Shown here: piece by piece, positions 1-64,000 of the stretch
Position numbering within the stretch: the stretch's first letter is position 1
Layout of the letters: each line of letters starts with the position of its first letter
Notes under the pieces: generated by a model
The model's database searches: none
The model's input: the letters and a program-made list of their open reading frames with translations, nothing else
What the model was told of the DNA's origin: nothing
From: a virus
Length of the DNA stretch: 64,000 bases
Direction: 5' to 3' (one strand)
Virus record (IMG/VR): IMGVR_UViG_3300020469_004256
Coordinates: 5,590 to 69,589 of that record
Translations under genes and position numbers: made by a program

Positions 1-67
1 TTAATGCTGATTGTAGTTTGTTAATATCAAAACAAATATCAGGATCTTTATAAAAGTTTGTATGCAT
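1..67 (-). CDS. 5' part of a gene running off the window edge (MHTNFYKDPDICFDINKLQSAL...), possibly another Asp/Asn beta-hydroxylase-like protein
   Basis: Manual translation. ATG lies just after the upstream stop. The N-terminus resembles the PGIKFDIEKL start of 23658..24395. Confidence 0.4.
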   Translation of the reverse strand, partial: MHTNFYKDPDICFDINKLQSAL

Positions 68-68
68 A

Positions 69-218
69 TTAAATATTTATTACCATAAGTAATACTCCTA
101 TTAATCCTGTCATTGCTAGTATTACAGCAATCTTAATCCAAAAAATATGATGTGGAATTTTTTCCCATTTTTCTATTTGGTCTTTGGTTGAATGTATCTG
201 CATCCAAGGACCCCACAT
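69..218 (-). CDS. small membrane protein (likely start MWGPW)
   Basis: ORF track 69..260. The ATG at 218 avoids overlap with the upstream gene. C-terminal hydrophobic helix. Confidence 0.55.
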   Translation of the reverse strand: MWGPWMQIHSTKDQIEKWEKIPHHIFWIKIAVILAMTGLIGVLLMVINI

Positions 219-219
219 A

Positions 220-492
220 CTACTCTTCTTTATGAGCACTGCCACGTTTGATTGTATCAAGTATCATCTCAATATCATCAAATGCATCTCGCTCTTCTGA
301 TAGACTGTTTTTGTATGCAATCTTAATTGCTTTGTTTAGTACAGTAGGTTTAATATCAAGTTCTTCTGCAATATGTTTTACTGTATCTCTTAGGCCTGCT
401 CTTAAATCATCTGACTCTTGCAATACTTGTGTGCCTTCATCAAACAATCTAATAAGTTTTGCTTTTTCTTCTTGATTAATTGTTAATGCCAT
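220..492 (-). CDS. T4 DsbA/GapR-like small dsDNA-binding protein
   Basis: 90-aa helical protein; the LRDTVKHIAEELDIKPTVLNKAIKIAYK pattern is typical of this family. Confidence 0.65.
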   Translation of the reverse strand: MALTINQEEKAKLIRLFDEGTQVLQESDDLRAGLRDTVKHIAEELDIKPTVLNKAIKIAYKNSLSEERDAFDDIEMILDTIKRGSAHKEE

Positions 493-493
493 T

Positions 494-937
494 TTAGTTT
501 CCTATTAGTTTTTTTATTGTATCAATTGAATACTCTCTTGCACCTTCATCGTCACCATCACATTCAAGTGTGTCAACTATTCTAGTTGCTCCAAGCTCTT
601 CCATACGTTTGTCAATTTTCTTAGGACCTCCACAAAAATAAGTGTGCGAACTGTCTCCTAACCCACAAATACCATAATTAATGTTGCTGAGATCTATGTC
701 AGTTTCTGATAGTTTATCAAAAAATTCTTCGCCATTAGAAGGAATATCGCCTTGCCCTGTAGTACTGGATACAAATAATACATTTTTCATCGTTTTAAAT
801 GTATCAATATCAACATCGTTCATTTCGCTTATCTCAATATCAGCACCTAATTCTTTTGATGTACTTTCAAATACATCGTTGGCTACATCTTCTGCTGTGC
901 CAAACATTGATGCCCATAATATGTTTACTTGTGTCAT
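494..937 (-). CDS. flavodoxin (short-chain, MioC-like)
   Basis: FMN loop SMFGTAE, STTGQGDIP, GLGDSSHTYFCG; acidic, 147 aa. Confidence 0.93.
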   Translation of the reverse strand: MTQVNILWASMFGTAEDVANDVFESTSKELGADIEISEMNDVDIDTFKTMKNVLFVSSTTGQGDIPSNGEEFFDKLSETDIDLSNINYGICGLGDSSHTYFCGGPKKIDKRMEELGATRIVDTLECDGDDEGAREYSIDTIKKLIGN

Positions 938-942
938 TTATT

Positions 943-1146
943 TTATCTTCCTAACTTTTTACTCCTACCCATTGGTAGTTCTTGTTGTTTTTCATAAACA
1001 CCACCTTTTTTTGCTTCCCATTCAACACGTACCATTTTGCTTTTAGTATTGCCTTGGAAAGACTTCACTGCTCTTCTATATCCTAGTGCGTCTATGGTTT
1101 TTGTTTCTTCTCCATCGTAGAACGTGTAAGTTCTCATTTTTGCCAT
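943..1146 (-). CDS. conserved small basic hypothetical protein
   Basis: Strong RBS AAGGAGG and an upstream TAAATA element. Resembles small proteins I recall from marine alphaproteobacteria (unverified). Confidence 0.75.
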   Translation of the reverse strand: MAKMRTYTFYDGEETKTIDALGYRRAVKSFQGNTKSKMVRVEWEAKKGGVYEKQQELPMGRSKKLGR

Positions 1147-1168
1147 AACCCTCCTTGGTTATATATTA

Positions 1169-1339
1169 TTAGTATTTAACTTTCTGCTCTAAGTGTCTTA
1201 TTTCCCAACCTGTGCCTTTGTCTTTTTTCTGCAGGTCAACCCAAACACTATGAGCATCTAATTTTTGATATACTGAATTGATTGTGTTTAAATTTTGTTT
1301 TAACTGTTTAACCAATTCAACTACTTTTGGATCTTTCAT
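1169..1339 (-). CDS. 56-aa hypothetical protein absent from the ORF track (MKDPKVVELVKQ...EQKVKY)
   Basis: Manual translation. Fills the gap; purine-rich leader AAGGATAGG. Confidence 0.65.
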   Translation of the reverse strand: MKDPKVVELVKQLKQNLNTINSVYQKLDAHSVWVDLQKKDKGTGWEIRHLEQKVKY

Positions 1340-1410
1340 AATCGCCTATCCTTTACATTCAATAAATACTATAATAAAGTATAGTGACGCATTAGTCAAG
1401 AGGAAAATTC

Positions 1411-2673
1411 ATGGAGTTAGATATCAAAACATTCTGTCATTTACCGTTTACATCTGTTTGGATAGGTGGAACTGGCCTAATGAATCCTTGTTGTAAAGCC
1501 GATCTTCATCAACAAAAAGAATATCAAATTCCACATCACAACATAGATGATTATCTGAATTCAAAAGAATTAGCACAACTAAAAAATGATTTAGTAAAAG
1601 GTGTAAAAAATCCTGCCTGTAATGCTTGTTGGAACGAAGAAGCACAAAAACGGATATCAAAAAGACTTGAACAACAACTTTTTCAGGATTGGCAAAACAA
1701 AAAGTTTATTCCAATGAAACACAATACCAACACCTTGTCCTTGCAACTTACTAATTTATGTAACCTTGGCTGTAGAATGTGTCACTCGTTTTCTAGTTCA
1801 GTTATTGAAAAAGAAGATATAGAAAATAGTAATTTGTATTTCAGCAAAAAGTATGGTAGCTCAGAAAAGCCATATTGGCATCATAAAGAGGAGTATTTTG
1901 ATGATTTAAAAAAACAAAAAGATTGGTGGGCAAACAAGAACTTTTTAAAACAAATTTACGATATATTGCCTAACATTACATATATAGATGTGTCAGGTGG
2001 AGAACCATCTATTAATAAAACTTTTATAGATATACTAGATTATTGTATTGATAATGATTTTGCCAAAAACATAGATTTAACTGTTACCACAAACGGACAG
2101 CAGATAAATCCAAAATTGATAGAAAGATTAAATAAATTCAAAAAAACACAATTGATTGTTTCTATCGACGGTTACAAAGATACATATGAGTATATCAGAT
2201 ATAAAGGCTCTTGGGACAAACTTGTAAAAAATATTAAAATTTTTCAAAAATATTCAAAAGAAAATCTTTCTTTAATGTGTCACATGACTGCTCAAGTGTT
2301 AAACATTTTAAACTTACCGACACTGATAATTTGGCTTGAAAAAAACAATGTTGATTGGAATACCATTGATATTGTTTTTAGGCCAGACTATCACAACATA
2401 CGATTATTAACCCAAGATGTTAAATCTGTTGCACTTAAAAAATTTGAAGAATTAAGACAACAACACACATTTAGTTTTAAAAAAAAATTACTAATAAGTA
2501 ATATTATAAAAGCATTGAAAGTTAACGACCAAAAATATGCAGATGAGTGGTGGCCATATTTTGTAAGAGATACTAAATTAAAAGATGAAATAAGAAAACA
2601 AAGTCTTGAAAAATCTGTTCCAGAACTGTATAATATAATAAAAGAAAGATACACTTTTAAAAATGAAACTTAA
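1411..2673 (+). CDS. radical SAM protein with N-terminal Twitch/SPASM-like Cys domain
   Basis: CNLGCRMC, SGGEP, TTNG, SIDG; N-terminal CHLPF..PCC..CNAC. Confidence 0.92.
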   Translation: MELDIKTFCHLPFTSVWIGGTGLMNPCCKADLHQQKEYQIPHHNIDDYLNSKELAQLKNDLVKGVKNPACNACWNEEAQKRISKRLEQQLFQDWQNKKFIPMKHNTNTLSLQLTNLCNLGCRMCHSFSSSVIEKEDIENSNLYFSKKYGSSEKPYWHHKEEYFDDLKKQKDWWANKNFLKQIYDILPNITYIDVSGGEPSINKTFIDILDYCIDNDFAKNIDLTVTTNGQQINPKLIERLNKFKKTQLIVSIDGYKDTYEYIRYKGSWDKLVKNIKIFQKYSKENLSLMCHMTAQVLNILNLPTLIIWLEKNNVDWNTIDIVFRPDYHNIRLLTQDVKSVALKKFEELRQQHTFSFKKKLLISNIIKALKVNDQKYADEWWPYFVRDTKLKDEIRKQSLEKSVPELYNIIKERYTFKNET

Positions 2674-3778
2674 AAACATAGTATTCTACGAACTGGAACT
2701 AACATCAAAGTGTAATGCTAGATGTCCTGGTTGTTCTAGAACTATCCATGGTGATACACACCCAGGACTAGATATGCTTGATATTTCTATTGACTACATT
2801 AAGAAGATTTTTCCACCGGAAGCAATCAAAGGAAAAGAATTTGGATTTAGTGGTGTATATGGTGACCCTGGAATGAATAGAGATCTATACGACATCTGTA
2901 AATATTTTTTAGAAAATGATTGTGGTCCTATTGTTATTGATACCAACGGTGGTATGCAAACAGAAGCATTCTGGAATAGACTATCTAAATTAAGTTCAGA
3001 ACATACCATGCGACTGTGTGTAAAATTTAACATAGATGGCTACGAAAATACCAATCACTTGTACCGTGTTAATGTTAATTGGAAAAAATTAGTAAAAAAC
3101 ATAACTGCATATTCACGAGGTGGTGGACGAGGAGTATGGCAATACATTGAATTTGATCATAACGGCAATGATATTGATAGAGCAAAACAACATGCAAAAG
3201 ATATTGGATTTGATTTTCATGTAAGAAGATCAGCAAGAAATCAATCTAAAAAATCTTGGAAGTCTGTTGCTAAGAAAAAAGAAGATGGAAAAATTATAGA
3301 AAAACAAAATACAGTAACGTCTACTAAAAAACAAATATTGCATAAGCATTCACAGGCAAAATACAACATCACACAAAAAATAGATCATATAAAAGACACA
3401 AAGTTTACAGATATCAGTTGTAGACTGCTTCACGAAAAACGTGTGTATATTTCACATGATATGAGGTTATGGCCTTGTTGTTGGTTTGGAGATATGCACA
3501 AGGATAATATTAGAACTGATAATGTTCAAAAGGGCAGACAAAAACTATTTGATTTAGAAAACAAATATGGTAAAAATTGGAACGACTTATCTAAATATTC
3601 AATTGACGAAATATTGCAACACGAATACTATTCAAAAATTTTACAACAATCTTGGGATACTGAACACGAATTTTATATCAAAAGATGTGTAATTGAGTGT
3701 GGCGGACACGGATCTAGATCAAAAGTTGAAGTTGAAATAAAAGAACTTGCCAACATGTCAAAATCTGATTCTAATTAA
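2663..3778 (+). CDS. radical SAM protein with C-terminal Twitch-like Cys cluster
   Basis: CNARCPGC, GVYGDP, DTNGG, C..WPCC..CVIEC. Paralogue of 32829..33875. Confidence 0.9.
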   Translation: MKLKNIVFYELELTSKCNARCPGCSRTIHGDTHPGLDMLDISIDYIKKIFPPEAIKGKEFGFSGVYGDPGMNRDLYDICKYFLENDCGPIVIDTNGGMQTEAFWNRLSKLSSEHTMRLCVKFNIDGYENTNHLYRVNVNWKKLVKNITAYSRGGGRGVWQYIEFDHNGNDIDRAKQHAKDIGFDFHVRRSARNQSKKSWKSVAKKKEDGKIIEKQNTVTSTKKQILHKHSQAKYNITQKIDHIKDTKFTDISCRLLHEKRVYISHDMRLWPCCWFGDMHKDNIRTDNVQKGRQKLFDLENKYGKNWNDLSKYSIDEILQHEYYSKILQQSWDTEHEFYIKRCVIECGGHGSRSKVEVEIKELANMSKSDSN

Positions 3779-3786
3779 AAAAATAA

Positions 3787-3981
3787 TTATTTCTTTTGAA
3801 AATCTTTTGAGCTAACACCTAATTTAGCAAATGCATCTGCAAATGCTGTGTTTATTGGAGTCGACTGATTGTTGCTCACTGGCTTGTTATTCTTCTTTGC
3901 AGGTTTTTTCTTCTGCTTTGGCTTGGTTATTTTTTTAGTAGGTGTAATATCACCTATAATGTATGTTTGTTTTTTATTCAT
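3787..3981 (-). CDS. basic hypothetical protein
   Basis: ORF track; preceded by TATAAATA at 4003-4010. Confidence 0.6.
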   Translation of the reverse strand: MNKKQTYIIGDITPTKKITKPKQKKKPAKKNNKPVSNNQSTPINTAFADAFAKLGVSSKDFQKK

Positions 3982-4026
3982 ATACTGCTCGGTTGTATGT
4001 TATATTTATATAGATATCTGTATTTA

Positions 4027-4269
4027 CTACCTATAATCGTCTTTATTGATCTTTCCTGCTTGTTCTTTTAAGTATAACCACCAATCTATAAACAATAATT
4101 GCATCACAGTACCCAAAGGTGTTAGCAAATATCCAAATAAAAATGGAAGGCCTATTAGGAAGAATACAATTGTTAATAGATATTTTAAAGGATTATCTGG
4201 TTGCCATTGACTCCACCTTGGAGGATCATATGGATCTTTATTTCTATAGTCTTCAAATTCATATTTCAT
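4027..4269 (-). CDS. small membrane protein
   Basis: ORF track; two hydrophobic segments. Confidence 0.7.
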   Translation of the reverse strand: MKYEFEDYRNKDPYDPPRWSQWQPDNPLKYLLTIVFFLIGLPFLFGYLLTPLGTVMQLLFIDWWLYLKEQAGKINKDDYR

Positions 4270-4389
4270 TTAAATTCCAGTATTAAATATTAATAAGGTT
4301 ATTGTAATAATACTTATAGTAACTACATAAATCCAAGCATCAGATAGAAGATCTTTGACTGCTTCTTTAATGAAATTACTTATCTTCAT
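4270..4389 (-). CDS. 39-aa single-TM peptide absent from the track (MKISNFIKEAVKDLLSDAWIYVVTISIITITLLIFNTGI)
   Basis: Manual translation; fills the gap between coupled neighbours. Confidence 0.5.
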   Translation of the reverse strand: MKISNFIKEAVKDLLSDAWIYVVTISIITITLLIFNTGI

Positions 4390-4663
4390 ACTTGTGAAGA
4401 TCTTCAAGAACACCTAAAGCCATAGCAGATGTCATTCTCAGTGTTTGAGATGTTTTGCCAATCCTTTTTAGATGTGCTTTGGCAGTATCGTTGTATTTGA
4501 TACCGTAATGATTTTTGACATATTTGGCAAACTCAAGTATTTCTCCTTCAAGTTCTTCCAACCACCAAACTTTCATATCAAGTTTTGATGCAACAGAATG
4601 TTTAACGTATGCTGGATCTAATTTAATTTGATTGTCTTCTTTGGTTATACGTTTCCTCGCCAT
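4376..4663 (-). CDS. hypothetical protein
   Basis: ORF track; overlaps its neighbours as in an operon. Confidence 0.7.
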   Translation of the reverse strand: MARKRITKEDNQIKLDPAYVKHSVASKLDMKVWWLEELEGEILEFAKYVKNHYGIKYNDTAKAHLKRIGKTSQTLRMTSAMALGVLEDLHKYEDK

Positions 4664-4944
4664 TTGCCATACCTTTCTCTTTTAACTTTTTTTTTAACAT
4701 TTTTCTTTTTAGTTATAATGCCAGATATCCAATACCTGTCTAATAGATAGTACCAAACCGAATTAACCAAAGGTTCGACTATTGCATCAGTGATTGCTAC
4801 CCAAAGCTCTATACCTGGATCTAATAATTTTAATATTGCGGCCGCAATCACAAAGTGGCCAACAGTAAATACTATTGTTCGGGCCAATGACCCATTTAGT
4901 CGTGTTTGAAATAGTTGTTTTATTTTTGTTTTCATTTTTATCAT
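4645..4944 (-). CDS. DUF2061-like membrane protein
   Basis: SLARTIVFTVGH...DAIVEPLVNSVWYYLLDRYW pattern. Confidence 0.7.
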   Translation of the reverse strand: MIKMKTKIKQLFQTRLNGSLARTIVFTVGHFVIAAAILKLLDPGIELWVAITDAIVEPLVNSVWYYLLDRYWISGIITKKKNVKKKVKRERYGKWRGNV

Positions 4945-4949
4945 TTATT

Positions 4950-5084
4950 TTATTTGTTTCTTTCCATTAACCATATAATTATAGGTAATGAAAATGCCAT
5001 TATTATGTAAATTTCTAAGGTTGTTAATTCAATTCCACATCTTAGAATACATTCTCCCCACCAATTGTTTATGGCTTCGATCAT
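4950..5084 (-). CDS. 44-aa membrane peptide absent from the track (MIEAINNWWGECILRCGIEL...MERNK)
   Basis: Manual translation; fills the gap. Confidence 0.5.
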   Translation of the reverse strand: MIEAINNWWGECILRCGIELTTLEIYIIMAFSLPIIIWLMERNK

Positions 5085-5086
5085 GC

Positions 5087-5365
5087 TTATCCAACCGGCT
5101 CAAGTTTACCGTTTTTATCTGTAAACCAAGTATAGCCTGCAACTTTAGCCTGCTTGTCAAATCCTTTAAGATTATAAGCAAACAATAAGTCTGGTTGATG
5201 TGTGTTTCTAATCAACCCGTACTTAGATTGCCTATTTCCTTCAAGGATATATGTGGCTTGTTTTGTGTTTGGGTCTTCAACAAGTTCAACTTTAAACTTG
5301 TGCTTACCAATAGTGATTTCTGTATTTTTTGGCAGATCACTGTGTGTTTTTACTTCGTTATTCAT
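5087..5365 (-). CDS. hypothetical early protein
   Basis: ORF track; GAGG RBS; directly downstream of the conserved early promoter. Confidence 0.75.
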   Translation of the reverse strand: MNNEVKTHSDLPKNTEITIGKHKFKVELVEDPNTKQATYILEGNRQSKYGLIRNTHQPDLLFAYNLKGFDKQAKVAGYTWFTDKNGKLEPVG

Positions 5366-5400
5366 TATTTTGCCTCATTGTTATTTAACATAGTTTTCTA

Positions 5401-5432
5401 TATTATAGCATCATATAGGTATCTGTCAACCA
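5401..5432 (-). promoter_or_regulatory. early sigma70-type promoter, copy 1 (TTGACA-16-TATAAT with TGn extension)
   Basis: TGG TTGACA GATACCTATATGATGC TATAAT; near-identical to the copies at 30868 and 35943. Confidence 0.8.
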
Positions 5433-5474
5433 TAAAGATGCCTAAAAAATTTATTATTTTGTTGACTGTTTGCA

Positions 5475-5482
5475 TATAAATA
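5475..5482 (+). promoter_or_regulatory. T4-type late promoter TATAAATA
   Basis: Exact T4 gp55 consensus 18 nt before ORF 5501. The same NATAAATA core recurs before many transcription units. Confidence 0.7.
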
Positions 5483-5500
5483 TAGTAGTATATTGTAATA

Positions 5501-6133
5501 ATGAAGGAAAAAACAATGAGAAACCCATTTTTTTACGTGCCAGATATAGAATACGATCAGAATGAATTAAAGCAAATATTAGAAACAAAATGTAAATGGA
5601 TGGAAATGGACGGCACTGCTGACGCTCCGTTACTATCTAAAGAGGATGTTCCTGATAGTATTAGAAAGTTTTTCAACTACACAGATCCATTTGCCACATG
5701 TGGTTATGTTAAAGTAGATGTAAAGTACGATTTAGTGCCGCACGAAGATGAACAGATTTTAGCCCCTGTGTTTGAGAGCAAACACCAACTTGCTGGTTTA
5801 CCACAGTATTACGTTGATTGGTTACGCATTATTGGGTCAAGAGATTGGGGACTATCGTTTCCAGTTTCTGGAGACTTTACCAATGTTGTTACTAAAATGT
5901 ATCACAAACATAATGAAGAATACATTGATGAATTTTCTTTAAACACTGCTCCTACATTTTTTCGTACTAGAGGTGAATATTTACATGGTGTTGTTAATAC
6001 ATCAAGTGAACCAAGAATATTATTTCAATTGAGTTTTAAAGGTCATGATATGTATGAAGCATTTGTAAATAACACATATCCATCATGTGCTAGTAAAGAA
6101 GAAGTTTTAAATAGAAATAAAATTAATCAGTAA
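5501..6133 (+). CDS. Fe(II)/2OG-type double-stranded beta-helix oxygenase-like protein
   Basis: VPHED ... LHGVVN ... RILFQLSF (HxD...H...R). Confidence 0.65.
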   Translation: MKEKTMRNPFFYVPDIEYDQNELKQILETKCKWMEMDGTADAPLLSKEDVPDSIRKFFNYTDPFATCGYVKVDVKYDLVPHEDEQILAPVFESKHQLAGLPQYYVDWLRIIGSRDWGLSFPVSGDFTNVVTKMYHKHNEEYIDEFSLNTAPTFFRTRGEYLHGVVNTSSEPRILFQLSFKGHDMYEAFVNNTYPSCASKEEVLNRNKINQ

Positions 6134-6134
6134 T

Positions 6135-6800
6135 TTACACTAAATTTTCTTTTTGAAGAACGTACTGTTTGTATTTGGCTATACTTCTTTTGATTAGATT
6201 GCGATGTTCTGATTCAATTACTTTGCCTAATACAAATCCAACAATTCGATCATCATCAACAACATCTTTTACATCAACACCATGTGGCTGTGTACAGTTG
6301 TTAATTAAAAATGCATCTGTTTCTTGAGGTATAGTACAAAACCATTTTTGTTGAGTACTCATATCTTTTGTGTAATCATATTCTTTGCACATATACAATG
6401 TATCTCTCGAACCACTCACAACAAATCTATATCCAATTGGCTCATTAGCCAGTTGATGATCTAACATGTCTTGAGTTATTGTCATATGATGTCCAGGATA
6501 GGGTGACTCAACATAATTGCCATCCACATGTGGCTTTACATTACCTGTTGACCTTGCTAGTCTTACATAAAACTTATATTCAAATGGCAGGTGTTTATCA
6601 ATCCATTGTAATAGCTCAGGATATTTTTGTTTTGCCATATCATTCCAAGATTTCATTTCTCCAAAAGGTTTTGAAAAATCTTTCTTACCCATTAATGTTT
6701 CTTCATCCCAACACACAAATTTTTCTTTCCCATCAAAGTTATCTAGTATTGATTGCTTGTTTGGTATTGGTGGTATATCTAATGGTGTAAATATTGTCAT
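6135..6800 (-). CDS. Fe(II)/2OG-type oxygenase-like protein
   Basis: KPHVD ... PHGVD ... DRIVGF. Confidence 0.6.
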   Translation of the reverse strand: MTIFTPLDIPPIPNKQSILDNFDGKEKFVCWDEETLMGKKDFSKPFGEMKSWNDMAKQKYPELLQWIDKHLPFEYKFYVRLARSTGNVKPHVDGNYVESPYPGHHMTITQDMLDHQLANEPIGYRFVVSGSRDTLYMCKEYDYTKDMSTQQKWFCTIPQETDAFLINNCTQPHGVDVKDVVDDDRIVGFVLGKVIESEHRNLIKRSIAKYKQYVLQKENLV

Positions 6801-7555
6801 CTTTGTACAAATGCCTTTTCAACTACAAAATGTGCTGGTGTAGAAGTATTACCTTCTTCCATACCAAGTGATTCAAAATATTCAATTAAGTCTTTGTTCA
6901 ATCCTTGTGATCCACATATCATAAATCTATCATCCTGCGGATCTAGTGATTGGTTAATTGTTGTATGAAATAAATTATTATTTTTAATCCATTCCGTAAT
7001 TCTACCTGTGTGTTTCCAATCTTGTTGTGTTAGTGTGTTAAAGTACCTAAAGTTTCCTAGTGTTACTTCTTGCCAATCATTGTTGAAAGTTTCTAACATG
7101 TCTTTATATGCTAGTTCGTTTTCGTATTGTACTGTGTGTGTTAACACAACCTTATCAAAACGTTCATATGTTAATGGATCTTTGATAATACCCATATACG
7201 GTGCTAATCCTGTGCCAGTTGCAATTAAATACAAATTACGTCCAGGCAACAAATAGTCAATCACTAGTGTTCCGGTCGACTTGCTGTTTATTAGAACTTC
7301 GTCACCTTCTTTGATATGCTGTAGTTTAGAAGTCAAAGGTCCGTCTTCTATCTTTATAGATAAGAATTCTAAAAAGTCTTCGTGGTTAGCAGAAGCAACA
7401 GAATATGCTCTCATTAGTTTTTTGCCTTCATGCTGTAGGCCCATCATAACAAACTCACCGTTGTTAAATTTTAGTGGAAAGTTTCTTGTAGTGCGAAACG
7501 AAAACGTTTTATCGCTCCAGTGTTTCACCTGCAAGACTGTTTCTTTATTGATCAT
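6797..7555 (-). CDS. fpr: ferredoxin(flavodoxin)-NADP+ reductase, subclass I
   Basis: RAYS, GPLTSKL, TGTGLAP, MICGS and C-terminal VEKAFV. Confidence 0.95.
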   Translation of the reverse strand: MINKETVLQVKHWSDKTFSFRTTRNFPLKFNNGEFVMMGLQHEGKKLMRAYSVASANHEDFLEFLSIKIEDGPLTSKLQHIKEGDEVLINSKSTGTLVIDYLLPGRNLYLIATGTGLAPYMGIIKDPLTYERFDKVVLTHTVQYENELAYKDMLETFNNDWQEVTLGNFRYFNTLTQQDWKHTGRITEWIKNNNLFHTTINQSLDPQDDRFMICGSQGLNKDLIEYFESLGMEEGNTSTPAHFVVEKAFVQR

Positions 7556-8927
7556 TAAAATACTCCTTTAGTAGTTCCCATTCTTCAGGACAACTGTCCT
7601 TAAATTTTTGCTTTCTAATCTTATCCAAAGCATTAGTATAACGTACAAAATCTTTGATTGCAACCAAATCATCTTCTTTTTTATTTCTGTATGACAAATA
7701 TTTAATTTTATTTGTCCAATCTTTTTTAAAACCTTTTGGTAGTTGATTAATTATATCACTACTCTTATATATGTTAATTAATTTATCTTTGACTGCATTT
7801 GGTAATAATTTAATATCAAGATATTTTGGCATGGAAACATATGATGGGTGTGTTCCACTTTCATTTAAATCTGTTTCGATAGCATATTTTGCCATAAACT
7901 CAAATTGTTTTATCATACTAATAACTGTGTATGTTTGAAATGTAATACTAAAGTCTAAAGTTATTGTATCTGAATGTTTCTTAATTAACTCTAACGCATT
8001 CTCTATTACTTTCCACCTAGCAGGATATCTTACGTACTCATAACTGCTTCCATATCCGTCTAAACTGATAGACAATGCAACATTTTTAAAATGTACAAAA
8101 TAATCTTCAATCATTTCTTTTGTGATTTTTGTAGCATTTGTTATGATATGTAATTGGATTTCTTTTGATAATTTCTTGTCAATTAATCTTTTTAAAACTT
8201 TAAACAAATTAGAAATAAGCAATGGCTCACCTCCTGTAAATTTTAAAAACACTGTGTTGTCAATTACTTTTTCAAATGATTCAATAAAATTATCTTTTTC
8301 AAAGTATCTAAAATTCAAATGTTTATCTTCTGCTACTTCTAATATTCTGTTGGCATCTCCACGACTAAACTCTTCAAGTTCTGGATTGCTGATAATTTCT
8401 TTTAATATTTGTGAACTGCTCATGTAATCACACATTCTACATTTTAAATTGCAAAGGTTACCAAACTTTATATCAAAATTTATTGGAGCAGGTGATGGCG
8501 TAATAAAATTATTTTTTATTGCTTTGTTGGCTTCATTATAAATGTATGTTCTTAGTTGCTTGTCATTACGTATAGAATCTACTTTTTGAGATCTAAAAGA
8601 CGGAATTCCTATGTCATCTTTTTCCTTACATTCAATACACTCTACAGGATAAGAATTACTGCCTAGCATCTTTCTTGATTTTTTTAAGTAATTAGAATTC
8701 CACCATTCTTCTATTGAGTTATTTGATTTAGAAACTTTAATTGAGTTAGGTGGAGGCGTGGCTATACAACAAAGTTTTTGATTACCAACAGTATCAATGG
8801 TTGAATGATAATAAAGCAATGGGCAAAAGGATTTAGACTGCTCAGATAATTTATCAAAGTCTTCTGCAGAAACTTTCTTTTGCCAATTAACTTTTAATTT
8901 TTTACTAGACTTTTCTGGTGTTTCCAT
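7545..8927 (-). CDS. radical SAM protein with N-terminal Twitch-like domain
   Basis: CNLKCRMC, TGGEP, ITNA, SLDG; N-terminal CPLL..LCC..CIEC. Confidence 0.92.
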   Translation of the reverse strand: METPEKSSKKLKVNWQKKVSAEDFDKLSEQSKSFCPLLYYHSTIDTVGNQKLCCIATPPPNSIKVSKSNNSIEEWWNSNYLKKSRKMLGSNSYPVECIECKEKDDIGIPSFRSQKVDSIRNDKQLRTYIYNEANKAIKNNFITPSPAPINFDIKFGNLCNLKCRMCDYMSSSQILKEIISNPELEEFSRGDANRILEVAEDKHLNFRYFEKDNFIESFEKVIDNTVFLKFTGGEPLLISNLFKVLKRLIDKKLSKEIQLHIITNATKITKEMIEDYFVHFKNVALSISLDGYGSSYEYVRYPARWKVIENALELIKKHSDTITLDFSITFQTYTVISMIKQFEFMAKYAIETDLNESGTHPSYVSMPKYLDIKLLPNAVKDKLINIYKSSDIINQLPKGFKKDWTNKIKYLSYRNKKEDDLVAIKDFVRYTNALDKIRKQKFKDSCPEEWELLKEYFNDQ

Positions 8928-10119
8928 ACTCTACAACTGTACAACCTTCTATTTGTGGACACTGCCTCCACGGATCAATAATATATGATCCTTGTGGAAA
9001 ATTATAATTTGCTGTGTCGTCTGTTCCATAAGTTACATTTGGGTTATGGGCCAACAAGTAAACTGCTGTACCTAAATCTTTAGGTGGATGATCGCCTGTG
9101 TGTTCATCTTGATAATATAAAGTTCTACCCGCTTTTTCAATATAGTGTCCAATTAGCAAACTGTATGATCCATTAGTGTATGGTACATGAGGTTTATATG
9201 CTTTGCCTACAATTACGATTGGTAAGTTATATGACATTAGTTTTTTAGCAAGATTTTCTGCTTGTACTTCTCTTGCACCCATGATAGCATCAAACAAATC
9301 ATAACCTAAGCCTAAATGGTCTGCCATCCATCTTAAAGCAATATTATCACGTGGGTGACAAGCACCACCGTCGCCCATACCTGCTGTCATATATTTTGGT
9401 CCCATAATACGCATATCAGAAAATGCAAGTGCTGACGTTACTACATCAACGTTAATATTTCCTTGTTTCTCTGCTACGTCTTGAATCATGTTTACCAAAC
9501 CAATCTTTGCTGAAATAAATGTGTTATAAAATATTTTAATTGATTCACATTCATCCCAAGTACCAACTACATATCTTGGATTGTTTTGCATCATTGGTTT
9601 GTAAAAATCTATAAGTTCTTTTGCATCACCAGTTTTTGATCCATCTTCTGTACCAATCATAATCATTTCTGGATTTACCATATCCCATTTAACTGAACCC
9701 ATTGCAATCAAGTAAGGATTATAAACAAAACGTGCATTTGTAATCAATGGCTCAAGCTCACGTCTTGTTGTGCCAGGCAACACAGTTGATATAAGAACTA
9801 CTAATTGTTTTTTATTAACAAATTGATTAACTTCTTGTAAGATGTTTTTTACAATTGTATAATCAAAATCTTTTGGTTCTAAATGTGCTGTTGGTGTTGA
9901 CCCATCATACCGTGGATCATGTGGTGTTGGTGCCGCAATAAAAACAATGTCTTTACCTTTAACTGTTTCTTGTATAGTTGATTGCATTTTAAAGTTTTCT
10001 GGCTTTCTTGGTTCCACATCGTAGCCTTCTACCATGTATTGCTGTGCCATGACTTCAGCACAATCTTGTCCTAATTTACCGCAACCAATCATTGCAACTT
10101 TTGTATCTTTTATTTTCAT
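8905..10119 (-). CDS. UDP-glucose/GDP-mannose 6-dehydrogenase family protein
   Basis: GCGKLG Rossmann motif, STVLPGTT, KIFYN, catalytic loop GDGGACHPRD, AYKP. Confidence 0.9.
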   Translation of the reverse strand: MKIKDTKVAMIGCGKLGQDCAEVMAQQYMVEGYDVEPRKPENFKMQSTIQETVKGKDIVFIAAPTPHDPRYDGSTPTAHLEPKDFDYTIVKNILQEVNQFVNKKQLVVLISTVLPGTTRRELEPLITNARFVYNPYLIAMGSVKWDMVNPEMIMIGTEDGSKTGDAKELIDFYKPMMQNNPRYVVGTWDECESIKIFYNTFISAKIGLVNMIQDVAEKQGNINVDVVTSALAFSDMRIMGPKYMTAGMGDGGACHPRDNIALRWMADHLGLGYDLFDAIMGAREVQAENLAKKLMSYNLPIVIVGKAYKPHVPYTNGSYSLLIGHYIEKAGRTLYYQDEHTGDHPPKDLGTAVYLLAHNPNVTYGTDDTANYNFPQGSYIIDPWRQCPQIEGCTVVEYGNTRKV

Positions 10120-11606
10120 GAATATACCCTCACTTTGTGTTGTTGTTCAAATGCATCTGCGTGTTGTCTAGTATTTACCAGTGGCTCGCCTTTGATGTTT
10201 AGGCTAGTGTTTAGTAATATTGGACAACCAGTTTGATCATAGAACTTTTTAATTAAATTATAAAATCCTGGTGCTTCTTTTTGTGTTACTGTTTGTACAC
10301 GAGAAGTACCATCAGCATGTATTATTGCTGGAAACTCTTGTGGCTTTCTACATATAGCAACTGCCTGCATGTAAGGAGATTCAGTAATGCCTCCTGGCAT
10401 TGTAAAGTACTCGTGTACATGTTCTTCGAGTATGGCAGGAGCAAAAGGTCTAAACTTTTGTCGTTTTTTAATATCATTTACTCTATCTTTGATTTCACCT
10501 CCCCTTGGGTCTGATAGTAATGATCTATTACCTAATGCTCTTGGGCCAAACTCTGCTCTACCACTTGCTACTCCAATAATGTTTCCATTTGTTAGAGCTT
10601 CGCAGGCAGTATCAACAGGATAGTTACCTTCAATATTTGTGCCTAAAAAAGGACCTTGCCAATTTAGTTTATCACCATAACCAAGTGCGGCCGCTCCTAA
10701 TGAGTTACCTGCGTCACCTGGATTAGGCATAATCCATATGTTTTGATTTTTAGTATACATTAATGAGTTGGCTACACAATTAAGTGCAACTCCGCCCATC
10801 CACACAATATTCTTTTGTGAACTGTAAGAACGTGCTATTTCAAACAGTGTAAGAATTTTCTTTTCAATAACCAATTGTATTGATGCCGCAACATCATATG
10901 AAAACTGATGATCAAGCAATGGCATATGAGCCATCCATTCTTCAATACCAGCATGTACGTTCATTTTTAATTTTAAAGGATCTTTTGTGTCAAAAAAGTC
11001 TTTTTCAATTTGCTCTGCATACTTTGGTTCTCCATATGCCGCCATACCCATTAAAATATATTCTTCTTCGTTTGCTTTCAATCCAACTCTCTGTGTAAAT
11101 GCTGAATACAATAAACCTAATGAGTGAGGATACTGATATGTTTTTAATCTTTTTAAATCGTTTGGTGCTGTGTATTCCCATATTGATATAGTGTCAAACT
11201 CTCCAATAGCATCAGCAACAATAACACAGGCACTGTTGTATGGTGATGTGTATGCTCCTGCGGCCGCATGTGCTTTGTGGTGCTCCACATATTCTAACTT
11301 ATGTGGTACCATATGTTGGAACTGTTTCATATACGTCTTTGGTAGATTACAACTTTGAAATACTTCTCCCCATTGCCCAGCAACCATTTGTCTGCGTTTC
11401 TTTAGCCAAGGTCTTTCGTGCCATATTACACGATCAGGCTCTCCATATTCTAATGCTTCATTAAGCATTTCATTACATAAGTTTGGATCATTTTTTATTC
11501 TTGTGTATCTTTCTGTGTGTCCAGCAAATACTATTTCGCCATCTTTGACTACTGATAAAGATCCATCATGTCCTAATCCACATATACCCCAAATTGTTTT
11601 ACTCAT
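10116..11606 (-). CDS. carbamoyltransferase (NodU/CmcH/TobZ family)
   Basis: GHD, ERYTRIK, EHHKAHA, GGVALNC, GRAEFGPRALGNRS, FRPFAP, LNTSLN. Confidence 0.95.
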   Translation of the reverse strand: MSKTIWGICGLGHDGSLSVVKDGEIVFAGHTERYTRIKNDPNLCNEMLNEALEYGEPDRVIWHERPWLKKRRQMVAGQWGEVFQSCNLPKTYMKQFQHMVPHKLEYVEHHKAHAAAGAYTSPYNSACVIVADAIGEFDTISIWEYTAPNDLKRLKTYQYPHSLGLLYSAFTQRVGLKANEEEYILMGMAAYGEPKYAEQIEKDFFDTKDPLKLKMNVHAGIEEWMAHMPLLDHQFSYDVAASIQLVIEKKILTLFEIARSYSSQKNIVWMGGVALNCVANSLMYTKNQNIWIMPNPGDAGNSLGAAALGYGDKLNWQGPFLGTNIEGNYPVDTACEALTNGNIIGVASGRAEFGPRALGNRSLLSDPRGGEIKDRVNDIKKRQKFRPFAPAILEEHVHEYFTMPGGITESPYMQAVAICRKPQEFPAIIHADGTSRVQTVTQKEAPGFYNLIKKFYDQTGCPILLNTSLNIKGEPLVNTRQHADAFEQQHKVRVYS

Positions 11607-12138
11607 TGTTATCCCTCGCACTTAATGATATAAATTTTACTTCTGCTTTATTTTCTATTACCCATTTTACAGTATCAACAATATTTTCACAAGATAATTT
11701 ATTACCATTGTATTCTTTATTGAATTTTGTATCAACATGACCTAAACCCAAAGTTGTGATTTTGCATTTGCGTTGTTGATTTTGTAATAATTCTGCTTGA
11801 GCATGTAGTGTCATTTTTTCTACAGGATATTGCCTGTGTACTACTTGCCAATCAACGTAAGGAACTGCATCAGTTCCAATGTTAATAATGTGTTTGTTGT
11901 CTTGGTCTTTCCACGCATCAAACATTGTGTTTAACATTTCAGTTTGATTAAAACCATTATGAGCATTGTTTATAAAAACGTCACAGTTCATTGCTTGATG
12001 TAATATCATAGTTCTGCCAGTCTGTGTTGAAATGTCATGACCAGTATTTCGACTACATCCAATTGAATTTGGAAATGCTTCGTAAATTGCTTTACCAATT
12101 CCACTTGTGTGTCCAGTTATTGCTATTTGTTTACTCAT
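11599..12138 (-). CDS. short, atypical SDR-family oxidoreductase
   Basis: TGHTSGIG, FINNA, YPVEK (YxxxK). Confidence 0.85.
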   Translation of the reverse strand: MSKQIAITGHTSGIGKAIYEAFPNSIGCSRNTGHDISTQTGRTMILHQAMNCDVFINNAHNGFNQTEMLNTMFDAWKDQDNKHIINIGTDAVPYVDWQVVHRQYPVEKMTLHAQAELLQNQQRKCKITTLGLGHVDTKFNKEYNGNKLSCENIVDTVKWVIENKAEVKFISLSARDNNE

Positions 12139-12421
12139 CTTTTGCTTCTACGTGTATACCTTTTACCCAATGATACCATTCATTAGATTTTGCTTTTGCT
12201 TCCTTGTGTAATGGATCAGTTCTCCAAGCATCAACATCTTCCAAAGTTTTCCAAGAACTGATTGTAATTTCAACATCATCTTTTTCTTCTGATACAAGGT
12301 CAATAAATCCTGGCATTGTTTCTGCTTTTTCTCTAACTCTTTTACTGTAGTCATAATATTCATTGTTAAAATTTTTTATCTTTGCTATAAAAAATACTTT
12401 AATCATCCAATCTCTTTTCAT
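12131..12421 (-). CDS. antibiotic biosynthesis monooxygenase (ABM)-like protein
   Basis: PGFI...ITISSW...AWR.DP.HKEAK...WY pattern. Confidence 0.8.
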   Translation of the reverse strand: MKRDWMIKVFFIAKIKNFNNEYYDYSKRVREKAETMPGFIDLVSEEKDDVEITISSWKTLEDVDAWRTDPLHKEAKAKSNEWYHWVKGIHVEAKDE

Positions 12422-13301
12422 ATGCTGGTGTAAGACATACTCTGTTTATTCCGTTTTCTCGTTTGAATCTATCCCATTGCTCATCATGTGTAGTTGCTAC
12501 CAAATAAGAATCACTAGGAGTAAGATCAAACTTCTCACAAATTTTCTTTTGTCGTTCACCGTACTCTTGTTTTTTAGCAAACACTGAACTGTTTATTGTT
12601 ACTGCCTTAAACACATCAATCATTGCATGATTAAAATATCCTACACCTTGCAACTCTTGTTGAATTAGTTCTGCTTCTCTAACAAATCTTACACCTGCTC
12701 TCAACAGTCCAAGCCCCCAAGGTTTAGAACAACTCCAAAACACTTCTTTTACATTTTCATATAGATTTATCTTATGAGGTCCTGTTGTTCCTACAAATGC
12801 TAAATCTAAGTATATAGGACATATCTGTCTTGAACCAACTTCGTCATATCTTCTATCAAAATTCCCTGTAGCACTAAATGGATTACTCATGTATAACGGA
12901 ACTCCTATTTGTAAATCACTAATTGTTCTAGCAATATTAATTGGCTTCTTAACAAATGTAGGATATCTATACTCTCCTTCAAACACTTGATAATTTTTAA
13001 CTTTGTTACACATCCAATCAATGCTTTCATGTATTCCGTTTGTTGGATACCCCCATCTTAATTCAGTTAGATCAACAAAAGGTTCTAAAAATGTACGTAT
13101 TTGATTTTGACAATTTTCCCAACGCACTCTTCTTTTTACAGATGGTGTTTTATCGTTTTCATTTGTACTTTCAATGTACGACCCATACGTGCTAGTTAAC
13201 ATGTTTCTTATTGTCATGTCAGTTGGCGAGTGTATTGCTTTACTTTTACCAAATACTTCGTTTGTTATTTTCATATCTACCTTTGCTTCATATATCTGCA
13301 T
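12399..13301 (-). CDS. divergent PLP-dependent fold-type I enzyme (aminotransferase/decarboxylase-like)
   Basis: SNP, YLDLAF, and SCSKPWGLGLLRAG Schiff-base Lys motif as in the HisC/CobD group. Confidence 0.75.
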   Translation of the reverse strand: MQIYEAKVDMKITNEVFGKSKAIHSPTDMTIRNMLTSTYGSYIESTNENDKTPSVKRRVRWENCQNQIRTFLEPFVDLTELRWGYPTNGIHESIDWMCNKVKNYQVFEGEYRYPTFVKKPINIARTISDLQIGVPLYMSNPFSATGNFDRRYDEVGSRQICPIYLDLAFVGTTGPHKINLYENVKEVFWSCSKPWGLGLLRAGVRFVREAELIQQELQGVGYFNHAMIDVFKAVTINSSVFAKKQEYGERQKKICEKFDLTPSDSYLVATTHDEQWDRFKRENGINRVCLTPAYEKRLDD

Positions 13302-13939
13302 ACTTCAACAATTGTTTGCTCATTTACATCAACATTAACAACTAGCCAATATGCAGGATCAGGTGTTGTGTTAAAAAGATAATGCATTTTAGCAGTATCA
13401 ACAAAATATAAAATTCCTTGTTGCCATTGTAAAACTTTGTCTTCTAATATAAATGTCATGCCAGGAGTGTCACAATTTCTCAACGGCATTATTAATCTAA
13501 ATGTATCAAGATTTAATTTATTTGATTGATAAAAATCATATTCATCCGGATGATCTCTATGTGGAGGAAAAAATCCACCTGTGTTTAATTTTAAAATATG
13601 TGTTCTAAATATATGTCCTTCAAATGGTGCTAAACATTTTTTTAATGATGGCCATTCCATTACTGGTGTTGGTGTTTTAAAATCTCTTTCAGTCCATGAT
13701 GTATTATTTTCTTTGTTGTATTCATACACACTATCTAAGTCTGGAATTCCTGTCATGCATCCATCTAAACTTGTGATGCTTAATCCTTGTCTAGGATAAT
13801 CTTTTCTTGGATTATATTTTACATAGTCAAACTGTTCTTCAGTCCAATCAATAAATTCAGGAGAATCCTTCATACGAAGTGTTAAAGGATAATGTGCTCC
13901 AAATGTTATTAGGTCTCTATATAAACTGTTTTTGTTCAT
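13277..13939 (-). CDS. Asp/Asn beta-hydroxylase-like Fe/2OG oxygenase
   Basis: RTHILKLNTGGFFPPHRD ... DTAKMHYLFN. Confidence 0.8.
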   Translation of the reverse strand: MNKNSLYRDLITFGAHYPLTLRMKDSPEFIDWTEEQFDYVKYNPRKDYPRQGLSITSLDGCMTGIPDLDSVYEYNKENNTSWTERDFKTPTPVMEWPSLKKCLAPFEGHIFRTHILKLNTGGFFPPHRDHPDEYDFYQSNKLNLDTFRLIMPLRNCDTPGMTFILEDKVLQWQQGILYFVDTAKMHYLFNTTPDPAYWLVVNVDVNEQTIVEVCRYMKQR

Positions 13940-15102
13940 ACGTATGTGTTATCTCCTGGCCATAACGGCATTTGTGTTCCTGGTGCTCTTTTTGGTATTT
14001 TAGAGTCAGCACTTGATACACAACTTTTTGAAATGCATTTTTGTGGCTTGTCAAATAATTTAAACCCTGTTTCAATATTTCCAAGAGGTTGATCATGACA
14101 ACTGTAACTACGTTTTATACTGCCATCTGGTTCTCTAATAATGATTGATCTATAACCTGAAGAACATTCCCATCCTTCAAACTTGTTGAAATTAAATGCA
14201 TTGAATCTTTCTGCTTGGTCCATAAAATGTGGATTTCCATCTTTATCTCTAAACTCAACTTGAAAATGTTGTGGAACTCCTTCCGAATATGTTTGTTTCT
14301 GCATTGTTCTGTTGTCATCTATTTTAAATGTTGGTTTAGGTCTTTGTACATGTTTATTTTTTTCTTCTGTGAACCCACGTTGTGGCATTCCGTTGTGTAA
14401 TTTTTCAAGCATTTCTTTTGAGTACCCATGGACAACTTCTGACGCTGTTGGATCTGATTGAGCCTTTAGTGTAACATTAATACCTCTATTGTGAAAATAT
14501 AATGATTCATCATACAATTCATCAAACCATTCCGGAACCATAACTTGGTTAATTGTAACTTGTACATCGTGTTCTTGTGCAAAACATAACTTATCGGCAA
14601 AGTCTGCTCTTTTTTCTTTTGAGTTAACATGCTCTCTATGATATGAAGCAGTAATACTAGCTCTGTGAAACGGTGCAACTGCTTTGACATATTGTTCAAA
14701 CCATTTCATATTTCTACTGCAATTACTTGTCATATGAACAGAAGTATAATTAGTATTTTTTGTATCATCAGCGAGATGCTGTAGAATATCAATATAACCA
14801 GGATGAAATGTAGGCTCTCCGCCAGAAAGTGAGAAATGGAAACTATTAAAGCCTCGCTGTCTCGCTTGTCTTTTGATTTCATCAATGGTAGCAAGACAAA
14901 GCTCAGTAGGTCTATGATCTTTTCTGTCACTCCTAGCATACGGCCAACAGTACGAACACCTATAGTTACAAAACCTACCAAGAAGCCAACTGACTGTAAA
15001 AAGATCCCTATAAAGCATAGTACGTTGTCCCACACGTACAAGATCAGAGTACGGAATTTGTGTAAAATCATATTCACTCCATTTTAAATCACTCATTGCC
15101 AA
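13936..15102 (-). CDS. radical SAM protein with C-terminal Cys cluster
   Basis: CNYRCSYC, SGGEP, TSN; C-terminal C..SC..CISKSC. Confidence 0.92.
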   Translation of the reverse strand: MAMSDLKWSEYDFTQIPYSDLVRVGQRTMLYRDLFTVSWLLGRFCNYRCSYCWPYARSDRKDHRPTELCLATIDEIKRQARQRGFNSFHFSLSGGEPTFHPGYIDILQHLADDTKNTNYTSVHMTSNCSRNMKWFEQYVKAVAPFHRASITASYHREHVNSKEKRADFADKLCFAQEHDVQVTINQVMVPEWFDELYDESLYFHNRGINVTLKAQSDPTASEVVHGYSKEMLEKLHNGMPQRGFTEEKNKHVQRPKPTFKIDDNRTMQKQTYSEGVPQHFQVEFRDKDGNPHFMDQAERFNAFNFNKFEGWECSSGYRSIIIREPDGSIKRSYSCHDQPLGNIETGFKLFDKPQKCISKSCVSSADSKIPKRAPGTQMPLWPGDNTYV

Positions 15103-16316
15103 TAGTCCTTAAATTCTGGATACACTTCTAAAAAATTAGTTTTGTTTAATCTATCCATAGTTTCAATATATTCCTTTGTTGATTTTGGCAACACATCATT
15201 GTTTATATCAGTATTATTCATATAGTCTAATACATAGTTTGACCATTTAATTATTTTGGCCAAACGATTCTCCTTGATATTTTCTAAACTTTCTATTTTA
15301 TTATAAACTCTTTTTGTTATAATGTCTTTCATTTTCTTTGGTATATATTGAATATTTAGAGCTTCTGGATATTGTACCAAACTACAATGAAAGGGGCAAT
15401 CTAAAGATATATAATAATCAATAATATCATCAAATCTAGAAATATTGTACAACGAAACTGTACATGTTGTTGTTAAATTAAAAACTTCTTGTGGTAATTT
15501 AGATTTTAATGTTGTTATATTATCTTCAACTGCTTGTAAATTACTTCCTGTTCTTAGATAACTGTGTATTTTTTTATCACCATCTAAACTTACACGACAA
15601 TTTATCTTTTTAAATTTACTCCAAAGGTCACTGATATGCCTATCCTTCAATACTATATTGTTTAAATTTGTATTGTATTCTAATGTGATATTGTGGGCAT
15701 ATGGTAATAGTTTTTCTAATGCATCATAGTGTTGTGGCTGTATCAAAGGCTCGCCGCCTGCTATAACTATTTCTTCTACTCTTGGTCCTATGTCATTTAC
15801 TACTTGATTAAATGTTTCTATGGGTAATTTTGCTATGCCTCTCCATGTGCTGGTTTCAGTTAGTTGATATTTGTCAAACAAACGTTTAACCTCATCATGT
15901 TTGTTTACTGCTACTGCCCAAGTTGAACTGTATATTGATGAACAATGTCTGCATCTTAGATCACACACATTACCAAAACGCAATTCAATTGTTTTAACGT
16001 TCATTGGTAGTTCACCATCATTTACTTCTTTTAACACTTGAGGAATATGCTTTTCATAATCTTGATTACACTGTTGCCTAGTTGATATAACATTTGCTTT
16101 TTCCATATCCCAACAACTTTTACAACCTTCATGCTGTATTCCGTTCATCAAGTTATTGCGTATTTTTTTATAATTGTCATTATTCCATATTTCTTTGAGT
16201 GTTTTATCTCCATAGTGTCCTAACGAATCATGATTACGCCAACAAGCACTTATAAAGCCTTTTGGCTTTAGGTTCATGTGTATGAACGGCATTATACAAA
16301 AAGTCTTACTCATCAA
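15093..16316 (-). CDS. radical SAM protein with N-terminal Twitch domain
   Basis: CIMPF..ACW..CKSC; CDLRCRHC; AGGEP; NTN. Confidence 0.92.
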   Translation of the reverse strand: MMSKTFCIMPFIHMNLKPKGFISACWRNHDSLGHYGDKTLKEIWNNDNYKKIRNNLMNGIQHEGCKSCWDMEKANVISTRQQCNQDYEKHIPQVLKEVNDGELPMNVKTIELRFGNVCDLRCRHCSSIYSSTWAVAVNKHDEVKRLFDKYQLTETSTWRGIAKLPIETFNQVVNDIGPRVEEIVIAGGEPLIQPQHYDALEKLLPYAHNITLEYNTNLNNIVLKDRHISDLWSKFKKINCRVSLDGDKKIHSYLRTGSNLQAVEDNITTLKSKLPQEVFNLTTTCTVSLYNISRFDDIIDYYISLDCPFHCSLVQYPEALNIQYIPKKMKDIITKRVYNKIESLENIKENRLAKIIKWSNYVLDYMNNTDINNDVLPKSTKEYIETMDRLNKTNFLEVYPEFKDYWQ

Positions 16317-17673
16317 TTATCTCTGCTAGTTCAGGAAATACTCCACGCCAGTCCTCGTTTCTTATGCTATCAAACAGTGCTGTTTTTTCATAGAATTCCT
16401 CTGTTAGTTTGTGTGTGTGTTTATTTTGTAATGCATTTTTTCTTAAATCTTTCCATGATGTATTATTAGATTCTATGCTAGATTGTAAAACTGTAATACA
16501 TTTATCGTATACTCTGCGTACAATGAGCTTTGTCGCTTCATTTTTTAATAGTGTATGCTTGTTATAAAATGGGTCAAACTCACCTTCTAATATTTGTAAT
16601 ATTCTTAATTTTGTGTTGTTTTTTTGATTAGCCACAGCAAGGTATTTAGGTGTTGACGCAATAGTTGGTTCAAAATTAAGTTTCCGCATACCAAGTTTTT
16701 CAATTGGAAAAAATTTTATCATCCATTCTAAAAATTCTTTGATATACAATACATTGTATATTGTAATTGTATGATTTATAGACAATCGTGTATTGTTATT
16801 TTCTTGACAGTATGTTAACCATTTTTTTGCAGATGATTCAACTTTACTCCAAACAGACCTTTTTCTTAAAAATTCTGCACGTTCTTTTATTCCATCTAAA
16901 CTTAATGTGATTTTTACATTTTTAAAGTTAACAAGCAACCTACGATAACCCACCTTTGGAAAAAATGAACAATTTGTAATTACTTCAATAGTGATATTTT
17001 TAGCCAAATCCCATTTCACAAGATTAGCAAGAAATGTTTGAAACTGGTCATTTAAGAACGGTTCTCCACCAGTGACTTTTACTCTTGTTAGATTTTTGAT
17101 AGTGTCTTTAGAAATGTCACTAAGATATTGATTTGTTTTTGGTAATTGTTTAACTCTGTTATACACACGTTCGTCACCACCATAAAAATTCTCAACTGCT
17201 TTTTTATTGTTGGCTAAATCTTCATCCCAGGTTGTTGATAAACTAGGGCCGCATGATCTACATTTTAAATTACAAAATCTTCCTGTTTGTATTTCTAAAA
17301 ATTGCAAAGTAGGTTGTGTATAATCTATTTGATCTTGACTGTAATACGATAATTCACAATCGTATTGGTCAGCGTTTTCGTGGTGCTGTAATGCACCTGT
17401 TCTCATAGATTCTATTCCTTTACTTTCATCATCATAACATCTCCAACAGGCTTTGATAGTTTCACCATTGAGTGATTTTTGCCTTACAGATTTCCACATG
17501 TTATCGTATCCTTCATTAAATGTTGTAGGATACATTTGATCTCCTTCAAGTTCTTGTCTTGCTAATTTTAAGTCAAATCTACAGCAAGGAACTATTTCTA
17601 ATCTTGGCATACTGGTTACAGCACCACGAAATAGATATGGACAATAAGTTTTGTTTTTTTTCAGATCAATCAT
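16306..17673 (-). CDS. radical SAM protein with N-terminal Twitch-like domain (likely start MIDLKK)
   Basis: CPYLF..PCC..CWRC; CNLKCRSC; TGGEP. Confidence 0.92.
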   Translation of the reverse strand: MIDLKKNKTYCPYLFRGAVTSMPRLEIVPCCRFDLKLARQELEGDQMYPTTFNEGYDNMWKSVRQKSLNGETIKACWRCYDDESKGIESMRTGALQHHENADQYDCELSYYSQDQIDYTQPTLQFLEIQTGRFCNLKCRSCGPSLSTTWDEDLANNKKAVENFYGGDERVYNRVKQLPKTNQYLSDISKDTIKNLTRVKVTGGEPFLNDQFQTFLANLVKWDLAKNITIEVITNCSFFPKVGYRRLLVNFKNVKITLSLDGIKERAEFLRKRSVWSKVESSAKKWLTYCQENNNTRLSINHTITIYNVLYIKEFLEWMIKFFPIEKLGMRKLNFEPTIASTPKYLAVANQKNNTKLRILQILEGEFDPFYNKHTLLKNEATKLIVRRVYDKCITVLQSSIESNNTSWKDLRKNALQNKHTHKLTEEFYEKTALFDSIRNEDWRGVFPELAEIIDE

Positions 17674-17786
17674 TATGTGTAGTATACAATAAAATTTTAA
17701 TAAAATCAATATAAACTGTGTATTTTATATTATTTATCTGTTGTTCTAATCAATAAATAGTAGTATAATAATGCTTTACAAGGATT

Positions 17787-18119
17787 ATGTATATGCCAAA
17801 CAAATGGTTATTTAAAACAGAAATAAAACATTCAAACATACACGGACAAGGAAGATTTGCATTAGAAAGCATTCCAATTGGTCGACAAGTTGTTGAACTC
17901 AAAGGTGCTATTGTTCCTAAAGAAGAAGCACCTGGAAAATTTCCAATAAGTCTTACTCATAACATGAATTGTGATGACAGTTATGTAAACCACAGTCAAG
18001 AACCTAATCTTGCATACGTTGGTGGAACTAGTTTTGTTTCTTGTGAAAAAATAAAAAAAGGTGACGAGTTAACTATGGACTATAGCCAATTTGCAGGCGA
18101 TCGTAAATTTTTATTTTAG
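17787..18119 (+). CDS. minimal SET-domain protein (putative lysine methyltransferase)
   Basis: SNIHGQGRFA, YVNHSQEPN, GDELTMDY. Confidence 0.88.
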   Translation: MYMPNKWLFKTEIKHSNIHGQGRFALESIPIGRQVVELKGAIVPKEEAPGKFPISLTHNMNCDDSYVNHSQEPNLAYVGGTSFVSCEKIKKGDELTMDYSQFAGDRKFLF

Positions 18120-18805
18120 TGTTTAAATCTTTTCTTCCATTCCATATTGGCAAAAGGCCAGCCAGTTATAACAACGCGACAACCTGATTTACCATCACGA
18201 ACCGGGTTAACATAATGAGCTGATCCTACTCTCATTAGTACACATGAATTTCTTTTTGGTCTTACTGCTAAAGGTCCTGCTAGGTAAGGTTCTTGATTTG
18301 ATTCTTTAACCATTTTTTCTTTAAACTGTTCCCAGTTACTTCTTTCAGTTGGATATGATTGAAAATGATCTTCTAACATGTATTCATTTGGCAATACCAA
18401 TTCGCCACCTTCTTCGTTTGTTAGATAGTTTATAAACACAAAATCTCCATATATGTCTTTGCGTTCTGTGTGTACATGATATACACTTTTTGGATTAAAT
18501 GTCTTTGTGCTAAACTGTAGTACATTCTTTTCATTTATGTCTTCTAATAATATTGGTTTGTGAACTTCTGATAGTACTTCATTTAGTTTATTAATTACTG
18601 CTACCACCACTGGTTTATCTTTGTGTATGTTATATTTTACATGATTGTAATTGTAATATGATTTACTAATAATATGTGGCTGTTCATTACCATCAAGCTC
18701 TTTGGTTTCAGATTGGCGTATATGCTCTAGTGTTTGATCCACTAGGCCTTCATCTATAAAGTTATCTGTATACCAAACTTCGTTAGTAATTAGTTCTTGC
18801 CACAT
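18116..18805 (-). CDS. 2OG-Fe(II) oxygenase (prolyl-hydroxylase-like)
   Basis: HVHTE, YL..EEGGEL, PKRN, AHYV, RVVITGW. Confidence 0.8.
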   Translation of the reverse strand: MWQELITNEVWYTDNFIDEGLVDQTLEHIRQSETKELDGNEQPHIISKSYYNYNHVKYNIHKDKPVVVAVINKLNEVLSEVHKPILLEDINEKNVLQFSTKTFNPKSVYHVHTERKDIYGDFVFINYLTNEEGGELVLPNEYMLEDHFQSYPTERSNWEQFKEKMVKESNQEPYLAGPLAVRPKRNSCVLMRVGSAHYVNPVRDGKSGCRVVITGWPFANMEWKKRFKH

Positions 18806-20586
18806 TATCTTTCATTTCCTATTGCTATTCTATCTGTTGGTTTAATACGTGCATCAGTTCCATACATACTCATATCAAATTCTTTTTTCCATTGTGCTAC
18901 ATCGTATTTAACCAAATCGTGTGGAAATACTTTTGACAGATCTTCTATAAATTGATTTTGATTATGCCAAAACTGATATATTTCATCCGATCTTAAACAT
19001 CTTGAAAAATACAAATAAGTTGCTAGATCTTTGACTTCTGTTCTTGGTTCATCTTTAAATATGTTTTTAATTATTTGTCTATTCTTTTCTACTAATTTTG
19101 TCATTAAAGGCATTTGATCTAAATGTTTATAAAACCATTTGGCTTGAAATTGTATATCATGCTGTGTATCATATAAGGTTTTCATTGTATGACTTAATGC
19201 TCTTGAATTATGAAAGTTATGATAAAACCACCAGTAGTCAAACATACGAACTATCTCATCCTCGTCATATGAAAAACATCTATGCATTATTTCTATTTCT
19301 TCAAACTCATATGTGCTACGTTCATCTCTATACTCTGGATGTTGATGCAACTGTTTGTATCCTAGTCCTGAAAATGAATAAGGAAATGCAAGTATCTTTG
19401 ATTTAACTTTGTATTCTTTTTGAAACTTTTCTGTGTATAGCTCTGTATTAGGCACAAGATTTAAAAAATATGAACGCATGAAATCAATGCCAAGCTCATA
19501 GTCTTTATCTAATGAGTACAACCAACTGTCTGCTGTTTCGCCAGGCAAAGCAATAATCATTTCTGATGTTACTGGTAATCCTTTTGATTTAAAACTATCA
19601 ATCAAAGGTAATAGTTTGTCATTATTGATATTTGCTCTATTAATAACTTTTAACGTTTCTTTTGCGTGTGTTTGAAAACTTACTTTAAGGTTACGTTGAT
19701 CAGCATCTAAATTGTTGTGTATGATATCAATAATCTCTGGCAACCATTTACTACCATTCTTTGCAAGTCCTGAATATGATATCTTAGGATTGTTGCCTGT
19801 TGCTTCTTTGTTTGCTTTCATTTTTTTAACAACATCTAAATCTCTTGGTAGCATACCAAAGTTAGCATCAAGTATTTCTACTTCTGCTATGTTGGTATGT
19901 TTATATATAAAGTCTAACTGTTCATTTACAGGATTCATATCAAACTTTGTAACTTTTGATCTTGCTTGTCCACCCCAGTCACAAAAAGCACATTTAAAAG
20001 GACAACCACGATTGGTTTCAAATGATGCTTTGACTCTTTTTTCTTCAGCAAGTATGGAATCAAATACTCCATCTAAGTATGGTGTAGGCATTTCATGAGT
20101 TTCAATTTGATACAGTTTACGTCCTACTTCTACATTATTCCAACCTCTGCCAAAACTACCATCGTGTACACTCATAGGAGCATCAATATTTTGTAAGAAG
20201 TTGCTGACTAATTTCTCACCTGGGCCTACCCAAAATATATCTATGTAAGGATGTTCACGAGCAAACTTTTCTGCAAGTTTAGGGTCTTCAGGCACATTAG
20301 GTCCACCATACATGGTGATACCATTTGGATTAACATCTTTATAATGACTCATCATCTGATCATTGTATGCTTGATTCCAAACATAACAAGTAAGACCAAA
20401 TACATCTATGTTTTTAAATTTTTCTGTGTATTCTTCTACAGGTTTATATTTGTACAAAGGTTCATTAAACTTATATTGTGATTTAATTGCTGGTATCTTG
20501 TTACAGTAACTTATAAGGCATGCCGCCGCATATGGTAACCATGTTTCGTGTATGACTGATATTGTTCCTAATTGTACAGTTTTCAT
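18805..20586 (-). CDS. cobalamin-binding radical SAM enzyme (class B methyltransferase-like)
   Basis: N-terminal B12-binding Rossmann domain (GLTCYVWN, YGGPN, GPGE); ETNRGCPFKCAFCDWG, DANFG, ALPGET. Confidence 0.92.
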   Translation of the reverse strand: MKTVQLGTISVIHETWLPYAAACLISYCNKIPAIKSQYKFNEPLYKYKPVEEYTEKFKNIDVFGLTCYVWNQAYNDQMMSHYKDVNPNGITMYGGPNVPEDPKLAEKFAREHPYIDIFWVGPGEKLVSNFLQNIDAPMSVHDGSFGRGWNNVEVGRKLYQIETHEMPTPYLDGVFDSILAEEKRVKASFETNRGCPFKCAFCDWGGQARSKVTKFDMNPVNEQLDFIYKHTNIAEVEILDANFGMLPRDLDVVKKMKANKEATGNNPKISYSGLAKNGSKWLPEIIDIIHNNLDADQRNLKVSFQTHAKETLKVINRANINNDKLLPLIDSFKSKGLPVTSEMIIALPGETADSWLYSLDKDYELGIDFMRSYFLNLVPNTELYTEKFQKEYKVKSKILAFPYSFSGLGYKQLHQHPEYRDERSTYEFEEIEIMHRCFSYDEDEIVRMFDYWWFYHNFHNSRALSHTMKTLYDTQHDIQFQAKWFYKHLDQMPLMTKLVEKNRQIIKNIFKDEPRTEVKDLATYLYFSRCLRSDEIYQFWHNQNQFIEDLSKVFPHDLVKYDVAQWKKEFDMSMYGTDARIKPTDRIAIGNER

Positions 20587-21185
20587 AATACATCTTCCAC
20601 ATTATCTATAGTACCGTCATGCTTGTGCCATATCACTGCTTGAGTTGGTTTCCATACATAATCTAGATCAATGTAATAACTGTAAACAAATTGTATCATA
20701 TCAGACTTTGGCGAGTCATGAAAAACCAATTCAGTTTCAAGTTTCATTTTCTTATAGTCTTCATCTTCAAACCAACTGTTGTCTCCACCTATGTATTTTC
20801 TTTTGTGCTGATATAATTTGTTTAATGCTTTGTCTTTAACATCATGTGTTATGTAATAATGTTTAAACCCTTGTTCTCTTGCCCATGCCATTTGCTGTTT
20901 CATCATTTTAAATCCATAGCGACCATGTCTGTGTTTTTTGAGAATATGATATCTGCATATCCTAATTGACTCTGGTGTGCCTGTGATAAAACTTCTTTCA
21001 GCATAACTAACACTTGCAACTTCTCCGTCAACAACTGCTAACCATAAACTACTTTTAGGATCTAAGTCATCAACATTAAACTTGTTTTTATCATATGTGC
21101 CAGCACTTTCTTCTTTGATAGCCTGAGCTATAAACTCTTGAACCAATACTTTGTATGCTGGTGTGTACTGTACAATCTTTTCCAT
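20583..21185 (-). CDS. GNAT-family acyltransferase-like protein
   Basis: RYHILKKHRHGRYG acyl-CoA loop; WAREQGFK. Confidence 0.7.
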   Translation of the reverse strand: MEKIVQYTPAYKVLVQEFIAQAIKEESAGTYDKNKFNVDDLDPKSSLWLAVVDGEVASVSYAERSFITGTPESIRICRYHILKKHRHGRYGFKMMKQQMAWAREQGFKHYYITHDVKDKALNKLYQHKRKYIGGDNSWFEDEDYKKMKLETELVFHDSPKSDMIQFVYSYYIDLDYVWKPTQAVIWHKHDGTIDNVEDVL

Positions 21186-23042
21186 TTAGAATTTTAATTT
21201 CCATCCTAGTGTTATGTTTCTACCACCTTGATTATAACCGTCTGGTCGTTCATATTGATCATCTGTTAAGTTTTTTACATTTAGTGTGATTTCAGAATCT
21301 TGCGTTAAGTAATAACCTGCTGTAAGATCTGCTGTGGTTCTTTCCTTAACAGTAATAGTTGACCAATTGACTGAGTCAGTATCTCTGTGATCGCCATAAT
21401 ATAATATACTAGGTGATATATAATAGTTATCTTTAGCATAAGTTACACCAGATTTCCAAGTAGTATGAGGTCTACGTTTTAGCCAAGTACCTGATGAGTC
21501 TTGTGCTGATGTTAGTGCTACGTTATTTACAAAACTAAAATTACCAACATAGTAAGTAAAGTCAATATCTGCACCTTTCATATTAGATGTTCCAGTACTG
21601 TCATTATTGTACGTTGAATTAGAGTATGTAATCATGTCTTTTATATCTGTTGAATAAAATGCAATGTCAAATTTATGTGATTTACTGTTATTACTATAAC
21701 CAATTTCTTTACTTACTGACGTTTCTGGTTTAAGATTTACGTTACCTGTGTAACCATAGTTGTCTGCACCATATAGTTCATATAGTGTTGGTGACTTGTA
21801 TCCTGTTGATTGACTTATACGAAAACCATTGTATGCCGCTCCAACTGAATATGTTGATTGTCCATTAGCAATAGAATGTTCGTCATGCCTTAATCCACCT
21901 GATAGTATAAAATTGTTACTTATTGAATAATCAAAGTTATGATATACTCCAACAACTGATGCTGACTTATCAACAGTTGAATTGTAACTACCAGTGTTGT
22001 TAAAATCTACATCAAATTCAGTTACATCTACACCTGTTTTAGTTGATGCTTGATCTGTATTTGTTAACCAATCTAATGATCCGTGTGTGGCAACAGAGTC
22101 ATAGTTGTCTATTTCTGTGCCGTTTACGTATTGTCTATCCCAAACGGTATGATCAATAACTGTTTTTATTTTGCCATACTCAACATCAGTTATTGTTTGT
22201 ACTTGCCCAAAATAAAACTTTGTTTCATTAGTGTAATCCAAATCATCTGCACCTGAGGCATCAATGTCTGCATTGGTTGTATTTGTTACACCTGTAAATT
22301 TTATTTGTGTATCATCTAAGTTTACCACATGTCCAACATTAAATCCTAGTACATCATACCCATCTGGCTCAGTACCTTGTGGGTACACGGATATACCATC
22401 TGAATTTTCTGTGTATATACCAAAAGTAAAAAAGTCTTTACCATATGTGTATGACATTGTGTTTGTATTGTTTGATCCTTTGGCTATTGATATTTCATTT
22501 TGTTTATAGTCTGATGTTTGTATATCAACAACCCCTCCTACTGCGTTTGCACCATAGTTGGTACTCATTGGACCTGTATACAAGTGTAGCCCATCTGCAA
22601 AGTGTATGTTGATATTGTTTAAATCTGTAGCACCATTTGTGGTTGAATAATCTGTTATTGCTGATCCATTAATTGTTACCAGTGTGTGATTTGAGTTTGT
22701 TCCTCTTGTAAACAATGATGTTTGTTGTCCTGCTGGGCCTGATCTAACTGCATTAAAATTTGGTGCATCTTCTAATGCTTCTGATAATATTGCAGATCCT
22801 TCTTTCTTTTCATCGTCTAACCAAATGTATTCATTTGTGTATATTTGATCTGCTTTTTGTGATGTTGTCATAGTATGAAAAACCGGAATAGTGATCACCA
22901 ATGAATCACATACTATTGTTTCGTCTTTCATTTCTTCCCAATAGCACTCTTGTGCTTTGGCGGATTTAATTAAAAATGCCACAAGTACAATAACAAGAAT
23001 TATTATACCTGTACCGATATTTCTTTTTTGTTCACTGTTCAT
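21186..23042 (-). CDS. TonB-dependent outer-membrane receptor, BtuB-like
   Basis: Signal peptide ending AKA; plug motifs SLFTRGTNSNHTLVTING and YGANAVGGVV; LKPETS; NLTD..Y; terminal Phe; adjacent to btuM-like gene. Confidence 0.9.
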   Translation of the reverse strand: MNSEQKRNIGTGIIILVIVLVAFLIKSAKAQECYWEEMKDETIVCDSLVITIPVFHTMTTSQKADQIYTNEYIWLDDEKKEGSAILSEALEDAPNFNAVRSGPAGQQTSLFTRGTNSNHTLVTINGSAITDYSTTNGATDLNNINIHFADGLHLYTGPMSTNYGANAVGGVVDIQTSDYKQNEISIAKGSNNTNTMSYTYGKDFFTFGIYTENSDGISVYPQGTEPDGYDVLGFNVGHVVNLDDTQIKFTGVTNTTNADIDASGADDLDYTNETKFYFGQVQTITDVEYGKIKTVIDHTVWDRQYVNGTEIDNYDSVATHGSLDWLTNTDQASTKTGVDVTEFDVDFNNTGSYNSTVDKSASVVGVYHNFDYSISNNFILSGGLRHDEHSIANGQSTYSVGAAYNGFRISQSTGYKSPTLYELYGADNYGYTGNVNLKPETSVSKEIGYSNNSKSHKFDIAFYSTDIKDMITYSNSTYNNDSTGTSNMKGADIDFTYYVGNFSFVNNVALTSAQDSSGTWLKRRPHTTWKSGVTYAKDNYYISPSILYYGDHRDTDSVNWSTITVKERTTADLTAGYYLTQDSEITLNVKNLTDDQYERPDGYNQGGRNITLGWKLKF

Positions 23043-23568
23043 GAATGCCTTTCCTATTAACTACTATTAAGTAGATGTTGTGTAAAGGTCGAGACAATGC
23101 TACAGTCAATGATGCCATCAAGGCAGTATAAACAACTGTGCCTAACAGTGTATTTTGGAAAAATGGTATTGCCATTGTGTAACACATTATCAATCCTTCT
23201 AATGTGTTAGGATAGTAGTCCCACATAATCCATACTGCAAAATTTGTTACTATGAAAAACAATACTGATGATATCAGCGTCATTGTTGCTAAAGGCAAGT
23301 ACTTTCCAAACTGCATAGCCCATCTGCTGATAACTGTGGACATTGCTATTGATCCATAAACCCAAAGCATATAAGGATGAAACCCTATAAACACATCTCC
23401 AATAAACATTGCCATTAATGGTACTGCTATTGCTATCCAACGATCGTTAACGATGTATGGTGCAAATATAGCCGCGGCCAATATTGGTGTAAAGTTTGGT
23501 GGATGTGGTATGAGTCTACCTATGGCAAGAATGCCAGAAATATATAAAAATGATAGTATAATCTTCAT
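23032..23568 (-). CDS. btuM: BtuM-like (DUF6580) cobalamin transporter, solitary ECF S-component
   Basis: RLIPHPPNFTP, FFIVTNFAVW, CYTMAIPFF; about 6 TM segments. Confidence 0.8.
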   Translation of the reverse strand: MKIILSFLYISGILAIGRLIPHPPNFTPILAAAIFAPYIVNDRWIAIAVPLMAMFIGDVFIGFHPYMLWVYGSIAMSTVISRWAMQFGKYLPLATMTLISSVLFFIVTNFAVWIMWDYYPNTLEGLIMCYTMAIPFFQNTLLGTVVYTALMASLTVALSRPLHNIYLIVVNRKGIHEQ

Positions 23569-23647
23569 AATAGTATTACCCCAACCTCTATTGTTAAATA
23601 CGGTAAATTGTAATACTATTTATAACATACTTTCCAAAATGTGTCAA
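23569..23647 (-). promoter_or_regulatory. TTGACA-17-TATAAA promoter overlapping late TATAAATA, plus an 11-bp inverted repeat abutting the btuM start codon
   Basis: TTGACA 23647-23642; TATAAATA 23624-23617; arms 23610-23620 and 23569-23579. Confidence 0.7.
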
Positions 23648-23657
23648 GTATTGTTGT

Positions 23658-24395
23658 TTATTTTACAGTTTCAAGTGTTGCTATATCTTCTTGCGTTGGA
23701 AGTGAAAACATTAATGCTATTCTGTCTTCTGTGCCTCTGTGTTCAACAGAGTGTTTTAGGCCAACATTTAAGAAATATGCAGATCCATCTGATGGCATTT
23801 GATATTCTTCTTCAACACCTCTGCGCCATACTTTATTGTACACACCTTCTGTTCCTTGGATAGGAACAATAACTCTTACTGCATAATCAGGAGCATAATC
23901 AATATGTGGTGTAAGATATTTGCCTGCTCTGATTCTTGAAAGTCTAACTCTAATTGGTGTTGAATTAAATTGTTCTTCAATTGCTTCTTTTACATAAGAA
24001 TCTTGATAAATTGGAAGTGGATGATACCAATTGTGTTCGTTCATTGGTGCTGGTAATCCTTCCATTCTACGAATTTTTGTTCTGTATTTTTGTGTTTTTG
24101 ATTTACCTAACGATTCACTGTTTGCTGTAATTTTGCATTCTTTTCTTAATTCTGTTAAATCTAATACATCATTTAATGAATTTTCGTAATATGTTAAATT
24201 AATTTGATCAAAGTGATGATAGTTGTCTGATGCTAAATCTTCATGTACTGCACACAAACCTCTATTGGCCTGATAAACATTTACCCATTCTTCATTTAAA
24301 CGTGTTACTTCCTGTCTAAGTTTTTCAATGTCAAACTTAATTCCAGGAATTGGTGCTACACTCGGTAGTTGATATTTTGTTCTTGTTTGTATCAT
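23658..24395 (-). CDS. Asp/Asn beta-hydroxylase-like Fe/2OG oxygenase
   Basis: RVRLSRI..GKYLTPHID ... LKHSVEH...DRIALMF. Confidence 0.8.
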   Translation of the reverse strand: MIQTRTKYQLPSVAPIPGIKFDIEKLRQEVTRLNEEWVNVYQANRGLCAVHEDLASDNYHHFDQINLTYYENSLNDVLDLTELRKECKITANSESLGKSKTQKYRTKIRRMEGLPAPMNEHNWYHPLPIYQDSYVKEAIEEQFNSTPIRVRLSRIRAGKYLTPHIDYAPDYAVRVIVPIQGTEGVYNKVWRRGVEEEYQMPSDGSAYFLNVGLKHSVEHRGTEDRIALMFSLPTQEDIATLETVK

Positions 24396-24443
24396 TTGCT
24401 TTTCCTCAAATATTATTATATACTTATTGTTTCAATATTACAA

Positions 24444-25160
24444 TCACTTTTTTAATAAAGGAACAACATATTTTCCGCCTACATCCCAAGGGCCTAGTAC
24501 CAATCTACTCACATCATCATGATGATTGTCATGATATCCTTCACCCCACATAATCATATTACTAACAAAATCAATTGTTGTTGGCTCAGCTTCTTTGCCA
24601 TTGTGTCCAAAATAATTTAAGTATGTTAAGAAAAACCATGCGTGAGTAAAATTAAATGCCATCCATACAACTAACCAAGGATTGATCAAAGCATGAAGTA
24701 TTACTGCTCCTGTGTATAGTTTCCAGTAATGTTTGGTTGTGAACACTGCATCTCGTTGTCTTAAAAATTTTCTCATTGGAATAGCACCACTTGGAGTTCT
24801 GTATCTGCCCAACAACATACGCCACCATCCCAGATCTTTTGGAGAGTGTGTGTCTAATTCTGTGTCAGTATACTTGTGATGATTTAAGTGTGCAACAACA
24901 TTATGTCCTGGTGGACCAACTGCACTTATTACTGTTGATGCTAATAATATTTTTCTGCCAACCCAACTTGGCTCAAACTGGTAATGACATAGCCACCTAT
25001 GGTAACATATCTGAGCAAGATTGTTTGTGATGTGTCCTGCTATTGTAAAAATTAATGCAAGTTCCCATGAACCTCCCATAATAAAATATGCTGGAATACC
25101 AATTACTGCAACGATAAACATCACAACAATTTTTAATGTTACCCAATCAATATACTTCAT
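24444..25160 (-). CDS. membrane fatty-acid desaturase (divergent delta-9 type)
   Basis: His boxes HRWLCH, HLNHH, GEGYHDNHH; DTHSP. Confidence 0.9.
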   Translation of the reverse strand: MKYIDWVTLKIVVMFIVAVIGIPAYFIMGGSWELALIFTIAGHITNNLAQICYHRWLCHYQFEPSWVGRKILLASTVISAVGPPGHNVVAHLNHHKYTDTELDTHSPKDLGWWRMLLGRYRTPSGAIPMRKFLRQRDAVFTTKHYWKLYTGAVILHALINPWLVVWMAFNFTHAWFFLTYLNYFGHNGKEAEPTTIDFVSNMIMWGEGYHDNHHDDVSRLVLGPWDVGGKYVVPLLKK

Positions 25161-25164
25161 ATCA

Positions 25165-25959
25165 CTAATCTTTCAACATTGATGCTTTGATTGGTCTTGA
25201 CATTTTAAGTTTTTTTGGTTCAAGTTCTAACAATTTAATAAACCAACCGCCTACATCAAACTCCCACCATTTGTGTTTGAAACTAGGATTTTTAGGATTG
25301 GCATGGTGGTTGTTATGCCATCCTTCACCCCACATTAATATACCAAGTGCTGGAATATTTCTTGAGTTATCAGTTGTTTCAAAGTTTCGATATCCAAACA
25401 TATGAGTCAATGTGTTAATAAAAGATCCTGCGTTCCATAAAACCATTGCAGGAAATAGATAGGCCGCTACTAACAACATTGGATCAATCCATAACCATAT
25501 GCCTGCTATAGTACCATGGATTAAAAAATACCATCTATGAGCAAACGCATGAAAATTATCTCTAATCAAATGCAAAGCATATTTTGGACTAGGTGTTTCA
25601 AACATACTCAACCATTGTACTTTTAAAAATCCTTTGTAGTTTGGCGAGTGTGGATCATCTTCTTTATCTGTATGCACATGATGTTCTCGGTGTATTGCTA
25701 CCCAACCAATTGTTGATCCTGTTAGTCCATACATTCCTGCCATTGAACCAAAGTAATGAAACCATTTAGGTGCATTCCAACTCCTGTGTGATAAAAGCCT
25801 ATGGAAAGTCATAGTCATTCCAAAACATCCTGTAATGAAATATACAAAGAATCCTATTAGCCAATGATACCAATGTCCATACACAATCATTGGAATTATG
25901 CTTAGATGTGCTATAACTTGGCTAAAAAATAATGCCCATTTAAAATAATTTTGTTTCAT
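25165..25959 (-). CDS. membrane fatty-acid desaturase (DesC/OLE1-like delta-9)
   Basis: HRLLSH, HREHH, DDPHSP, GEGWHNNHH, WWEFD. Confidence 0.95.
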   Translation of the reverse strand: MKQNYFKWALFFSQVIAHLSIIPMIVYGHWYHWLIGFFVYFITGCFGMTMTFHRLLSHRSWNAPKWFHYFGSMAGMYGLTGSTIGWVAIHREHHVHTDKEDDPHSPNYKGFLKVQWLSMFETPSPKYALHLIRDNFHAFAHRWYFLIHGTIAGIWLWIDPMLLVAAYLFPAMVLWNAGSFINTLTHMFGYRNFETTDNSRNIPALGILMWGEGWHNNHHANPKNPSFKHKWWEFDVGGWFIKLLELEPKKLKMSRPIKASMLKD

Positions 25960-26059
25960 AACTTTATTATATACTCTTTATGTTAAATTTTAAACTAAAA
26001 ATATAATAGTATTTATCTGAATATTTGTCAATAATATTAAGTTATATTATAATATTTTT

Positions 26060-26401
26060 TTAGTTGTTCTTTTTAAATGTGTTGTTAAACATACGATGTA
26101 CGTTTTTGTGAACAGCATGTTCTAATGAATCCATATCTATATAAATTTCCATGTTTACAATATCATGATAATTTTGAGCAATTTTTTCCCAATCTACTTG
26201 TCCTTTTACCGGAATAGTATTGTAAATATCATCACTGGTCATTATGCTCGTTGATCCGTCTCTGTGAAATAATTTAATTTTATCAACAAAATTTGCTGGT
26301 ATTTTTTTTGGATGTATTTCATGCATGATACGATCAAACTCCGTGTGGTCTTGTTCGCTTTGTGCTGGAATAAATTTTCTATTTGGATTCTGCTCTGTCA
26401 T
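26060..26401 (-). CDS. hypothetical phage protein
   Basis: ORF track; upstream late-promoter-like element. Confidence 0.75.
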   Translation of the reverse strand: MTEQNPNRKFIPAQSEQDHTEFDRIMHEIHPKKIPANFVDKIKLFHRDGSTSIMTSDDIYNTIPVKGQVDWEKIAQNYHDIVNMEIYIDMDSLEHAVHKNVHRMFNNTFKKNN

Positions 26402-26445
26402 AAAAAAACCTGCCTATGTACTAGTATTTATCACAGACAGGTTTT
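26402..26445 (-). terminator. 14-bp hairpin with U-tract; late-promoter core GATAAATA lies in its loop
   Basis: AAAACCUGUCUGUG-AUAAAUACUAGUA-CAUAGGCAGGUUUU-UUU-AUG. Confidence 0.7.
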
Positions 26446-26451
26446 AAAACT

Positions 26452-27078
26452 TTATGCTGTTGGTTCAGCGGCAGTTTCCTTTTTAGGTCTGCCTCTTGGT
26501 CTTTTTGGCTCAGCAAAAACAGGTTCTTTACCTAATTTTTTCTGTATGCCTGGGGACACTGCTTCTGCTTCTGCACGTTTTTTGTGTGCATCTGCTTCTA
26601 ACATTTCTGCTTGAATCAACAAGTTTCTTGCAATACCAACTTGATTAGTTTCATCGTTTGGCTGTTGCATTTCACCTGCCTTAGTTGATGAATCTGGTGT
26701 TGCCGGTATAGCCGGATCTTGTTTATTTTCGCTAACCATATTTTGATATGCATTAAACTCTTTCAAAGGAAGAGATTCAGACGTTGACGGAATTAATGTC
26801 ACTGTGTCTACTGGTACTCTTCTTAGGAATCCTTTTTCATGCAGTGTGGTTAGAATGTTTCTACCATCCCAAAACAATTTTCTACCTAGCACTTCAAATA
26901 ATTTATTTGATGCTTGACCTTCTGGTGATTCAACTGCCTGCATTAATCCATCATGATATTTTGATTCTAATGCATCTACGTCTACTACCAAACAATTGTC
27001 TTGATCTTCTGGTATCGATGGAAATACAACTACGACACGTCTGCCTGTTGAGTCCACTTTACCTGTGTGTTTTATCAT
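26452..27078 (-). CDS. conserved large-phage hypothetical protein with C-terminal AT-hook
   Basis: C-terminal PKRPRGRPKK; GGAG RBS. Confidence 0.8.
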   Translation of the reverse strand: MIKHTGKVDSTGRRVVVVFPSIPEDQDNCLVVDVDALESKYHDGLMQAVESPEGQASNKLFEVLGRKLFWDGRNILTTLHEKGFLRRVPVDTVTLIPSTSESLPLKEFNAYQNMVSENKQDPAIPATPDSSTKAGEMQQPNDETNQVGIARNLLIQAEMLEADAHKKRAEAEAVSPGIQKKLGKEPVFAEPKRPRGRPKKETAAEPTA

Positions 27079-27101
27079 TGTTATTGTTCTCCTAATTGCA
27101 A

Positions 27102-27452
27102 TTATTTTTGTTCCGGTTGAGCCGGTTGCTCAGGTTGTGCATCACTAACCTTACTATCATCAACTGCACCGCCTTCTGCTTCTTTTTGTGCTTCTGCTTG
27201 TGCCTTTTGTTGATTGGAAACGTGTTGTAAAAACTTTGTAAGTTTATCCGCAACGCCACCTACGTTAGTAAGTTCATTAGCTCTGAACGCCCCTCTTGAA
27301 CTTGCTACGTCAATTACATTCAGCAATGCTTGTAAGTCAGCAATAGAAAGTTGTGGTGGTGTTGCCTCTGTTTGAGGTGCCGCCGCAGTTTCTGGAGCCG
27401 CTGTTGCTGTTGCTGTTTGAGTAGCCTGTTGTTGTGCTTGTTCTTCAGCCAT
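27102..27452 (-). CDS. hypothetical phage protein (helical core, low-complexity ends)
   Basis: LSIADL..VIDVASSRGAFRANEL core; AAGGAG RBS. Confidence 0.8.
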   Translation of the reverse strand: MAEEQAQQQATQTATATAAPETAAAPQTEATPPQLSIADLQALLNVIDVASSRGAFRANELTNVGGVADKLTKFLQHVSNQQKAQAEAQKEAEGGAVDDSKVSDAQPEQPAQPEQK

Positions 27453-27518
27453 AATATATTCTCCTTAATTAAGTTTTATTATTATAGTATACTTTTATAT
27501 TTATCGTCAACCTTTTTT

Positions 27519-28064
27519 TTATGCTATTTTGACAAGATTTTGATCCCAGTTAAGATAGGTTGTCCAACTGTGATGAGGGACAATCAAAGGAAACTGTGAT
27601 CGTTTGTTGGCCAATTCCCAATAGTCTGGTTTGTACGGCATTTGTTTTGGCCTAATGTCTCTACTGCCTTTTTCAACATTGCAGGTCATACATGATGTAA
27701 CAATGTTTTCCCAATGTGAGTGGCCACCTGCTGATCTTGGTACAACATGATCAAGAGTAAGGTCTTTCCAATTGTTTTGTTCATATTCACATCCACAATA
27801 TTGGCAAGTGAACAAATCTCTTAGATAAACATTGTTTCTTGAAAATCTTGGATGCCTTGCTAGATTAATGTACTGTTTAGACATCAATACACTTGGCACT
27901 TTCATTTCTGTAGAAGGGCTGTGTATAACCCAATTATCATAGTTTTCAAGTATTTTAAACTTGTCTAGCCATATAAGTTTAATAGAAAGATGCCAATTAA
28001 CCGTGCTTAACGGCAATAAACTTAAAGGATTTCCATCTGCGTTTAGTACTAGAGTATCAGACAT
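27519..28064 (-). CDS. HNH endonuclease (McrA-like)
   Basis: RDLFTCQYCG, LTLDHVVPRSAGG, WENIVTSCMTCNVEKG. Confidence 0.93.
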   Translation of the reverse strand: MSDTLVLNADGNPLSLLPLSTVNWHLSIKLIWLDKFKILENYDNWVIHSPSTEMKVPSVLMSKQYINLARHPRFSRNNVYLRDLFTCQYCGCEYEQNNWKDLTLDHVVPRSAGGHSHWENIVTSCMTCNVEKGSRDIRPKQMPYKPDYWELANKRSQFPLIVPHHSWTTYLNWDQNLVKIA

Positions 28065-28130
28065 TATTTTTTATTCCATTATTATTTAGTTGGTGTTTAA
28101 TATACAATAAAAGACACGATAAATATTAGT

Positions 28131-28640
28131 ATGAAAAGGTTTGTTTTGTCAATGATCTTATTGCTTACATTTTTGGTGCCAGCCAAAGTGTTTGCAGAGT
28201 ATGACGCAACTTACGATTGGGATAATGATCAAACATATCAAGCTCTAGCAGAAGACTTTAGGAAGTATTCTGTGTGCCAAGCAATTTATAGAAATCTTTC
28301 AGTGTTTGTTGCAATACACTATGGTATTGGTGATAACTTAGGTTATCCTCAAGAATGGTTACAACAACAAAAATTGTTGTTGCAGAATGCCAACTCACAA
28401 GAAGTTATTTTTGGTGAAAAGACTGAAAGAACAATTCAGCAACTCATGTTAACATATGATCTTCCTTATCAGATGTTAGATGCACAACGCACAAAAAATC
28501 AAGCAGGCACAACACAATCAATTATGTTTTCACTTGCACCAGGATCACAAGATCCAAATCTTTCTTCAGTTGTTATCAAAGGTATTCTTACTGAATCATC
28601 AAATTGTCAAGTGTACCAAGAAAAAGGTACTTACGAATAA
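28131..28640 (+). CDS. exported hypothetical protein
   Basis: Sec signal peptide ending VFA; GATAAATA just upstream. Confidence 0.75.
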   Translation: MKRFVLSMILLLTFLVPAKVFAEYDATYDWDNDQTYQALAEDFRKYSVCQAIYRNLSVFVAIHYGIGDNLGYPQEWLQQQKLLLQNANSQEVIFGEKTERTIQQLMLTYDLPYQMLDAQRTKNQAGTTQSIMFSLAPGSQDPNLSSVVIKGILTESSNCQVYQEKGTYE

Positions 28641-28762
28641 ACACCAACTAGTATTGATAAAAAAAGAATCATACTAATTGAAGTGAACAATAACAATTTC
28701 ATAGTTGGTTTAAATCCAAAGATCCAAATAGCAAGAATTAAAAATAGTAAAAACCAAAGCAT
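28631..28762 (-). CDS. 43-aa two-TM peptide absent from the track (MLWFLLFLILAIWIFGFKPT...)
   Basis: Manual translation; ATG overlaps the upstream stop (TAATG). Confidence 0.55.
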   Translation of the reverse strand: MLWFLLFLILAIWIFGFKPTMKLLLFTSISMILFLSILVGVYS

Positions 28763-29616
28763 TATTGACTTGCCCTAACTTTTCTTTTTAATTTTTCTGT
28801 AGCATCTGCCCATTGTTCTTGGGAACTGTCTACTGGCAATGTCAGTTCAATGGTTGCTTTCGTTTTGGCTCTATTATATTTGAAACCTTCAGGGCAAACC
28901 TTTTGTAAGAATTGTTCTGCCTGTTCATTAACTCTATTTTCGCAATGAAGACCTACTTTGATCGATCCTTTTAGGCTATGAACATAGGCCATATATCGAT
29001 TGTCTAGTTCTGGAAGTCTATGCCATAGAGTAATAGCATTTTCGTTGGCTTTCTTGTAATCTTCTCTCTGTATTGACCATTCCGCACCATATATCTTAAC
29101 GAATTCAGCATAATGATTTAACACCGTATCAGGTGTAGGAATAATCTCTGTGTCTGTGAACAAGGCAGGCTCATATGTGCCTTCGTCTGTCCACTGACTC
29201 TTAACAGCATGAATGTTATATTCTCCCATTTGTGTGGGACGTTTATGATATTTCTCTCTCCATTTGTCTAATAGATCTAAATAAATCTGATCAATTGATT
29301 CACATAGCAGTACCGTTGCCAATATCTTATAGTTCTTAACCGCTAGTACGTCTGCATAACCTTTGGTCTTGAATACATGAGTTTGATCTGCTCGTCCTGT
29401 TAAGTCCTGATGTTCGTACACGATCACATCACCCTTTACTGTATATGCAACCACATCAATTTGTCCACCGTGAATACCATACTCATTGGTTGCACTAGTA
29501 ACACTAGGTAATCCTAGTAACTTATTAATCTTGTTAAGGTCATTAATTCCTATATCAGTTGCTAGATGTTGAGTAAACTTGGTTTCTAACTCATACTGCT
29601 CTCTGAGTGTTTTCAT
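28762..29616 (-). CDS. PD-(D/E)XK-like nuclease-fold protein (DUF4268-associated/NucS-like)
   Basis: E...IDVVAY...VIVYEHQ...DQTH motif. Confidence 0.55.
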   Translation of the reverse strand: MKTLREQYELETKFTQHLATDIGINDLNKINKLLGLPSVTSATNEYGIHGGQIDVVAYTVKGDVIVYEHQDLTGRADQTHVFKTKGYADVLAVKNYKILATVLLCESIDQIYLDLLDKWREKYHKRPTQMGEYNIHAVKSQWTDEGTYEPALFTDTEIIPTPDTVLNHYAEFVKIYGAEWSIQREDYKKANENAITLWHRLPELDNRYMAYVHSLKGSIKVGLHCENRVNEQAEQFLQKVCPEGFKYNRAKTKATIELTLPVDSSQEQWADATEKLKRKVRASQ

Positions 29617-30842
29617 TATACGTTCTCGTAGTGAGTTGTTATTCCAAATGGTGCTTCAAGGTCTTTGTCATGATTTGAATGTATCACCCAAAGTGTATCA
29701 CAATAATTGTCATCACCCCATGATCCCCAAGGATAACCATCTGTGAACACAATCAACTTTTTAGGTTGTACTCCATTATCTTTCATCCAAGTCCAATTGG
29801 CTTCAAACTCAGTACCACCAAAGCCACCCGGCTTGTAATCTGTGATATCTTTGTCTGGTGTAAACACTTCTGGATTATGAACTTCTGTGTCAAAACTCCA
29901 CACATGAACTTTGTAATCTTGGAATGAATCCATTATACCTTTTACTTCACCTAAGAATATATTCAATTGCTTTTCACTAATTGATCCTGATGTATCAATA
30001 GCAACACACACATCAACTGCTGGATCTGGTTGTAGTCCAGGTAGTATAGCATCAACTGACCAACCTTTTCTACTAGGTCTTAAAAATGAATAGTCTGATT
30101 TTACAACTGATGTTATATGTTGATCTAGTAATGATCTCCAATCCATTTTAGGCTCAGTCATATTTTTGATCAAACGTTCAACACCTTTAGGCACATTACC
30201 TGCTCCAGCCGCCTGTGCCGCCTGTAGTACTGCATTTTTAATTTCATCTTTTAACTTGTCTTTGTCTGCTTTAGACATCACAGGTCTTTTGCCTTTACCA
30301 TCTTTGCCGTCACCATCTTTACCTTGTCCTTGACCTTTATCACCTTCACCATCTAAGTGCATATCAAGAGTAACTTTGATTTCAACTTGATTCTTTTTTA
30401 GTTCAGTATATATTTCATCTGAGTTTTTATCATAGTACTTAGGATCAAGTAAACCTTCTTTAGGCATTTTACCTAAACCTTCACGAACCAATTGCCCGTT
30501 AATAACATAGTCAGTTGCCATGTTCCAAATCTGCGGATCTCTACCTTCACGTCTTTCCATATGATCATATACACAGTGCATAACTTCATGCCCAATAAGG
30601 AAATCAAGTTCTTCCGAAGTTAATGGTGTGATAAATTCTCTACTATAAAATAAATGTAATCCATCAGTGGCCGCAGTAGGACACCAATCATCAGCATTTT
30701 TAAGTTTTAATCTTGTTGCAAGATTGCCAAAGAATGGATGTTTTAACAGTAGACGAACTCTACTTTGTACAATTCTTTCACGGATTTCGTGGTCTTCTTG
30801 GACTTTAATCTTTGTTTTTTTTATTGCAGTTTTTGTTGCCAT
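29616..30842 (-). CDS. DUF2201-type metallopeptidase fused to a VWA domain
   Basis: TAATDG, HEVMH (HExxH), MIDAS DTSGS, GGTEF, FTDG. Confidence 0.92.
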   Translation of the reverse strand: MATKTAIKKTKIKVQEDHEIRERIVQSRVRLLLKHPFFGNLATRLKLKNADDWCPTAATDGLHLFYSREFITPLTSEELDFLIGHEVMHCVYDHMERREGRDPQIWNMATDYVINGQLVREGLGKMPKEGLLDPKYYDKNSDEIYTELKKNQVEIKVTLDMHLDGEGDKGQGQGKDGDGKDGKGKRPVMSKADKDKLKDEIKNAVLQAAQAAGAGNVPKGVERLIKNMTEPKMDWRSLLDQHITSVVKSDYSFLRPSRKGWSVDAILPGLQPDPAVDVCVAIDTSGSISEKQLNIFLGEVKGIMDSFQDYKVHVWSFDTEVHNPEVFTPDKDITDYKPGGFGGTEFEANWTWMKDNGVQPKKLIVFTDGYPWGSWGDDNYCDTLWVIHSNHDKDLEAPFGITTHYENV

Positions 30843-30867
30843 GTATCTCTCTCCTTATTATGTATAT

Positions 30868-30904
30868 ATAATAGCATCATATAGAGATCTGTCAACCAGA
30901 AAAG
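30868..30904 (-). promoter_or_regulatory. early promoter copy 2 (37-bp exact repeat)
   Basis: Identical to 35943..35979; TTGACA-16-TATTAT with TGn. Confidence 0.85.
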
Positions 30905-31007
30905 TGGTTAATTAATCCAGTAAAACTGGCACTTTTTATTAAAATAGTGTATAAAGGATAAATATACTTGTATATTATACACAATAACAAATATAGGAGA
31001 GCTCAAT

Positions 31008-31265
31008 ATGTTTATATCATGGAAATCAGACAGTAGTTTTGGTTCAGCAGATGCTTTCAAATCACACATTGAAGAAAGTGATTTTGATGATTATTTTGCT
31101 TGGGCAGTATCAAACGGCAGAGTCAACTTCAAACACGAATTAGTTGGAGAAGATCTAGTTTACACTGAAGAGTGGAACATTACAAGAGAAGAATATGATG
31201 CGTTAGATCATCCATCATTTCCTTCACAGCCGATAGAAGAAACAACTGACCACTTAACATTTTAA
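31008..31265 (+). CDS. acidic hypothetical protein, monocistronic
   Basis: AGGAG RBS, upstream GATAAATA, downstream terminator. Confidence 0.8.
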   Translation: MFISWKSDSSFGSADAFKSHIEESDFDDYFAWAVSNGRVNFKHELVGEDLVYTEEWNITREEYDALDHPSFPSQPIEETTDHLTF

Positions 31266-31277
31266 TAATTAATTATT

Positions 31278-31316
31278 AAAAGCTCACTGTTGCCTAGCAA
31301 TGGTGGGCTTTTTTTT
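31278..31316. terminator. intrinsic, probably bidirectional, terminator between convergent genes
   Basis: AAAAGCTCACTGTTGC-CTA-GCAATGGTGGGC-T8. Confidence 0.85.
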
Positions 31317-31635
31317 ATTCACCAAAGTAATAGTTACCTAAGCCTAGCATCAACAATGTCACTAGAACTGCATTTAATACTAGCAATGCTCTATCGTGCC
31401 ACAAGTAACCAACCCATGCCCAGCCAAATGTACCAAACAACCCAAACCACATATCCACATGTGGAATTGTGCCTATGCTTCTAGCCACAGTTGCAATCAA
31501 TATAAGAATTACCGATACCCATTTCACATACCAAGATAGATCACCTTTAGGTGTAACTTTCTTAAATACCCTAGTGGAATTTAACTTTTTGATTTTATCA
31601 TCTAGTTTTTCTTTTATAGGTTTTATATCTTCCAT
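31315..31635 (-). CDS. DUF6552-like membrane protein
   Basis: YVKW...GWAWVGYLWHDRALLVLNAV. Confidence 0.7.
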   Translation of the reverse strand: MEDIKPIKEKLDDKIKKLNSTRVFKKVTPKGDLSWYVKWVSVILILIATVARSIGTIPHVDMWFGLFGTFGWAWVGYLWHDRALLVLNAVLVTLLMLGLGNYYFGE

Positions 31636-31826
31636 TTTATTTTATCCTCTATGGCGTGTTGTGCCGCTTGTATATAATCGCGATCTTCTTCTGACAACAC
31701 TGACCAAAACTTACTGACACTTGTAGTTAACTCATATGCCTCTTTTGGATTGTTTATATGATAATTTGATTCCATTAATTTTTGTAGTTGGTCCATGCGT
31801 TCTTTTATTTTAATAGCAATGGTCAT
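31623..31826 (-). CDS. hypothetical protein (likely start MTIAIK)
   Basis: ATGA coupling with the upstream gene; the longer ORF-track start overlaps it. Confidence 0.7.
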   Translation of the reverse strand: MTIAIKIKERMDQLQKLMESNYHINNPKEAYELTTSVSKFWSVLSEEDRDYIQAAQHAIEDKIKWKI

Positions 31827-32065
31827 ACTATAAAATTTCCAATTAATCCTATGATATAAATTAATGTCAGACCTGCGTTCAACACAATCAAAGAACGTTC
31901 TTGCCATAATATACCAACCAGTACCCAAGTTGCATTTGCTATACAAAATGCATAACTGTACCATGGATAAAGATTAAAAGCCGCCATTGATGCCGCTATT
32001 AATAGAATTACTGTGCCTGTCCAGGCTAACCATTGATATGGTTTGTTATCTGTTTTTGTACTCAT
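31823..32065 (-). CDS. small membrane protein related to 31315..31635
   Basis: WVLVGILWQERSLIVLNAGL parallels the neighbour's motif. Confidence 0.7.
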   Translation of the reverse strand: MSTKTDNKPYQWLAWTGTVILLIAASMAAFNLYPWYSYAFCIANATWVLVGILWQERSLIVLNAGLTLIYIIGLIGNFIV

Positions 32066-32222
32066 TTTTTGTAATCATTTCTAGTTCTACTGCATCTACT
32101 TTAGCACATTTATATAATATGTCAACCGATTCCATTAATTGGCCATAAGTTTTTTCCCACCAGTAATTGGTAGAAGACAGTTCTCCCCTTGTCACGGTCA
32201 CTTTATAATACACATCACTCAC
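32046..32222 (-). CDS. 58-aa hypothetical protein absent from the track (GTG start, MSDVYYKVTV...EYKNR)
   Basis: Manual translation; GTGA overlap with the upstream stop. Confidence 0.6.
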   Translation of the reverse strand: MSDVYYKVTVTRGELSSTNYWWEKTYGQLMESVDILYKCAKVDAVELEMITKNEYKNR

Positions 32223-32446
32223 GATGCTATTTTTTCCCAGGCCAATACTCCTTTGACTATATCTCTGTCTTTGGCTTTTTTAAATGCGTAATAACTGCCA
32301 GAGATATAATACCATCCTGTGGCATGACGTTTGATTGTTTTTAAAATTTCTTCTTTTTGTTCTTCTGTTATGTTAGATAAATCAATCACATAGTACTCAT
32401 CTTTGTAATTGTAAAATTCTTTTTGTGTTAGTTTTCTAGACTTCAT
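32219..32446 (-). CDS. hypothetical protein
   Basis: ORF track; coupled to neighbours. Confidence 0.7.
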   Translation of the reverse strand: MKSRKLTQKEFYNYKDEYYVIDLSNITEEQKEEILKTIKRHATGWYYISGSYYAFKKAKDRDIVKGVLAWEKIAS

Positions 32447-32819
32447 TAATCGCTTTTTCTATTTTTTTATAATAATCGTCAAATATTTCTGCTTCTTTGC
32501 TATTTAGATATGCTACAGATCCAAAGCACGGATATCCGTTAATACCAGTTGGAAACTGATCTTTCATGTAAGAATAAAACATGCATGGTTTATCTTGATA
32601 CATACCTTGACTCATATCTGGTGACATCAGCATCAACGGCATAAACACACTGGCTATGTCATGTGGATTTTGTATTTGAAAACTAGTAAATACTTCTCCA
32701 CGATATACTTGTTGTGCTAGTTCTTTTAAAAACTGTTTTGACTTTATAGGACGTTTTTTACGACTTTTTTTATTAACTTTGTATTCTTTTATTTCAGGTT
32801 CCATATTCAGTTTTACCAT
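32436..32819 (-). CDS. hypothetical phage protein
   Basis: ORF track; VFMPL..GINGYPCF. Confidence 0.75.
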   Translation of the reverse strand: MVKLNMEPEIKEYKVNKKSRKKRPIKSKQFLKELAQQVYRGEVFTSFQIQNPHDIASVFMPLMLMSPDMSQGMYQDKPCMFYSYMKDQFPTGINGYPCFGSVAYLNSKEAEIFDDYYKKIEKAINEV

Positions 32820-32828
32820 TGTTTATTT

Positions 32829-33875
32829 TTAATTTTTGTCTTCAACTTTTTTGTTTTTGTATATTCCTTTTAACCCACATGCCCTAATGCATTTACGTAG
32901 ATGTTTAGGATGTGATGCATACCATCTTGATTTTAAAGACTTGTAAAATTCTGTTTGTAATATATCGCTGATTGAATGTTTGTTAAGATCGTTAAAATCT
33001 CTATCGTTGGTTTGTGTAATTTGTTCATACATATGAATTGAATCACCGTACAAGAAACAACAAGGCCACAGTGTCATATCAGCCGCTACAAAGCATTCTG
33101 GTTCTTCGTAATGTTGACAAGAAAGTGTGTGAACTATATCATCAACTACTTTAGGATCTTTAGATGTATAAATTTCTTTTAGTTTTTGTAAATCATTGTG
33201 TGGAAGTTTTTTAGAATTGTTTAATTTTACTTCTTCAACTACTGTAACACTTTTTTGTTTTTCATCTTTAACAACTAATGGTTTTCTTGGCTTGTGTTTT
33301 TTATTTTTGTTGAATTCATTTCTACCACTAGTTCTTCTAATAAATCTCATACCAAGTTCATTTGCTAAACTTTTTGCATCTTCGTAATCATCTTCATTAT
33401 GATCAAATGGTATAAAAACCCAATTGGCTTTGCCACCTGCACCCATGTATGCTCTCATATTTCTTTCTAGTGTTGACCAATTTACATTTACTCTGTAGAT
33501 GTGGTTAGTATCTTTAAATCCATCTACACTGAAGTCAACATACAAGTTTTCTAGTTTGGCTAACTTTGCCCACCATTCTGCATTTTGATACCCACCATTT
33601 GTGCTTAAATTTATTCTTCCACCAAAGTTAGAAATATATTCAGCAATTTCAAAACATTCGTTATTGAGTATAGGATCACCTAATACTCCGCACAGTTTAA
33701 ATTCTTTGTTATCACAAGATTCTCGTGTTGGAAAAATTTGTTTGATGTTTTCAAATGTAAGTTCGTTATTGCCTCTCAATTTCATGCCCATTTCAGTTCT
33801 AGCACACAGAGGACATTCTGCATTACAGTTAGCAGTTATTTCTAGTTCATATTTTTGGATATGTTTTTCTAACAT
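32829..33875 (-). CDS. radical SAM protein (likely start MLEKH), paralogue of 2663..3778
   Basis: CNAECPLC, GVLGDP, STNGG, NHIYRVNVNW, WPCC, CIRAC. Confidence 0.9.
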   Translation of the reverse strand: MLEKHIQKYELEITANCNAECPLCARTEMGMKLRGNNELTFENIKQIFPTRESCDNKEFKLCGVLGDPILNNECFEIAEYISNFGGRINLSTNGGYQNAEWWAKLAKLENLYVDFSVDGFKDTNHIYRVNVNWSTLERNMRAYMGAGGKANWVFIPFDHNEDDYEDAKSLANELGMRFIRRTSGRNEFNKNKKHKPRKPLVVKDEKQKSVTVVEEVKLNNSKKLPHNDLQKLKEIYTSKDPKVVDDIVHTLSCQHYEEPECFVAADMTLWPCCFLYGDSIHMYEQITQTNDRDFNDLNKHSISDILQTEFYKSLKSRWYASHPKHLRKCIRACGLKGIYKNKKVEDKN

Positions 33876-33879
33876 TGCT

Positions 33880-34131
33880 TTACTTTCGTAATTTTGCATC
33901 ACCATGGTAGCATTCTGGTGGTTGCGTGTACTGTGGTGAAAGTGTAGCATCGTATTCAAATCTAGTATTACAATACAAACAAACTTTATAATCTTTATCA
34001 CCCATTGTCATATAAACATGAGGATGATCATTTGGTGGTTCAGCACCTATACAAACAAAACCTTTGACACCAATCTTTATTACAGGTACTCCTATATCAT
34101 TTTTGTATGACGGTGTTGCGTTGGTATCCAT
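33880..34131 (-). CDS. zf-CHCC zinc-finger protein (NDUFS6-like)
   Basis: CIGAEPPNDHPHVY...CLYC. Confidence 0.88.
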   Translation of the reverse strand: MDTNATPSYKNDIGVPVIKIGVKGFVCIGAEPPNDHPHVYMTMGDKDYKVCLYCNTRFEYDATLSPQYTQPPECYHGDAKLRK

Positions 34132-34132
34132 T

Positions 34133-34342
34133 TTAGTGTATAGTTTTATGATTTTTTAGTATTCCATGTTTGCTCATATTTATATACAATTTGTTTTTAG
34201 TTTTTTTCCAAAACTCTAAAGCCCAGTCATCAGTTGATCTGTCAATTGCTTTGTCACAGTTTTCTAAAAGTCTATTGTACATTTTTTCTAGTTGTTGTTT
34301 AGTTGTTATTATCATTATTTTTGTTTTTTTCCTTGTGTCCAT
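34133..34342 (-). CDS. hypothetical protein
   Basis: ORF track. Confidence 0.65.
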   Translation of the reverse strand: MDTRKKTKIMIITTKQQLEKMYNRLLENCDKAIDRSTDDWALEFWKKTKNKLYINMSKHGILKNHKTIH

Positions 34343-34728
34343 TGAGTGTAAGAATCTTCAGCAAATTTAAATATTTTAGAAAGTTGCAAAGATGCTTTTG
34401 CTGAAATTGATTTTGCAAATATTTCTTCAATGATCATTTCATTTTGATTTACATGTGGGTCAACCCAGTATTCTTTATTATGTTTGTGTATACGATCGTG
34501 ACATATTTCAATTTTTAAGACTGACTTGTTGTCATTAGATAAAAAGTTGCCATTAAACCAACCTGCTTCTTTTATTTTTTCGTCTGCTTCTTGTTGAAAT
34601 CCTGCTTGTTTTTCTTTTGAATCTATTTGTCTATTACTACAAATATTAAAAAAATGTTCAACATTTTGCCATTCTGTATCTGGATGTTTTAAACTTTTTA
34701 TTTTATAAATTTTTATACTTGCCTGCAT
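34315..34728 (-). CDS. hypothetical protein
   Basis: ORF track; GATAAGTA element just upstream. Confidence 0.65.
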   Translation of the reverse strand: MQASIKIYKIKSLKHPDTEWQNVEHFFNICSNRQIDSKEKQAGFQQEADEKIKEAGWFNGNFLSNDNKSVLKIEICHDRIHKHNKEYWVDPHVNQNEMIIEEIFAKSISAKASLQLSKIFKFAEDSYTQWTQGKKQK

Positions 34729-34755
34729 AGTAATACTTATCCTTTTTATTAGGGT

Positions 34756-34804
34756 GGGGAACTGATCTACATTTAAGAGCAGAGAGAGGCAGATTCAGTT
34801 CCCC
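34756..34804 (-). other. stable 3' hairpin after the AAA+ gene with a CU-rich loop
   Basis: GGGGAACUGA(A)UCUGC-CUCUCUCUGCUCUUAAAU-GUAGAUCAGUUCCCC; no U-tract follows on the minus strand. Confidence 0.75.
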
Positions 34805-34814
34805 TAACAGCATT

Positions 34815-35906
34815 CTAAACGTCTACGATTAGTTTGCCGTATCTTTTATAAAACTCCTTAAAGCTCACAAGCTCTTTAGGGGAAAACGGTAGTTGATGAT
34901 TCTTAAGAGCAATTCTTGCCCCAAGTACTACCATTTCAGTTTCAAAATTGTCCATCATATATTGTAGAAAACAGTCTGCCATCTTGTGCCAAGCCGCCAT
35001 CTTCTTGTTCTTCTGCGCCTTTTCACATTCGTCTTTTAGTTCATAACACAATGAAGTAATCAACGAGTACATAGCACTCACTTCTTTTGTATCAAGTTTC
35101 TTAACCTTACCAGTTAAAATATCTGTTGGGTTAGGAAGTTTACCTGCTACATCTTTATGAGCATTAAATTTTACTGCAAGACCTTCACCTACTGCACCAG
35201 TAATGATGTCTGTAAGTTGTGAGCCTTGTAAATTACTTGACTCTAACATATCACTTACAAAAGACCAACTTCTTGGAGTAGCAAATGCTCTTGATGAGCT
35301 TCTAGGATCAAAGTCATACAAGTCATTTTTAGCAAATGTCAAGTAACCAACCACATCAGGGTGGATGTTATTATTAGTTGCCCAATCTTGCCAGTCTTCA
35401 AAATTAACTGCCATTTCAATATGCAACATTCTGTTAGCAAGTGGACTAGGCATTCTGTAAGTAACACCTCTGTCACTTTCTCTATTACCAGCCGCCACAA
35501 TCGATACTCCTTCTGGCAATACATAAGTACCAATTCTTCTGTTAAGAATTAACTGATACGCCGCCGCCTGTACACTTTGTGGTGCCGCATTAATTTCGTC
35601 TAAGAACAAAATAGATGTGTCCTTAGGATCACTTGGAAGATCAACTGGTGGTGCCCAATCCATTTTATTTTCTTTAGAATTAAAATATGGAATACCACGT
35701 AAGTCAGTTGGTTCTAAAAGAAGCAATCTAAGATCAATCACTCCTCTATCAGTATTCTTACCAATCTGTTCAATAATTTCTGATTTACCAATGCCTGGAG
35801 GACCCCATAACATAACGGGTCTTTTAGCATCGATACAAGCAAGTACCTCAGTCATTACATCACTGGGTCTTACTGTTCTAGCGTCTGTTGTTGTTGTTTT
35901 AGCCAT
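34815..35906 (-). CDS. MoxR-like AAA+ ATPase
   Basis: Walker A GPPGIGKS, Walker B LFLDE, AAGNR, LANR, TPRSW. Confidence 0.93.
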   Translation of the reverse strand: MAKTTTTDARTVRPSDVMTEVLACIDAKRPVMLWGPPGIGKSEIIEQIGKNTDRGVIDLRLLLLEPTDLRGIPYFNSKENKMDWAPPVDLPSDPKDTSILFLDEINAAPQSVQAAAYQLILNRRIGTYVLPEGVSIVAAGNRESDRGVTYRMPSPLANRMLHIEMAVNFEDWQDWATNNNIHPDVVGYLTFAKNDLYDFDPRSSSRAFATPRSWSFVSDMLESSNLQGSQLTDIITGAVGEGLAVKFNAHKDVAGKLPNPTDILTGKVKKLDTKEVSAMYSLITSLCYELKDECEKAQKNKKMAAWHKMADCFLQYMMDNFETEMVVLGARIALKNHQLPFSPKELVSFKEFYKRYGKLIVDV

Positions 35907-35942
35907 CTTAACCTCTCTCTTTGTTAATTGTTTATATTATTA

Positions 35943-35979
35943 ATAATAGCATCATATAGAGATCTGTCAACCAGAAAAG
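35943..35979 (-). promoter_or_regulatory. early promoter copy 3 (37-bp exact repeat)
   Basis: Identical to 30868..30904. Confidence 0.85.
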
Positions 35980-36038
35980 CACATTTTTCTGGCCAAAAAA
36001 ATCCAATAAACTCAAGGCTTTTTTAAAAAAATTAAAAA

Positions 36039-36419
36039 TTATTCAAAATCTGGTGAGTAATTTTGAGTATTTACTGTGATATTTCGTGACCAAAGTTCAA
36101 CATCACCATCAATTAATTTGAGATCCACAGCATCTTTTTCATTGAATACCACAATTTTCTTGTTGTCTATGTAATATGGAAGAAGCATCTCCTTCTCTAA
36201 ATTATACACATGAATAGACTTTACACTAAATGGCTGTTTCACTTTAATCACATATGATGGAAAGTGTTGTTCTAATATTTGTACACCAATTTTTGTCAAT
36301 CGTAATGAGTTATCGCTCAACCTACTCACAAACATGTTGAGTATTTGTGCTTCTGTTATGCCTTTTGATTTGACATAGTCAACGACAATGCGTTTATTAT
36401 GGTTGATAATGTTTGACAT
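36039..36419 (-). CDS. hypothetical phage protein
   Basis: ORF track; SLRLTKIG, PYYI. Confidence 0.75.
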   Translation of the reverse strand: MSNIINHNKRIVVDYVKSKGITEAQILNMFVSRLSDNSLRLTKIGVQILEQHFPSYVIKVKQPFSVKSIHVYNLEKEMLLPYYIDNKKIVVFNEKDAVDLKLIDGDVELWSRNITVNTQNYSPDFE

Positions 36420-36699
36420 CCAACTTCTTTCCAGCAGTTAAAACATGTACTGAAAAGTCGTTGCACTTGAACAATGCATTTAGTTTTTCTGCTAAATTAA
36501 TTGCGTGTCCCGAATTTGAAAATGATACTTTTTTATATTTAGGTCCTGGATAGTTTACAAGTGTATTCAATGACCTTAGGTTCACAGGAGCGTCTTTGTA
36601 GAAAACCGCATAGATGGCTTCCGCTTTAAGAACCTGTTCGCTCTTATAGTTTTTGGGGTTAGTGAATTCTAACAATATATCTGGTTTTGGTCTACTCAT
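36397..36699 (-). CDS. conserved large-phage hypothetical protein
   Basis: MSRPKP..YKKVSFSNSGHAINLAEKLN; GGAG RBS; GATAAATA at 36721-36728. Confidence 0.8.
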   Translation of the reverse strand: MSRPKPDILLEFTNPKNYKSEQVLKAEAIYAVFYKDAPVNLRSLNTLVNYPGPKYKKVSFSNSGHAINLAEKLNALFKCNDFSVHVLTAGKKLDVKHYQP

Positions 36700-36744
36700 T
36701 GTTGCTCCATTATGTATAAGTATTTATCTTCTCTTGAGATAAAA

Positions 36745-38730
36745 CTACATATAACTTACTAAAATTTTGGCACTTCCGGTAGTTGCGGAGCCTATATTTA
36801 AGTAAGCATTAATAGTTGCGTCTGAGCCTGTAGTGTATTGATATGCTGGCTGTATAGCATAAGTGCCTATTGATGTTAAATCTATTTCGTCATTGGTTAC
36901 AAGTCTATCAGTATCACCTGAATCACCAACAGTTAGTGTTGCGTCAATGTTATCAAATGCTTGTGTAACTTCAATTGATACCAATGTAATTCTTGAACCA
37001 TCTGACACAGTGCCAATTGCTGTAGTGCCTGTTCCACCTGACTGTGCAACTGTTCCGTCAATAGTGTTTGCATCTGTGTTTGCAGAATCTTCATCTGCCA
37101 ATAAGTTCCATGCACTACCATTGTAAACAAAGAATGCATACTCACCGTTGCCTGAGTCAATAACATAAACAGTATCACCAGTTGTGGCTGATAGAGCATT
37201 TCTTGCCGTAATATCATTTACGACTGTTGTACCACCGCCACCACCACCTGCAACAATACCTTGTTCTACTGTTACTGCCAAAGGATGTCTTCCATTGTGT
37301 ACTGAATATACCCCTAGGCTTGATAATGGTGTACCTGTTGTTTCATCTAATAAAATTTCACCACCATCTGCTCTTGTTAATTTTATATATGCTCCTGATG
37401 ATGCTGATGTAGATAATGCCCACCCTGTACCTGATGATGCACCTGCTACTGGACTACCATTACCATCATTTGTTACATTCACAATAGTAATTGTTCCACC
37501 TGTTGAATTTGATAATACAACATCCGAACCAGATGCTGACGCTGTAATGTTTGTAACATTTGCCGCATTAACATCTGCTATGATGTCTGCACCAATACCA
37601 ACTGCAATACCATAAGCGGCTTGACCTGCTGTTGTGGTTGAGAATGTTACTGACGTTCCGTTAATTGTTATTTCACCACCTGGATAAACACCAACCAATC
37701 CATATGCTAAACTTAATGTTGAAGTTGTTGCTGTCGATGGAGAAGGTGAACTTGATGCTGTTACACCATGTGTCGATGTACTGCCATTAATGTCTGCTAT
37801 TGTCTGTGTTAGTGTTGTGCTTGTTAGTGTAACTGCTGTTTCATTAATTTCTAATACGTCATTTGCTGTTACTGTTGGATCTACCACTGTACCTGTTACT
37901 GATGATGCAATAGAATCTGCTATCTTTAAAAACTGTATTTTGCCTGATGTTGAAGTAGTTGTTAAGCCACCTGCTGTTGAATTATCTGTGTAAAGAAAAT
38001 CTCCAACCGATCCAGGTATTGCAGGATTAAAATCAATAATTCTTGTGTTTGGTCTTAACATAAATTGATCTGGTCCTGGTCCTGGGTTAGTTACTGTACC
38101 AATTGTTTTCGCCGCTGTTGATGCCGTTGTTTTAGCGAAACCTGATGGTGTGATTGATATAACATCGCCTGAGCTAAAACCATGTGATGCTTGATCTAAT
38201 ACATAGTGCATCTGTGGGTTTAAATATTGAAATCTTGAGTTAATGTTTTGATAAAATGTTTGTGATGTGATTGAAGCTGGTACTGGATCTATCATTGGGT
38301 GTCCGTTTTCATTTAATTGAAAACACACTGCTGACCCTACTGCAAATACACCAGAACCTGATGGTGATCTAAATGTGTTATATCTCAACCAATCTTCTAC
38401 CACACAAACTATAGAAGTTGTTGTTTTAGATGTTATAGAAACAATTCTACAGCATATACCAGATGTTGCACCTGATATCCAATCACCTACTTGAACATCT
38501 AAACCATTGTATTGAAAATCTTTTCTTGTTAAGTGAGATCCGTGATCTTGTGCTGTAACTGTTGCTGTTACTGTCCATCTATAATATTTTGGGTTACTAC
38601 CACCTGAATACCATTTATCACCTTGTCCATCATTGTGTGGCCACTGTGCATCGTTGGCAATGTTTGTTATGTTAAGACTTAAAACTTTTGCTGGTTTATT
38701 TACATCAATAAAATTGGTTTTGTAGGCCAT
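36745..38730 (-). CDS. virion structural / tail-associated protein
   Basis: 661 aa, Thr/Ser/Gly-rich beta character; follows the fibre gene. Confidence 0.7.
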   Translation of the reverse strand: MAYKTNFIDVNKPAKVLSLNITNIANDAQWPHNDGQGDKWYSGGSNPKYYRWTVTATVTAQDHGSHLTRKDFQYNGLDVQVGDWISGATSGICCRIVSITSKTTTSIVCVVEDWLRYNTFRSPSGSGVFAVGSAVCFQLNENGHPMIDPVPASITSQTFYQNINSRFQYLNPQMHYVLDQASHGFSSGDVISITPSGFAKTTASTAAKTIGTVTNPGPGPDQFMLRPNTRIIDFNPAIPGSVGDFLYTDNSTAGGLTTTSTSGKIQFLKIADSIASSVTGTVVDPTVTANDVLEINETAVTLTSTTLTQTIADINGSTSTHGVTASSSPSPSTATTSTLSLAYGLVGVYPGGEITINGTSVTFSTTTAGQAAYGIAVGIGADIIADVNAANVTNITASASGSDVVLSNSTGGTITIVNVTNDGNGSPVAGASSGTGWALSTSASSGAYIKLTRADGGEILLDETTGTPLSSLGVYSVHNGRHPLAVTVEQGIVAGGGGGGTTVVNDITARNALSATTGDTVYVIDSGNGEYAFFVYNGSAWNLLADEDSANTDANTIDGTVAQSGGTGTTAIGTVSDGSRITLVSIEVTQAFDNIDATLTVGDSGDTDRLVTNDEIDLTSIGTYAIQPAYQYTTGSDATINAYLNIGSATTGSAKILVSYM

Positions 38731-38733
38731 CTA

Positions 38734-41700
38734 TTAGCCTCCCATTACCACTTGTACCCATGCATGAGTAGTTGTACCAAACGATCTTGATGCTCCTGAG
38801 TCACTCTCTGCCGCTTTAATTTTTATTGAACCAAATGATCCAAATGCTGTTGGTGACCCTGTTGATCCACCGCCTGGTATTTCTCTCAATGTAATATCTT
38901 TGTTCAAAGGATTCATTGTGTATTTGTTTGATGCATACACATAACCATATAATGTAAGACTTGCTGGTGGATAACTGTAACCTGTAAAGTTGATTGTTAT
39001 ATCACCACCTGATGCTGAATCAATTGATACACTTGATATACCTGATGATGTATCTGTTATACTTGATAATGTACCATTTGTTGCATAATTAATTTTAAAC
39101 ATTTCAACTCCTGTTGAACCGCCACCTGATGCAGTTGCTGGTTTCCAGTAACTGTTTGCGTTGTCCCAAGTAAGTACCTGTCCATCTGTTGGTGCTGTGT
39201 TATTAACATTTGATAAATCAGCAATGTCTGCCGCACCAATACGTGCATCTGCTCTTGCATCTGTGTAATATAAATTTGCACCTTCTGAAACATCATCTGT
39301 TGTTAATGAATCCCAACTTAACTGTCCTGAACCATTGGTTTTTAAGTATTGGTTTGCTGAACCATCTGCCTGCGGCCATTTTTGACCATCAAGTATGATA
39401 TCGCCTGTGCTGTGTGGAGTAATTGTAATATTACCATTTGATGCTGTTGTTGAAATTCCTAAGTTACCTGCCGCTGATACTTGCGGTGATGCTCCAGTAG
39501 TTGTTACTGAACCAACTGTTAATGCATCAGTTGTTTTGTTGTATGTAAATCCTGCGTCTCCACCAAATGATCCACCATCATTGAATTGAACCTGTGTGTC
39601 TGAACCAGCAACACTGCCACCTCCACTTGATTGTGCCACCCAAGCATAGTCTGAACCGTTCCATGAAAGAACATATCCATTTGTTGGATTTGATTGATTT
39701 AGGTGTGCGTCAACATCTGAGTTTGCATAAAGTTGACTTGTTAATGCTACTGTACCGTCTGCATCTGGTAAGTTAATTGTTCTGTCTGCTGTTGGATCAA
39801 TTGCTTGAAGTTTTGTTTCATTGTTGTCTGCTGTTGAACCTTCAAAACTAATACTTACGATACTGTTGATGTTTGGATCTAATTCTAATGTAACATTGTT
39901 TGCGGCAATGCCTGCATTAATTTGTCCAGTAGTTCCTAAGAACGTTAGTGTTTCTGTCGCAGTGTTGAATGTGTGTGAACCAGTGTTACCTGCAAGACCG
40001 AATGTTCCGCCTCCTGCCGCTTTCCATTTAAATGCAGTTGATGAATGATCGTAGTATAATACTTTGCCATCATCTGATGCTGAAATTGTATCAACATCAC
40101 TTAATGTTGTTAAACCTGCCGCCGCTATTCTGGCATCAGCTCTCGCATTTGTATAATATAAGTTAGAACCTTCTGATAAATCACCAGTGTCTTTTGCCGC
40201 TAGTCTTGTGTCAAATGCTGAGTTATCAAATAATGTTGTGTCACCTGCAAGTGCTGTTGTAGAACTTGTACCTAATTGTAATGAGTCAGTAATTCCATAA
40301 CCTGCTATTGTAGTTGGTTTGCCTGTTAGTGAAGCAAATGACTGTGCTGGTACTGATGTTAAATATCCTGCACTTGCATGATTGCCCCAACCATATGCTG
40401 TGTTCCAATTTGCCGAGCCAGCCGCAACAATTCTTGCATCTGCTCTAGCATCTGTGTAATATAAATTTGAACCTTCTGATAAATCACCAGTGTCTTTAGA
40501 ACTTAGATCTAAGTTAGCACCAGTTTGTAAATTAACTCTTGCATCTGCTCTTGCATCTGTGTAATACAAGTTTGTGCCTTCTGTTAAATCAGTTGTTGTT
40601 GATGAACTTTCATCTAATAATTTTCTCCAAGCACCACCGTGTGCAAAGTAACCTTTGCCTGTGCCATGTACGTGAGCAAACATACCGTGATATGTTGCCG
40701 CACTTGGTAAATCGCCTTCAGCACTGTAAACGTTTGAATATAAAATTTTACCAGAAACAGTAAGATCGTTTGTTGTTTTGTTGTAAACTATTCCTGCGTC
40801 ACCGCCCATTACACCACCGTCATTAAATTGTACGTATGTGTCTGAACCAGCCGCCGTTGCCGCTGTTACTGTTGCGTTTTCCCAACGTGATGAACTTGCA
40901 TTGTATTTTAAGAATTGATTGTTTTGAATTGATGATATTGTAACATCATTCATTTCACTTAATTCGTTTTCACTTGCTACTTGTGAGTCAACGTATGCCT
41001 TAACTGATTGCTGTGATGGAAGTCTAGTAGCACTGTCTGATGCCATATTGTCTTCATCAATCAATGCATTTGTGATTCTTGCATCTGCTCTAGCATCTGT
41101 GTAATATAAGTTTGTGCCTTCTGCTAAATTAGTTGTTGATTTTGTTGCTAATCTTGTGTCAAAGTCTGCATTGGCTCTTGCACTTGTGTAATACAAGTTC
41201 GAAGAACCTTCTGTTACTGTATCTGTATCGCCTTGTGTAAATGTTAGTACACCTGTGCCACTGTTGTATGAAAGTTGTGCTGATCCTTCACTAATTGCCG
41301 CTCTTGCTCTTGCATCTGTGTAATATAGATTTGCACCTTCTGTCAAGTCACCTGTGTCTTTGGTTGCTAATCTATTGTCAAAATCTGTGTTTGTGTAACC
41401 CGAGTTGCTAATCCATGCATAGTCTGAGCCGTTCCAACTCAATACATAACCTGAAGTTGGATTTGATTGGTTTAGATGTGTATCAATTGCACCGTTCAAT
41501 CCTGCTGTTGTTTGATAACCTGCCGCACCGTGATCTCCCCAACCATATGCTGTGTTCCAGTTTGCCGAACCTGCCGCAGTAATTCTTCCATCTGCTCTTG
41601 CGTTTGTGTAGTATAAGTTAGATCCTTCTGCTAAATCACCTGTGTCTTTGGTTGCTAATCTTGTATCAAATGCTGAGTTATCAAATAATGTTGGCTTGCC

Positions 41701-44040
41701 TGTTAAGTCAGCATAAGCACCACTGAATGCATCTGTAATTCCGTAACCTGCTATTGTTGTTGGTTTACTTGTTAAATCTGCAAATACACCTGAAAACAAT
41801 GCTGTATTACCTGCAAGTGCTGTTGTGGCACTCGTACCTATTTGTAATGCATCTGTAATTCCGTAACCTGCTATTGTAGTTGGCTTGCCTGTCAGTGAAG
41901 CAAATGACTGAGCTGGTACACTTGTTAAGTAACCTGCACTGCCATGGTCACCCCAACCATATGCTGTAATAAATTGTCCTAGATTTGTATCAGTTAATAC
42001 ATTCGTGCCCATGTCAATTGTGTTGCCATTGGCATCCAGTGTCCCACCAAGTTGTGGAGTAGCATCATTCACTATGTCTGTGATACCACCTGTGCCATTT
42101 GCCACCCATGCATAGTCTGAACCGTTCCAAGAAAGAACGTAACCACTTGTTGGACCACTTTGATTTAAGTGGGCGTCAACGTCACTGTTAGTGTAAGAAC
42201 TTCCTGATGCATCTACTTTCCATTTAAATGAAGTTGATGAATGATCATAGTATAAAACTTTTCCATCGTCGCCTGCCACTACTGCATCAACGTTTGATAA
42301 ATCTGTTAGTGATGCCGCTTGTACTCTAGCATCTGCTCTTGCGTTGGTAAAGTATAAGTTTGATCCTTCTGCTACAGCACCTGTATCTTTACTTGCTAAT
42401 CTTGTGTCAAAGTCTGTATTGAAACTTGAGTAAACTGTGTCTGTATCATTTGCTGGTGCCCATCTTGAGTTACCATTATCCCATTTTAATACTTGTCCAT
42501 CTGTAGGAGCCGCTGTGTGTACGTTTGCCAATGCGTTAATGTTTGCCGCACCAATACGTGCATCTGCTCTTGCATCAGTAAAGTATAAATTTGCACCTTC
42601 TGTTGTGATGTCAGTTGTTAATGCTTGGTCAACCCATGCACTACCATTGTGGTATAAAACTTCTCCTGATGCTGGTGTACCAATTGTTGTATCTGTTAAA
42701 CCTGCAAGTGTTGTTGTAGTTGAAACACCTGTAAGTTGTGAACCATCTACTGCTGGTAATCTACCTGAACCATCTAGTTGTACAATCTTACTTGCTGTTG
42801 TGCCTACATCAACGTTTAGTGTTGCATCACCTGATGTTGCACCACCTGTTAAACCTGTGCCTGCAACAACTGATGTAATATCTCCTGCTCCACCACCTGT
42901 CTGTGCCACCCATGCATAGTCTGAACCATTCCAACTTAACACATATCCTGCTGTTGGATTTGATTGGTTTAGATGTGTGTCAACTCTTGCATCTGTGTAA
43001 TATAAATTTGTACCTTCTGATACATCTGAAGTTGACTTACCTGATAGTCTTGTATCAAATGTACTATTGAAATCTGCTGTTGCTAATTTTGTTGCAATAC
43101 TATTTGTTATCGTTGTTGAAAAGTTTGCATCATCACCAAGTGCCGCCGCTAGTTCATTTAATGTGTCTAGTGTGCCTGGTGCTGAGTCAACTAAATTTGC
43201 TACCTGTGTATTAACATAAGTTTGTGTTGCAACATCTGATGTAAATTCTAATGCTGTTTCACCTGAGTTAACTCTTACAAATTTTCCTGCGTCACCTGTA
43301 AGGTTTGATGGTGTGTCTGACAAGCCAACGAAAGTAGATGAACCACCGCCACCTCCACCGCTGTTGTTGTCTGCACCAATTTCCCATTGTCCGCTTGATG
43401 AATTATATTTTAATACTGAACCATTTACTGCTCCTGCAACATCAACATCGCCAATGTTTGCTATCGAATCAATTGCTCCGGCAGTTGATGCTCTACCATA
43501 AAAGTTATCAGCATAAATGTTGGCCCATTTGTATGAGTTTGAACCTAATGAGTATGTGCTGTCTGTGTCTGGTAATTGGTTTGCATTATTTTTTAATGTG
43601 TTTGCATCTGTTTCTGCTTTTGAGTATACGTCTAAATTTGTTCTTGCTGTTGCTACTGAAGCCAATGATGCTAAATTGTCTGATTTTCTTAAAAAGTCTG
43701 AAGCCGCTACACCACCTAATTTGCCTGCGTCAACATTGGCATTAAGTTGTAGTGTTAAGTCATTTGTGTTTGAGGTTACAGTGATACCGCTTGCCGCGTT
43801 TGCGATAATTGATTTTAGTTGTAAATTATCACCTGATTTACTTGTGAATAACCCAGAACCTGTGCCTAGGTTTAATGCTGTTGTATCGTTTGATGCTGTG
43901 ATAGTGATGTTGTTTGCATCTGCTGTTAATGTTACATTAGTACCGCCTACAAGACCTTTGAATTGCAGATCTACACCTGACTTTTGTGCAAAAATCCCTT
44001 GACCAGTACCTAAATTTGACGCCGTGTTTATTTCAGACAT
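38734..44040 (-). CDS. long tail-fibre-like virion protein built from shuffled repeats
   Basis: LDTLNELAAALGDDANF fibre motif; 11x EGxNLY(Y/F)TxAR; 4x HLNQSxPTxGYVLSWNGSDYAW; 3x KPTTIAGYGITD; late promoter AATAAATA upstream. Confidence 0.85.
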   Translation of the reverse strand: MSEINTASNLGTGQGIFAQKSGVDLQFKGLVGGTNVTLTADANNITITASNDTTALNLGTGSGLFTSKSGDNLQLKSIIANAASGITVTSNTNDLTLQLNANVDAGKLGGVAASDFLRKSDNLASLASVATARTNLDVYSKAETDANTLKNNANQLPDTDSTYSLGSNSYKWANIYADNFYGRASTAGAIDSIANIGDVDVAGAVNGSVLKYNSSSGQWEIGADNNSGGGGGGSSTFVGLSDTPSNLTGDAGKFVRVNSGETALEFTSDVATQTYVNTQVANLVDSAPGTLDTLNELAAALGDDANFSTTITNSIATKLATADFNSTFDTRLSGKSTSDVSEGTNLYYTDARVDTHLNQSNPTAGYVLSWNGSDYAWVAQTGGGAGDITSVVAGTGLTGGATSGDATLNVDVGTTASKIVQLDGSGRLPAVDGSQLTGVSTTTTLAGLTDTTIGTPASGEVLYHNGSAWVDQALTTDITTEGANLYFTDARADARIGAANINALANVHTAAPTDGQVLKWDNGNSRWAPANDTDTVYSSFNTDFDTRLASKDTGAVAEGSNLYFTNARADARVQAASLTDLSNVDAVVAGDDGKVLYYDHSSTSFKWKVDASGSSYTNSDVDAHLNQSGPTSGYVLSWNGSDYAWVANGTGGITDIVNDATPQLGGTLDANGNTIDMGTNVLTDTNLGQFITAYGWGDHGSAGYLTSVPAQSFASLTGKPTTIAGYGITDALQIGTSATTALAGNTALFSGVFADLTSKPTTIAGYGITDAFSGAYADLTGKPTLFDNSAFDTRLATKDTGDLAEGSNLYYTNARADGRITAAGSANWNTAYGWGDHGAAGYQTTAGLNGAIDTHLNQSNPTSGYVLSWNGSDYAWISNSGYTNTDFDNRLATKDTGDLTEGANLYYTDARARAAISEGSAQLSYNSGTGVLTFTQGDTDTVTEGSSNLYYTSARANADFDTRLATKSTTNLAEGTNLYYTDARADARITNALIDEDNMASDSATRLPSQQSVKAYVDSQVASENELSEMNDVTISSIQNNQFLKYNASSSRWENATVTAATAAGSDTYVQFNDGGVMGGDAGIVYNKTTNDLTVSGKILYSNVYSAEGDLPSAATYHGMFAHVHGTGKGYFAHGGAWRKLLDESSSTTTDLTEGTNLYYTDARADARVNLQTGANLDLSSKDTGDLSEGSNLYYTDARADARIVAAGSANWNTAYGWGNHASAGYLTSVPAQSFASLTGKPTTIAGYGITDSLQLGTSSTTALAGDTTLFDNSAFDTRLAAKDTGDLSEGSNLYYTNARADARIAAAGLTTLSDVDTISASDDGKVLYYDHSSTAFKWKAAGGGTFGLAGNTGSHTFNTATETLTFLGTTGQINAGIAANNVTLELDPNINSIVSISFEGSTADNNETKLQAIDPTADRTINLPDADGTVALTSQLYANSDVDAHLNQSNPTNGYVLSWNGSDYAWVAQSSGGGSVAGSDTQVQFNDGGSFGGDAGFTYNKTTDALTVGSVTTTGASPQVSAAGNLGISTTASNGNITITPHSTGDIILDGQKWPQADGSANQYLKTNGSGQLSWDSLTTDDVSEGANLYYTDARADARIGAADIADLSNVNNTAPTDGQVLTWDNANSYWKPATASGGGSTGVEMFKINYATNGTLSSITDTSSGISSVSIDSASGGDITINFTGYSYPPASLTLYGYVYASNKYTMNPLNKDITLREIPGGGSTGSPTAFGSFGSIKIKAAESDSGASRSFGTTTHAWVQVVMGG

Positions 44041-44096
44041 ATCTTCTATACCCCTTACAAATATTTGTATTATATGTATTTATTATTAAAGTGGAA

Positions 44097-44474
44097 TTAA
44101 TGGTTCAAAAGAATTGACTCAACTGAGCCTGCTGAAGCATTAAAAACAAGTGCTTTAATATAAACATAGTTTCCAGTAAATGTAAATGCTTCTGTGCCTG
44201 TTAATGTGGTGAATGATTTTGCGTTTGCACCACTTAATGGTATCCTAAACCAATCATTTGCGGTTGGTGTTGTTGCTAGTGTGGCTTCAAGTGCAAATGA
44301 TCCTGTAAAACCATTGCCTTTGAATGCAACTGTGTGTAATCCGTCGGAAAATCCGTAATATGAATCTGCTGGAACATCTGCTGATGTTATAGAAGTATTT
44401 GTGTAACTCCAAGGCAAAGAAAGTGAAGTTCCTGCACTGTCTTTGGTTAACATTTGTATACTGGTTCTTGACAT
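44097..44474 (-). CDS. probable small virion protein
   Basis: YYGFSDGLHTVA..FTG...ATLA..DWF..FTGNYVYIKA beta-sandwich pattern; lies among structural genes. Confidence 0.65.
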   Translation of the reverse strand: MSRTSIQMLTKDSAGTSLSLPWSYTNTSITSADVPADSYYGFSDGLHTVAFKGNGFTGSFALEATLATTPTANDWFRIPLSGANAKSFTTLTGTEAFTFTGNYVYIKALVFNASAGSVESILLNH

Positions 44475-44485
44475 AATAAACTTAT

Positions 44486-46339
44486 TTATCCAAAGGTTAC
44501 ACCGCTATCAATTATAACTCCACCTGTAAGAGTCATATTTACTGAAGCATCATTTACTGTTAATGAGTATGCTCTGTCTTCATATTCAAATCCATTAGTT
44601 GATCTTACTGTAAAATTATACGTACCACTTGATGTAGAATCTGGTGCACCATCTAATAATCCTGCAGTGTCTAAACTCATGCCACTTGGCAGTGATCCTG
44701 ATTGTATTGTGTGTGTTACTGTGTGCAACTGCTCTGATGCTGAATTTCTAAATGTTGCTGATAAATCAAAACTGTTGTTTGCTTCTTCATATATTGATGT
44801 CAACGCACCTGCACCTGTAGACCAAGTTATGGTGTAATCTTGATAAGGTTGGAAAGCACGGTTTTGGTTTGACAATGCATATCCACTAACTGCACTATCA
44901 ATATCTCCATTGCCTTGAATAAATGCTTTTGCTGATTCTTGATTTGCTTTTGTTGATACTGCTCCAAACGTACTTGAATCTGTATCAAGATAACAAGCAA
45001 CATAACCTGCTACCTGTGGCGATGCCATAGAAGTTCCTTGTAGTTTGTTCACGTAATAACCTGTTGATCCAATCTGTACTGCTGAACCACTGTTGATGTA
45101 TGAACTGTGAATTCTTGTGCCTGGTGCCCACACAGTCAATGGTTCTCCATAATTTGAAAATGATGCTTTTGCAAGAGTGGTATCGTGTGCCATAACTGAG
45201 ATATCATGTCTTGTTGATGTTCCAAATTCTATCCAAGCATTTGACGGTGACTGACCGTTGTTGGTTGGTTGAAAATATATTGTGTTGTTGTAACTACCAC
45301 CTGGTGGAGCACCTGGTGTACCTGATCTTGAACCTGTACCATATGTGTTTGGATCGTATGCTGATGCATCTTCTTTGTAAATTTTTTCTCCTGCGCCATA
45401 TCCCATATCGTTGCCACTATCAAAGAAATACCAATATCCTGAATTCCATCCACTTTCATTTGAATCATAAACTCTCTCATTGTCATTACCTGCTGAACAT
45501 ACTGTAACAATTCCTGCGTTGTTCATGTTTTTAACAAGTGTGTCGTACGAACTTGATCTTGCCATGTGATATTGACTGCTTGGTATTGCATTTGGATCCC
45601 ATGATGCTGTGGTATAAAAATATGAAGGATGATTTGGTGGATAGTATGTTGATGAGGCCCAGCTCATGTTTACCACTGTTGGTCTACCTGTGCCTTTTGA
45701 ATTGTGCCATGATGTGATGTATCCCATTGAACTTGCTGAGTATCCATAATTGACACTGCCTAAATTTGTTGTGAAAGAATAAATTTGTGCATCTCTGGCC
45801 CAACCTTGTGTTCTACCTGCTACTGTGCCTGCAACGTGTGTGCCATGACCGTTTGAGTCTGTGTAGAAACTTGCACCTTGTGATCCTCCCCAACTGATTT
45901 GATTTATTCTTGATGATGAGTTAGAAGCAAGGTCATTGAATTCTGGGTGTCCTACCACAATGCCGGTGTCCATAATAACACAGTCAACATTTGCACCTGT
46001 TTGTGAATATGTAAAGTTGGTTGAAAGTGTTGTGTTGTTTTGAGTCATTTGTGCAAGTCCCCAATTGTGATGTGTCGTGCTTACAGTCGATGACGTATCT
46101 GGATTTATAGTTGTTGATGCATCAATATCAAATTTTAACTTCTTTTCATAGTCTTCACTGTTTGCACCGGCCACTTTATCTGATGCCAACCATTTGTCAA
46201 ACTGATCTCTATTGGCCATTTCTACCCAAATGATTTCAGGAATAGAACTATCTGTGATTGTTATACCATCTGCTTCAAGTTCAGTAATTAACTGTTCTTT
46301 TGTAATAATATCTAAGTTTGGTACAATTAGTGCTTTCAT
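44486..46339 (-). CDS. subtilisin-like S8 serine protease with C-terminal putative Ig domain
   Basis: Triad IMDTG / GHGTHVAG / GTSMASP; SAGN oxyanion; GSLPSGMSL..G.YNFTVR Ig motif. Confidence 0.92.
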   Translation of the reverse strand: MKALIVPNLDIITKEQLITELEADGITITDSSIPEIIWVEMANRDQFDKWLASDKVAGANSEDYEKKLKFDIDASTTINPDTSSTVSTTHHNWGLAQMTQNNTTLSTNFTYSQTGANVDCVIMDTGIVVGHPEFNDLASNSSSRINQISWGGSQGASFYTDSNGHGTHVAGTVAGRTQGWARDAQIYSFTTNLGSVNYGYSASSMGYITSWHNSKGTGRPTVVNMSWASSTYYPPNHPSYFYTTASWDPNAIPSSQYHMARSSSYDTLVKNMNNAGIVTVCSAGNDNERVYDSNESGWNSGYWYFFDSGNDMGYGAGEKIYKEDASAYDPNTYGTGSRSGTPGAPPGGSYNNTIYFQPTNNGQSPSNAWIEFGTSTRHDISVMAHDTTLAKASFSNYGEPLTVWAPGTRIHSSYINSGSAVQIGSTGYYVNKLQGTSMASPQVAGYVACYLDTDSSTFGAVSTKANQESAKAFIQGNGDIDSAVSGYALSNQNRAFQPYQDYTITWSTGAGALTSIYEEANNSFDLSATFRNSASEQLHTVTHTIQSGSLPSGMSLDTAGLLDGAPDSTSSGTYNFTVRSTNGFEYEDRAYSLTVNDASVNMTLTGGVIIDSGVTFG

Positions 46340-46396
46340 ACGTTTATCCTACTATATGACGCCTTAAAACAGGACTAAGACGCCATTATATAGTAG

Positions 46397-46404
46397 TATT
46401 TATA
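46397..46404 (-). promoter_or_regulatory. late promoter TATAAATA for the protease/virion operon
   Basis: Exact consensus, followed by leader hairpin GGCGUCUUA...UAAGGCGUC. Confidence 0.75.
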
Positions 46405-46407
46405 AAC

Positions 46408-46563
46408 TTATATGCCCTGCATACGATCATCTTTAGATGTAATATTATGCTTGGCTTTTGGTCTTGCAACCGAGTCTTGTGAACGTTTTCTTAAAATTGC
46501 TCTAGCACTGATTTTGCGTTTAAGCTCTGCCAAGGGTTTCTTTAAATCCCATTTAAAGTTCAT
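46408..46563 (-). CDS. 51-aa basic peptide downstream of the riboswitch, absent from the track (MNFKWDLKKPLAELKRKISARAILRKRSQDSVARPKAKHNITSKDDRMQGI)
   Basis: Manual translation; strong RBS AAGGAGGGTG. Confidence 0.8.
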   Translation of the reverse strand: MNFKWDLKKPLAELKRKISARAILRKRSQDSVARPKAKHNITSKDDRMQGI

Positions 46564-46590
46564 ATCACCCTCCTTTGGTTAAAGTTAGGT

Positions 46591-46634
46591 GCGTTCCTTC
46601 GCTTTATGCTACTTCCGTCCCGTAGGATGAACGT
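46591..46634 (-). ncRNA. glutamine-I (glnA motif) riboswitch
   Basis: ACGUUC-A-UCC UACG GGA-CGGAAGUA-GC AUAAA GC-GAAG-GAACGC: P1 CGUUC/GAACG, UNCG-capped P2, E-loop AGUA/GAA. Confidence 0.85.
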
Positions 46635-46650
46635 ATGAGTATTTAGCCAT

Positions 46651-46680
46651 AAAAAAAGGGCGAGTAAAAACCCGCCCTTT
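46651..46680 (-). terminator. intrinsic terminator
   Basis: AAAGGGCGGGU-UUUU-ACUCGCCC-U7. Confidence 0.9.
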
Positions 46681-46714
46681 TAAGTATCTTGTATTTGAGC
46701 TAATCAATTAATGA

Positions 46715-47023
46715 TTATGCTTTATCTTGATCAAAGTCTGCTAAGATAGTTGTAGCCGCACCAGTTACGCCTAATGCGTTTGATGAATCAGCAACGTATG
46801 TGATAGTGCTTTGTAAAGCAACTTGTACGTTATCAGCTTGATCGTCTGATGTGTAACCGTCAACACCTGCTACTGTATGACCTTCTGTTTTAAGAGATTG
46901 GATCATTGTAGTTAACTCTGCACGAGTGATGTTTGTTTTAGCAATATTGATAATTTGTGTTCTTGGACCTAAACCGTTGCCGTTATCAGCAGTTGGTTTG
47001 TCTGAAGTTGGACCGAATGACAT
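46715..47023 (-). CDS. small late, probably virion, protein; monocistronic
   Basis: TATAAATA near 47094-47101, AAGGAG RBS, its own terminator. Confidence 0.75.
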   Translation of the reverse strand: MSFGPTSDKPTADNGNGLGPRTQIINIAKTNITRAELTTMIQSLKTEGHTVAGVDGYTSDDQADNVQVALQSTITYVADSSNALGVTGAATTILADFDQDKA

Positions 47024-47151
47024 AATATTGTCTCCTTAATTTTTTAAAATTGCAATATGACCCTAATTGTTCATATCCCAATCATTACAGTATTATTTAT
47101 ACCAAAGAGGCCTATATTATGTGATAATATATAGATTTCTGTGTATTTTTG

Positions 47152-47604
47152 CTAAATTAAACCTGAAAAAGTACCCTGTTTATTGATTGTAAGGCATTGT
47201 TTACGGTTGTCTTCTTTTGATTTATATGACACATGCACCCATCCACTACGTGGGTCTTTGCCATTATAAAACTCTAATATCAATTGGTCGAAGTCTAAAT
47301 TGTTTTTGATCCACTCTGCTAAATCTCTATTGCTGAGTGTTGGAACTTCTACGTCTGCCGCTTCACCAAAGCAATGCTGTGATTTTTTAGAACCACCGAT
47401 TGCTGTGTTTAGTTTCTTACATCTATAACCTGAATTGATTACCGTTGGACCAAACTTTTCTCTAATAGGTTGTAGTATTTCTTCTGCCAGTGTTTGCATT
47501 TTTGCAACAACATCAGGATCTTTTGGCAAGTTGTCAATACCTTTTCTTAATGCTGTTTGGCTTTTACAAAGTTCTGCCAGTGTAAAGTTATCAGTGAGTT
47601 GCAT
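47152..47604 (-). CDS. peptidase M15A (endolysin-like)
   Basis: NFTLAEL, SGYRC, SQH..GEAAD, DQLILE, WVHVS. Confidence 0.9.
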   Translation of the reverse strand: MQLTDNFTLAELCKSQTALRKGIDNLPKDPDVVAKMQTLAEEILQPIREKFGPTVINSGYRCKKLNTAIGGSKKSQHCFGEAADVEVPTLSNRDLAEWIKNNLDFDQLILEFYNGKDPRSGWVHVSYKSKEDNRKQCLTINKQGTFSGLI

Positions 47605-48037
47605 GATCGTCTTGGCCTTCTACCATTTCTCCGTATGTTTTGTAATCTGTTTTTGTGCTGTCTTCTTTTGGATAATAAATCTCGCAACCATTTTCACCAT
47701 CTTCTGAAACTTCTATTCTTACATCACGTTTTGTATATTTGTCTTTAATTTGTTTATACAAATCATCTGCCATCATTTCACAAGACTTATAATCCAGTTG
47801 TAGTGTACCTTCATTGTAAAGTTTTTCTAACCATCTTTTGAATTGGATAAATTCAATATCTCTATCATCATGAAATACTTCAATTGCCACTTTAAAATGA
47901 AACATGTGTCTGTGAGGATAACCTAAAAATGATACATCATATTCGTCACCTGTTGCTAATTTTGGATCATCTAATGCCGCAGGATATTTGTGGATGCCTT
48001 CTTTTCTAAAAGTAACCCAAATTAATTTTTTCATCAA
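47591..48037 (-). CDS. QueD/PTPS-like T-fold enzyme
   Basis: GIH, HRH, DRDIEF, SCEMMA, VSEDGENG (Zn-binding His and pterin-pocket Glu pattern). Confidence 0.75.
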   Translation of the reverse strand: MMKKLIWVTFRKEGIHKYPAALDDPKLATGDEYDVSFLGYPHRHMFHFKVAIEVFHDDRDIEFIQFKRWLEKLYNEGTLQLDYKSCEMMADDLYKQIKDKYTKRDVRIEVSEDGENGCEIYYPKEDSTKTDYKTYGEMVEGQDDHATH

Positions 48038-48234
48038 TCTATCTCCGTTCTTACTATGTGTTTTCTTAATGCTCTAACAAGTTCTTCAATCTTATCAATA
48101 CACCCAATTAAATCTCTATCAGTGATATATTTAGATTTTTCTTTCAACTTGTCATATTCCTTTAATGGTATTGTTACTGTGCTTTGCTCGTTTTCAAACG
48201 ACTTGTCATTATCGTAATCATCTACACTTGTCAT
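48034..48234 (-). CDS. hypothetical protein
   Basis: ORF track; GGAGG RBS. Confidence 0.7.
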   Translation of the reverse strand: MTSVDDYDNDKSFENEQSTVTIPLKEYDKLKEKSKYITDRDLIGCIDKIEELVRALRKHIVRTEID

Positions 48235-48407
48235 AACCCTCCTTGGTTATTTTTTAGTTTGTCTTTTGCCATTAGTTTTTCTTTTTTGAGATTTACTAAT
48301 TCTTCTTTGGTTTTCCAATCTCTAACATGCTGTCTAACTTTTTCTGCTTCATTGACTTGCTTCTTTAAATCTTTATGACCTTGTTTTAGTTCTTTTGCTG
48401 TTACCAT
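48231..48407 (-). CDS. 58-aa coiled-coil DUF465/YdcH-like protein absent from the track
   Basis: MVTAKELKQGHKDLKKQV...LKKEKLMAKDKL; AAGGAG RBS; ATGA coupling. Confidence 0.7.
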   Translation of the reverse strand: MVTAKELKQGHKDLKKQVNEAEKVRQHVRDWKTKEELVNLKKEKLMAKDKLKNNQGGL

Positions 48408-48416
48408 GTTTTCTCC

Positions 48417-49109
48417 TTAAATGTTATCACCTTCTCTTACATAGAACGCAGAGCTTTTACCTGTTGAATCTTCTTGTAAATAATATTCTTCTTCGCCATA
48501 TGTGAAACTACTGAACACTTTCCAACCATCTGCATTTTCATACGCAATTTCTAATTTTTTAAAATCAAATCCATCTGGACCTGTTTTGATTGTTTCGTCT
48601 GGATACCAACTACCTTTGTTAAAATACTGTCCAAACACATAGTATTTGTTTTTACAACTGTCTGACTCAGAAAAATGTTCTGCTTCACATGTAATTTTTG
48701 CTCCACGTTTTTCAAAGTCTTCCATGTTCACAGTTTCATCTTCTATGTAGTTGCCTTGTTCATCTTCAAGTGCATTACCATTTTTATCAACTTCTGATAT
48801 TGTAATGTATTGCCCATCTGCAAACTCAGGACCTGAATGATGACATATATCTTCATATTCGTAAAACTCTCTATCGAACTGTGCTTCTTTTGGCACATCC
48901 TTATTTGCTTCTTCTGATTCAAATCCTACATTAGCAATATATTCACCAAACTCATCTTCTCTATCTACCCAATAATCATATTGTGCTTTGCTGATTTCAC
49001 CCATAGCAACTTCTCCGCCATATCTACCAAAATCTACTTTAAAAAAGCGTTCTGGTGTTTTGAGTGTTTTAATTAATTTTTTTTGTTGTGCTATTGTTGG
49101 TTCAGACAT
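48417..49109 (-). CDS. acidic hypothetical phage protein
   Basis: ORF track; AAGGAGG RBS. Confidence 0.8.
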   Translation of the reverse strand: MSEPTIAQQKKLIKTLKTPERFFKVDFGRYGGEVAMGEISKAQYDYWVDREDEFGEYIANVGFESEEANKDVPKEAQFDREFYEYEDICHHSGPEFADGQYITISEVDKNGNALEDEQGNYIEDETVNMEDFEKRGAKITCEAEHFSESDSCKNKYYVFGQYFNKGSWYPDETIKTGPDGFDFKKLEIAYENADGWKVFSSFTYGEEEYYLQEDSTGKSSAFYVREGDNI

Positions 49110-49311
49110 TTGTCCTCCTTAGAAAATCTTTTGCCTTTGGTTCTAATTTTTTTAATCTAAAACTTAATGCTTTTTTGTCACCTTTGCTTGTAACAATAAC
49201 AGGTTGTCCGTGTGAGTCTTTTTTGATATCTTTAATCCTTGCACTGACATTTTTAAATCTGCCAAGTTCAATATAATCACCAACTTTCAATGTTATTGTT
49301 GTTGATTTCAT
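49102..49311 (-). CDS. small basic SH3/KOW-like hypothetical protein
   Basis: LKVGDYI.LGRFKN..HGQP. Confidence 0.65.
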   Translation of the reverse strand: MKSTTITLKVGDYIELGRFKNVSARIKDIKKDSHGQPVIVTSKGDKKALSFRLKKLEPKAKDFLRRTNV

Positions 49312-49829
49312 ATTGGCTTATCTTTTTTGTACTCGTCCCAACCTGTGTAGTTGTTTGGAACTTTAATTGTTTCTATTGTGGTTGACCAAACACCTGTGTT
49401 GGTTGCTTCAAAATCTTCATCATCTAATTTGATATTGATTGTACCTTTTACTTTGTCAATGTTAGGCACAACAATTGCATAAGTTAAACTAAACTTTGGA
49501 TGTGAAAGAAATTGTTTTATCTGTGTTGGAACTGTTACTGGATCAACATCAATTGTTACATGAAGTTTTGCATTTAAGCATTCTTTGATAAGATCATAGA
49601 CTGGATCAGTCCATTGCTTTTTCCAATTTTTAAATGAATGATTTGCTCCAAAGTAAATTTGCTCTACTTCATGTTTGATAACTTTGTTGACAAATGCTAC
49701 AGGAGTTTCTTTTGGAATTCCTACAACAAAATAAGTTTTCATACCATAGCATGGTGTACGTTCTACTTCTATGCCAACAAAGTCAGTAACGTTCTCTTTG
49801 ATCTCTTTATTATCGTATTCTCGCTTCAT
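49308..49829 (-). CDS. conserved hypothetical protein in the dpdA-queD region
   Basis: ORF track; own TTGACA-16-TATTAT promoter at about 49836-49863. Confidence 0.8.
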   Translation of the reverse strand: MKREYDNKEIKENVTDFVGIEVERTPCYGMKTYFVVGIPKETPVAFVNKVIKHEVEQIYFGANHSFKNWKKQWTDPVYDLIKECLNAKLHVTIDVDPVTVPTQIKQFLSHPKFSLTYAIVVPNIDKVKGTINIKLDDEDFEATNTGVWSTTIETIKVPNNYTGWDEYKKDKPI

Positions 49830-49864
49830 TGTACAATAATAACATACATACAGATTTTGTCAAT

Positions 49865-50269
49865 CTATATGTCGCCTTTTTTTCTGTTTTCACTTTTGGC
49901 CACATCAAATTCACCTTCTGGATATCTGGCCATAAGTTTTTCTTTATTCATAGTAATTACTTTGTTAGGATCAACACCAAGTGCCATACAACCTTGTGTC
50001 CAATACCACATAACATCACCAAGTTCTTTAGTCATATGTGTTTTGGTTTCTTCTGTTAGTGGCTTTCCTTGAAACACTAGTTTTTTTACAATTTCTGTAA
50101 ACTCTCCTGATTCTGCTGATAATCCCATTGCCGCAGTTAGTAATCTTGGAACATCTCCATTTCCTAAATCATCTAATCTTTGTCTAAATGCTGTTGAATC
50201 TTTAGATTCGTTGCTGGTAACTTTATCCACAAACTGTGAATATTCTTTTAAATCAATCTCTGACATCAT
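49865..50269 (-). CDS. MazG-like NTP pyrophosphohydrolase
   Basis: GLSAESGEFTEIVKK...ELGDVMWY...NKEKL.ARYP. Confidence 0.9.
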   Translation of the reverse strand: MMSEIDLKEYSQFVDKVTSNESKDSTAFRQRLDDLGNGDVPRLLTAAMGLSAESGEFTEIVKKLVFQGKPLTEETKTHMTKELGDVMWYWTQGCMALGVDPNKVITMNKEKLMARYPEGEFDVAKSENRKKGDI

Positions 50270-50486
50270 CTTCCTCCATTTGCTCTTCTACTTTGTCCAC
50301 AAGTTCTTTTACATCCTGTTGCCATAAAATTCTATCTTGTGGTATTGCTTTAATCAGTTCTTTAACTGTTTTTTTTAGTTCGTTGTACCTGTACTTCATA
50401 TTAGCTGATTCATTTTTATATTCATTTGCCATATATTCCGCTGTGTATCTCATTTGTGCTTCTTTGTTTTGCCAATCTTCTGACAT
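50253..50486 (-). CDS. hypothetical coiled-coil protein
   Basis: ORF track; coupled to neighbours. Confidence 0.65.
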   Translation of the reverse strand: MSEDWQNKEAQMRYTAEYMANEYKNESANMKYRYNELKKTVKELIKAIPQDRILWQQDVKELVDKVEEQMEEDDVRD

Positions 50487-52012
50487 TATACAGTTTCTAA
50501 CACCTTTTCCAACTCTTCTAATTTTACATCATTTGGATCACCAAGATCGCCATCACCCATTGAGCTTTGTGTATCAACATCAAATAGATTACTGAAGTTG
50601 TTACCAGACTGTCCAGTCCATCTCACACCTCTAATATCATGTAAGAATGCTTGGTTGTCTTCTAGCATCTGCATAGGCGTTTCTGACTTGAAGAAATCTT
50701 CAATGAAAGCATTAAAGTAAAGTACATTTCTAGGACACCAGTCACTAAATTCTGCTGACGTTTCTTTTTGTTTCACTTTACGCCAGTGTCTGTAATCTGG
50801 CTTGTGTATAGATGATTCAATGTCAGTGATTTGATTTGCTTTTTGTACAATCTTAATGTGTTGATTAACATTATGACCCATCATTAGTGCATAAGCAAAT
50901 GAATCCCAAGATGTTTTACCTTCTTTGCCTACTTTGTTTAAATCACCAGGTCCATACCAACAAATGTCGCCAATAGTAAGCCTTCTGCCAATCTCCGACT
51001 CCCATGGAAACGGTATAGTAGAAAGTTTTAATGCTTTACTATCAGTTGCTTTGTCCATAATATATGACCATCGCTTGTTAGTATGAACCGGTGAAGTATA
51101 TACCAAACCATGTGCTGTTGCCACAAACGCACTCGCACTATCATAAGATACTGTCAGGTTTGGATTTACATGCTCTCTTAATTGTCTTTGAATTGATGTT
51201 AAGAAACAAGCCCAATCTAATTTACTTGTACCAAGGAAGTGTATCCAATCCCTGTTGTCGAGTAATTTAGAATCTCGCAATATGATTAGGCGTCGGAGAG
51301 CCATTGTCATATCACACATATTGTTTCCACCAAACGCCCAACCTTCAAATGGAAAATGCTTCACAGCATCATACCATACATCTCCAGTTGGAATATCAAA
51401 GCCTTGGAGCACGTTTAGAAACTTGGTATGACCAAGTCTATTTTTTAAGAAATATTCATTGTTGTGTACTGTGCCTGAAATACAATCACCATACGATTTT
51501 AATCCTGTCTTAGGGCTGTGTGTGGCATCACTTGCCCAACTAGGAATATCTAACACCATTGACCAATCTGCTGTAAGTTCTAACCAATGTAGAATCTTAT
51601 CACGCATTGTGTTTGCAGATTTGCCTTTGAAGTTTTCCCAATCAAATTTTAGTATGCCTTTACCAATTTGATATCCACCACTGTCACCTACAATGATAGT
51701 ATCTTTTTTATTTCTTGTGTGAAACATTGATTCATTCACAATAGATTTTTCAACATCTAAATGAGCATGGCCGGCTGAGTATAAACCGTATTTGTAATTA
51801 AAGTAACCTTTTTCTTTGTTAAGAAAATTCAGTCCTTCAATACCATTTTCAAATCCTTTTGGGATTCTATCATCTGGCACAAACTGTTTGTCAGTTCCGC
51901 CTGTTTGTTGTTGCTTACTTACATAAGTTTGATAAAAGCCACTAACTGCTGGTAAAAACACAGCATAGTCTTTGTGGCTGGCTGTTAGATCTTCTCCGTA
52001 TGGTTTTGACAC
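50486..52012 (-). CDS. dpdA: TGT-fold guanine transglycosylase, DpdA-like (7-deazaguanine insertion into DNA)
   Basis: DSGGYQ, VLDIP, VLQG, WAFGG, IHFLG, SYDSAS. Lacks the CxCxxC Zn motif of tRNA Tgt. Sits between the clamp and queD-like genes. Confidence 0.8.
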   Translation of the reverse strand: MSKPYGEDLTASHKDYAVFLPAVSGFYQTYVSKQQQTGGTDKQFVPDDRIPKGFENGIEGLNFLNKEKGYFNYKYGLYSAGHAHLDVEKSIVNESMFHTRNKKDTIIVGDSGGYQIGKGILKFDWENFKGKSANTMRDKILHWLELTADWSMVLDIPSWASDATHSPKTGLKSYGDCISGTVHNNEYFLKNRLGHTKFLNVLQGFDIPTGDVWYDAVKHFPFEGWAFGGNNMCDMTMALRRLIILRDSKLLDNRDWIHFLGTSKLDWACFLTSIQRQLREHVNPNLTVSYDSASAFVATAHGLVYTSPVHTNKRWSYIMDKATDSKALKLSTIPFPWESEIGRRLTIGDICWYGPGDLNKVGKEGKTSWDSFAYALMMGHNVNQHIKIVQKANQITDIESSIHKPDYRHWRKVKQKETSAEFSDWCPRNVLYFNAFIEDFFKSETPMQMLEDNQAFLHDIRGVRWTGQSGNNFSNLFDVDTQSSMGDGDLGDPNDVKLEELEKVLETV

Positions 52013-52755
52013 TATTGACTCCTAGCAGGTAGGATGTAATCATAAGTTGCTGTGCCAGAATCAATTGATATCTGCATAGCACCTTGATCACTAAATGACA
52101 TACTTGCTTGTGAAGTATCACTTAATTTCAAAATACTCAATACCTGTGCTAGTGGCCATGCCCAACCTTTAGTTAGTTTGCCTTGCACGTTTTGAGCAAA
52201 TGGAATTTCAACTCTGTCATTTGCGCCATCTCCTATATAAAACTTTAGTGTATCACCATCTGTCTTTGCAACAAATGTTGGCTCAAAGCCACCCATGATA
52301 CTGTTAAAGTAAGTCAAGTCTTTAATGTTTTGTTGTGTTGGCTGTACTGTAATATCCCATTCAACACCTTTGAACTTGATTGTTTTTAATTGTTCTTCAA
52401 TTAGAGAACTAACCATGAATCTATAGTTTGCAGTATAACCACCTGGCGATGTAAATTTTAGCTCTTCTGCTGTTTCTACACCATCTCTTGTGTTTGTCAT
52501 GACTTCAATGTTTGCACCATCTTTGCCATATGCTTCATAATTCAAATAGCCTGATAGTACACCAAGTCTACCCATTCCAATTAATCCTGGAACGTTGTCT
52601 AAGTTATTTTTTAATTTGCCTTTTAGAACCACTGTTCTATCATCATCCATTGCTTCAATACTTGTGCCTTCATCTGTGCTTTCAAGTTTTACTGCTTGAA
52701 TAAAGCCCAACGAATGCGTATGCTTTACAATGTCTAGTAATACATCTTTTAACAT
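52012..52755 (-). CDS. DNA polymerase sliding clamp (gp45/PCNA-like)
   Basis: 247 aa, two-domain alpha/beta pattern ending YDYILPA; located near polB. Confidence 0.7.
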   Translation of the reverse strand: MLKDVLLDIVKHTHSLGFIQAVKLESTDEGTSIEAMDDDRTVVLKGKLKNNLDNVPGLIGMGRLGVLSGYLNYEAYGKDGANIEVMTNTRDGVETAEELKFTSPGGYTANYRFMVSSLIEEQLKTIKFKGVEWDITVQPTQQNIKDLTYFNSIMGGFEPTFVAKTDGDTLKFYIGDGANDRVEIPFAQNVQGKLTKGWAWPLAQVLSILKLSDTSQASMSFSDQGAMQISIDSGTATYDYILPARSQ

Positions 52756-52824
52756 ATTTTGTTACCTCCGACGTTTGTTTATTTTTACTAATATAACATG
52801 TATTTAGGCAAGTTGTCAACTATT

Positions 52825-54834
52825 TTATTCTCCATGTATAATAATATGATACCTGTTTTGATTACTTAGGTTCCTAACTAAATGATTATAACCTGTTCTT
52901 ATTTGAAATGCTTTTCCTGGCTTCCAAGGAACTTGGCCTAAATATAGATATTTGTCATTCCAAAAGTGCATTTCACAGTTTTGTGGATTGTTGATTGACA
53001 TATTTAAATTCCACCCATCTGTGTGATATTTTCCATCTGGAGTATCGTTGTGTAAACAGATATATCCTCCAGGCTCTAATTTCATGATTCTTATTCTGTA
53101 ATAATTGCTGATCTTGTTGATTTGATTCTTTTGAAAATATTCAACTATGTTTGGAATATGTTGTTTTGCATAATCAACAAATTTGTAAGGTGTTTCTTCA
53201 TTGCTGTTATATCCATAATCTCCATAATCGTTTGTTTTGTTCCAATCGATCCCATGCAACACAAAACTACTCCATCCAGGATGTTTATCACTTCTATGCT
53301 TAACAAATAGATTATGTTTTTCTAGATTTTCAATTTCATTTAAAAACACATCAACATCAAAAGATTGTACTTGAATTTCTTTACAATAATCATCGGTTGA
53401 TTCTGGTATACTGTTTGGACCGTTACTCCATTTTGTTGTCGTATAAGGCGATTGGCCTGCCCATACTATTTTTTGATTAGCAGAAAATATATCAGATAAA
53501 AAAACTTCAAATGATTTATTATCATAAAAATAAACACCGTCAAATGTAAAAATATTACTAAACCATAACATTGGTTGATTCGCTTGTTTAATATGCTCAT
53601 ACATCTGCGTTGTTTCTTTATTACTAATCATAGACACACATTCAAATTCATATGTATAATTTTTTATTTTTTCCCAGTTTTCATCAACAGCAATTTTTAT
53701 TTCTTTCCATTTGTTGTTGCATTCTTGAATATTTCTTTCTGACCAAGTCTTGTCAATATTAGCATCAGTGTTTTCATACATTTCAATCCAGTCTTGCCAT
53801 GTAGCATCTTTGTTAGGATCATAGTTTTTTAAAAACCAACGTTGAAAATTAATTGCTATGTTGTTTATGTCAATCATTAATACTTTTGTATTGTCATTAA
53901 AATTATATGTAGAAAGATATTGCCACGGCAAATGTCCAGAAGCAACTCCAATAAATGAATCATAAACTATATGTGGAAGACTTGTTGTCATATCTTCATT
54001 ATTATATCCAAACCATTTAGTGTGATTATCAGTTTGAGAATACATTTTATTAGCACGTAAAAAATCATACTGTGTTTCAGACATGTGGTGTTTGTTGGTT
54101 TGTATTGTTTGTAAAGACTGTCCTAGATAATATTCAAAATTTTTAGAGTTTTCGTTATAATAAGAATATTTTTTTGCTTTACGTATTTTATTATTAACGT
54201 TTTTAATTTCCCAATCTTTTTTCATAGCATACTGTATTAAATCTTCACCAAACCCATCACTGCTTGTTTTATGTATGATACGATCACTTTTTGATAGTAT
54301 GTGTTTCCAAGGATCTCTCCATATTTTTAAAGGAGTATAATCATCGTGAACATTTTCATCACTTCTGGTAACTGGTATCCATTTATCTGTGCTGTATTCT
54401 ATAGAATTGTTAAACACAAAGTCATCTTTTTTTAAATTATCAATTACATCTTTTGATAATAACAGCATTTGATCATGCAGTGTAAAAAGGTTATTGTTAT
54501 CTTTGATTCCTTGATGTAAAATGTGTCCAAATATTTTTGTAGGTTTAATTAAAAGCTCTTTTAGTCCTTCAATAAAAAGTTTAGTATCTTCAAGTACTAC
54601 TCCTACCGAAAACATAAGAATATGTGTGTAATCATATTCATTAGATTGATGTATGATGTCATTTAAATCGTGTGTGATAAAAAAGTTTTGTGCATTTAAT
54701 TCTAAAGTTTCATCACCATGACAAAGTTGCCCAACCGAGATGCGAGTTGCTGTCATCATTTTTTGTTTTAGTTCTTCACTTATGTTAGAATAGCGAGAAG
54801 AATTATCCCAAATGACTCGCAAAACTTTATACAT
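52825..54834 (-). CDS. multidomain protein with C-terminal Asp/Asn beta-hydroxylase-like domain
   Basis: WSSFVLHG..RIRIMKLEPGGYICLHND..HLVRN..RYHIIIHG; the N-terminal ~470 aa are unassigned. Confidence 0.75.
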   Translation of the reverse strand: MYKVLRVIWDNSSRYSNISEELKQKMMTATRISVGQLCHGDETLELNAQNFFITHDLNDIIHQSNEYDYTHILMFSVGVVLEDTKLFIEGLKELLIKPTKIFGHILHQGIKDNNNLFTLHDQMLLLSKDVIDNLKKDDFVFNNSIEYSTDKWIPVTRSDENVHDDYTPLKIWRDPWKHILSKSDRIIHKTSSDGFGEDLIQYAMKKDWEIKNVNNKIRKAKKYSYYNENSKNFEYYLGQSLQTIQTNKHHMSETQYDFLRANKMYSQTDNHTKWFGYNNEDMTTSLPHIVYDSFIGVASGHLPWQYLSTYNFNDNTKVLMIDINNIAINFQRWFLKNYDPNKDATWQDWIEMYENTDANIDKTWSERNIQECNNKWKEIKIAVDENWEKIKNYTYEFECVSMISNKETTQMYEHIKQANQPMLWFSNIFTFDGVYFYDNKSFEVFLSDIFSANQKIVWAGQSPYTTTKWSNGPNSIPESTDDYCKEIQVQSFDVDVFLNEIENLEKHNLFVKHRSDKHPGWSSFVLHGIDWNKTNDYGDYGYNSNEETPYKFVDYAKQHIPNIVEYFQKNQINKISNYYRIRIMKLEPGGYICLHNDTPDGKYHTDGWNLNMSINNPQNCEMHFWNDKYLYLGQVPWKPGKAFQIRTGYNHLVRNLSNQNRYHIIIHGE

Positions 54835-54847
54835 TACACCTGTCTTC

Positions 54848-55615
54848 CTATGTGATAGAATTTGTATATTCTACAGCAATTTTTATATCAATCCATTCAG
54901 TTGGTTTTAGTGTTGGCTTCCAGCCTAATTTTTTTAATTCAGAATTGTCTGCTGTGTTGTTATCTGCTTCTGCATCCTGACCTTGTTGTGTTGGCACATT
55001 ATATCCTGCGTGTTTAACTATGTCAGATACTGTGTATCCTTGACCAGTTCCAACTTCGTAAGTTGCATTTCTATTTTTAGTTCCTTGTTCAACAAATATC
55101 ATTATTGCTGAAACAACATCTTCTACATATATAAGATCTCTTACATGATCCGTAGCAAATTTAACTGTGCCATTTGCGATTCTTGACATCAGCATTGTAT
55201 CTCTGGCTCCGTCACCAAATACTGTTGTAAATCTCAATCCAACTTGTCCAGGATGTGCTACTGCCTCCATTGCTTTTTTGCTTGTACCATATGGCGACTT
55301 CCACCATGCATGTACACAAGAGCTTGATGCATATACAACAGGAATATTATTTTTATGACATAAGTCAAATATATTTTTACTATATTCTACATTGGTTGTC
55401 CAATACAATTCTGGCTCTTTTAAACTGCGTCTTACATCTGCTATTGCGGCCAAGTGTACCACAAAGTCAACATCTGCTGGTATTGTGGCAGAAGAAAAGT
55501 CTTTGATATCTTTGCCATGGGCTCTATCCCATTCAATTACTTCATGCCGACCTGCTAGTCGTTGAACTAGATGTTTACCAATAAATCCTGTACTGCCTGT
55601 TACAATTATTTTCAT
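54848..55615 (-). CDS. NAD-dependent nucleotide-sugar epimerase/dehydratase
   Basis: TGSTGFIG, HLAA, ASS, YGTSK, RDLIYVEDV. Confidence 0.92.
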   Translation of the reverse strand: MKIIVTGSTGFIGKHLVQRLAGRHEVIEWDRAHGKDIKDFSSATIPADVDFVVHLAAIADVRRSLKEPELYWTTNVEYSKNIFDLCHKNNIPVVYASSSCVHAWWKSPYGTSKKAMEAVAHPGQVGLRFTTVFGDGARDTMLMSRIANGTVKFATDHVRDLIYVEDVVSAIMIFVEQGTKNRNATYEVGTGQGYTVSDIVKHAGYNVPTQQGQDAEADNNTADNSELKKLGWKPTLKPTEWIDIKIAVEYTNSIT

Positions 55616-58326
55616 GCTGACTCAAATAAACTTTCAAATACTGTTGATGTTTTTGTTGATTCTAAATCCCAACCAAGTTCACTCATTAAGTTACTGACTT
55701 TTTGATCAATGATTGATTGTTCCATACCATCATGATCAAATGGCAATTCTTTAAACCATTTTGGAATATTTAATTCATCAATTGGATATGCAATAGATGT
55801 AAAGTTCATTGGGTTTGCTTTTAATTTACACACAATAACCTTTTGTCCATCCATAATTGGCAATGAATATAAATCTTTGTAAGCACTACGCATTGAATTC
55901 CAATTAATACTTGCTCTTACGTGTCCTGGCATCACTGGTTTTTTGATCTTGCCATTTGCACCACCATTAGCCATACGTGATGTAGCACGTTTGTATTTTT
56001 CAATATCTTGTACATATTTGGTTAAGTTGTTTACACGTTTTGGAGTGCCTTTTTCCCAACCAGGTCTGTCTGCGAACTTGCGTTTGAATTCTTGTATTGC
56101 TGTTAATATTTCTTTCTTGTCAACACCTGTTAAAACTTGTAATAATATGTCTGATAAAAAGTCTTGTACAAAGTCAGGAGTATCAGATCTTTTCAAATCA
56201 AGACCCATTGCTTTTAGTTTACCTGGCTTGTCAACATCTTGCCTGTTGCCTTCTAAATCATATATCAATGCCGCATATCTTTTCTTTGTGATAAACAATC
56301 CTTTTGATGCAACCATTTCTCTACCACCTTTGATAATCTCACCATTTTCACGTGGCACATTAGTTGCTTTCATCATAAATGGCGGAAATGATTTGTTCAC
56401 TTCTTCTGCTATGCTGTCATACAATTCAATAACACTGTCTTTAGTCCATGGTATTTTACCACTTTTAACATCTTCTTTAACCATTGGATATGCTGAAAAG
56501 TATACAGAGTCTGTATCACCATATATGATTGACTTGCCTACGTGATCATATTCGCCTGTCATTATTTGATTTGTGATTGCACCCATGTGTTTTGTGATTG
56601 TTCTACCTGTAAGTGTGACTGACTGTCCTATACGTTGATCAAAGAATCTACAGCCTGGATTAAGAATAGCACCATACAAACTGTTCAAGTTAATCTTTTT
56701 AACAAGTTGTCGTTTATCCCAAAATTCTATTTGTTCTTTATCGCCACTTGCAATTGCTTCACGCATTTTACCTTGCAATACTTTTCTTTCTGCAAACCAT
56801 GTTTCTAATAGTCCAGGAATAACTGCTTTTGTGGTTGTGTTGAATATTGTGCCATTTGCTGATAAGCACCAACCTTGATTCTGATGAAATACAATTGCAT
56901 ATACTTCTGCTCCACTCATTTGTTCTGTTGTTCCATCTTCAAAGTCAACAATAATTTCTACTCCGCGATCTTGTTCCATCACTGCTGTGTACTCAATTGT
57001 ACCAAACATACCTTCCCAAGCATCTGCGGCTGACTTCTTTTCATTGTGGATTTTATTGTTAATATATTTTTCTGTGTGCGTTGGTCTTAACTGTCCAACT
57101 ATAGTTTCCGGACCCATGTTCAAGCATCTAATCACACTAGGATACAGTGAATTAATATCAATTGATGCAATCCAGTCATGCAAACCTTTTTTAGGCTTTG
57201 CCACATAGGCTCCAACTGCCGCACCTGATGAGTGTGGTTCTCTGTATGGTCTATTTGGAATAATAAGTCCACGTTTGTGTGCTTCATTTACAATTGCTTG
57301 TTCTGTTTGTGCAACTGCACCCATTGTGGTTTGTAGCAATACAGTATTAGAATGTGCTAACACATTTGCTAGATCAATAAATTTTAATTTGTCATCAAGT
57401 TTTGATAGTAGTGCAACGTCTTGTCTTGAATATGCAATAAACTTTTCAAAGTCTTCATTGTAAAGTTGATCAAGCGTTCCTTCATATGGAACTTTCTTTT
57501 CATTAACTTCATACTCACCAATTGCATCAAGTCTATATGAATGCATTTCGTGATATGTGTATTTTCTATACAGTTCTAAATAATCTAAATGTACACGACC
57601 AAAGAAATCAAATGTTTGTTGTTCATTGCCAAACTTTGTAAACATTCTTTCACGTGGATAAAGATCCCATAAACTAAAACGTCTAACATCATCCTTGCTT
57701 AACACCATTTCAGTTCTGTTTACAATGTATGGAATATCAAAACCTTCTGAGTTCCAACCACTTAATATATCTGCATCTTCAATTAGATGTAAAAATGTGT
57801 TTAGTAGTTGAGCTTCTGTTTCACACAACACAGTATTGTCAAACTTTTTAGAAATTTCATCTGCCATTTCAAATGGCATATCTTTTGGAGCAAGGCATAG
57901 TGTGATTAAACTATCTAACCAATTAAGATGTACACTGATTGCTGTGATACGTTGATGTGGATCATTTGGTCTTGCAAATCCACGATCCTTGTCAAAGTCT
58001 ACCTCAATATCAAACAGTGCTACATGTAGTTTTGGGGCTTCTTTTTCAATATAGTTTTCTTCTAAACATCTAAACACAGGATTGAGATCTGCTTCATACA
58101 GTCTTTGTCCTTCATACATTTTCTTTTCTTTTTGAAATGATTTGTTGTTTAACGTTTCAAACTTACTTAATGGACGATCATGTATCGACGTGTATTCTCC
58201 ATCATTATCTTCATAATAGAATCTATAAGTTGTTGGAAACGTTTTGTATATACGTTTGCCATCAATACGTTCTACTATATTGATTTGATCTCTATCTCTA
58301 TTTAAATATGCGTCTACGTAACTCAT
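55612..58326 (-). CDS. family B DNA polymerase with 3'-5' exonuclease
   Basis: FDIE, WNSEGFDIPY, DINSLYPS, KINLNSLYG, YGDTDS, KKRYA. Confidence 0.97.
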   Translation of the reverse strand: MSYVDAYLNRDRDQINIVERIDGKRIYKTFPTTYRFYYEDNDGEYTSIHDRPLSKFETLNNKSFQKEKKMYEGQRLYEADLNPVFRCLEENYIEKEAPKLHVALFDIEVDFDKDRGFARPNDPHQRITAISVHLNWLDSLITLCLAPKDMPFEMADEISKKFDNTVLCETEAQLLNTFLHLIEDADILSGWNSEGFDIPYIVNRTEMVLSKDDVRRFSLWDLYPRERMFTKFGNEQQTFDFFGRVHLDYLELYRKYTYHEMHSYRLDAIGEYEVNEKKVPYEGTLDQLYNEDFEKFIAYSRQDVALLSKLDDKLKFIDLANVLAHSNTVLLQTTMGAVAQTEQAIVNEAHKRGLIIPNRPYREPHSSGAAVGAYVAKPKKGLHDWIASIDINSLYPSVIRCLNMGPETIVGQLRPTHTEKYINNKIHNEKKSAADAWEGMFGTIEYTAVMEQDRGVEIIVDFEDGTTEQMSGAEVYAIVFHQNQGWCLSANGTIFNTTTKAVIPGLLETWFAERKVLQGKMREAIASGDKEQIEFWDKRQLVKKINLNSLYGAILNPGCRFFDQRIGQSVTLTGRTITKHMGAITNQIMTGEYDHVGKSIIYGDTDSVYFSAYPMVKEDVKSGKIPWTKDSVIELYDSIAEEVNKSFPPFMMKATNVPRENGEIIKGGREMVASKGLFITKKRYAALIYDLEGNRQDVDKPGKLKAMGLDLKRSDTPDFVQDFLSDILLQVLTGVDKKEILTAIQEFKRKFADRPGWEKGTPKRVNNLTKYVQDIEKYKRATSRMANGGANGKIKKPVMPGHVRASINWNSMRSAYKDLYSLPIMDGQKVIVCKLKANPMNFTSIAYPIDELNIPKWFKELPFDHDGMEQSIIDQKVSNLMSELGWDLESTKTSTVFESLFESA

Positions 58327-59351
58327 TCAACATACACCTGGCCAAATTTATTGCTAATAAAAGTTTTCCAATCAACATCTTCTTGTTTGATAAAACCTTC
58401 ACCTGTAAGTTCATCCCTACAGTATGATACTATATTAGCACAAACTCCAGATGCTGTCGACCTCTGAATTGCACTCATACCATCTTTTCCAAAGATATTT
58501 TTTTGGTATGACTTTTCTAACAATTTACCGTTCTTAATTCCAATCACTTTGATCAACATAACCACAACATCTTCTGTAGTATATGGAACTGTTTGATCAA
58601 GCAAGTCACCTATTTTGTCTTTGTTGCTTTTTAAGTTTAAATCTTGTAATAAGAAATTCATTTTATCTCTGTGTCCGGGATATCTAATCGTTTTGTAACT
58701 TAAAGTTTTAACTTTACCATCAAACGTTTCACACATTGTTGCTACTCCACCTGAAGTATTAAATGCTTCATATCTTCTGCCATCGATGTATATTCTTTCT
58801 ACTCCGTCCAATGGTGGTATCTTTAGTTTCTTGCCATCTGCAATTACATCACACAAATTACAGTACTCGTTTATCAAACCATTTGTTGACCATGTTAGAT
58901 AATAACTCATTTCGTTTGAAGGATAACGTGGTAATGCACCAACTCTCATTTGTACGTCATGTGCTTCGTCAAAATCTCTAATTAAATCACTTCCAATAAT
59001 GTTTACTGCACCAGGAGCCAAACCACACTGAGGCATCATAAAAGTTTTGGTATCTAAATTTTTAATATAGTCAGTTACTTCAACATCTTCTGTTAAATCA
59101 AAATATGCTACTCCCATTTTTGAAGCCACATTAGCAATTAATTTATTTAAATAATAAGGTGCCGCAGAACATACAGCATCTTTGTTTGTTAAAAAATGTT
59201 CTAGTTGTTTTTCGTCAGTTGCATCTAGTGAAACAACTCCATTACTTGCTATTGAATCTCCTATTACAACATTATAATTTTCTGATCGTAGTAAACTAGC
59301 GATAACTCTACCAATCTTTCCGTTTCCTATAACTGCTACATTATTTTTCAT
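58323..59351 (-). CDS. saccharopine dehydrogenase-like / lysine 6-dehydrogenase family oxidoreductase
   Basis: GNGKIG, YFDLTED, QCGLAPG, RVGALP, TWS..GLINEY, FNTSGG, TIRYPGH. Confidence 0.9.
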   Translation of the reverse strand: MKNNVAVIGNGKIGRVIASLLRSENYNVVIGDSIASNGVVSLDATDEKQLEHFLTNKDAVCSAAPYYLNKLIANVASKMGVAYFDLTEDVEVTDYIKNLDTKTFMMPQCGLAPGAVNIIGSDLIRDFDEAHDVQMRVGALPRYPSNEMSYYLTWSTNGLINEYCNLCDVIADGKKLKIPPLDGVERIYIDGRRYEAFNTSGGVATMCETFDGKVKTLSYKTIRYPGHRDKMNFLLQDLNLKSNKDKIGDLLDQTVPYTTEDVVVMLIKVIGIKNGKLLEKSYQKNIFGKDGMSAIQRSTASGVCANIVSYCRDELTGEGFIKQEDVDWKTFISNKFGQVYVE

Positions 59352-59354
59352 ATA

Positions 59355-59663
59355 CTATTTTTTCTTTTTAACCTTTTTTGTTTTCTTTTTAAGACCATAT
59401 GCTTCGGCTAATTTATCTGGTTCCATTCCATCAACTGATATAATTTTGTCCATTTTAATATCTTTCCATTTACCATCTACATTTGATCGTGCATGAAAAA
59501 ATGGAACTCCATTTGTAGTGTCAATACTGTCAATTGTAAAACTACCAGTTTTATCTACAGTTCCACCACCGCCAAATGCTGGAGCACAATACCATGCACT
59601 GACTTCTGTTTCTTGTTTGATTATATTTCTTTTAATTAGTTCTTTTCCGATCGCTTGATCCAT
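59355..59663 (-). CDS. hypothetical protein (likely start MDQAIG)
   Basis: ORF track 59355..59756; an upstream small ORF occupies the 5' part. Confidence 0.7.
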   Translation of the reverse strand: MDQAIGKELIKRNIIKQETEVSAWYCAPAFGGGGTVDKTGSFTIDSIDTTNGVPFFHARSNVDGKWKDIKMDKIISVDGMEPDKLAEAYGLKKKTKKVKKKK

Positions 59664-59773
59664 ATTTCTCGCTTTCTTTTTTCTTGTTGCTTTGCTGTAC
59701 TGTATCCAATTAAAAATGACACTGCTATTACAGTACAAATAGCCAGTAGATGCCAAATAACAAAATTACTCAT
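59636..59773 (-). CDS. 45-aa single-TM peptide absent from the track (MSNFVIWHLLAICTVIAVSFLIGY...)
   Basis: Manual translation; TAATG coupling. Confidence 0.55.
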   Translation of the reverse strand: MSNFVIWHLLAICTVIAVSFLIGYSTAKQQEKRKREIWIKRSEKN

Positions 59774-60378
59774 TAGTTTACCTTCCTAAATTGATCAAAT
59801 GTAATTGCTGATTCAATCTTTATAATATGACTGCTTAGAGCAAGTTTACATAACATTACATCATCATGATCTGTTAAGTATAAAACAGGATTACACCAAT
59901 ATGATCTCCATCTTTCTTTTTCTTTAATTAACTGATGTAGTGAAGATCCAAATCTAAATCGCTGTGGATCTCTGTCTGCAAAAAAACTTTCAAACCAATT
60001 AACTGCTTTATCAATATCTGTATGGCAACCAAATGTAATTTTATAAGGATATCTATTCCAAAACATTCTATTTCTAGTTACAGTATCTTTATTTTGCATT
60101 AAATATTCATAATGCTTTTTGTTTAATGGTTCATGAACTTGCATTACCCATTTACCAAATTTATCTGCAACATACTCTAGATCTTTTCTTTTTTTAAAGA
60201 ACAATTGTATTTTCCTATCATGTCGCATTTGATATTCATTTGTTGGTAGTGTTTTTAACCATTCAAGCATTTTTCTCATGTTTCCATAATACTCATCTGC
60301 ATCAAACGACTCATGAGTTATCACTGCTTTGTATGGAAATTTACCGTAGAATAATTTTGTTGTTGTTTCAAATTGCAT
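59773..60378 (-). CDS. hypothetical phage protein with internal two-fold repeat
   Basis: KLFYGKFPYK and RMFWNRYPYK repeats. Confidence 0.8.
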   Translation of the reverse strand: MQFETTTKLFYGKFPYKAVITHESFDADEYYGNMRKMLEWLKTLPTNEYQMRHDRKIQLFFKKRKDLEYVADKFGKWVMQVHEPLNKKHYEYLMQNKDTVTRNRMFWNRYPYKITFGCHTDIDKAVNWFESFFADRDPQRFRFGSSLHQLIKEKERWRSYWCNPVLYLTDHDDVMLCKLALSSHIIKIESAITFDQFRKVN

Positions 60379-62606
60379 TATTGTTGATATTCTAATTCTA
60401 ACTTATTGTTTACTGCTTTAACTATTACTGTACCACCGTTGATTAATTTACCAAACAGTATTTCTTTTGATAGTGGACGTTTAACACTTTGATCAAATAT
60501 TCTCTGCATTGGTCTTGCACCCATTGACGGGTCAAATCCTTCGTCAGCAATCCACTGTGCCGCTGTGTCATCAAGTACTACAATAACATTTTTATCTTTA
60601 AGCATTGCATTTGTTTCATCTTTAACTTTGTGTACAATTTTTAAAATATTATCTTTTGATAATTTGTTAAACTGTATTGTTGCATCAAGTCTGTTTCTAA
60701 ACTCAGGTGCAAAGAAGTCTTTTACATAATCATCCGTTTTGTTTACTGAGTCAGGAACCCCAATACCCATCGGTGGTTTTTCACTTGCTTGTGCACCTAA
60801 GTTAGAAGTTAAACACAAAATAACTTTGTTGAACATCACAGTTTTACCTGTTGATGATGTTAGTTTACCGTCATCCATTACTTGTAATAATACTTGTAAT
60901 ACTTCTGGTGCTGATTTTTCAACCTCATCAAGTAGCAATACACAGTTTGGATTATCTTCTACATCATTGATCAGTTGTCCTGATCCAATTGAACCTTCTG
61001 CGTAACCTACATACCCTGGAGGTGCACCAATTAATTTTGATACTGAATGTCGTTCTTGGTATTCTGACATATCATATTTTAATAATTTAATACCTAGTGA
61101 ATCTGCTAATTGTCTACACACTTCTGTTTTACCAACTCCTGTTGGACCTACAAATAAGTATGATCCAATTGGCTTGTTATCTGGTCTTAATCCTGCCTTT
61201 GCAATCATAATAGAATCAACTAGTTTTTCAATTGCTTCATTTTGCCCATACACTTTTGTTTTGACTTTGCCTTCTAGTCCAGCATAGTTGTCAGTTTGTT
61301 TTTCATCAATGACGTCCATAGGAACATTTGAAATTTTACTTACTTGCTGTTGTATCATATGCTTTGTGACTGATGGTGCCTGTGCCAATTTTGCTTTTGC
61401 ACCTGCGGCATCAATAACATCAATTGCTTTATCTGGTAAAAACTTATTGTGTATGAACCTATCTGCAAGATCAACTGCCAAGTCCACACATCCTTCGTCA
61501 TATTTTGCTTGGTGAAACTTTTCATAGTATGTAAGGATACCGTTTAATATTAATTTTGCATCTGTTTTAGTTGGTTCACCTAAATCTAATCTTTGGAAAC
61601 GTCTCATTAATGCACGATCCTTTTCAAAGTTTTCTCTATACTCTTCAATTGTTGTTGTACCGATACACAATAGTTTACCTTTTGCAAGTATTGGTTTCAA
61701 CAATGTACCAAAATCCATATTTGATTGTCCGGCACTACCTGCACCCATAATCATATGTACCTCATCAATGAATAATATAACATCTTTCTTTTTTTGTAAT
61801 TTTTCTAATACTACTTTTGCACGTTCTTCAAAGTCACCTCTAAATTTTGTACCTGCTACCAATGACGCAACGTCTAGTGAGTAAACTGTTTTATCTTTGA
61901 TTGCATCTGGAACTTGTTTATCTATAATTTTCTTTGCAATACCTTCTGCAATTGCTGTTTTACCAACACCAGGTTCACCAACAACAATACAATTATTCTT
62001 TTTACGTCTTGCAAGAATATGCACAATATCATCAAGTTCTGGTTCTCTACCAATTAGTGTATCAATTCGACCTTGTTCTGCTTCTTTGTTTAAATCTGTA
62101 CAGTAATCTTCAAAACGTATTCCGCCACCAGGTTCACCACCTTGCTGTCTTTCTTGTAATCCAACATCTTCTCCATATCTTTCTTTTGTAAGTTGTTCAA
62201 TTACGTTTTGTCTTGTAACTTTGTTCTTCTTTAAAAAGTATAATGCATGACTATTTTTTTCACTTAACAAACTAACAAAAATATCTTTAACTGTTAGTTT
62301 CTTTCTACCAGAAAATATAACCTGTGTTACTGCTCTGTTGAATACTCTCTCAAGGGCTGATGTTTTACGTGGAGCATCTGTTGACTCGACTACAATGTCT
62401 TTTAATTTTTGATCTAAATATTCTGAACAGTCAATCATAACCTGCTCAATATCGCCATCAACATCTGTAATCAATGTTTGTATTTCTTTTTCATTTGACA
62501 ACGCCAACAACAAGTGTTCAAGAACCACATATTCGTGACTTCGTTCACGAGCATATTCCATTGCTGTATCTAGTACGGATTCTATTGGATCATATTCTTC
62601 AGCCAT
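60378..62606 (-). CDS. clpA: ATP-dependent Clp protease ATPase subunit ClpA
   Basis: N-domain HEYVVLEHLL; two AAA modules GEPGVGKT and GPTGVGKT; no M-domain; MGIG ClpP-docking-like loop; PEFRNRLD. Confidence 0.93.
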   Translation of the reverse strand: MAEEYDPIESVLDTAMEYARERSHEYVVLEHLLLALSNEKEIQTLITDVDGDIEQVMIDCSEYLDQKLKDIVVESTDAPRKTSALERVFNRAVTQVIFSGRKKLTVKDIFVSLLSEKNSHALYFLKKNKVTRQNVIEQLTKERYGEDVGLQERQQGGEPGGGIRFEDYCTDLNKEAEQGRIDTLIGREPELDDIVHILARRKKNNCIVVGEPGVGKTAIAEGIAKKIIDKQVPDAIKDKTVYSLDVASLVAGTKFRGDFEERAKVVLEKLQKKKDVILFIDEVHMIMGAGSAGQSNMDFGTLLKPILAKGKLLCIGTTTIEEYRENFEKDRALMRRFQRLDLGEPTKTDAKLILNGILTYYEKFHQAKYDEGCVDLAVDLADRFIHNKFLPDKAIDVIDAAGAKAKLAQAPSVTKHMIQQQVSKISNVPMDVIDEKQTDNYAGLEGKVKTKVYGQNEAIEKLVDSIMIAKAGLRPDNKPIGSYLFVGPTGVGKTEVCRQLADSLGIKLLKYDMSEYQERHSVSKLIGAPPGYVGYAEGSIGSGQLINDVEDNPNCVLLLDEVEKSAPEVLQVLLQVMDDGKLTSSTGKTVMFNKVILCLTSNLGAQASEKPPMGIGVPDSVNKTDDYVKDFFAPEFRNRLDATIQFNKLSKDNILKIVHKVKDETNAMLKDKNVIVVLDDTAAQWIADEGFDPSMGARPMQRIFDQSVKRPLSKEILFGKLINGGTVIVKAVNNKLELEYQQ

Positions 62607-63087
62607 TGTGCTTTACCCTCTTATCTCTCTTTTTTATCGCCATATTAAGTTTCAGTTTAGAAACCAACTCATCAAATGTAACCCCATTTAAGTGATCAGT
62701 TTCATGTTGAAAAACTCTACTCATCATTCCTTCAAGTTTTTCGTTTACTGTCTCTCCATTATTATTTACATATTCTACAACAACATTAAGTGGACGTAGA
62801 ACTTTTAAAAACAAACCAGGAAAACTTAAACAACCTTCTGTCATTAACACTTGTTCTTTACTTGTTTCAATAATCTTTGGATTAACTGCTAGTTTATACC
62901 GTGTTTTATCTCCAACAATAAAGAAACTTTTATCAATACCTACTTGCGGAGCCGCAAGACCAACACCATTGTTTTGTGACATAACTGTATGCATTTGTTC
63001 TGCTAATTGTACTACATTATCCATGTCTTCGTCAACACTTATCGTAGGTTTCTTTAATATATCTGCTGGTGCATAAACTAGTTTCAT
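62599..63087 (-). CDS. def: peptide deformylase
   Basis: GVGLAAPQ, EGCLS, QHETDHLNG. Confidence 0.96.
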   Translation of the reverse strand: MKLVYAPADILKKPTISVDEDMDNVVQLAEQMHTVMSQNNGVGLAAPQVGIDKSFFIVGDKTRYKLAVNPKIIETSKEQVLMTEGCLSFPGLFLKVLRPLNVVVEYVNNNGETVNEKLEGMMSRVFQHETDHLNGVTFDELVSKLKLNMAIKKRDKRVKHNG

Positions 63088-63956
63088 TAACCTTTGTCCT
63101 TAATTTGTTTGATTAAATCTTTTTGTTCGTCTGTTAAATTTTTTGGCATTTTATAATTTAATTTAATATATAAGTTTCCATGTGTACCGTTGTTGAGTGC
63201 CATACCTTTGCCCTTTACTCTAACAATATCATCTGGCTGTGTTAACGGTGGTATTGTTACTGCTATTATATTATCAAAATGCTGTAAGTCAACCTTTGTT
63301 CCTAATAATGCATCAAAAATATTCACGTCTAAGTTTGTAAGCAGATCATTTCCTTTTTTAGTAAAGTTTTTATGTGCATTTATATTTAGAACTGCATATA
63401 AATCTCCTGGCCTTAAATCTTCATATTGCTTTGAACCTAGACCAGTAAATTTAATTTGTGTTCCACTATCGCAGGCTTTTGGTATATGTATTTTTACGTT
63501 TTGATTTGATCCATCTGGTGTTTTAATTATTACTTCTTTTGTATTACCATGATAAACATCTTCCAGTGACACTGACAAACTAATTCGTATGTCTTGATTA
63601 CGCAAAGGTTTTGTCTGTCTTTGTCTAAAAGTTTGACGCATGTTAGGACCACCAAAGAACTGCTCAAACATATTGCCAAAACCATCTGTGTCGATTATGA
63701 TGTCATCAACGCCGCCGCCAAAATTAAAAGGACCTTGGCCACCTTGTGCTCCAAAACGTCTTTCTATGTCATACTGTTGACGTTTTTTATCATCACTTAA
63801 TGTGTTGTTGGCTTCATTAACTTTTTTAAATTCTGTATCATTGCCACCATTAAGGTCAGGATGGTGTTGTTTGGCCAACTTTTTGTAGGCTCTTTTGATC
63901 TCATCTTGAGATGCTTGTTCTGGTACACCTAGTGTTTTGTAATGATCCTGACTCAT
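63087..63956 (-). CDS. DnaJ-class co-chaperone, type II/CbpA-like, no Zn finger
   Basis: J-domain HPD, G/F-rich linker, C-terminal GDLY domain. Confidence 0.93.
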   Translation of the reverse strand: MSQDHYKTLGVPEQASQDEIKRAYKKLAKQHHPDLNGGNDTEFKKVNEANNTLSDDKKRQQYDIERRFGAQGGQGPFNFGGGVDDIIIDTDGFGNMFEQFFGGPNMRQTFRQRQTKPLRNQDIRISLSVSLEDVYHGNTKEVIIKTPDGSNQNVKIHIPKACDSGTQIKFTGLGSKQYEDLRPGDLYAVLNINAHKNFTKKGNDLLTNLDVNIFDALLGTKVDLQHFDNIIAVTIPPLTQPDDIVRVKGKGMALNNGTHGNLYIKLNYKMPKNLTDEQKDLIKQIKDKG

Positions 63957-63962
63957 TGTTTA

Positions 63963-63990
63963 AGTATACAATAGATTAGTATAAAGTCAA
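63963..63990 (-). promoter_or_regulatory. sigma70-like promoter TTGACT-16-TATACT
   Basis: Immediately upstream of the dnaJ-like ATG. Confidence 0.5.
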
Positions 63991-64000
63991 GTATTATTTA

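Follow-up and report, generated by a model that had tools for sequence, protein, structure and literature searches.

Phage auxiliary genes boost the uptake of phosphate and other nutrients, and SAR11 bacteria are generally regarded as independent of vitamin B12. The locus described here is phage-borne, and the closest described counterpart of its receptor is BtuB of E. coli (1NQE-1NQH, 2GSK; TIGR01779), which is both the best family and the best solved-structure match. The two proteins are alike in size, in having a plug and a 22-strand-type barrel, and in a TonB-box-like strand after the signal peptide; a further likeness is that homologues of the phage receptor stand under cobalamin riboswitches. 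Unlike BtuB, the receptor studied here is encoded by a phage, falls far under the equivalog cut-offs, lacks a riboswitch, carries before the TonB box an extra cysteine pair common only to SAR11 and phage relatives, and has DUF6580 rather than BtuCDF as its partner. For the inner membrane, the nearest system is BtuM of Thiobacillus denitrificans (8OVV, 8C7P), which the sections of Rempel et al. 2018 (PMC6072759) drawn on here describe as a small solitary membrane protein of ECF-S-component fold, encoded beside btuB and with no ECF module, features that DUF6580 shares. According to the same sections, the Cys80 ligand of BtuM is required for cobalamin binding. DUF6580 has no detectable sequence relationship to BtuM and, in sequence comparison, no invariant counterpart of this cysteine.

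Enzymes of the TokK/ThnK/CysS/KedN5 type (7KDX, 9N1B; NF033712) combine an N-terminal cobalamin domain, a radical SAM barrel and a CxxxCxxC motif. The radical SAM enzyme of our locus has the same architecture and differs in being phage-encoded, in having about 200 C-terminal residues that are unmatched, and in falling short of the NF033712 cut-off of 700 bits with a score of 161.6. Pelagimyophage PstS (PMC12379486) and the beta-barrel proteins of huge phages (preprint 10.64898/2026.10.24.761521) are likewise phage copies of host nutrient-acquisition or envelope genes, expressed in infection; our cassette is unlike them in that it would cover both membranes for one vitamin as a module tied to a cofactor-requiring phage enzyme, and in that some phage copies of the receptor/DUF6580 pair carry a riboswitch of their own. 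The main texts of these two reports contain neither B12 nor BtuB, and the word "cobalamin" is not used in the preprint and appears a single time in PMC12379486, where a SAR86 riboswitch is discussed. The literature searched yielded no mention of DUF6580 and no description of such a phage B12 uptake cassette, in agreement with a first-pass annotation of this DNA, which knew of no characterized phage system of this kind.

Organization of the cassette

The window, by which we mean the whole 64,000-nt stretch of viral DNA that was analyzed, contains the following features, ordered by gene position along the minus strand.

25959..25165 and 25160..24444, minus strand: two fatty-acid-desaturase-family proteins (PF00487 homologues in relatives)
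24395..23658, minus strand: AspH-like hydroxylase (PF05118)
23617..23647, minus strand: promoter-like element (TTGACA at 23647..23642, 17-nt spacer, TATAAATA at 23624..23617)
23032..23568, minus strand: DUF6580 membrane protein, 178 aa (PF20221, 151.7 bits against a cut-off of 27, E 2.8e-44)
21186..23042, minus strand: TonB-dependent receptor, BtuB-like, 618 aa (PF07715, 54.8 bits, and PF00593, 94.1 bits)
20583..21185, minus strand: GNAT-fold acyltransferase homologue, 200 aa (PF00583, 30.9 bits against a cut-off of 20.7, E 3.6e-07)
18805..20586, minus strand: radical SAM (class B) C-methyltransferase homologue, 593 aa (PF04055, 41.7 bits)
18116..18805, minus strand: 2OG-Fe(II) oxygenase superfamily protein, 229 aa (PF13640, 30.8 bits against a cut-off of 27, E 6e-07)

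The run of five overlapping or abutting genes that the first-pass annotation had read from DUF6580 to the 2OG oxygenase is present in full. The DUF6580 and receptor genes overlap by 11 nt, the receptor and GNAT genes abut, and the overlaps at the GNAT/radical SAM and radical SAM/2OG oxygenase junctions are 4 nt and 1 nt. The terminator scan called no terminator-like site between the five genes, and the sole minus-strand site in the span (18199..18175) lies inside the 3' end of the 2OG oxygenase gene. A single transcript may span all five genes. The promoter claimed to precede them is the TTGACA/TATAAATA element, within an 89-nt gap 3' of the preceding gene. As a bare consensus match, the element is not significant: it is absent from the list of the generic promoter scan, which found the region not above chance (86 sites versus 75.6 +/- 10.5 in shuffles). 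Together with the entire leader up to the DUF6580 ATG, which includes an 11-bp perfect inverted repeat, it is, however, nearly invariant across five related phage contigs, with a different upstream gene in the window and in the relatives. The word TATAAATA fits both a -10 hexamer and a T4-type late-promoter word.

The radical SAM enzyme

Judged by its sequence, the radical SAM protein is a genuine homologue of TokK/CysS-type cobalamin-dependent methylases. Its residues 15-394 align with residues 21-402 of TokK (7kdx, E 6.5e-50), followed by a match to CysS (9n1b, E 2.3e-33), and the match to the KedN5 family NF033712, though under the cut-off, has an E value of 2.2e-47. The TokK alignment covers the N-terminal cobalamin-binding domain and ends before the last 200 or so residues; PF02310 is sub-threshold on the protein (16.7 versus 32.1), and C195, C199 and C202 of the CxxxCxxC motif are invariant in our alignment (A3). 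Because the homology to TokK extends across both the cobalamin and the radical SAM domains, the enzyme should need B12, which upholds its initial description as a B12-binding radical SAM enzyme. Genomes of this phage lineage carry about 21 radical SAM genes each. In the complete relative, we found no PF02310 match and no other recognizable B12 enzyme, and its ribonucleotide reductase is of class I, with NrdB adjoining.

The receptor and its DUF6580 partner

The receptor begins with a signal peptide, a cysteine pair and a TonB-box-like strand, which are followed by the plug and the barrel. By sequence, the BtuB family TIGR01779 (TonB-B12) is its best match in NCBIfam (E 7.5e-55), yet the protein is not an equivalog, since it scores under the BtuB cut-offs for both TIGR01779 (186.6 versus 599.7) and NF007926 (133 versus 836). 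A sequence search of the PDB returned BtuB (1nqf, E 1.5e-24), and in the profile comparison BtuB matched over the full length (E 5.9e-59, 203 bits), about 90 bits over any other receptor; Cir (5.7e-31, plug only) and FepA (2.6e-24) came next. The receptor is therefore BtuB-like, as first proposed, and does not group with siderophore receptors.

The AF2 model of DUF6580 (pLDDT 82.3) has seven helices, and its top structural match is BtuM (8ovv, Z 15.4, rmsd 2.6 Å over 155 residues; 8c7p, Z 15.2), with RibU next at Z 14.0 and S-components spanning Z 14.0 to 10.2. Foldseek also placed BtuM first (prob 0.98). No PDB chain was found at E <= 1 by sequence or at E <= 10 by profile, in a bank that included the BtuM chains. 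Of the reading as a BtuM-like inner-membrane transporter, the BtuM/ECF-S-component fold stands, and membership of the BtuM family was rejected, the resemblance being in fold only. The invariant residues of DUF6580 are R18 and H22 (in the motif R-x-x-P-H-P-P-N), D58, N109 and W113; among 20 DUF6580 sequences no cysteine is invariant, that of the segment C-Y-x-M-A-I-P-F-F being present in most, not all. On the strength of its model, we regard DUF6580 as a candidate inner-membrane corrinoid carrier of ECF-S-component/BtuM-like fold and propose a role in corrinoid transport for this uncharacterized family.

Elsewhere the pair is a cobalamin-regulated unit, which supports its assignment to B12-type uptake. 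A cobalamin-class riboswitch lies directly upstream of the homologous receptor/DUF6580 pair in 23 of 27 bacterial loci (10/12 and 13/15) and ahead of the pair in six of nine other viral loci scanned; these include L114, whose pair shares a 242-kb record with a radical SAM gene 84% identical to that of the window. The receptor is followed by DUF6580 in 18 of 19 Pelagibacteraceae loci, and the 19th is cut off. Within the window, no cobalamin riboswitch was found. Given the BtuB best match, the BtuM-like fold and the riboswitches that accompany such pairs in other genomes, the pair most likely imports vitamin B12, a specificity that is drawn from context.

Proposed uptake route and its link to the enzyme

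We propose that, during infection, a conserved promoter of the phage's own would drive production of the BtuB-like receptor and the DUF6580 carrier, which together would bring vitamin B12 or a closely related corrinoid over both host membranes. In this lineage, the cobalamin riboswitch that regulates the pair in SAR11 bacteria and other phages appears to have been lost, and the pair to have been put directly upstream of a phage cobalamin-dependent radical SAM methylase of TokK/CysS type. Because of this position, the imported cofactor most likely would load the phage methylase, and since the pair is placed ahead of a B12-requiring enzyme, the virus probably equips the cells it infects for uptake of a scarce cofactor that serves its own chemistry. 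We consider this explanation reasonably likely. If it holds, the cassette would represent a new form of host takeover, namely, cofactor provisioning for viral chemistry, with both membrane steps for a vitamin and the dependent enzyme supplied together, and viruses would join the marine B12 economy as players. The proposal also provides a testable function for DUF6580, a family that in SAR11 is associated with btuB and with cobalamin riboswitches. A more far-reaching version is possible, if rather doubtful: the receptor and DUF6580, perhaps powered by ExbB/ExbD-like proteins (such a pair is present in the complete relative), would form a self-sufficient corrinoid route for a host otherwise unable to take up B12, with the sole purpose of activating this one methylase, out of about 21 radical SAM enzymes, for a phage-specific modified molecule. 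Were that true, DUF6580 would be a new and widespread B12 importer family, one understood first via phages. Of 401 Pelagibacteraceae genomes sampled, only 31 possess a receptor of this type.

How the pair is linked to the enzyme bears on an explanation that we consider unlikely, in which the phage provides B12 for host metabolism in general, thereby aiding its replication, and the radical SAM gene lies nearby by chance, in a gene island that is hypervariable. This island is mosaic, with a gene order that differs among relatives, 22 of 27 viral DUF6580-receptor pairs lack a class-B-like radical SAM neighbor at a distance of up to 8 kb, and the riboswitch is kept in most of the viral loci scanned, as in a host housekeeping operon. 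Such general provisioning does not, however, account for the adjacency of pair and enzyme in four close relatives, which have the same gene order and in which the genes thus do co-occur, or for an unrelated complete 170.8-kb phage whose DUF6580 gene has, 1.5 kb upstream and in the same orientation, a B12-binding radical SAM gene of another kind. Of 25 viral records that bear DUF6580, 10 also have a class-B-like radical SAM gene, as do 5 of the 6 that are at least 90% complete, both counts standing without a background rate from comparable uncultured phages that lack DUF6580. In this lineage, moreover, a phage promoter takes the place of the riboswitch and travels with the pair.

Uptake pair and enzyme cluster can nevertheless occur as separate modules. 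In one relative (G014) they lie 45 kb apart, and DUF6580 was not found in four fragments bearing a relative of the radical SAM enzyme. Among 69 viral DUF6580 loci, 27 have a receptor within 8 kb and 42 do not, and only 7 have a class-B-like radical SAM gene near them. Coupling, although plausible, is thus not obligatory, and the first-pass description of an uptake operon coupled to the enzyme is valid for this lineage only, in whose members the cassette recurs. Neither the DUF6580 gene nor the radical SAM gene had any match in 50,697 GenBank phage records.

Cargo and energization of the pair

That the pair carries something other than cobalamin (for example, cobinamide, a tetrapyrrole of another kind or some other vitamin), the version in the window having diverged from the riboswitch-controlled ones, we regard as very unlikely. 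The receptor clade of the window, without a riboswitch, shares only 34-39% identity with the viral copies that have one, its receptor scores under the BtuB equivalog cut-offs, and S-component folds carry many different vitamins. Against this, receptor and carrier both fall inside a clade of riboswitch-controlled viral and SAR11 proteins (SH-aLRT 100), and the adjoining enzyme is of a cobalamin-dependent type. Identity between the phage receptor and SAR11 receptors is 26-32%.

The receptor needs TonB, which would presumably come from the host. The TonB C-terminal domain was not found in the record of the window, in five related viral records or in five receptor-bearing Pelagibacteraceae genomes, by a search that was positive in just 3 of 14 control genomes. 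This result suits a reading slightly less probable even than another cargo, in which the receptor remodels the cell surface, masking or replacing a host receptor so as to block superinfection or acting as a decoy, with no role in transport. Surface remodeling would leave unexplained the linked DUF6580 partner (27/69 viral and 18/19 SAR11 loci), the cobalamin riboswitches ahead of viral copies, and the retention of a plug and a TonB-box-like strand.

Phage context

The window is best explained as a piece of an uncultured marine jumbo myovirus with a genome of about 330 kb. Of its 60 ORFs with 100 aa or more, 50 have counterparts, arranged collinearly, in a phage record of 328,149 bp; that record has direct terminal repeats, is 100% complete by CheckV, and carries the cassette at the corresponding position. 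The window is also collinear with three further contigs from other samples, DNA polymerase, tail-fiber and other phage families occupy the flanks of the cassette, and a virome run covered 28 of 30 bins of the region. An assembly chimera of bacterial cassette DNA and a phage contig, a risk raised at the outset, has virtually no probability: although the closest cellular relatives of the cassette are bacterial uptake operons, the independent, collinear complete genome, the three further contigs, the presence of the cassette in virome runs and an even base composition across its junctions exclude it. RNA libraries of two or three studies contain contigs that match parts of the DUF6580 gene and the 5' end of the receptor gene without any mismatch; DNA carry-over is possible, and they give a weak hint of cassette expression.

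Neighboring genes and the product

The first-pass annotation had also proposed a methylated, acylated and hydroxylated product. That the GNAT, methylase and oxygenase proteins act on one substrate to make it is unsupported. The GNAT and 2OG proteins are without informative relatives. The AF2 model of the GNAT protein (pLDDT 75.7) gave generic GNAT matches only, and the 2OG oxygenase protein has no sequence relative in the PDB. No carrier protein or antibiotic pathway genes were found near the radical SAM gene. The number of radical SAM genes in these genomes may itself point to unexplored viral biosynthesis. The GNAT protein is 39% identical to a GNAT of Pelagibacter phage Mosig, and relatives have an extra 2OG paralogue (34% identity) between the 2OG oxygenase and radical SAM genes. 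In relatives, the AspH-like and desaturase-family genes (23658..25959) are found within the cassette or next to it; in L002-L004 and G006, desaturase homologues (PF00487) occur between the receptor and GNAT genes.

Cassette organization and upstream region

On balance, and with moderate confidence, we favor a reading in which a phage-borne BtuB-like receptor and a DUF6580 carrier import a corrinoid, most likely for a phage methylase of the TokK/CysS type. The first-pass annotation had proposed that the phage imports cobalamin for its own radical SAM enzyme, and that interpretation as a whole is partly supported. The five genes on which it was built are present as open reading frames where it placed them and belong to the corresponding Pfam families; successive genes overlap by 11, 0, 4, and 1 nt.

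Cassette genes (Pfam assignments) and upstream elements in the window
23568..23032, minus strand: DUF6580 membrane protein (PF20221, 151.7 bits), 178 aa
23042..21186, minus strand: TonB-dependent receptor, plug and barrel, 618 aa
21185..20583, minus strand: GNAT, 200 aa
20586..18805, minus strand: radical SAM enzyme with a sub-threshold B12-binding match, 593 aa
18805..18116, minus strand: 2OG-Fe(II) oxygenase, 229 aa
23647..23617, minus strand: promoter-like element (TTGACA, 17-nt spacer, TATAAATA) in the 89-nt gap upstream of the DUF6580 gene
23569..23624, minus strand: 11-bp perfect inverted repeat in the leader, kept in relatives

The single promoter described ahead of the five genes survives as a conserved promoter-like region but not as a significant match to the bare consensus. 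A promoter scan returned 86 promoter-like sites versus 75.6 +/- 10.5 in shuffles, and the TTGACA/TATAAATA element was absent from the site list. The element and leader are nearly invariant across five related contigs despite a different gene 5' of the leader in the window and in its relatives, which argues that they form a conserved regulatory region moving along with the DUF6580 gene. The inverted repeat shares part of its 5' arm with TATAAATA, and its 3' arm runs up to the DUF6580 ATG; the repeat could mask the start site on read-through RNA. Mismatch-free RNA-library contigs from two or three studies extend over portions of the DUF6580 gene and over the 5' end of the receptor gene, with some of the region uncovered in X18-X20; this cover is a weak hint of transcription. 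On the opposite strand, a SET-domain protein (PF00856, E 4e-08; 17787..18119, plus strand) abuts the 2OG gene and is conserved in G006, a complete related phage record.

Identity of the phage genome

The source contig is linear and 69.6 kb long, with a CheckV completeness of 19%, and the window makes up 64 kb of it. PHROGs assigned a DNA polymerase, tail fiber proteins, and further phage families on the right side of the window; the cassette's DUF6580, radical SAM, and 2OG proteins have no counterpart among its families. The polymerase is nearest to those of jumbo myoviruses (Sinorhizobium phage Phosso, 51%; Agrobacterium phage Atu_ph07, 46%; GAP32 group, 42%), and this placement rules out a Kyanoviridae-type pelagimyophage. 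Its homologue in G006 (328,149 bp, direct terminal repeats, 100% complete) is 83% identical. Of the 60 ORFs in the window that reach 100 aa, 50 match G006 at 27.7-96.6 kb, collinear and in inverted order; the five genes of the cassette are all among them, at the equivalent position. The cassette is also found on three further contigs from other samples; 17 runs from several studies, seven of them labeled viral metagenomes, contain half or more of the sampled words, and one virome run covers 28 of 30 bins of the region. The collinearity, the additional contigs, and the virome runs exclude for practical purposes a host-phage chimera, the artifact against which the first-pass annotation had cautioned. 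At the DNA level, GenBank phages match in a single place, 143 nt within the GNAT of Pelagibacter phage Mosig.

The receptor and the DUF6580 protein as a probable uptake pair

Among NCBIfam families, TIGR01779 (TonB-B12; E 7.5e-55) matches the receptor best and the E. coli BtuB model comes second, with both BtuB-type scores far under the equivalog cut-offs. BtuB is also its best solved-structure match (E 1.5e-24). A profile of 19 receptor relatives matched BtuB over its full length (E 5.9e-59), ahead of Cir (5.7e-31, plug only) and FepA (2.6e-24); because BtuB ranks first over the full length, the receptor does not group with siderophore receptors, an outcome that the first-pass annotation had named as a refutation. 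The N terminus carries a signal peptide, a Cys pair, and a TonB-box-like strand, the last aligning with the matching segment of gammaproteobacterial BtuB-like proteins. The Cys pair (receptor residues 31-55; gene at 21186..23042, minus strand) lies between the other two elements and is common to the phage and SAR11 (Pelagibacteraceae) receptors and absent from the other bacterial BtuB-like proteins aligned.

An insensitive search, in which the control was positive in 3 of 14 genomes, found no TonB C-terminal domain in the window's record, five viral relatives, or five SAR11 genomes. G006 and G014 (a 242-kb related phage record) carry a gene run that the window's 69.6-kb record lacks.

HSP20, DnaK, MotA/ExbB-like, ExbD/TolR-like, membrane protein, ClpS, and SbmA/BacA-like transporter run
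L170 (G006:276000-288000), 2761..8443
L171 (G014), 4745..5960

The MotA/ExbB-like, ExbD/TolR-like, and membrane proteins measure 187, 235, and 188 aa, and the 235-aa protein has a single transmembrane helix bearing an Asp, as in ExbD/TolR. The run is possibly a phage-borne energizer or a second uptake route; that its MotA/ExbB-like and ExbD/TolR-like proteins power the receptor is speculation.

For the inner-membrane protein, the earlier label of a BtuM-like transporter holds in fold and context and fails in family membership. No PDB chain matched the DUF6580 protein (E <= 1) or a 20-sequence profile (E <= 10), and on this ground it is not a BtuM family member. The structure nearest to its AlphaFold model (pLDDT 82.3) is BtuM of Thiobacillus denitrificans (Foldseek probability 0.98, E 0.26, TM 0.57); VIA aligned the two at Z 15.4 and an rmsd of 2.6 A over 155 residues, with ECF S-components at Z 14.0 to 10.2. 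PMC6072759 describes BtuM as a solitary S-component-like B12 transporter encoded next to btuB, with Cys80 required for cobalamin binding. In DUF6580 no Cys is invariant, and an R-x-x-P-H-P-P-N motif is among the positions that are. The term DUF6580 did not occur in the literature searched. Taken as a pair, the receptor and the DUF6580 protein are likely to serve in corrinoid uptake.

Relatives in bacteria and viruses

A receptor-profile scan of 185,579 species genomes placed the best bacterial relatives in Pelagibacteraceae, where DUF6580 directly follows the receptor in 18 of 19 loci and the 19th locus stops at the receptor. A cobalamin-class riboswitch lies directly 5' of the receptor in 10/12 and 13/15 bacterial loci scanned; by group, it is AdoCbl-II (RF01689) in 20 of 24 Pelagibacteraceae loci and RF00174 in all three Zixibacteria loci. 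The best bacterial tblastn match of the DUF6580 protein is a Zixibacteria locus (47%). Four SAR11 loci have class B radical SAM genes (650-709 aa) beside the pair. SAR11 is usually held to be B12 independent, and the BtuB-like receptor occurs in 31 of the 401 Pelagibacteraceae genomes sampled; the SAR11 riboswitch-receptor-DUF6580 operon is a B12-linked trait.

Receptor-DUF6580 loci and cobalamin riboswitches in SAR11 and phages
L007-L045 and L165-L169, Pelagibacteraceae genomes: riboswitch-receptor-DUF6580 operons (riboswitch in 20 of 24 loci)
L104, L107, L110, L113, L114, and L119, phages (IMG/VR contigs): AdoCbl-II riboswitches ~100-200 nt before the DUF6580 start, 72-93 bits

A profile scan of IMG/VR yielded 69 viral loci with DUF6580, 27 of them with an adjacent BtuB-like receptor. 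The AdoCbl-II riboswitch stands immediately 5' of DUF6580 in six of nine viral pairs scanned, and a cobalamin riboswitch was found in none of nine DUF6580-only viral loci scanned. The window and its closest relatives gave no cobalamin riboswitch on scanning and have the conserved promoter in its stead. One riboswitch-bearing phage locus, L114 on G014, lies ~45 kb from a gene 84% identical to the radical SAM gene of the window.

In receptor trees (FastTree, 227 rows, support 100; IQ-TREE with a PMSF mixture model, 46 rows, SH-aLRT 100), all viral receptors and unnamed metagenome proteins form lineages that group with the SAR11 clade, with the remaining bacterial BtuB-like proteins outside. The trees do not fix the branching order within the clade, and long branches were flagged; no donor is named for any transfer between SAR11 and phages.

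Proposed coupling of uptake to the radical SAM enzyme

The 593-aa protein matches TokK (7kdx; E 6.5e-50, residues 15-394), CysS (2.3e-33), and, under the cut-off, the KedN5 family model, and its CxxxCxxC cysteines are invariant. By homology it is a predicted class B radical SAM methylase, and the methyl carrier of such enzymes is cobalamin. PF02310 missed the TokK-like gene of G006 and was set aside as a detector of B12 enzymes, for which we therefore used the enzyme profile. No other recognizable B12 enzyme was found in complete G006. Ribonucleotide reductase was rejected as a B12 client and assigned to class I because TIGR02504 is sub-threshold (~190 bits versus a cut-off of 400) and the ORFs (~790 aa) adjoin NrdB.

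The proposed coupling of import to this enzyme finds support in gene order. The order DUF6580, receptor, (desaturase, SDR), GNAT, radical SAM, 2OG is conserved in the four close relatives. In G007, a complete 170.8-kb T4-like phage with a polymerase 33% identical, a different B12-binding radical SAM gene (PF02310, 45.7 bits) lies on the same strand 1.5 kb 5' of DUF6580, and the locus has no receptor.

L092 (G007), 4770..9974, one strand: B12-binding radical SAM gene, two small ORFs, DUF6580, TctA-family transporter

Among DUF6580-bearing viral records only, a class-B-like gene is present in 10 of 25 and in five of the six that are at least 90% complete; the 50,697 GenBank phage records held no match to the enzyme (E <= 1e-8) or to DUF6580 (E <= 1e-5). 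Against coupling, however, 42 of the 69 viral DUF6580 loci lack a receptor and 62 of the 69 lack a class-B-like gene within 8 kb, and four fragments bear a relative of the enzyme without DUF6580. Weighing the two sides, we lean slightly toward corrinoid uptake that serves the phage methylase.

A methylated, acylated, and hydroxylated product had also been proposed. We dropped this product because the GNAT and 2OG proteins have no informative PDB sequence relatives and the GNAT model gave only generic structural matches (473 at E <= 0.001). A lipid-remodeling reading (desaturases, AspH/LpxO-like hydroxylase, GNAT) was considered and not adopted. Radical SAM genes are exceptionally numerous in this lineage, with 21 PF04055 matches in G006, 21 in G014, and at least six in the window (1411..3778 and 13936..20586).

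Relation to known phage systems

In the literature searched, no phage system for B12 uptake is described. Phage auxiliary uptake genes as such are already known; new in form are the two membranes, the single vitamin, the riboswitch in some copies, and the link to a cofactor-dependent phage enzyme. An October 2026 preprint (10.64898/2026.10.24.761521) catalogs huge-phage beta-barrel outer membrane proteins, including a TonB-dependent receptor, and its main text does not mention B12, BtuB, or radical SAM. A pelagimyophage survey (PMC7029224) places radical SAM cassettes within a hypervariable island, and its main text contains no TonB, B12, or cobalamin; in its section 10, no riboswitches are reported in its phages. 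The window itself holds a glutamine riboswitch within the phage (RF01739; 46588..46635, minus strand; 50.2 bits versus a gathering threshold of 35), a kind known, according to PMC9004378, from Melnitz-like marine phages.

Follow-up and report, generated by a model that had tools for sequence, protein, structure and literature searches.

A phage 3' hairpin complementary to the start site of its own MoxR-type ATPase gene, a candidate fold-back element

The AAA+ locus and its 3' hairpin

The window (the whole 64-kb stretch of viral DNA that was analyzed) carries on its minus strand a gene for a MoxR-like AAA+ ATPase with a hairpin on its 3' side. Iyer et al. (2021) described, in the available part of their paper, a jumbo-phage pair consisting of a MoxR-class AAA+ gene and a gene for an N-terminal metallopeptidase/VWA fusion (PMC7824862). 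Such a pair was found in the window, based on domain matches (AAA_5 and AAA_3; DUF2201_N and DUF2201/VWA) and family matches (phrog_1297 and phrog_1314), and relatives were found on contigs of 320 to 350 kb. The features of the locus were as follows.

29616..30842, minus strand: partner gene, with a DUF2201_N metallopeptidase domain and a VWA-like domain (domain matches; phrog_1314)
30845..30895, minus strand: promoter copy (30868-30895) and ribosome-binding site (RBS) GGAGAGAGA (30845-30853) of the VWA gene, which the loop may target secondarily
34315..34728, minus strand: downstream gene, 137 aa, assigned to no family, probably cotranscribed through the hairpin
34752..34755, minus strand: RCCC, conserved, immediately 3' of the stem
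34756..34804, minus strand: 3' hairpin with a 13- to 14-bp stem, one bulged A, and a 20-nt loop; stems vary among relatives, with pairing kept
34776..34789, minus strand: loop core CCUCUCUCUGCUCU, 14 nt, of which the first 9 nt are the anti-RBS; invariant in the window's clade
34815..35906, minus strand: MoxR-like AAA+ ATPase gene, 363 aa (Pfam AAA_5, AAA_3, and AAA; phrog_1297 "ATPase," E = 1e-100)
35907..35936, minus strand: probable 5' untranslated region (UTR) of the AAA+ mRNA, from the promoter position
35911..35920, minus strand: Shine-Dalgarno (SD) region AGAGAGAGG(U), partner of the loop by complementarity
35943..35970, minus strand: predicted sigma-70-type promoter TTGACA-16-TATTAT with TG before the -10 element, upstream of the AAA+ gene

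Thirty-seven identical nucleotides of the AAA+ promoter also precede the VWA gene. Judged from the position of the -10 element, AAA+ transcription probably starts near 35936, and when the whole AAA+ mRNA was folded to minimum energy, the first 20 nt of the 5' UTR stayed unpaired. Regarding whether the gene and the hairpin share one transcript, a promoter was predicted just upstream of the gene, no terminator was predicted before the hairpin, and RNA-library contigs covered the gene and hairpin in fragments, which shows no more than the presence of the region in such libraries. One RNA-library contig, identical to the window over 34455-34925, read through the hairpin. RNA-library contig ends at 35912 and 35923 gave a weak hint on the 5' UTR.

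On the minus strand, the hairpin is made up of a 5' arm, GGGGAACUGA-(A bulge)-UCU(G) (34804-34790), a 20-nt loop (34789-34770), and a 3' arm, (U)AGAUCAGUUCCCC (34769-34756). The predicted folding energy was -24.5 kcal/mol (z = -3.0), and an equally good fold was obtained in 1 of 200 shuffles. An earlier note on this DNA had remarked that the hairpin lacks the U-tract of a simple terminator, and this is the case: the stem is followed by ACCCUAAUAAAAAGG. With that tail and a 20-nt loop, the hairpin does not resemble an intrinsic (Rho-independent) terminator, and it was absent from the terminator scan; relatives at 72% identity had a separate terminator 3' of the hairpin. Rfam searches at the gathering score across the whole window returned only a glutamine riboswitch, located elsewhere, and gave no match within 34650-36050 at E values up to 1 or in seven related loci.

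Loop and RBS in the window and its clade

The loop sequence CCUCUCUCU (34789-34781) is perfectly complementary, in antiparallel orientation, to AGAGAGAGG (35920-35912), a stretch 6 to 14 nt upstream of the ATG (35906) of the AAA+ gene. The earlier note had described the loop as a perfect 9-nt complement of the RBS of its own gene, and both the coordinates and the sequence were confirmed. The match comprises 9 Watson-Crick (WC) bp, or 10 bp counting one G-U. The same note had pointed to UCUUAA in the loop and UUAAGA on the RBS side, in swapped order; these are indeed complementary but cannot extend the same helix, and UUAAGA was missing in several close relatives.

Within the window alone, the match is only suggestive. 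The 9-mer had two sites only in the 64-kb window, with a chance expectation of 0.16, and two or more were reached in 1 of 100 shuffles. A 9-nt match between start region and 3' region occurred in 3 of 76 window genes, which makes its length alone borderline. When genes were ranked by duplex energy between start and tail, the AAA+ gene was first of 76 (-20.3, followed by -15.1, with a median of -7.7). The match stands well above chance because of the comparative data from relatives presented below.

Both the loop and the 5' UTR of the AAA+ mRNA were predicted to be unpaired. Pairing of the loop with a strand outside the hairpin would form a pseudoknot, which is beyond the folding programs used (including for the whole-mRNA fold), and the probability of the 9 loop/RBS pairs was only ~0.26 in a nested model, in which the pseudoknot is not modeled. 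At the energy minimum of that nested model for the whole mRNA, RCCC paired with GAGGU of the RBS.

Relatives in the window's clade (type A) showed conservation, without covariation of loop and RBS. All 23 aligned sequences had the same 14-nt loop core, as did all 31 distinct hairpins, among which 12 different stems occurred with pairing kept. Sequences were folded individually, as a MAFFT alignment of the type-A hairpins misaligned the stems and left RNAalifold with only 8 pairs. The type-A RBS drifts (AGAGAGAGG, CAGAGAGAG, and GCAGAAAGAGG), with no compensating changes in the loop, and AGAAAGAGG, present in 10 of 26 distinct type-A pairs, introduces an A-C mismatch that leaves just 6 to 7 contiguous bp. 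Since the loop is fixed while the RBS varies, the invariance of the loop needs further explanation. The 69.6-kb record of the window had a single copy of the loop core, and so did a complete 328-kb relative, in which the sole near-complement of the core at any gene start was the AAA+ start region (12 of 14 nt). When viral contigs were searched for the 15-nt loop core, at least 118 matches came up, mostly unrelated and of low complexity; the hairpin context was present in 2, both of them known relatives.

Start-region/3'-region pairs across clades

Complementarity between the start site and a 3' element is restricted to the AAA+ gene, is displayed in a loop or just after the stop codon, and is retained with different sequences in several clades. 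Other clades had different start-site sequences, each with its own complement of 8 to 12 nt in the 3' region. The pair AGAGAGAGG / CCUCUCUCU (start/3' element) of the window's clade had as its counterpart in another clade (A)GACUCUCAC(AU) / (AU)GUGAGAGUC(U), of which a shorter start variant, GACUCUCAUG, goes with a correspondingly shorter AUGAGAGUC. The pairs in further clades were GAACACAGCCC / GGGCUGUGUUC and, grouped with it, GGACACAGCC / GGCUGUGUCC; GGAGCGCAA / UUGCGCUCC; GGAGCAACUA / UAGUUGCUCC; and GGAGUUAAC / GUUGACUCC, the last including one G-U.

Cross-clade pairings, other open reading frames (ORFs) of the same loci, and permutations served as controls. Start/3' matches of at least 9 nt were found in 14 of 61 distinct AAA+ loci versus 3 of 730 other ORFs from the same loci, in the first, unselected sample of relatives (Fisher's exact test, P = 3e-14, with relatedness ignored). 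Pairings of start and 3' regions from different clades reached 9 nt in 33 of 2,762 cases. Among nine representatives, which were picked for having a match, own pairs measured 9 to 12 nt in eight, and the ninth (L064) had 5 WC nt (9 bp with G-U); cross pairs averaged 5.5 nt, and the observed sum was reached in 0 of 100,000 permutations.

The elements took the form of a hairpin loop of 20 to 26 nt or a stretch after the stop codon, with a pairing of 8 to 12 bp. Of 81 loci of types A, B, and C, 80 had the complement between the arms of a stem of 5 bp or more; in types D, E, and F, it began 2 to 7 nt (median) 3' of the stop codon. The complement of types B, C, and E spanned the gene-specific spacer, and even the AUG, rather than a generic SD. 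Type-B stems were 19 to 22 bp in length, with compensatory changes in 6 of 19 pairs, and in types B and C the hairpin was terminator-like, with a U-rich stretch after it.

These comparisons argue for evolutionary maintenance of the start/3' complementarity across clades, with conservation only in clade A, where 10 of 26 pairs were weakened. Covariation of loop and RBS, which the earlier note had proposed as a check, was borne out between clades, where the start region and the 3' element change together, but not within the window's clade, where the loop is invariant. In a sample biased by query choice, 146 of 251 distinct AAA+ orthologue loci had instead a plain terminator or a next gene that overlaps. 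The element was absent from the cultured phages PA5oct, Phosso, Atu_ph07, 121Q, XaC1, and SCTP-2, which had plain terminators or a chance 7-mer only. In S-TIM5, the next gene overlaps.

In a type-C genome, the exact start motif, an SD, and a long ORF occurred together at the AAA+ site only. The type-C start motif was also considered as the mark of a regulon and rejected, as 26 of 27 sites in the genome inspected were without an exact match, SD, and long ORF. One site in a type-C genome, with a single mismatch to the motif, had GGAG and a 250-aa ORF. Eleven-mers resembling CACAGCCCATG were 3 to 9 times more common than a reversed control in five genomes.

Fold-back reading, alternatives, and known systems

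The hairpin may be a 3'-UTR anti-RBS element that folds back on the start site of its own gene and limits translation or stability, a reading to which we assign a probability of roughly 0.55. The change of the translation-initiation region (TIR) together with the 3' element across clades supports it. The earlier note had proposed fold-back autoregulation, and this joint replacement favors the proposal; covariation of the loop in its own clade was not found. The loop of the 3' hairpin, single-stranded, would present the anti-RBS, and once the 3' end had been transcribed, it could pair with the SD and spacer of its own mRNA or those of a sister copy, hiding the start site from 30S subunits. Translation would then be largely confined to nascent transcripts or to mRNAs held open by ribosome traffic, and mRNA without initiating ribosomes might decay faster, by analogy with icaR and Bacillus reporters. 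We infer pairing in vivo, cis action, and repression. Extended to the MoxR-ATPase gene family of mostly uncultured aquatic jumbo phages, the chances are about even that a coevolving "start-site clamp" is at work, in which a loop or post-stop stretch would pair with the gene's own SD, spacer, and AUG region and close the mRNA into a loop, leaving nascent or ribosome-loaded transcripts as the main source of the protein.

It is doubtful, if conceivable, that the hairpin is instead released or accumulates as a 3'-UTR-derived small RNA (sRNA) that acts in trans on start sites with an AG-rich SD, chiefly those of the AAA+ and VWA genes, and thereby coordinates the chaperone pair. In the window, the two genes share their promoter sequence and each has an AG-repeat RBS; two targets could account for the unchanging loop core, and cis and trans action are indistinguishable from sequence, as they are for icaR in the available text of PMC3868564. 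The 7-nt match to GAGAGAG in the VWA RBS, claimed in the earlier note, was located at 30847-30853, and three type-B loci had a 7-nt loop complement in the VWA leader. The VWA start region, however, came only 4th among the 77 start regions ranked by pairing with the loop, below two unrelated genes with strong SDs, and its match was at most 7 nt in types B to E, versus 9 to 12 nt for the AAA+ gene's own start. The VWA RBS was GGAGAGAGA or CAGAGAGA in three of four genomes of the window's clade but GGAAGAGC in the fourth, and the target motif was essentially unique in the complete genomes checked. The suggestion of the earlier note that an sRNA silences genes sharing the AG-repeat RBS thus agrees with the VWA RBS in three of four genomes but not with the rank of that site or with its short matches in other clades, and the sRNA reading with VWA as a target is weaker than fold-back.

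That the hairpin is mainly a 3' stabilizer, a weak terminator, or a protein site (a CU-rich loop bound by S1 or a phage protein), with RBS complementarity as a side effect of a pyrimidine-rich, anti-SD-like loop, is unlikely. Such a role would fit an invariant loop core facing a variable RBS and the terminator-like hairpins of types B and C, and any CCUC loop pairs with strong SDs, with the genes at 49865-50269 and 36745-38730 scoring -18.0 and -17.5. A protein site would nevertheless not be expected to track one start region through at least six unrelated sequence pairs, the complement in types B, C, and E extends beyond a generic SD into gene-specific sequence, and the other ORFs of the same loci are without such matches.

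A DNA-level inverted repeat around the gene, representing the ends of a mobile or recombining cassette or paired operators with no function in RNA, is very unlikely. Sense and antisense duplex energies, compared as a test for the acting RNA strand, showed no asymmetry (P = 0.2), so that pairing of the sense RNA is not separable from such a repeat by sequence alone; the region also has repeated promoter cassettes, and the AAA+/VWA gene order varies among relatives. Against this, the 3' copy lies in a hairpin loop whose stem covaries, both copies are inside one predicted transcript, they are always over the SD, spacer, and AUG region instead of the gene borders, and the repeat would demand a lineage-specific DNA-binding or recombination protein coevolving with an 8- to 12-bp site. 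Chance duplication of a low-complexity 9-mer is scarcely credible: AG and CU repeats are low-complexity sequence and such matches do occur in other window genes, but the element is conserved throughout the clade's distinct hairpins, other clades have comparable matches of unrelated sequence, and AAA+ loci far exceed other ORFs in match frequency.

Several features of the putative fold-back element recall described systems. In Staphylococcus aureus, the 3' UTR of icaR base-pairs with the SD of its own mRNA, which blocks initiation and makes an RNase III site (Ruiz de los Mozos et al., 2013; available part of PMC3868564). As in icaR, where the SD region is bound by a pyrimidine-rich motif (UCCCCUG) in the 3' UTR of the same gene and the choice between cis and trans is left open, a predicted 3'-UTR segment of the AAA+ gene is complementary to its own SD/start region. 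The icaR 3' UTR is long (grouped as >100 nt), and its interaction of ~40 nt is an RNase III substrate, whereas the phage element is a compact hairpin or short post-stop stretch with 8 to 12 bp, supported by cross-clade comparison. The same paper mentions the fold-back of hok mRNA. The hbs mRNA of Bacillus subtilis has a 14-bp 5'/3'-UTR interaction (Braun et al., 2017; available part of PMC5737220), likewise a short long-range pairing of the two UTRs of one mRNA; that pairing modulates RNase Y cleavage in the leader and leaves the SD uncovered, whereas the phage pairing would cover the SD, spacer, and AUG. In B. subtilis reporters, distal 8-nt anti-RBS sequences, including in the 3' UTR, paired with the RBS, lowering mRNA levels and inhibiting initiation (Gill et al., 2025 preprint; available part of PMC12697547). 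These too are pyrimidine-rich and hundreds of nucleotides downstream, but they are synthetic insertions of which natural genes are depleted, and here a natural gene family keeps one in a fixed place. The bacterial 5'/3'-UTR pairings reported, according to the available part of that preprint, are icaR and hbs (PMC12697547).

Very few natural bacterial mRNAs are known whose ends pair to control translation, and neither icaR nor hbs was discovered by comparative evidence. If true, the fold-back proposed here would give bacterial viruses their first 5'-3' UTR interaction supported by sequence replacement between lineages, and it would show in nature a counterpart to the long-range anti-RBS effect that was recently seen with synthetic reporters. 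One gene family with unrelated pairs in several clades offers ready natural "compensatory mutants," the design is compact (a loop of 20 to 26 nt or a post-stop stretch, with 8 to 12 bp of pairing), and the dose or timing of a chaperone-like ATPase may be set posttranscriptionally in phages. If confirmed, comparison of each start region with its own 3' region could serve as a search rule for further such elements, and the elements could provide small portable parts for tuning gene expression.

In the toxin-antitoxin system of hok, 5'-3' pairing keeps the full-length mRNA inert until 3' trimming activates it, and the phage element would be similar in that the complete transcript is silenced once its 3' end has paired with its 5' region, which makes control temporal. 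hok is set apart by its activation through 3' trimming and its toxin-antitoxin setting, no sign of which was seen here. Lambda sib retroregulation and T7 gene 1.2 are cases of a phage 3' element controlling an upstream gene; in T7, a 3' sequence stays base-paired with the RBS until its removal by RNase III. Apart from T7, no phage precedent for 5'/3' pairing of this kind was found in the literature searched. The stem in the window (13 to 14 bp) is short for RNase III, and the type-B stems (19 to 22 bp) would fit better.

The AAA+ gene and its 3' hairpin

The loop of a hairpin that follows the MoxR-like AAA+ ATPase gene carries an exact complement of the gene's own ribosome-binding site (RBS). 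The locus and its partner gene contained the following features.

35970-35943, minus strand: near-consensus sigma-70-type promoter (TTGACA-16-TATTAT with TG), upstream of a short leader and the AAA+ gene
35906-34815, minus strand: MoxR-like AAA+ ATPase gene, 363 aa (Pfam AAA_5 and AAA_3; phrog_1297)
34804-34756, minus strand: 3' hairpin of the AAA+ gene, starting 10 nt past the stop codon
30842-29616, minus strand: VWA partner gene (DUF2201_N metallopeptidase domain and VWA-like domain), 4 kb downstream of the AAA+ gene
35940-35991, 30865-30916, and 5399-5450, minus strand: early-type promoter cassettes (three), of which the third is diverged (promoter 5429-5402)

The hairpin, with a 20-nt loop on a stem of 13 to 14 bp that contains a single bulged A, has a folding energy of -24.5 kcal/mol (z = -3.0). 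Loop bases 1 to 9, CCUCUCUCU, are perfectly complementary to AGAGAGAGG (positions -14 to -6 relative to the AAA+ start codon), bearing out the claim of the earlier note, and the pairing reaches 10 bp once a G-U pair is counted. As that note had also stated, no U-tract was found 3' of the hairpin; the UCUUAA/UUAAGA pair that it described in swapped order is present, is unconserved, and cannot lengthen the loop/RBS helix. Its remaining details were correct. One RNA-library contig, identical to the window, covered part of the AAA+ gene, the whole hairpin, and part of the gene that follows (34455-34925), and two others ended close to the predicted 5' end, at 35912 and 35923; the libraries yielded only fragmented contigs, all of which may reflect DNA carry-over. 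In the nested ensemble of the whole mRNA, the nine loop/RBS pairs had a probability of ~0.26, loop-to-outside pairing being beyond the folding model; in the minimum-energy nested fold, GAGGU of the RBS paired instead with a conserved ACCCU past the stem.

A 37-nt promoter cassette was identical before the AAA+ and VWA genes, and a perfect 8-bp hairpin (CCAGAAAA...UUUUCUGG) abutted the -35 box upstream of the AAA+ promoter copy. This arrangement resembles the promoter/stem-loop cassettes of T4-type phages. In the window, the AAA+ and VWA genes have a radical SAM/SPASM gene between them (32829-34001, minus strand); in many relatives, the two are adjacent or overlapping.

Complementarity across clades

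A 9-nt match between the start region and the 80 nt past the stop codon was found for 3 of 76 window genes, among which the AAA+ gene ranked first by duplex energy (-20.3; next, -15.1; median, -7.7). Judged on the window alone, the match is perhaps more than chance; comparison with relatives decides the question. Orthologous loci gathered from IMG/VR and metagenomes numbered 401, with 251 distinct start-region/3'-region pairs. In a first sample of relatives that was not selected for the feature, matches of at least 9 nt occurred in 14 of 61 distinct AAA+ loci versus 3 of 730 other ORFs of the same loci (Fisher's exact test with relatedness ignored, P = 3e-14). When the start region of one clade was set against the 3' region of another, 9 nt was reached in 33 of 2,762 comparisons. 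Among nine representatives, own pairs matched over 9 to 12 nt in eight, the ninth (L064, a type D locus) having 5 Watson-Crick nt, or 9 bp with G-U; cross pairs averaged 5.5 nt (maximum, 9). None of 100,000 permutations reached the observed sum of own-pair matches, a test of specificity rather than existence, since the representatives were picked for having a match.

Six clade-specific types of sequence pair were distinguished.

Start region / 3' complement by type
Type A (the window's clade), 26 distinct pairs: AGAGAGAGG / CCUCUCUCU
Type B, 10 pairs: (A)GACUCUCAC(AU) / (AU)GUGAGAGUC(U)
Type C, 53 pairs: core CACAGCC / GGCUGUG, retained in 52 of 52 analysed; flanks vary, GAACACAGCCC / GGGCUGUGUUC versus GGACACAGCC / GGCUGUGUCC
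Type D, 8 pairs: GGAGUUAAC / GUUGACUCC, including a G-U pair
Types E and F: GGAGCGCAA / UUGCGCUCC, GGAGCAACUA / UAGUUGCUCC, GUGACUAAGG / CCUUAGUCAC, GAAAGGAGUA / UACUCCUUUC

Where the type B leader was shorter by two bases (GACUCUCAUG), the loop was likewise shorter (AUGAGAGUC), and position -10 of type C was G-C in 18 cases, G-U in 13, and A-U in 9. The remaining 146 of 251 pairs had a plain terminator or an overlapping next gene instead, prevalence figures that are biased by the choice of queries; the type labels omit a few weak members. The element was absent from the six cultured relatives inspected. In a phylogeny built from 237 distinct proteins, one clade comprised type A (support, 100; 23 rows) and another type B (support, 99; 10 rows), type C was largely a single clade, and presence or absence of the element required at least 14 changes.

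A hairpin loop contained the complement in types A, B, and C, where it started 25 to 37 nt (median) past the stop codon and was flanked by a stem of 5 bp or more in all 18 type A loci, all 10 type B loci, and 52 of 53 type C loci. The complement of types D, E, and F started 2 to 7 nt (median) past the stop, with a terminator behind it. The stems are kept through compensatory change, in type A (detailed below) as in types B and C: type B had 19 consensus pairs with double changes at 6 (7 of 10 sequences used), and type C had a conserved 12-bp stem and then a U-rich tail (24 of 53 sequences used). The part of the start region that is paired was the Shine-Dalgarno (SD) sequence in type A (-14 to -6) and the spacer to the AUG in types B, C, and E (-9 to 0), which argues against a generic affinity for SD sequences.

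Within type A, the 31 distinct hairpins had 12 different 5' arms; their stems measured 11 to 16 bp and their loops 20 to 26 nt. Stems were replaced among relatives despite a frozen 14-nt loop core, CCUCUCUCUGCUCU, invariant in 23 of 23 aligned sequences and in all 31 hairpins, down to 72% protein identity. The RBS varied: 16 of 26 distinct pairs retained 9 to 10 contiguous bp, and 10, with (GC)AGAAAGAGG, would form two blocks of 5 bp on either side of an A-C mismatch (9 to 12 of 14 positions). The pairing potential is therefore strongly conserved without covariation, and the RBS by itself does not explain loop invariance. Covariation of loop and RBS, the check proposed in the earlier note, thus held between clades, as different sequence pairs, but not inside the window's clade, where the loop is fixed and the RBS drifts. 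Relatives at 72% identity have a separate terminator 3' of the hairpin, which marks the hairpin as an independent 3'-UTR element rather than the terminator. RCCC is conserved directly past the stem in the window (34752-34755, minus strand) and relatives; GAGGU of the RBS is its partner in the nested whole-mRNA fold, and it may be a second, weaker anti-SD.

In type B loci (L296, L298, L289, and others), the long hairpin carries in its 3' arm, ~55 to 75 nt past the stop, GGUAGGU, likely the SD of the next gene (AUG within ~10 nt), so this hairpin may gate the downstream gene as well. In L532 (G008:81173-84183), from a type C genome, the terminator stem 3' of the AAA+ gene sets an anti-start copy (GGGCUGUGUAG) opposite a start-region mimic (CUACACAGCCC), and the loop holds a second anti-start copy. 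Five complete type C genomes (G004 to G008) contained 10 to 27 CACAGCCCATG-like 11-mers (≤1 mismatch) each, versus 2 to 4 for the reversed control; in the one genome inspected, these were mostly inside ORFs.

Proposed action on the gene's own mRNA

Complementarity, display, gene specificity, and retention across clades are established here, and the comparative evidence supports fold-back onto the start region. The S. aureus icaR 3' UTR pairs with its own start region and blocks initiation there (PMC3868564), and in B. subtilis, 8-nt anti-RBS inserts hundreds of nucleotides from the RBS, including in the 3' UTR, repress in a context-dependent manner (PMC12697547); both make such a mechanism plausible. 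This phage element is a putative icaR-like 5'-3' UTR pairing that is compact and displayed either by a hairpin loop or by the bases just past the stop. No published description of it was found in the literature searched, outside subscription journals and supplements, and it matched no Rfam family.

Once the 3' end is transcribed, the element would pair with the start region, which would exclude 30S subunits and could expose the mRNA to decay, as in the reporter study (PMC12697547). A terminating ribosome would cover the element in types D, E, and F and reach the stem base in types A, B, and C; ribosome traffic might, speculatively, hold translated mRNAs open. The type B stems (19 to 22 bp) are possible RNase III substrates, cleavage of which would detach the anti-RBS, and T7 gene 1.2 is a precedent for such detachment.

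The earlier note also offered a small RNA silencing the early genes that share the AG-repeat RBS. An AG-repeat VWA RBS is present in three of four genomes of the window's clade (GGAGAGAGA twice, CAGAGAGA once; the fourth has GGAAGAGC), could make the VWA gene a second target in trans, and could help explain the frozen loop, but the VWA start region ranked 4th of 77 in the window for loop pairing, behind two unrelated strong-SD genes, and matched the element over at most 7 nt in other types. In one type C genome, the AAA+ gene alone combined the start motif with an SD and a long ORF, apart from one further site with 1 mismatch. This specificity and the weak VWA pairing make trans silencing the weaker reading and favour a putative effect of the element on the mRNA that carries it, either intramolecularly or from one copy to another; for icaR, both cis and trans action are likewise considered (PMC3868564). 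A complete 328-kb relative contained the loop core once, with the AAA+ start region (12 of 14) as the only near-complement at a gene start and another near-complement inside an ORF. A DNA-level inverted repeat, from which RNA pairing was not separated by sense versus antisense duplex energies, is excluded only by context.

The phage and other window features

The source record is a 69.6-kb fragment (estimated 19% complete) of a phage from marine samples, and its relatives lie on contigs of 320 to 350 kb, some with terminal repeats, which identifies the window as part of a jumbo phage. The AAA+/VWA-metallopeptidase pair matches the MoxR-vWA-peptidase chaperone pair that jumbo phages of group 2.2 are described to have (PMC7824862). 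At 46588-46635 on the minus strand, a glutamine riboswitch (RF01739; 50.2 bits) was found, followed by a 51-aa basic ORF (46563-46408, minus strand). This arrangement is similar to that of the small, riboswitch-controlled inactivating factors of glutamine synthetase in cyanobacteria. A 1,768-aa ORF (38734-44040, minus strand) contained many internal repeats (families D1 to D9) and matched tail-fibre and structural PHROGs.

Follow-up and report, generated by a model that had tools for sequence, protein, structure and literature searches.

A DpdA-like enzyme of a jumbo phage carries the same docking peptide as the phage DNA polymerase and thus probably rides the sliding clamp, modifying DNA while it is copied. 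Computation on sequences and structural models supports well that this enzyme is tethered to the phage clamp, with base exchange coupled to replication, and we consider the explanation as a whole, a diverged member of the tRNA-guanine transglycosylase (TGT) superfamily that acts on DNA and docks on the clamp through a PIP-like tail, to be probable. Such tethering was put forward in the original prediction, drawn from the 64,000-nucleotide stretch analyzed here (the window), on account of an overlap between the clamp and enzyme genes and of similar motifs in the enzyme and polymerase tails. What we observed comprises the folds, the alignment of catalytic residues, the conservation of the motif, the gene order, and the covariation of motif and clamp pocket.

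Table 1. Features of the replication module, with positions in the window
Feature	Position	Strand	Evidence or remarks
Family B DNA polymerase (PolB), T4 gp43-type, 904 aa	55612..58326	-	Pfam DNA_pol_B 1.7e-37, DNA_pol_B_exo1 5.6e-20; phrog_262 4.7e-195
PolB tail motif TVFESLFE, residues 895-902	55621..55644	-	Translation confirmed
NAD-dependent epimerase/dehydratase, 255 aa	54848..55615	-	Pfam Epimerase 9.7e-29
669-aa protein, C-terminal Asp/Asn beta-hydroxylase-like (cupin oxygenase) domain	52825..54834	-	Pfam PF05118 2e-06, residues 500-666
PCNA/gp45-type sliding clamp subunit, 247 aa	52012..52755	-	AF2 model, Foldseek; phrog_12062
TGT-fold transglycosylase ("DpdA-like"), 508 aa	50486..52012	-	AF2, Foldseek, VIA, hhalign
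Enzyme tail motif NNFSNLFD, residues 471-478	50579..50602	-	Translation confirmed
Acidic C-terminal extension of the enzyme	50489..50578	-	Second conserved element D495, L498, L501, E502; helix 496-507
MazG-like nucleotide pyrophosphohydrolase	49865..50269	-	Pfam MazG 1.6e-07; phrog_229 7.9e-51

The genes belong to the replication module of a jumbo phage, are encoded on the minus strand, and run in the order PolB, clamp, and transglycosylase (Table 1). By tblastn, the PolB has its nearest cultured relatives in the jumbo phages Phosso (51%) and Atu_ph07 (46%). The three genes appeared together and in this order in 82 of 85 related viral loci, the enzyme gene directly following the clamp gene in most of them, and among further loci the clamp was on the locus in 61 of 63. 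The epimerase between PolB and clamp is confined to this lineage (present in loci L004 to L008, absent from L009 to L088), and the 669-aa protein, which also sits there, had a homologue at the same position only in L006 (63%) among the compared loci. Downstream of the enzyme, after a 77-aa ORF, the MazG-like gene keeps its position in L004 to L008; the deazaguanine clusters of Cellulophaga phage phi19:2 and, according to the accessible part of PMC10516641, of phiST also contain a MazG. The overlap of the enzyme gene with the clamp stop codon is there as predicted: the clamp ORF ends in CAA TAG and the GTG start, which comes from a mechanical ORF call, uses its G (TAGTG), a single shared base at 52012. 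This one-base overlap was seen again in L004 to L008. Across 68 distinct clamp/enzyme junctions in related loci, it occurred in 14, an overlap of any length in 16, and a distance within 8 nt in 31.

That the gene upstream of the enzyme encodes a clamp, another element of the original prediction, was borne out by its AF2 model (pLDDT 92.4, pTM 0.89), for which the Foldseek matches listed were all PCNA (best among them, E 3.6e-11, TM 0.69). Its homologues in phages PAC2 and Phosso carry a PCNA or sliding clamp annotation, while the phrog_12062 family that it matches is labeled as function unknown, and a gp44-type clamp loader gene is present in a complete relative (G001). Within the clamp family, V42, F128, and G225 do not vary, and conservation reaches at least 90% at G130, P243, and A244.

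By fold and sequence profile, the enzyme is a highly diverged member of the TGT superfamily that looks active judging by its conserved residues. Its AF2 model (pLDDT 91.9) has a catalytic barrel at residues ca. 14 to 435, a disordered linker at 465 to 486, and a C-terminal helix at 496 to 507. Foldseek matched it to the TGT of Z. mobilis (E 1.5e-7), and VIA gave Z scores of 18.4 to 19.4 over ca. 300 aligned residues with bacterial, human, and archaeal TGTs (19.4 and 307 residues for that of T. maritima). The hhalign comparison with E. coli Tgt (probability 87%, E 3.7e-6) aligned the DSGG[YF]Q, LD.P/FDE, and QG elements and a third Asp, placing D110, D155, and D291 of the enzyme on three Asp of Tgt. 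Across 73 diverse family members, no variation is seen at D110, S111, G113, H258, and D291, and D155 is kept in at least 90%. No match to the enzyme was found among Pfam, PHROG, NCBIfam, or PADLOC models, and Pfam TGT touched only 3 of the 73 members, weakly (best E 0.0045), so that membership of the superfamily is visible only at the level of folds and profile-profile comparison.

Gene context suggests that DNA is modified with deazaguanine. All four of the larger related genomes (G001 to G004) encode FolE, QueD, and QueE, a QueE gene lies near the enzyme homologue in PA5oct, and genes for QueF, a queuosine-biosynthesis protein, and FolE lie near that of Vibrio phage 2.275.O. The DNA of PA5oct behaves as G-modified, and the study in question proposes that the G of a GA and/or GG motif carries the modification (PMC12191111, accessible part). 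These data, together with the conservation of the Tgt-aligned Asp residues and of the QG and GG elements, count against an enzyme that docks on the clamp but performs something other than 7-deazaguanine insertion, be it base excision, exchange of another base, or tRNA transglycosylation. We regard such an activity as unlikely, even if the window protein is unrecognized by described DpdA, TGT, or defence HMMs, a search of PDB sequences with the A2 profile yields no TGT, the zinc subdomain falls outside the hhalign alignment (which ends at residue 305), QueC-like matches in G001 are weak only, and que genes are absent from the window and from its 69.6-kb contig, itself 19% complete by the CheckV estimate. 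For the tRNA version, moreover, a clamp tether makes little sense.

The label "DpdA-like" reflects fold, catalytic residues, and context and not membership of a described DpdA subfamily (bDpdA and DpdA1-4; Hutinet 2019 and 2023). Like this described set of DNA-guanine transglycosylases (PMC10516641, accessible part), the enzyme belongs to the TGT superfamily, is phage encoded, and has FolE, QueD, and QueE in its genomes and a MazG nearby, as in phiST and phi19:2. Unlike them, it goes unrecognized by Pfam TGT, DUF6610, and the PADLOC models. It is about twice as long as the presumed DpdA3 of phi19:2 (259 aa; hhalign probability 66% over 84 columns), and it keeps the canonical DSGGYQ, a DSGG[FY]-type coding pattern not being found in CP220. 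In PMC10516641, the word "clamp" has 0 occurrences.

The case for docking begins with the protein tails. PolB ends in TVFESLFESA, which matches the NNFSNLFD of the enzyme tail, and the family consensus is the PIP-like [Q/N]-x-x-F-x-x-L-F-[D/E]. The conservation expected for the FxxLF core was found, since F..[LIM]F occurs in the last 60 residues of 92 of the 120 best homologues; when these tails were shuffled 200 times with composition preserved, the pattern turned up in 3.0 on average and in 8 at most. Over 56 homologues, F477 is invariant while its flanks vary, with conservation of at least 90% at N471, F473, and L476. In the AF2 model, the motif lies in the disordered linker (pLDDT <50 for residues 465 to 486), unpacked against the barrel, and in enzyme forms of ca. 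480 aa it becomes the extreme C terminus (...NNFSSLFEGA). The tail is acidic as described, with 10 Asp/Glu and 2 Lys/Arg in the 31 residues past LF; for this extension, including its helix, no confident clamp contacts were listed in the complex model (see below).

In related loci, the pattern ..h..[LMFIVH]F lies at the very C terminus in 75 of the 76 distinct PolB tails, and 58 of the 76 distinct enzyme tails match it as well. A further 14 enzyme tails retain the LF core when read by eye (11 within the picked 7-mer and 3 elsewhere in the tail), giving an [L/M/F]F core in 72 of 76. The four without any LF-type core (L086, L125, L139, and L150, with L135 and L145 similar) represent a subclade whose tail ends in ...GMDADN..M....DF and whose clamp, where found, is ca. 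3 kb away. The motif is absent from most of the more distant family members: among representatives, F..[LIM]F was found in 14 of 43 at ranks 1 to 50, 3 of 31 at ranks 51 to 100, and 2 of 38 at ranks 101 to 150. Distant cultured relatives keep the shared pattern: the PolB and enzyme tails read ...HFDSLFGW and ...SFNSLFDVD in PA5oct, ...NNTDLFDW and ...NNNDLFGW (both at the C terminus) in Vibrio phage 2.275.O, and ...TTFNDLFTF and ...IVEGLF (C terminus) in Phosso, where the enzyme gene does not adjoin the clamp gene. Within a 328-kb complete relative, F..[LMF]F appears in the last 50 residues of 7 of 433 non-overlapping ORFs, of which only PolB and the enzyme are replication linked (the remaining five comprise a lipase-like protein, a baseplate wedge protein, and three small unannotated ORFs). 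On the 69.6-kb contig, no long minus-strand gene apart from PolB and the enzyme shows the pattern; four further matches are ORFs of 63 to 70 aa, of which three lie on the plus strand.

The two tails also vary together. The 7-mers of PolB and enzyme from the same genome had a BLOSUM score of 17.5 versus 15.3 (sd 0.45) in permuted pairs, a value reached by 0 of 10,000 permutations, with kinship between genomes ignored. FF replaces LF in PolB in 2 of 58 pairs; the enzyme shows FF in the same two pairs and in 0 of the remaining 56. Only these genomes, L018 and L165, have Leu at clamp residue 226, a position that among 106 distinct clamps is Ala in 101, Val in 3, and Leu in 2; both also have Ala at 131. 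The two clamps share 39.5% identity, and their nearest neighbors (73% and 58% identity) have Ala226. Motif and pocket residue 226 thus covary in two unrelated lineages, a result that rests on two independent events. This, the likeness within genomes, the excess over shuffled tails, the invariance of F477 amid variable flanks, the terminal position of the motif in short forms, and its unpacked state in the model make it very improbable that the resemblance is meaningless, i.e., an aromatic-rich patch kept for solubility, folding, or autoinhibition whose polymerase likeness is a coincidence or a relic of tail duplication. The absence of the motif from some subclades and the HF, MF, IF, or VF enzyme variants found beside LF polymerases are what such a reading would explain.

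When the clamp was modeled with the enzyme tail, the motif was placed in the canonical clamp pocket, with an ipSAE of 0.64 versus 0.00 for the best of three controls. This score expresses model confidence; 58 of 80 solved complexes came up to this mark, against 2 of 110 mismatched pairs, a calibration that is only rough for custom alignments and three clamp copies. Runs shared at least 53% of contacts, with a partner pLDDT of at least 46. The confident interface involves enzyme residues 470 to 473 and 475 to 481 and clamp residues 40 to 41, 43, 124 to 131, 224 to 226, 241, and 243 to 246, with clamp residue 226 placed against L476 of the enzyme (expected error, 1.2 A). Since complexes of PIP peptides with PCNA are abundant among solved structures, passing this comparison may reflect likeness, and the model may put any PIP-like peptide on any PCNA-like protein.

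This point, the shortness of the motif, docking that is predicted only, and the second conserved acidic helix of the enzyme tail, without an assigned partner, would fit a peptide that binds another common partner (clamp loader, single-strand-binding protein, helicase, or host beta clamp). The host beta clamp motif is of the QL[SD]LF type, loosely like the peptide shared by PolB and enzyme. We judge another partner to be quite unlikely, since residue 226 covaries with the motif in two independent lineages, the modeled contacts include those clamp columns that are most conserved (the invariant V42, F128, and G225 and also G130, P243, and A244), and the enzyme gene so often follows the clamp gene. 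Also against it, the homologous polymerase tail of T4 and RB69 binds gp45.

For the preferred reading, clamp docking, we propose that the enzyme, like DpdA, most likely has phage DNA as its substrate, in which guanine would be exchanged for a 7-deazaguanine derivative. Its peptide probably enters the hydrophobic pocket between the two clamp domains, under the interdomain connector loop, and the enzyme would thereby be tethered to clamps loaded onto freshly synthesized DNA. With three pockets per trimeric clamp, a single ring could hold polymerase and enzyme at once, or the enzyme may instead use clamps left behind the fork. In both cases, base exchange would be tied to replication temporally and spatially, with a possible gain in processivity or in completeness of modification.

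In T4 and RB69, the C-terminal tail of the gp43 polymerase docks on the gp45 clamp. The arrangement described here shares with them a family B polymerase with a short hydrophobic end peptide, a two-domain PCNA-like clamp, and a (predicted) interdomain pocket; it differs in that the same peptide is also found in a non-polymerase enzyme encoded next to the clamp, internally within a disordered linker. The motif, which reads [N/Q]xxFxxLF, is closer to the PIP box than to the T4 tail. Among PCNA clients with a PIP box, DNMT1, UNG2, and archaeal UDG act behind the fork to modify or edit DNA. As in these, a base-modifying or base-removing enzyme with a short motif in a disordered region would be tethered to the clamp, tying upkeep of the mark to replication; unlike them, the enzyme here is a TGT-fold base exchanger in a bacteriophage with its own clamp. 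The window motif is without the PIP glutamine (G-N-N instead), and many homologues read Q-N-x-F-x-x-L-F.

Coupling of phage DNA modification to the replisome has been considered before. The T4 alpha-glucosyltransferase is said, from older in vitro data, to bind gp45 and modify DNA concomitantly with replication, and the 2025 preprint that recounts this saw no co-purification in vitro or in vivo with C-terminally His-tagged enzymes (bioRxiv 10.64898/2025.12.06.692756, accessible part). The idea of a phage DNA-modification enzyme acting on the clamp during replication is common to both; the case made here differs in coming from a conserved motif and covariation in sequences, a polymerase-type motif not being mentioned in the accessible part of that preprint. 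Some phage A-family DNA polymerases are fused to uracil-DNA glycosylase (PMC13697223, accessible part), which likewise couples a base-level enzyme to the replicase in phages with modified genomes, by gene fusion and excision instead of the clamp-docking peptide and exchange proposed here.

The genes analyzed here lie on the minus strand, which holds nearly all long ORFs of the window, in DNA of low G+C content (about 0.30 to 0.40). The record is a 69.6-kb viral contig with a CheckV completeness estimate of 19%, and the cultured phages closest to it in PolB similarity are two jumbo phages, Phosso (51%) and Atu_ph07 (46%), and the Rak2/121Q-like group (ca. 42%). The epimerase, the 669-aa gene and the saccharopine-dehydrogenase-family gene may together constitute an additional module for modification or metabolism. 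Other cargo comprises a tandem fatty-acid-desaturase-family pair, a radical SAM/SPASM enzyme, a subtilase with an Ig-like domain and an M15 peptidase (24444-25959, 32829-34001, 44486-46339 and 47152-47604). A MazG is also part of the deazaguanine cluster in two Cellulophaga phages, phi19:2 (gp039) and, according to PMC10516641, phiST.

Features of the replication gene neighborhood in the window
Feature	Position	Strand	Basis or remark
MazG-like pyrophosphohydrolase	49865-50269	-	Downstream of the enzyme gene
77-aa ORF	Between the enzyme gene and the MazG-like gene	-	
508-aa ORF, predicted TGT-fold transglycosylase	50486-52012	-	Fold and profile-profile comparison
247-aa ORF, predicted sliding clamp	52012-52755	-	Fold comparison
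669-aa protein, C-terminal Asp/Asn beta-hydroxylase-like oxygenase domain	52825-54834	-	
NAD-dependent epimerase	54848-55615	-	
Family B DNA polymerase (PolB), 904 aa	55612-58326	-	Pfam DNA_pol_B 1.7e-37; phrog_262 4.7e-195
Saccharopine-dehydrogenase-family gene	58323-59351		Overlaps the PolB start

The 508-aa enzyme had no match in Pfam, PHROGs, NCBIfam or PADLOC and did not reach the cut-offs of Pfam PF01702 or the NCBIfam TGT models, and no TGT was found among PDB sequences by phmmer or with A2, a profile of its family. PF01702 matched 3 of 73 family members, weakly (best E value of 0.0045), and TIGR00432 and TIGR00449 matched two distant members, far under the cut-off, so that the enzyme is linked to TGT by fold and profile-profile comparison only. 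Its AlphaFold2 model, built with 73 diverse homologues, had a pLDDT of 91.9, with residues 465 to 486 below 50, and the top 50 Foldseek matches were all Zymomonas TGT (best E value of 1.5e-7, probability 1.00). Structural alignment with VIA to bacterial, human and archaeal TGTs gave Z scores of 18.4 to 19.4 with ca. 300 residues aligned; the best match had a Z score of 19.4 and an rmsd of 4.6 over 307 residues. Comparison with E. coli Tgt by hhalign (probability 87%, E value of 3.7e-6), in an alignment that stops at residue 305, paired GDSGGYQ with TDSGGFQ, LDIP with FDEC (VLDIPS/IFDECT), LQG with IQG, HFLG with YLMG and YDSAS with FDCVM (SYDSAS/MFDCVM). The catalytic and substrate aspartates of E. 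coli Tgt are D89, D143 and D264, together with the DSGGFQ motif, and their counterparts in the enzyme are D110, D155 and D291; the 73 diverse members show no variation at D110 and D291 and at least 90% conservation at D155. Modeled fold and aligned residues identify the protein as a predicted TGT-fold transglycosylase with an intact-looking active site. Its family is large: of 8,000 candidates scored, more than 6,000 had E ≤ 0.001, and 940 representatives from a set clustered at 50% identity matched. Among cultured phages, Phosso has a homologue 28% identical to the enzyme, Vibrio phage 2.275.O one of 31% and the PA5oct group one of 41%.

The enzyme matched no PADLOC model, nor Pfam DUF6610, and the A2 profile had no match in Campylobacter phage CP220 or Cellulophaga phage phi19:2. 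PF01702 and a back-translated DSGG[FY] pattern each found nothing in CP220, and neither did a regular expression run over its first 50 kb. The subfamily said to give complete G replacement is DpdA3 (Hutinet et al., 2023, PMC10516641). As its representative we took gp042 of phi19:2, a 259-aa protein whose gene is flanked by the CDG genes and that of the polymerase, and which was assigned to DpdA3 from position alone; hhalign between the enzyme and this presumed DpdA3 was weak (66% probability, 84 columns). These subfamily comparisons, which covered PADLOC, DUF6610, CP220 and phi19:2, placed the family in no named DpdA subfamily.

The adjacent 247-aa ORF had no match in Pfam or among PDB sequences, and in PHROGs it matched one function-unknown family. 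Its AlphaFold2 model (47 homologues, pLDDT of 92.4, pTM of 0.89) is a clamp fold, as the original prediction had assumed: all matches listed by Foldseek against the PDB were PCNA, from yeast, human, archaea and ASFV (best E value of 3.6e-11, TM score of 0.69). On this modeled structure we regard the protein as a PCNA/gp45-type sliding clamp with two topologically similar domains per subunit. The homologue in phage PAC2 was deposited as "proliferating cell nuclear antigen" and that in Phosso as "sliding clamp". Among the window ORFs scanned, no clamp loader was identified; a gp44-type loader (Gp44_lid, DNA_pol3_delta2) is encoded by G001, a complete relative (a 328-kb record with terminal repeats) with an enzyme 90% identical to that of the window. 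The clamp alignment shows no variation at V42, F128 or G225 and at least 90% conservation at G130, P243 and A244. The clamp homologue of PA5oct (L001 6915-7661, 42.5% identity) is annotated as a "structural protein" from virion ESI-MS/MS, which suggests that it is carried in, or copurifies with, the particles. We also considered Phosso gp439, a 240-aa "virion structural protein" encoded upstream of the Phosso enzyme homologue, as a second clamp and rejected it, the clamp HMM having no match.

The overlap reported in the original prediction is present: the clamp gene ends in CAA TAG and the GTG start codon of the enzyme shares the G of the stop, a one-base overlap at 52012. Among 68 distinct clamp/enzyme junctions, 31 are within 8 nt and 14 have a one-base overlap, while most of the remaining ones have a gap of ca. 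350 nt. The same-strand order PolB, clamp, enzyme was found in 82 of the 85 IMG/VR loci retrieved with the diverse alignment, and the other three run out upstream; of 63 further loci, which partly come from the same contigs, 61 include a clamp and 53 include PolB. Most relatives have PolB followed directly by the clamp. Among the loci compared, an epimerase between them was seen, besides the window, only in its close relatives L004 to L008, and the 669-aa gene, again besides the window, only in L006. In Phosso (L003 7995-12196), the enzyme gene is far from the clamp gene and directly upstream of DNA primase and DnaB-like helicase genes, and the protein still ends in ...IVEGLF. These surroundings are another replisome neighborhood.

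The original prediction also held that the acidic tail of the enzyme echoes the end of the polymerase, and this observation is confirmed. NNFSNLFD occupies residues 471 to 478 of the 508-aa protein and lies inside the low-pLDDT disordered segment, TVFESLFE occupies residues 895 to 902 of PolB (904 aa), and the 31 residues past the LF of the enzyme include 10 acidic and 2 basic ones. The motif is conserved among homologues: within the last 60 residues of the 120 closest, F..[LIM]F was found in 92, where 200 shuffles gave 3.0 on average and 8 at most, and N-x-F-x-x-L-F-[D/E] is kept within an otherwise variable linker. An alignment of 56 sequences has F477 in all of them and at least 90% conservation at N471, F473 and L476. 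Shorter forms of the enzyme (ca. 480 aa) end in ...NNFSSLFEGA, with the motif at the extreme C terminus like the polymerase tail. The PIP consensus is Q-x-x-h-x-x-a-a; the window motif (G-N-N-F-S-N-L-F) has no Q and fits the h-x-x-L-F spacing, and many enzyme homologues have Q-N-x-F-x-x-L-F.

Farther out in the family the signal decreases. Among 112 representatives with at least 400 aa, out of the best 150 listed at 50% identity, F..[LIM]F was present in 19 (2.9 expected) and [LM]F within the last ten residues in 27 (5.7 expected). Nearer members of the family account for most of this signal, and the more distant half is mostly without the motif. An IMG/VR context search for these distant motif-less members (alignment A4) recovered mostly the same clade. 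At related loci, the PolB tails read ...DNTFNKLFDFE or ...NNTFGSLFSFE and those of the enzyme ...QNTFGSLFEVE or ...NNTFSNLFDHD. From 134 loci with both genes we obtained 96 distinct tail pairs and 76 distinct 7-mer pairs, in which the pattern ..h..[LMFIVH]F fits 75 PolB and 58 enzyme 7-mers. Eleven of the 18 enzyme misfits end in LF, three more have an LF visible in the tail beyond the picked 7-mer, and four have none. In one enzyme (L086), KLM stands where others have the LF core. A subclade (L125, L135, L139, L145 and L150) has the enzyme tail ...GMDADN..M....DF, without LF, and polymerases that keep ...F(D/G)x(L/M)FSF; its clamp gene, where found, is ca. 3 kb upstream of the enzyme gene. 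Either the tether was lost in this subclade or a different docking peptide is used.

Past the LF motif, residues 479 to 508 (window 50489-50578) contain a second conserved element, with D495, L498, L501 (invariant) and E502, which often reads DLxNP(D/E)DxxLRxLE and is modeled as a helix (496 to 507). In the complex model described below, this element makes no confident contact with the clamp, and it may serve another partner; no other ORF of G001 carries the pattern. A 198-aa Rv2179c-like 3'-5' exonuclease of the same genome (G001:C1:313855-314451, L185 9855-10451) ends in ...NTVKLF-COOH, which makes it a possible further clamp client. The only other G001 motif to look convincing initially, FGDLFEIV in a 1,316-aa protein, was treated as chance, since its carrier is a baseplate wedge protein.

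The two tails resemble each other more within a genome than between genomes. Same-genome PolB and enzyme 7-mers had a BLOSUM score of 17.5, compared with 15.3 (standard deviation of 0.45) when permuted, and an identity of 3.41 compared with 3.00; none of 10,000 permutations reached the observed similarity, in a statistic that ignores genome kinship. At the Leu position of the motif, Phe occurs in the PolB member of 2 of 58 pairs; the enzyme member carries Phe in the same two pairs and in no other. The same two genomes (L018 and L165) are the only ones with Leu226 among 106 distinct clamps, 101 having Ala and three Val, and both of their clamps have Ala at position 131. Their nearest neighbors (73% and 58% identity) have Ala226 with Val or Ile at 131, and the neighbors checked, L067 and L153, have LF motifs. 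Since the L018 and L165 clamps are just 39.5% identical to each other and each has nearest neighbors with Ala226, the change at 226 arose twice. The Val226 clamps (L111, L161 and Vibrio phage 2.275.O) accompany the oddest motifs; in 2.275.O, the polymerase ends in ...NNTDLFDW-COOH and the enzyme in ...NNNDLFGW-COOH.

Clamp-peptide complex prediction, proposed as a check along with the original claim, pointed to a site that includes residue 226. Three clamp copies modeled with enzyme residues 455 to 508, each with its own alignment, gave ipSAE values of 0.65, 0.64 and 0.63, compared with 0.00 in all three controls; among solved complexes, 58 of 80 attain this score mark, as do 2 of 110 mismatched pairs, and the calibration holds only roughly for this three-clamp, own-alignment design. 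The runs agreed in at least 53% of contacts, with a partner pLDDT of at least 46. The confident interface joins enzyme residues 470 to 473 and 475 to 481 to clamp residues 40, 41, 43, 124 to 131 (the connector loop), 224 to 226, 241 and 243 to 246, part of which belongs to the C-terminal strand of the clamp (241 to 246), and the contact positions include the most conserved clamp columns. Residue 226 faces L476 in the model (expected error, 1.2 Å). The motif is thereby predicted to dock in the interdomain hydrophobic pocket of the clamp. The model supports binding, favoring it without showing it, and its passing score may partly reflect likeness, because PIP-peptide/PCNA complexes are well represented among solved structures.

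From genomic context, the enzyme putatively acts on DNA with a deazaguanine. FolE, QueD and QueE are encoded in all four larger related viral genomes, G001 among them, and QueC (PF06508) gave weak partial matches in G001; no que genes were found on the window's own contig (19% complete). Near the enzyme homologue there is a QueE gene in PA5oct, and there are genes for QueF, a queuosine-biosynthesis protein and FolE in Vibrio phage 2.275.O. In G001 (G001:C1:11185-19058, L169), the FolE and QueE genes adjoin the clamp loader, and between them are encoded a cytidylyltransferase-like protein, an FkbM methyltransferase, a phosphoribosyltransferase, a HIT protein and a redoxin, which may be a pathway for further base tailoring. 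PA5oct DNA shows restriction resistance, from which its authors inferred a modified G; the available part of that study (PMC12191111) names QueE and a PTPS, and DpdA appears nowhere in it. This resistance lends indirect support to a putative exchange of guanine for 7-deazaguanine in DNA. Iyer et al. (2021) credit PA5oct with "a deazaguanine synthesis/incorporation system" (PMC7824862), so its transglycosylase may already have been noticed there.

Searches of the open-access literature for "DpdA" with "sliding clamp" returned papers in which DpdA occurs just once each, and those for "DpdA" with "PCNA" only unrelated work. Among the matches listed, none for "7-deazaguanine" with "replisome" dealt with clamp-tethered exchange, as far as their available text goes, and no PCNA paper contained "deazaguanine" or "DpdA"; the word "clamp" has no occurrence in the available part of PMC10516641. 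The nearest idea to a clamp-riding phage DNA-modifying enzyme is T4 alpha-glucosyltransferase, which was proposed to bind gp45. That binding was not reproduced with C-terminally tagged enzymes, according to a 2025 preprint (bioRxiv 10.64898/2025.12.06.692756). With the idea now contested for T4, the present case would be its clearest so far at the level of sequence.

Taken as a prediction from sequences and models, the tethering of the enzyme to the clamp is supported. We judged the enzyme to be both a predicted PIP-like clamp client and a putative DNA transglycosylase of DpdA-like type, belonging to a large and unnamed TGT clade found in jumbo phages. A broader reading, which we hold tentatively and with less than even confidence, is that this clade is a replisome-resident base-exchange system, riding on the PCNA-like clamp through a polymerase-mimicking peptide and rewriting the guanines of nascent DNA. 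Enzyme and polymerase would possibly share one clamp ring, and the guanines would be exchanged as the fork passes. If true, this would explain high or complete genome-wide replacement by a "post-replicative" transglycosylase without an ATPase partner such as DpdB, and the second conserved tail helix would contact a further replisome component.

7-Deazaguanine modifications of DNA shield phages from restriction and CRISPR, and their levels span <0.1% to 100% between DpdA subfamilies. They are held to enter DNA after replication, through DpdA (PMC10516641). A clamp tether would be a testable answer, for one large clade, to how a base-by-base exchanger covers hundreds of kilobases per infection cycle, and it bears on why modification levels differ between subfamilies. 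The covarying pair of clamp A226 and the LF/FF motif offers a ready-made specificity swap, and the family probably also includes the transglycosylase so far missing from therapeutic phages of the PA5oct type.
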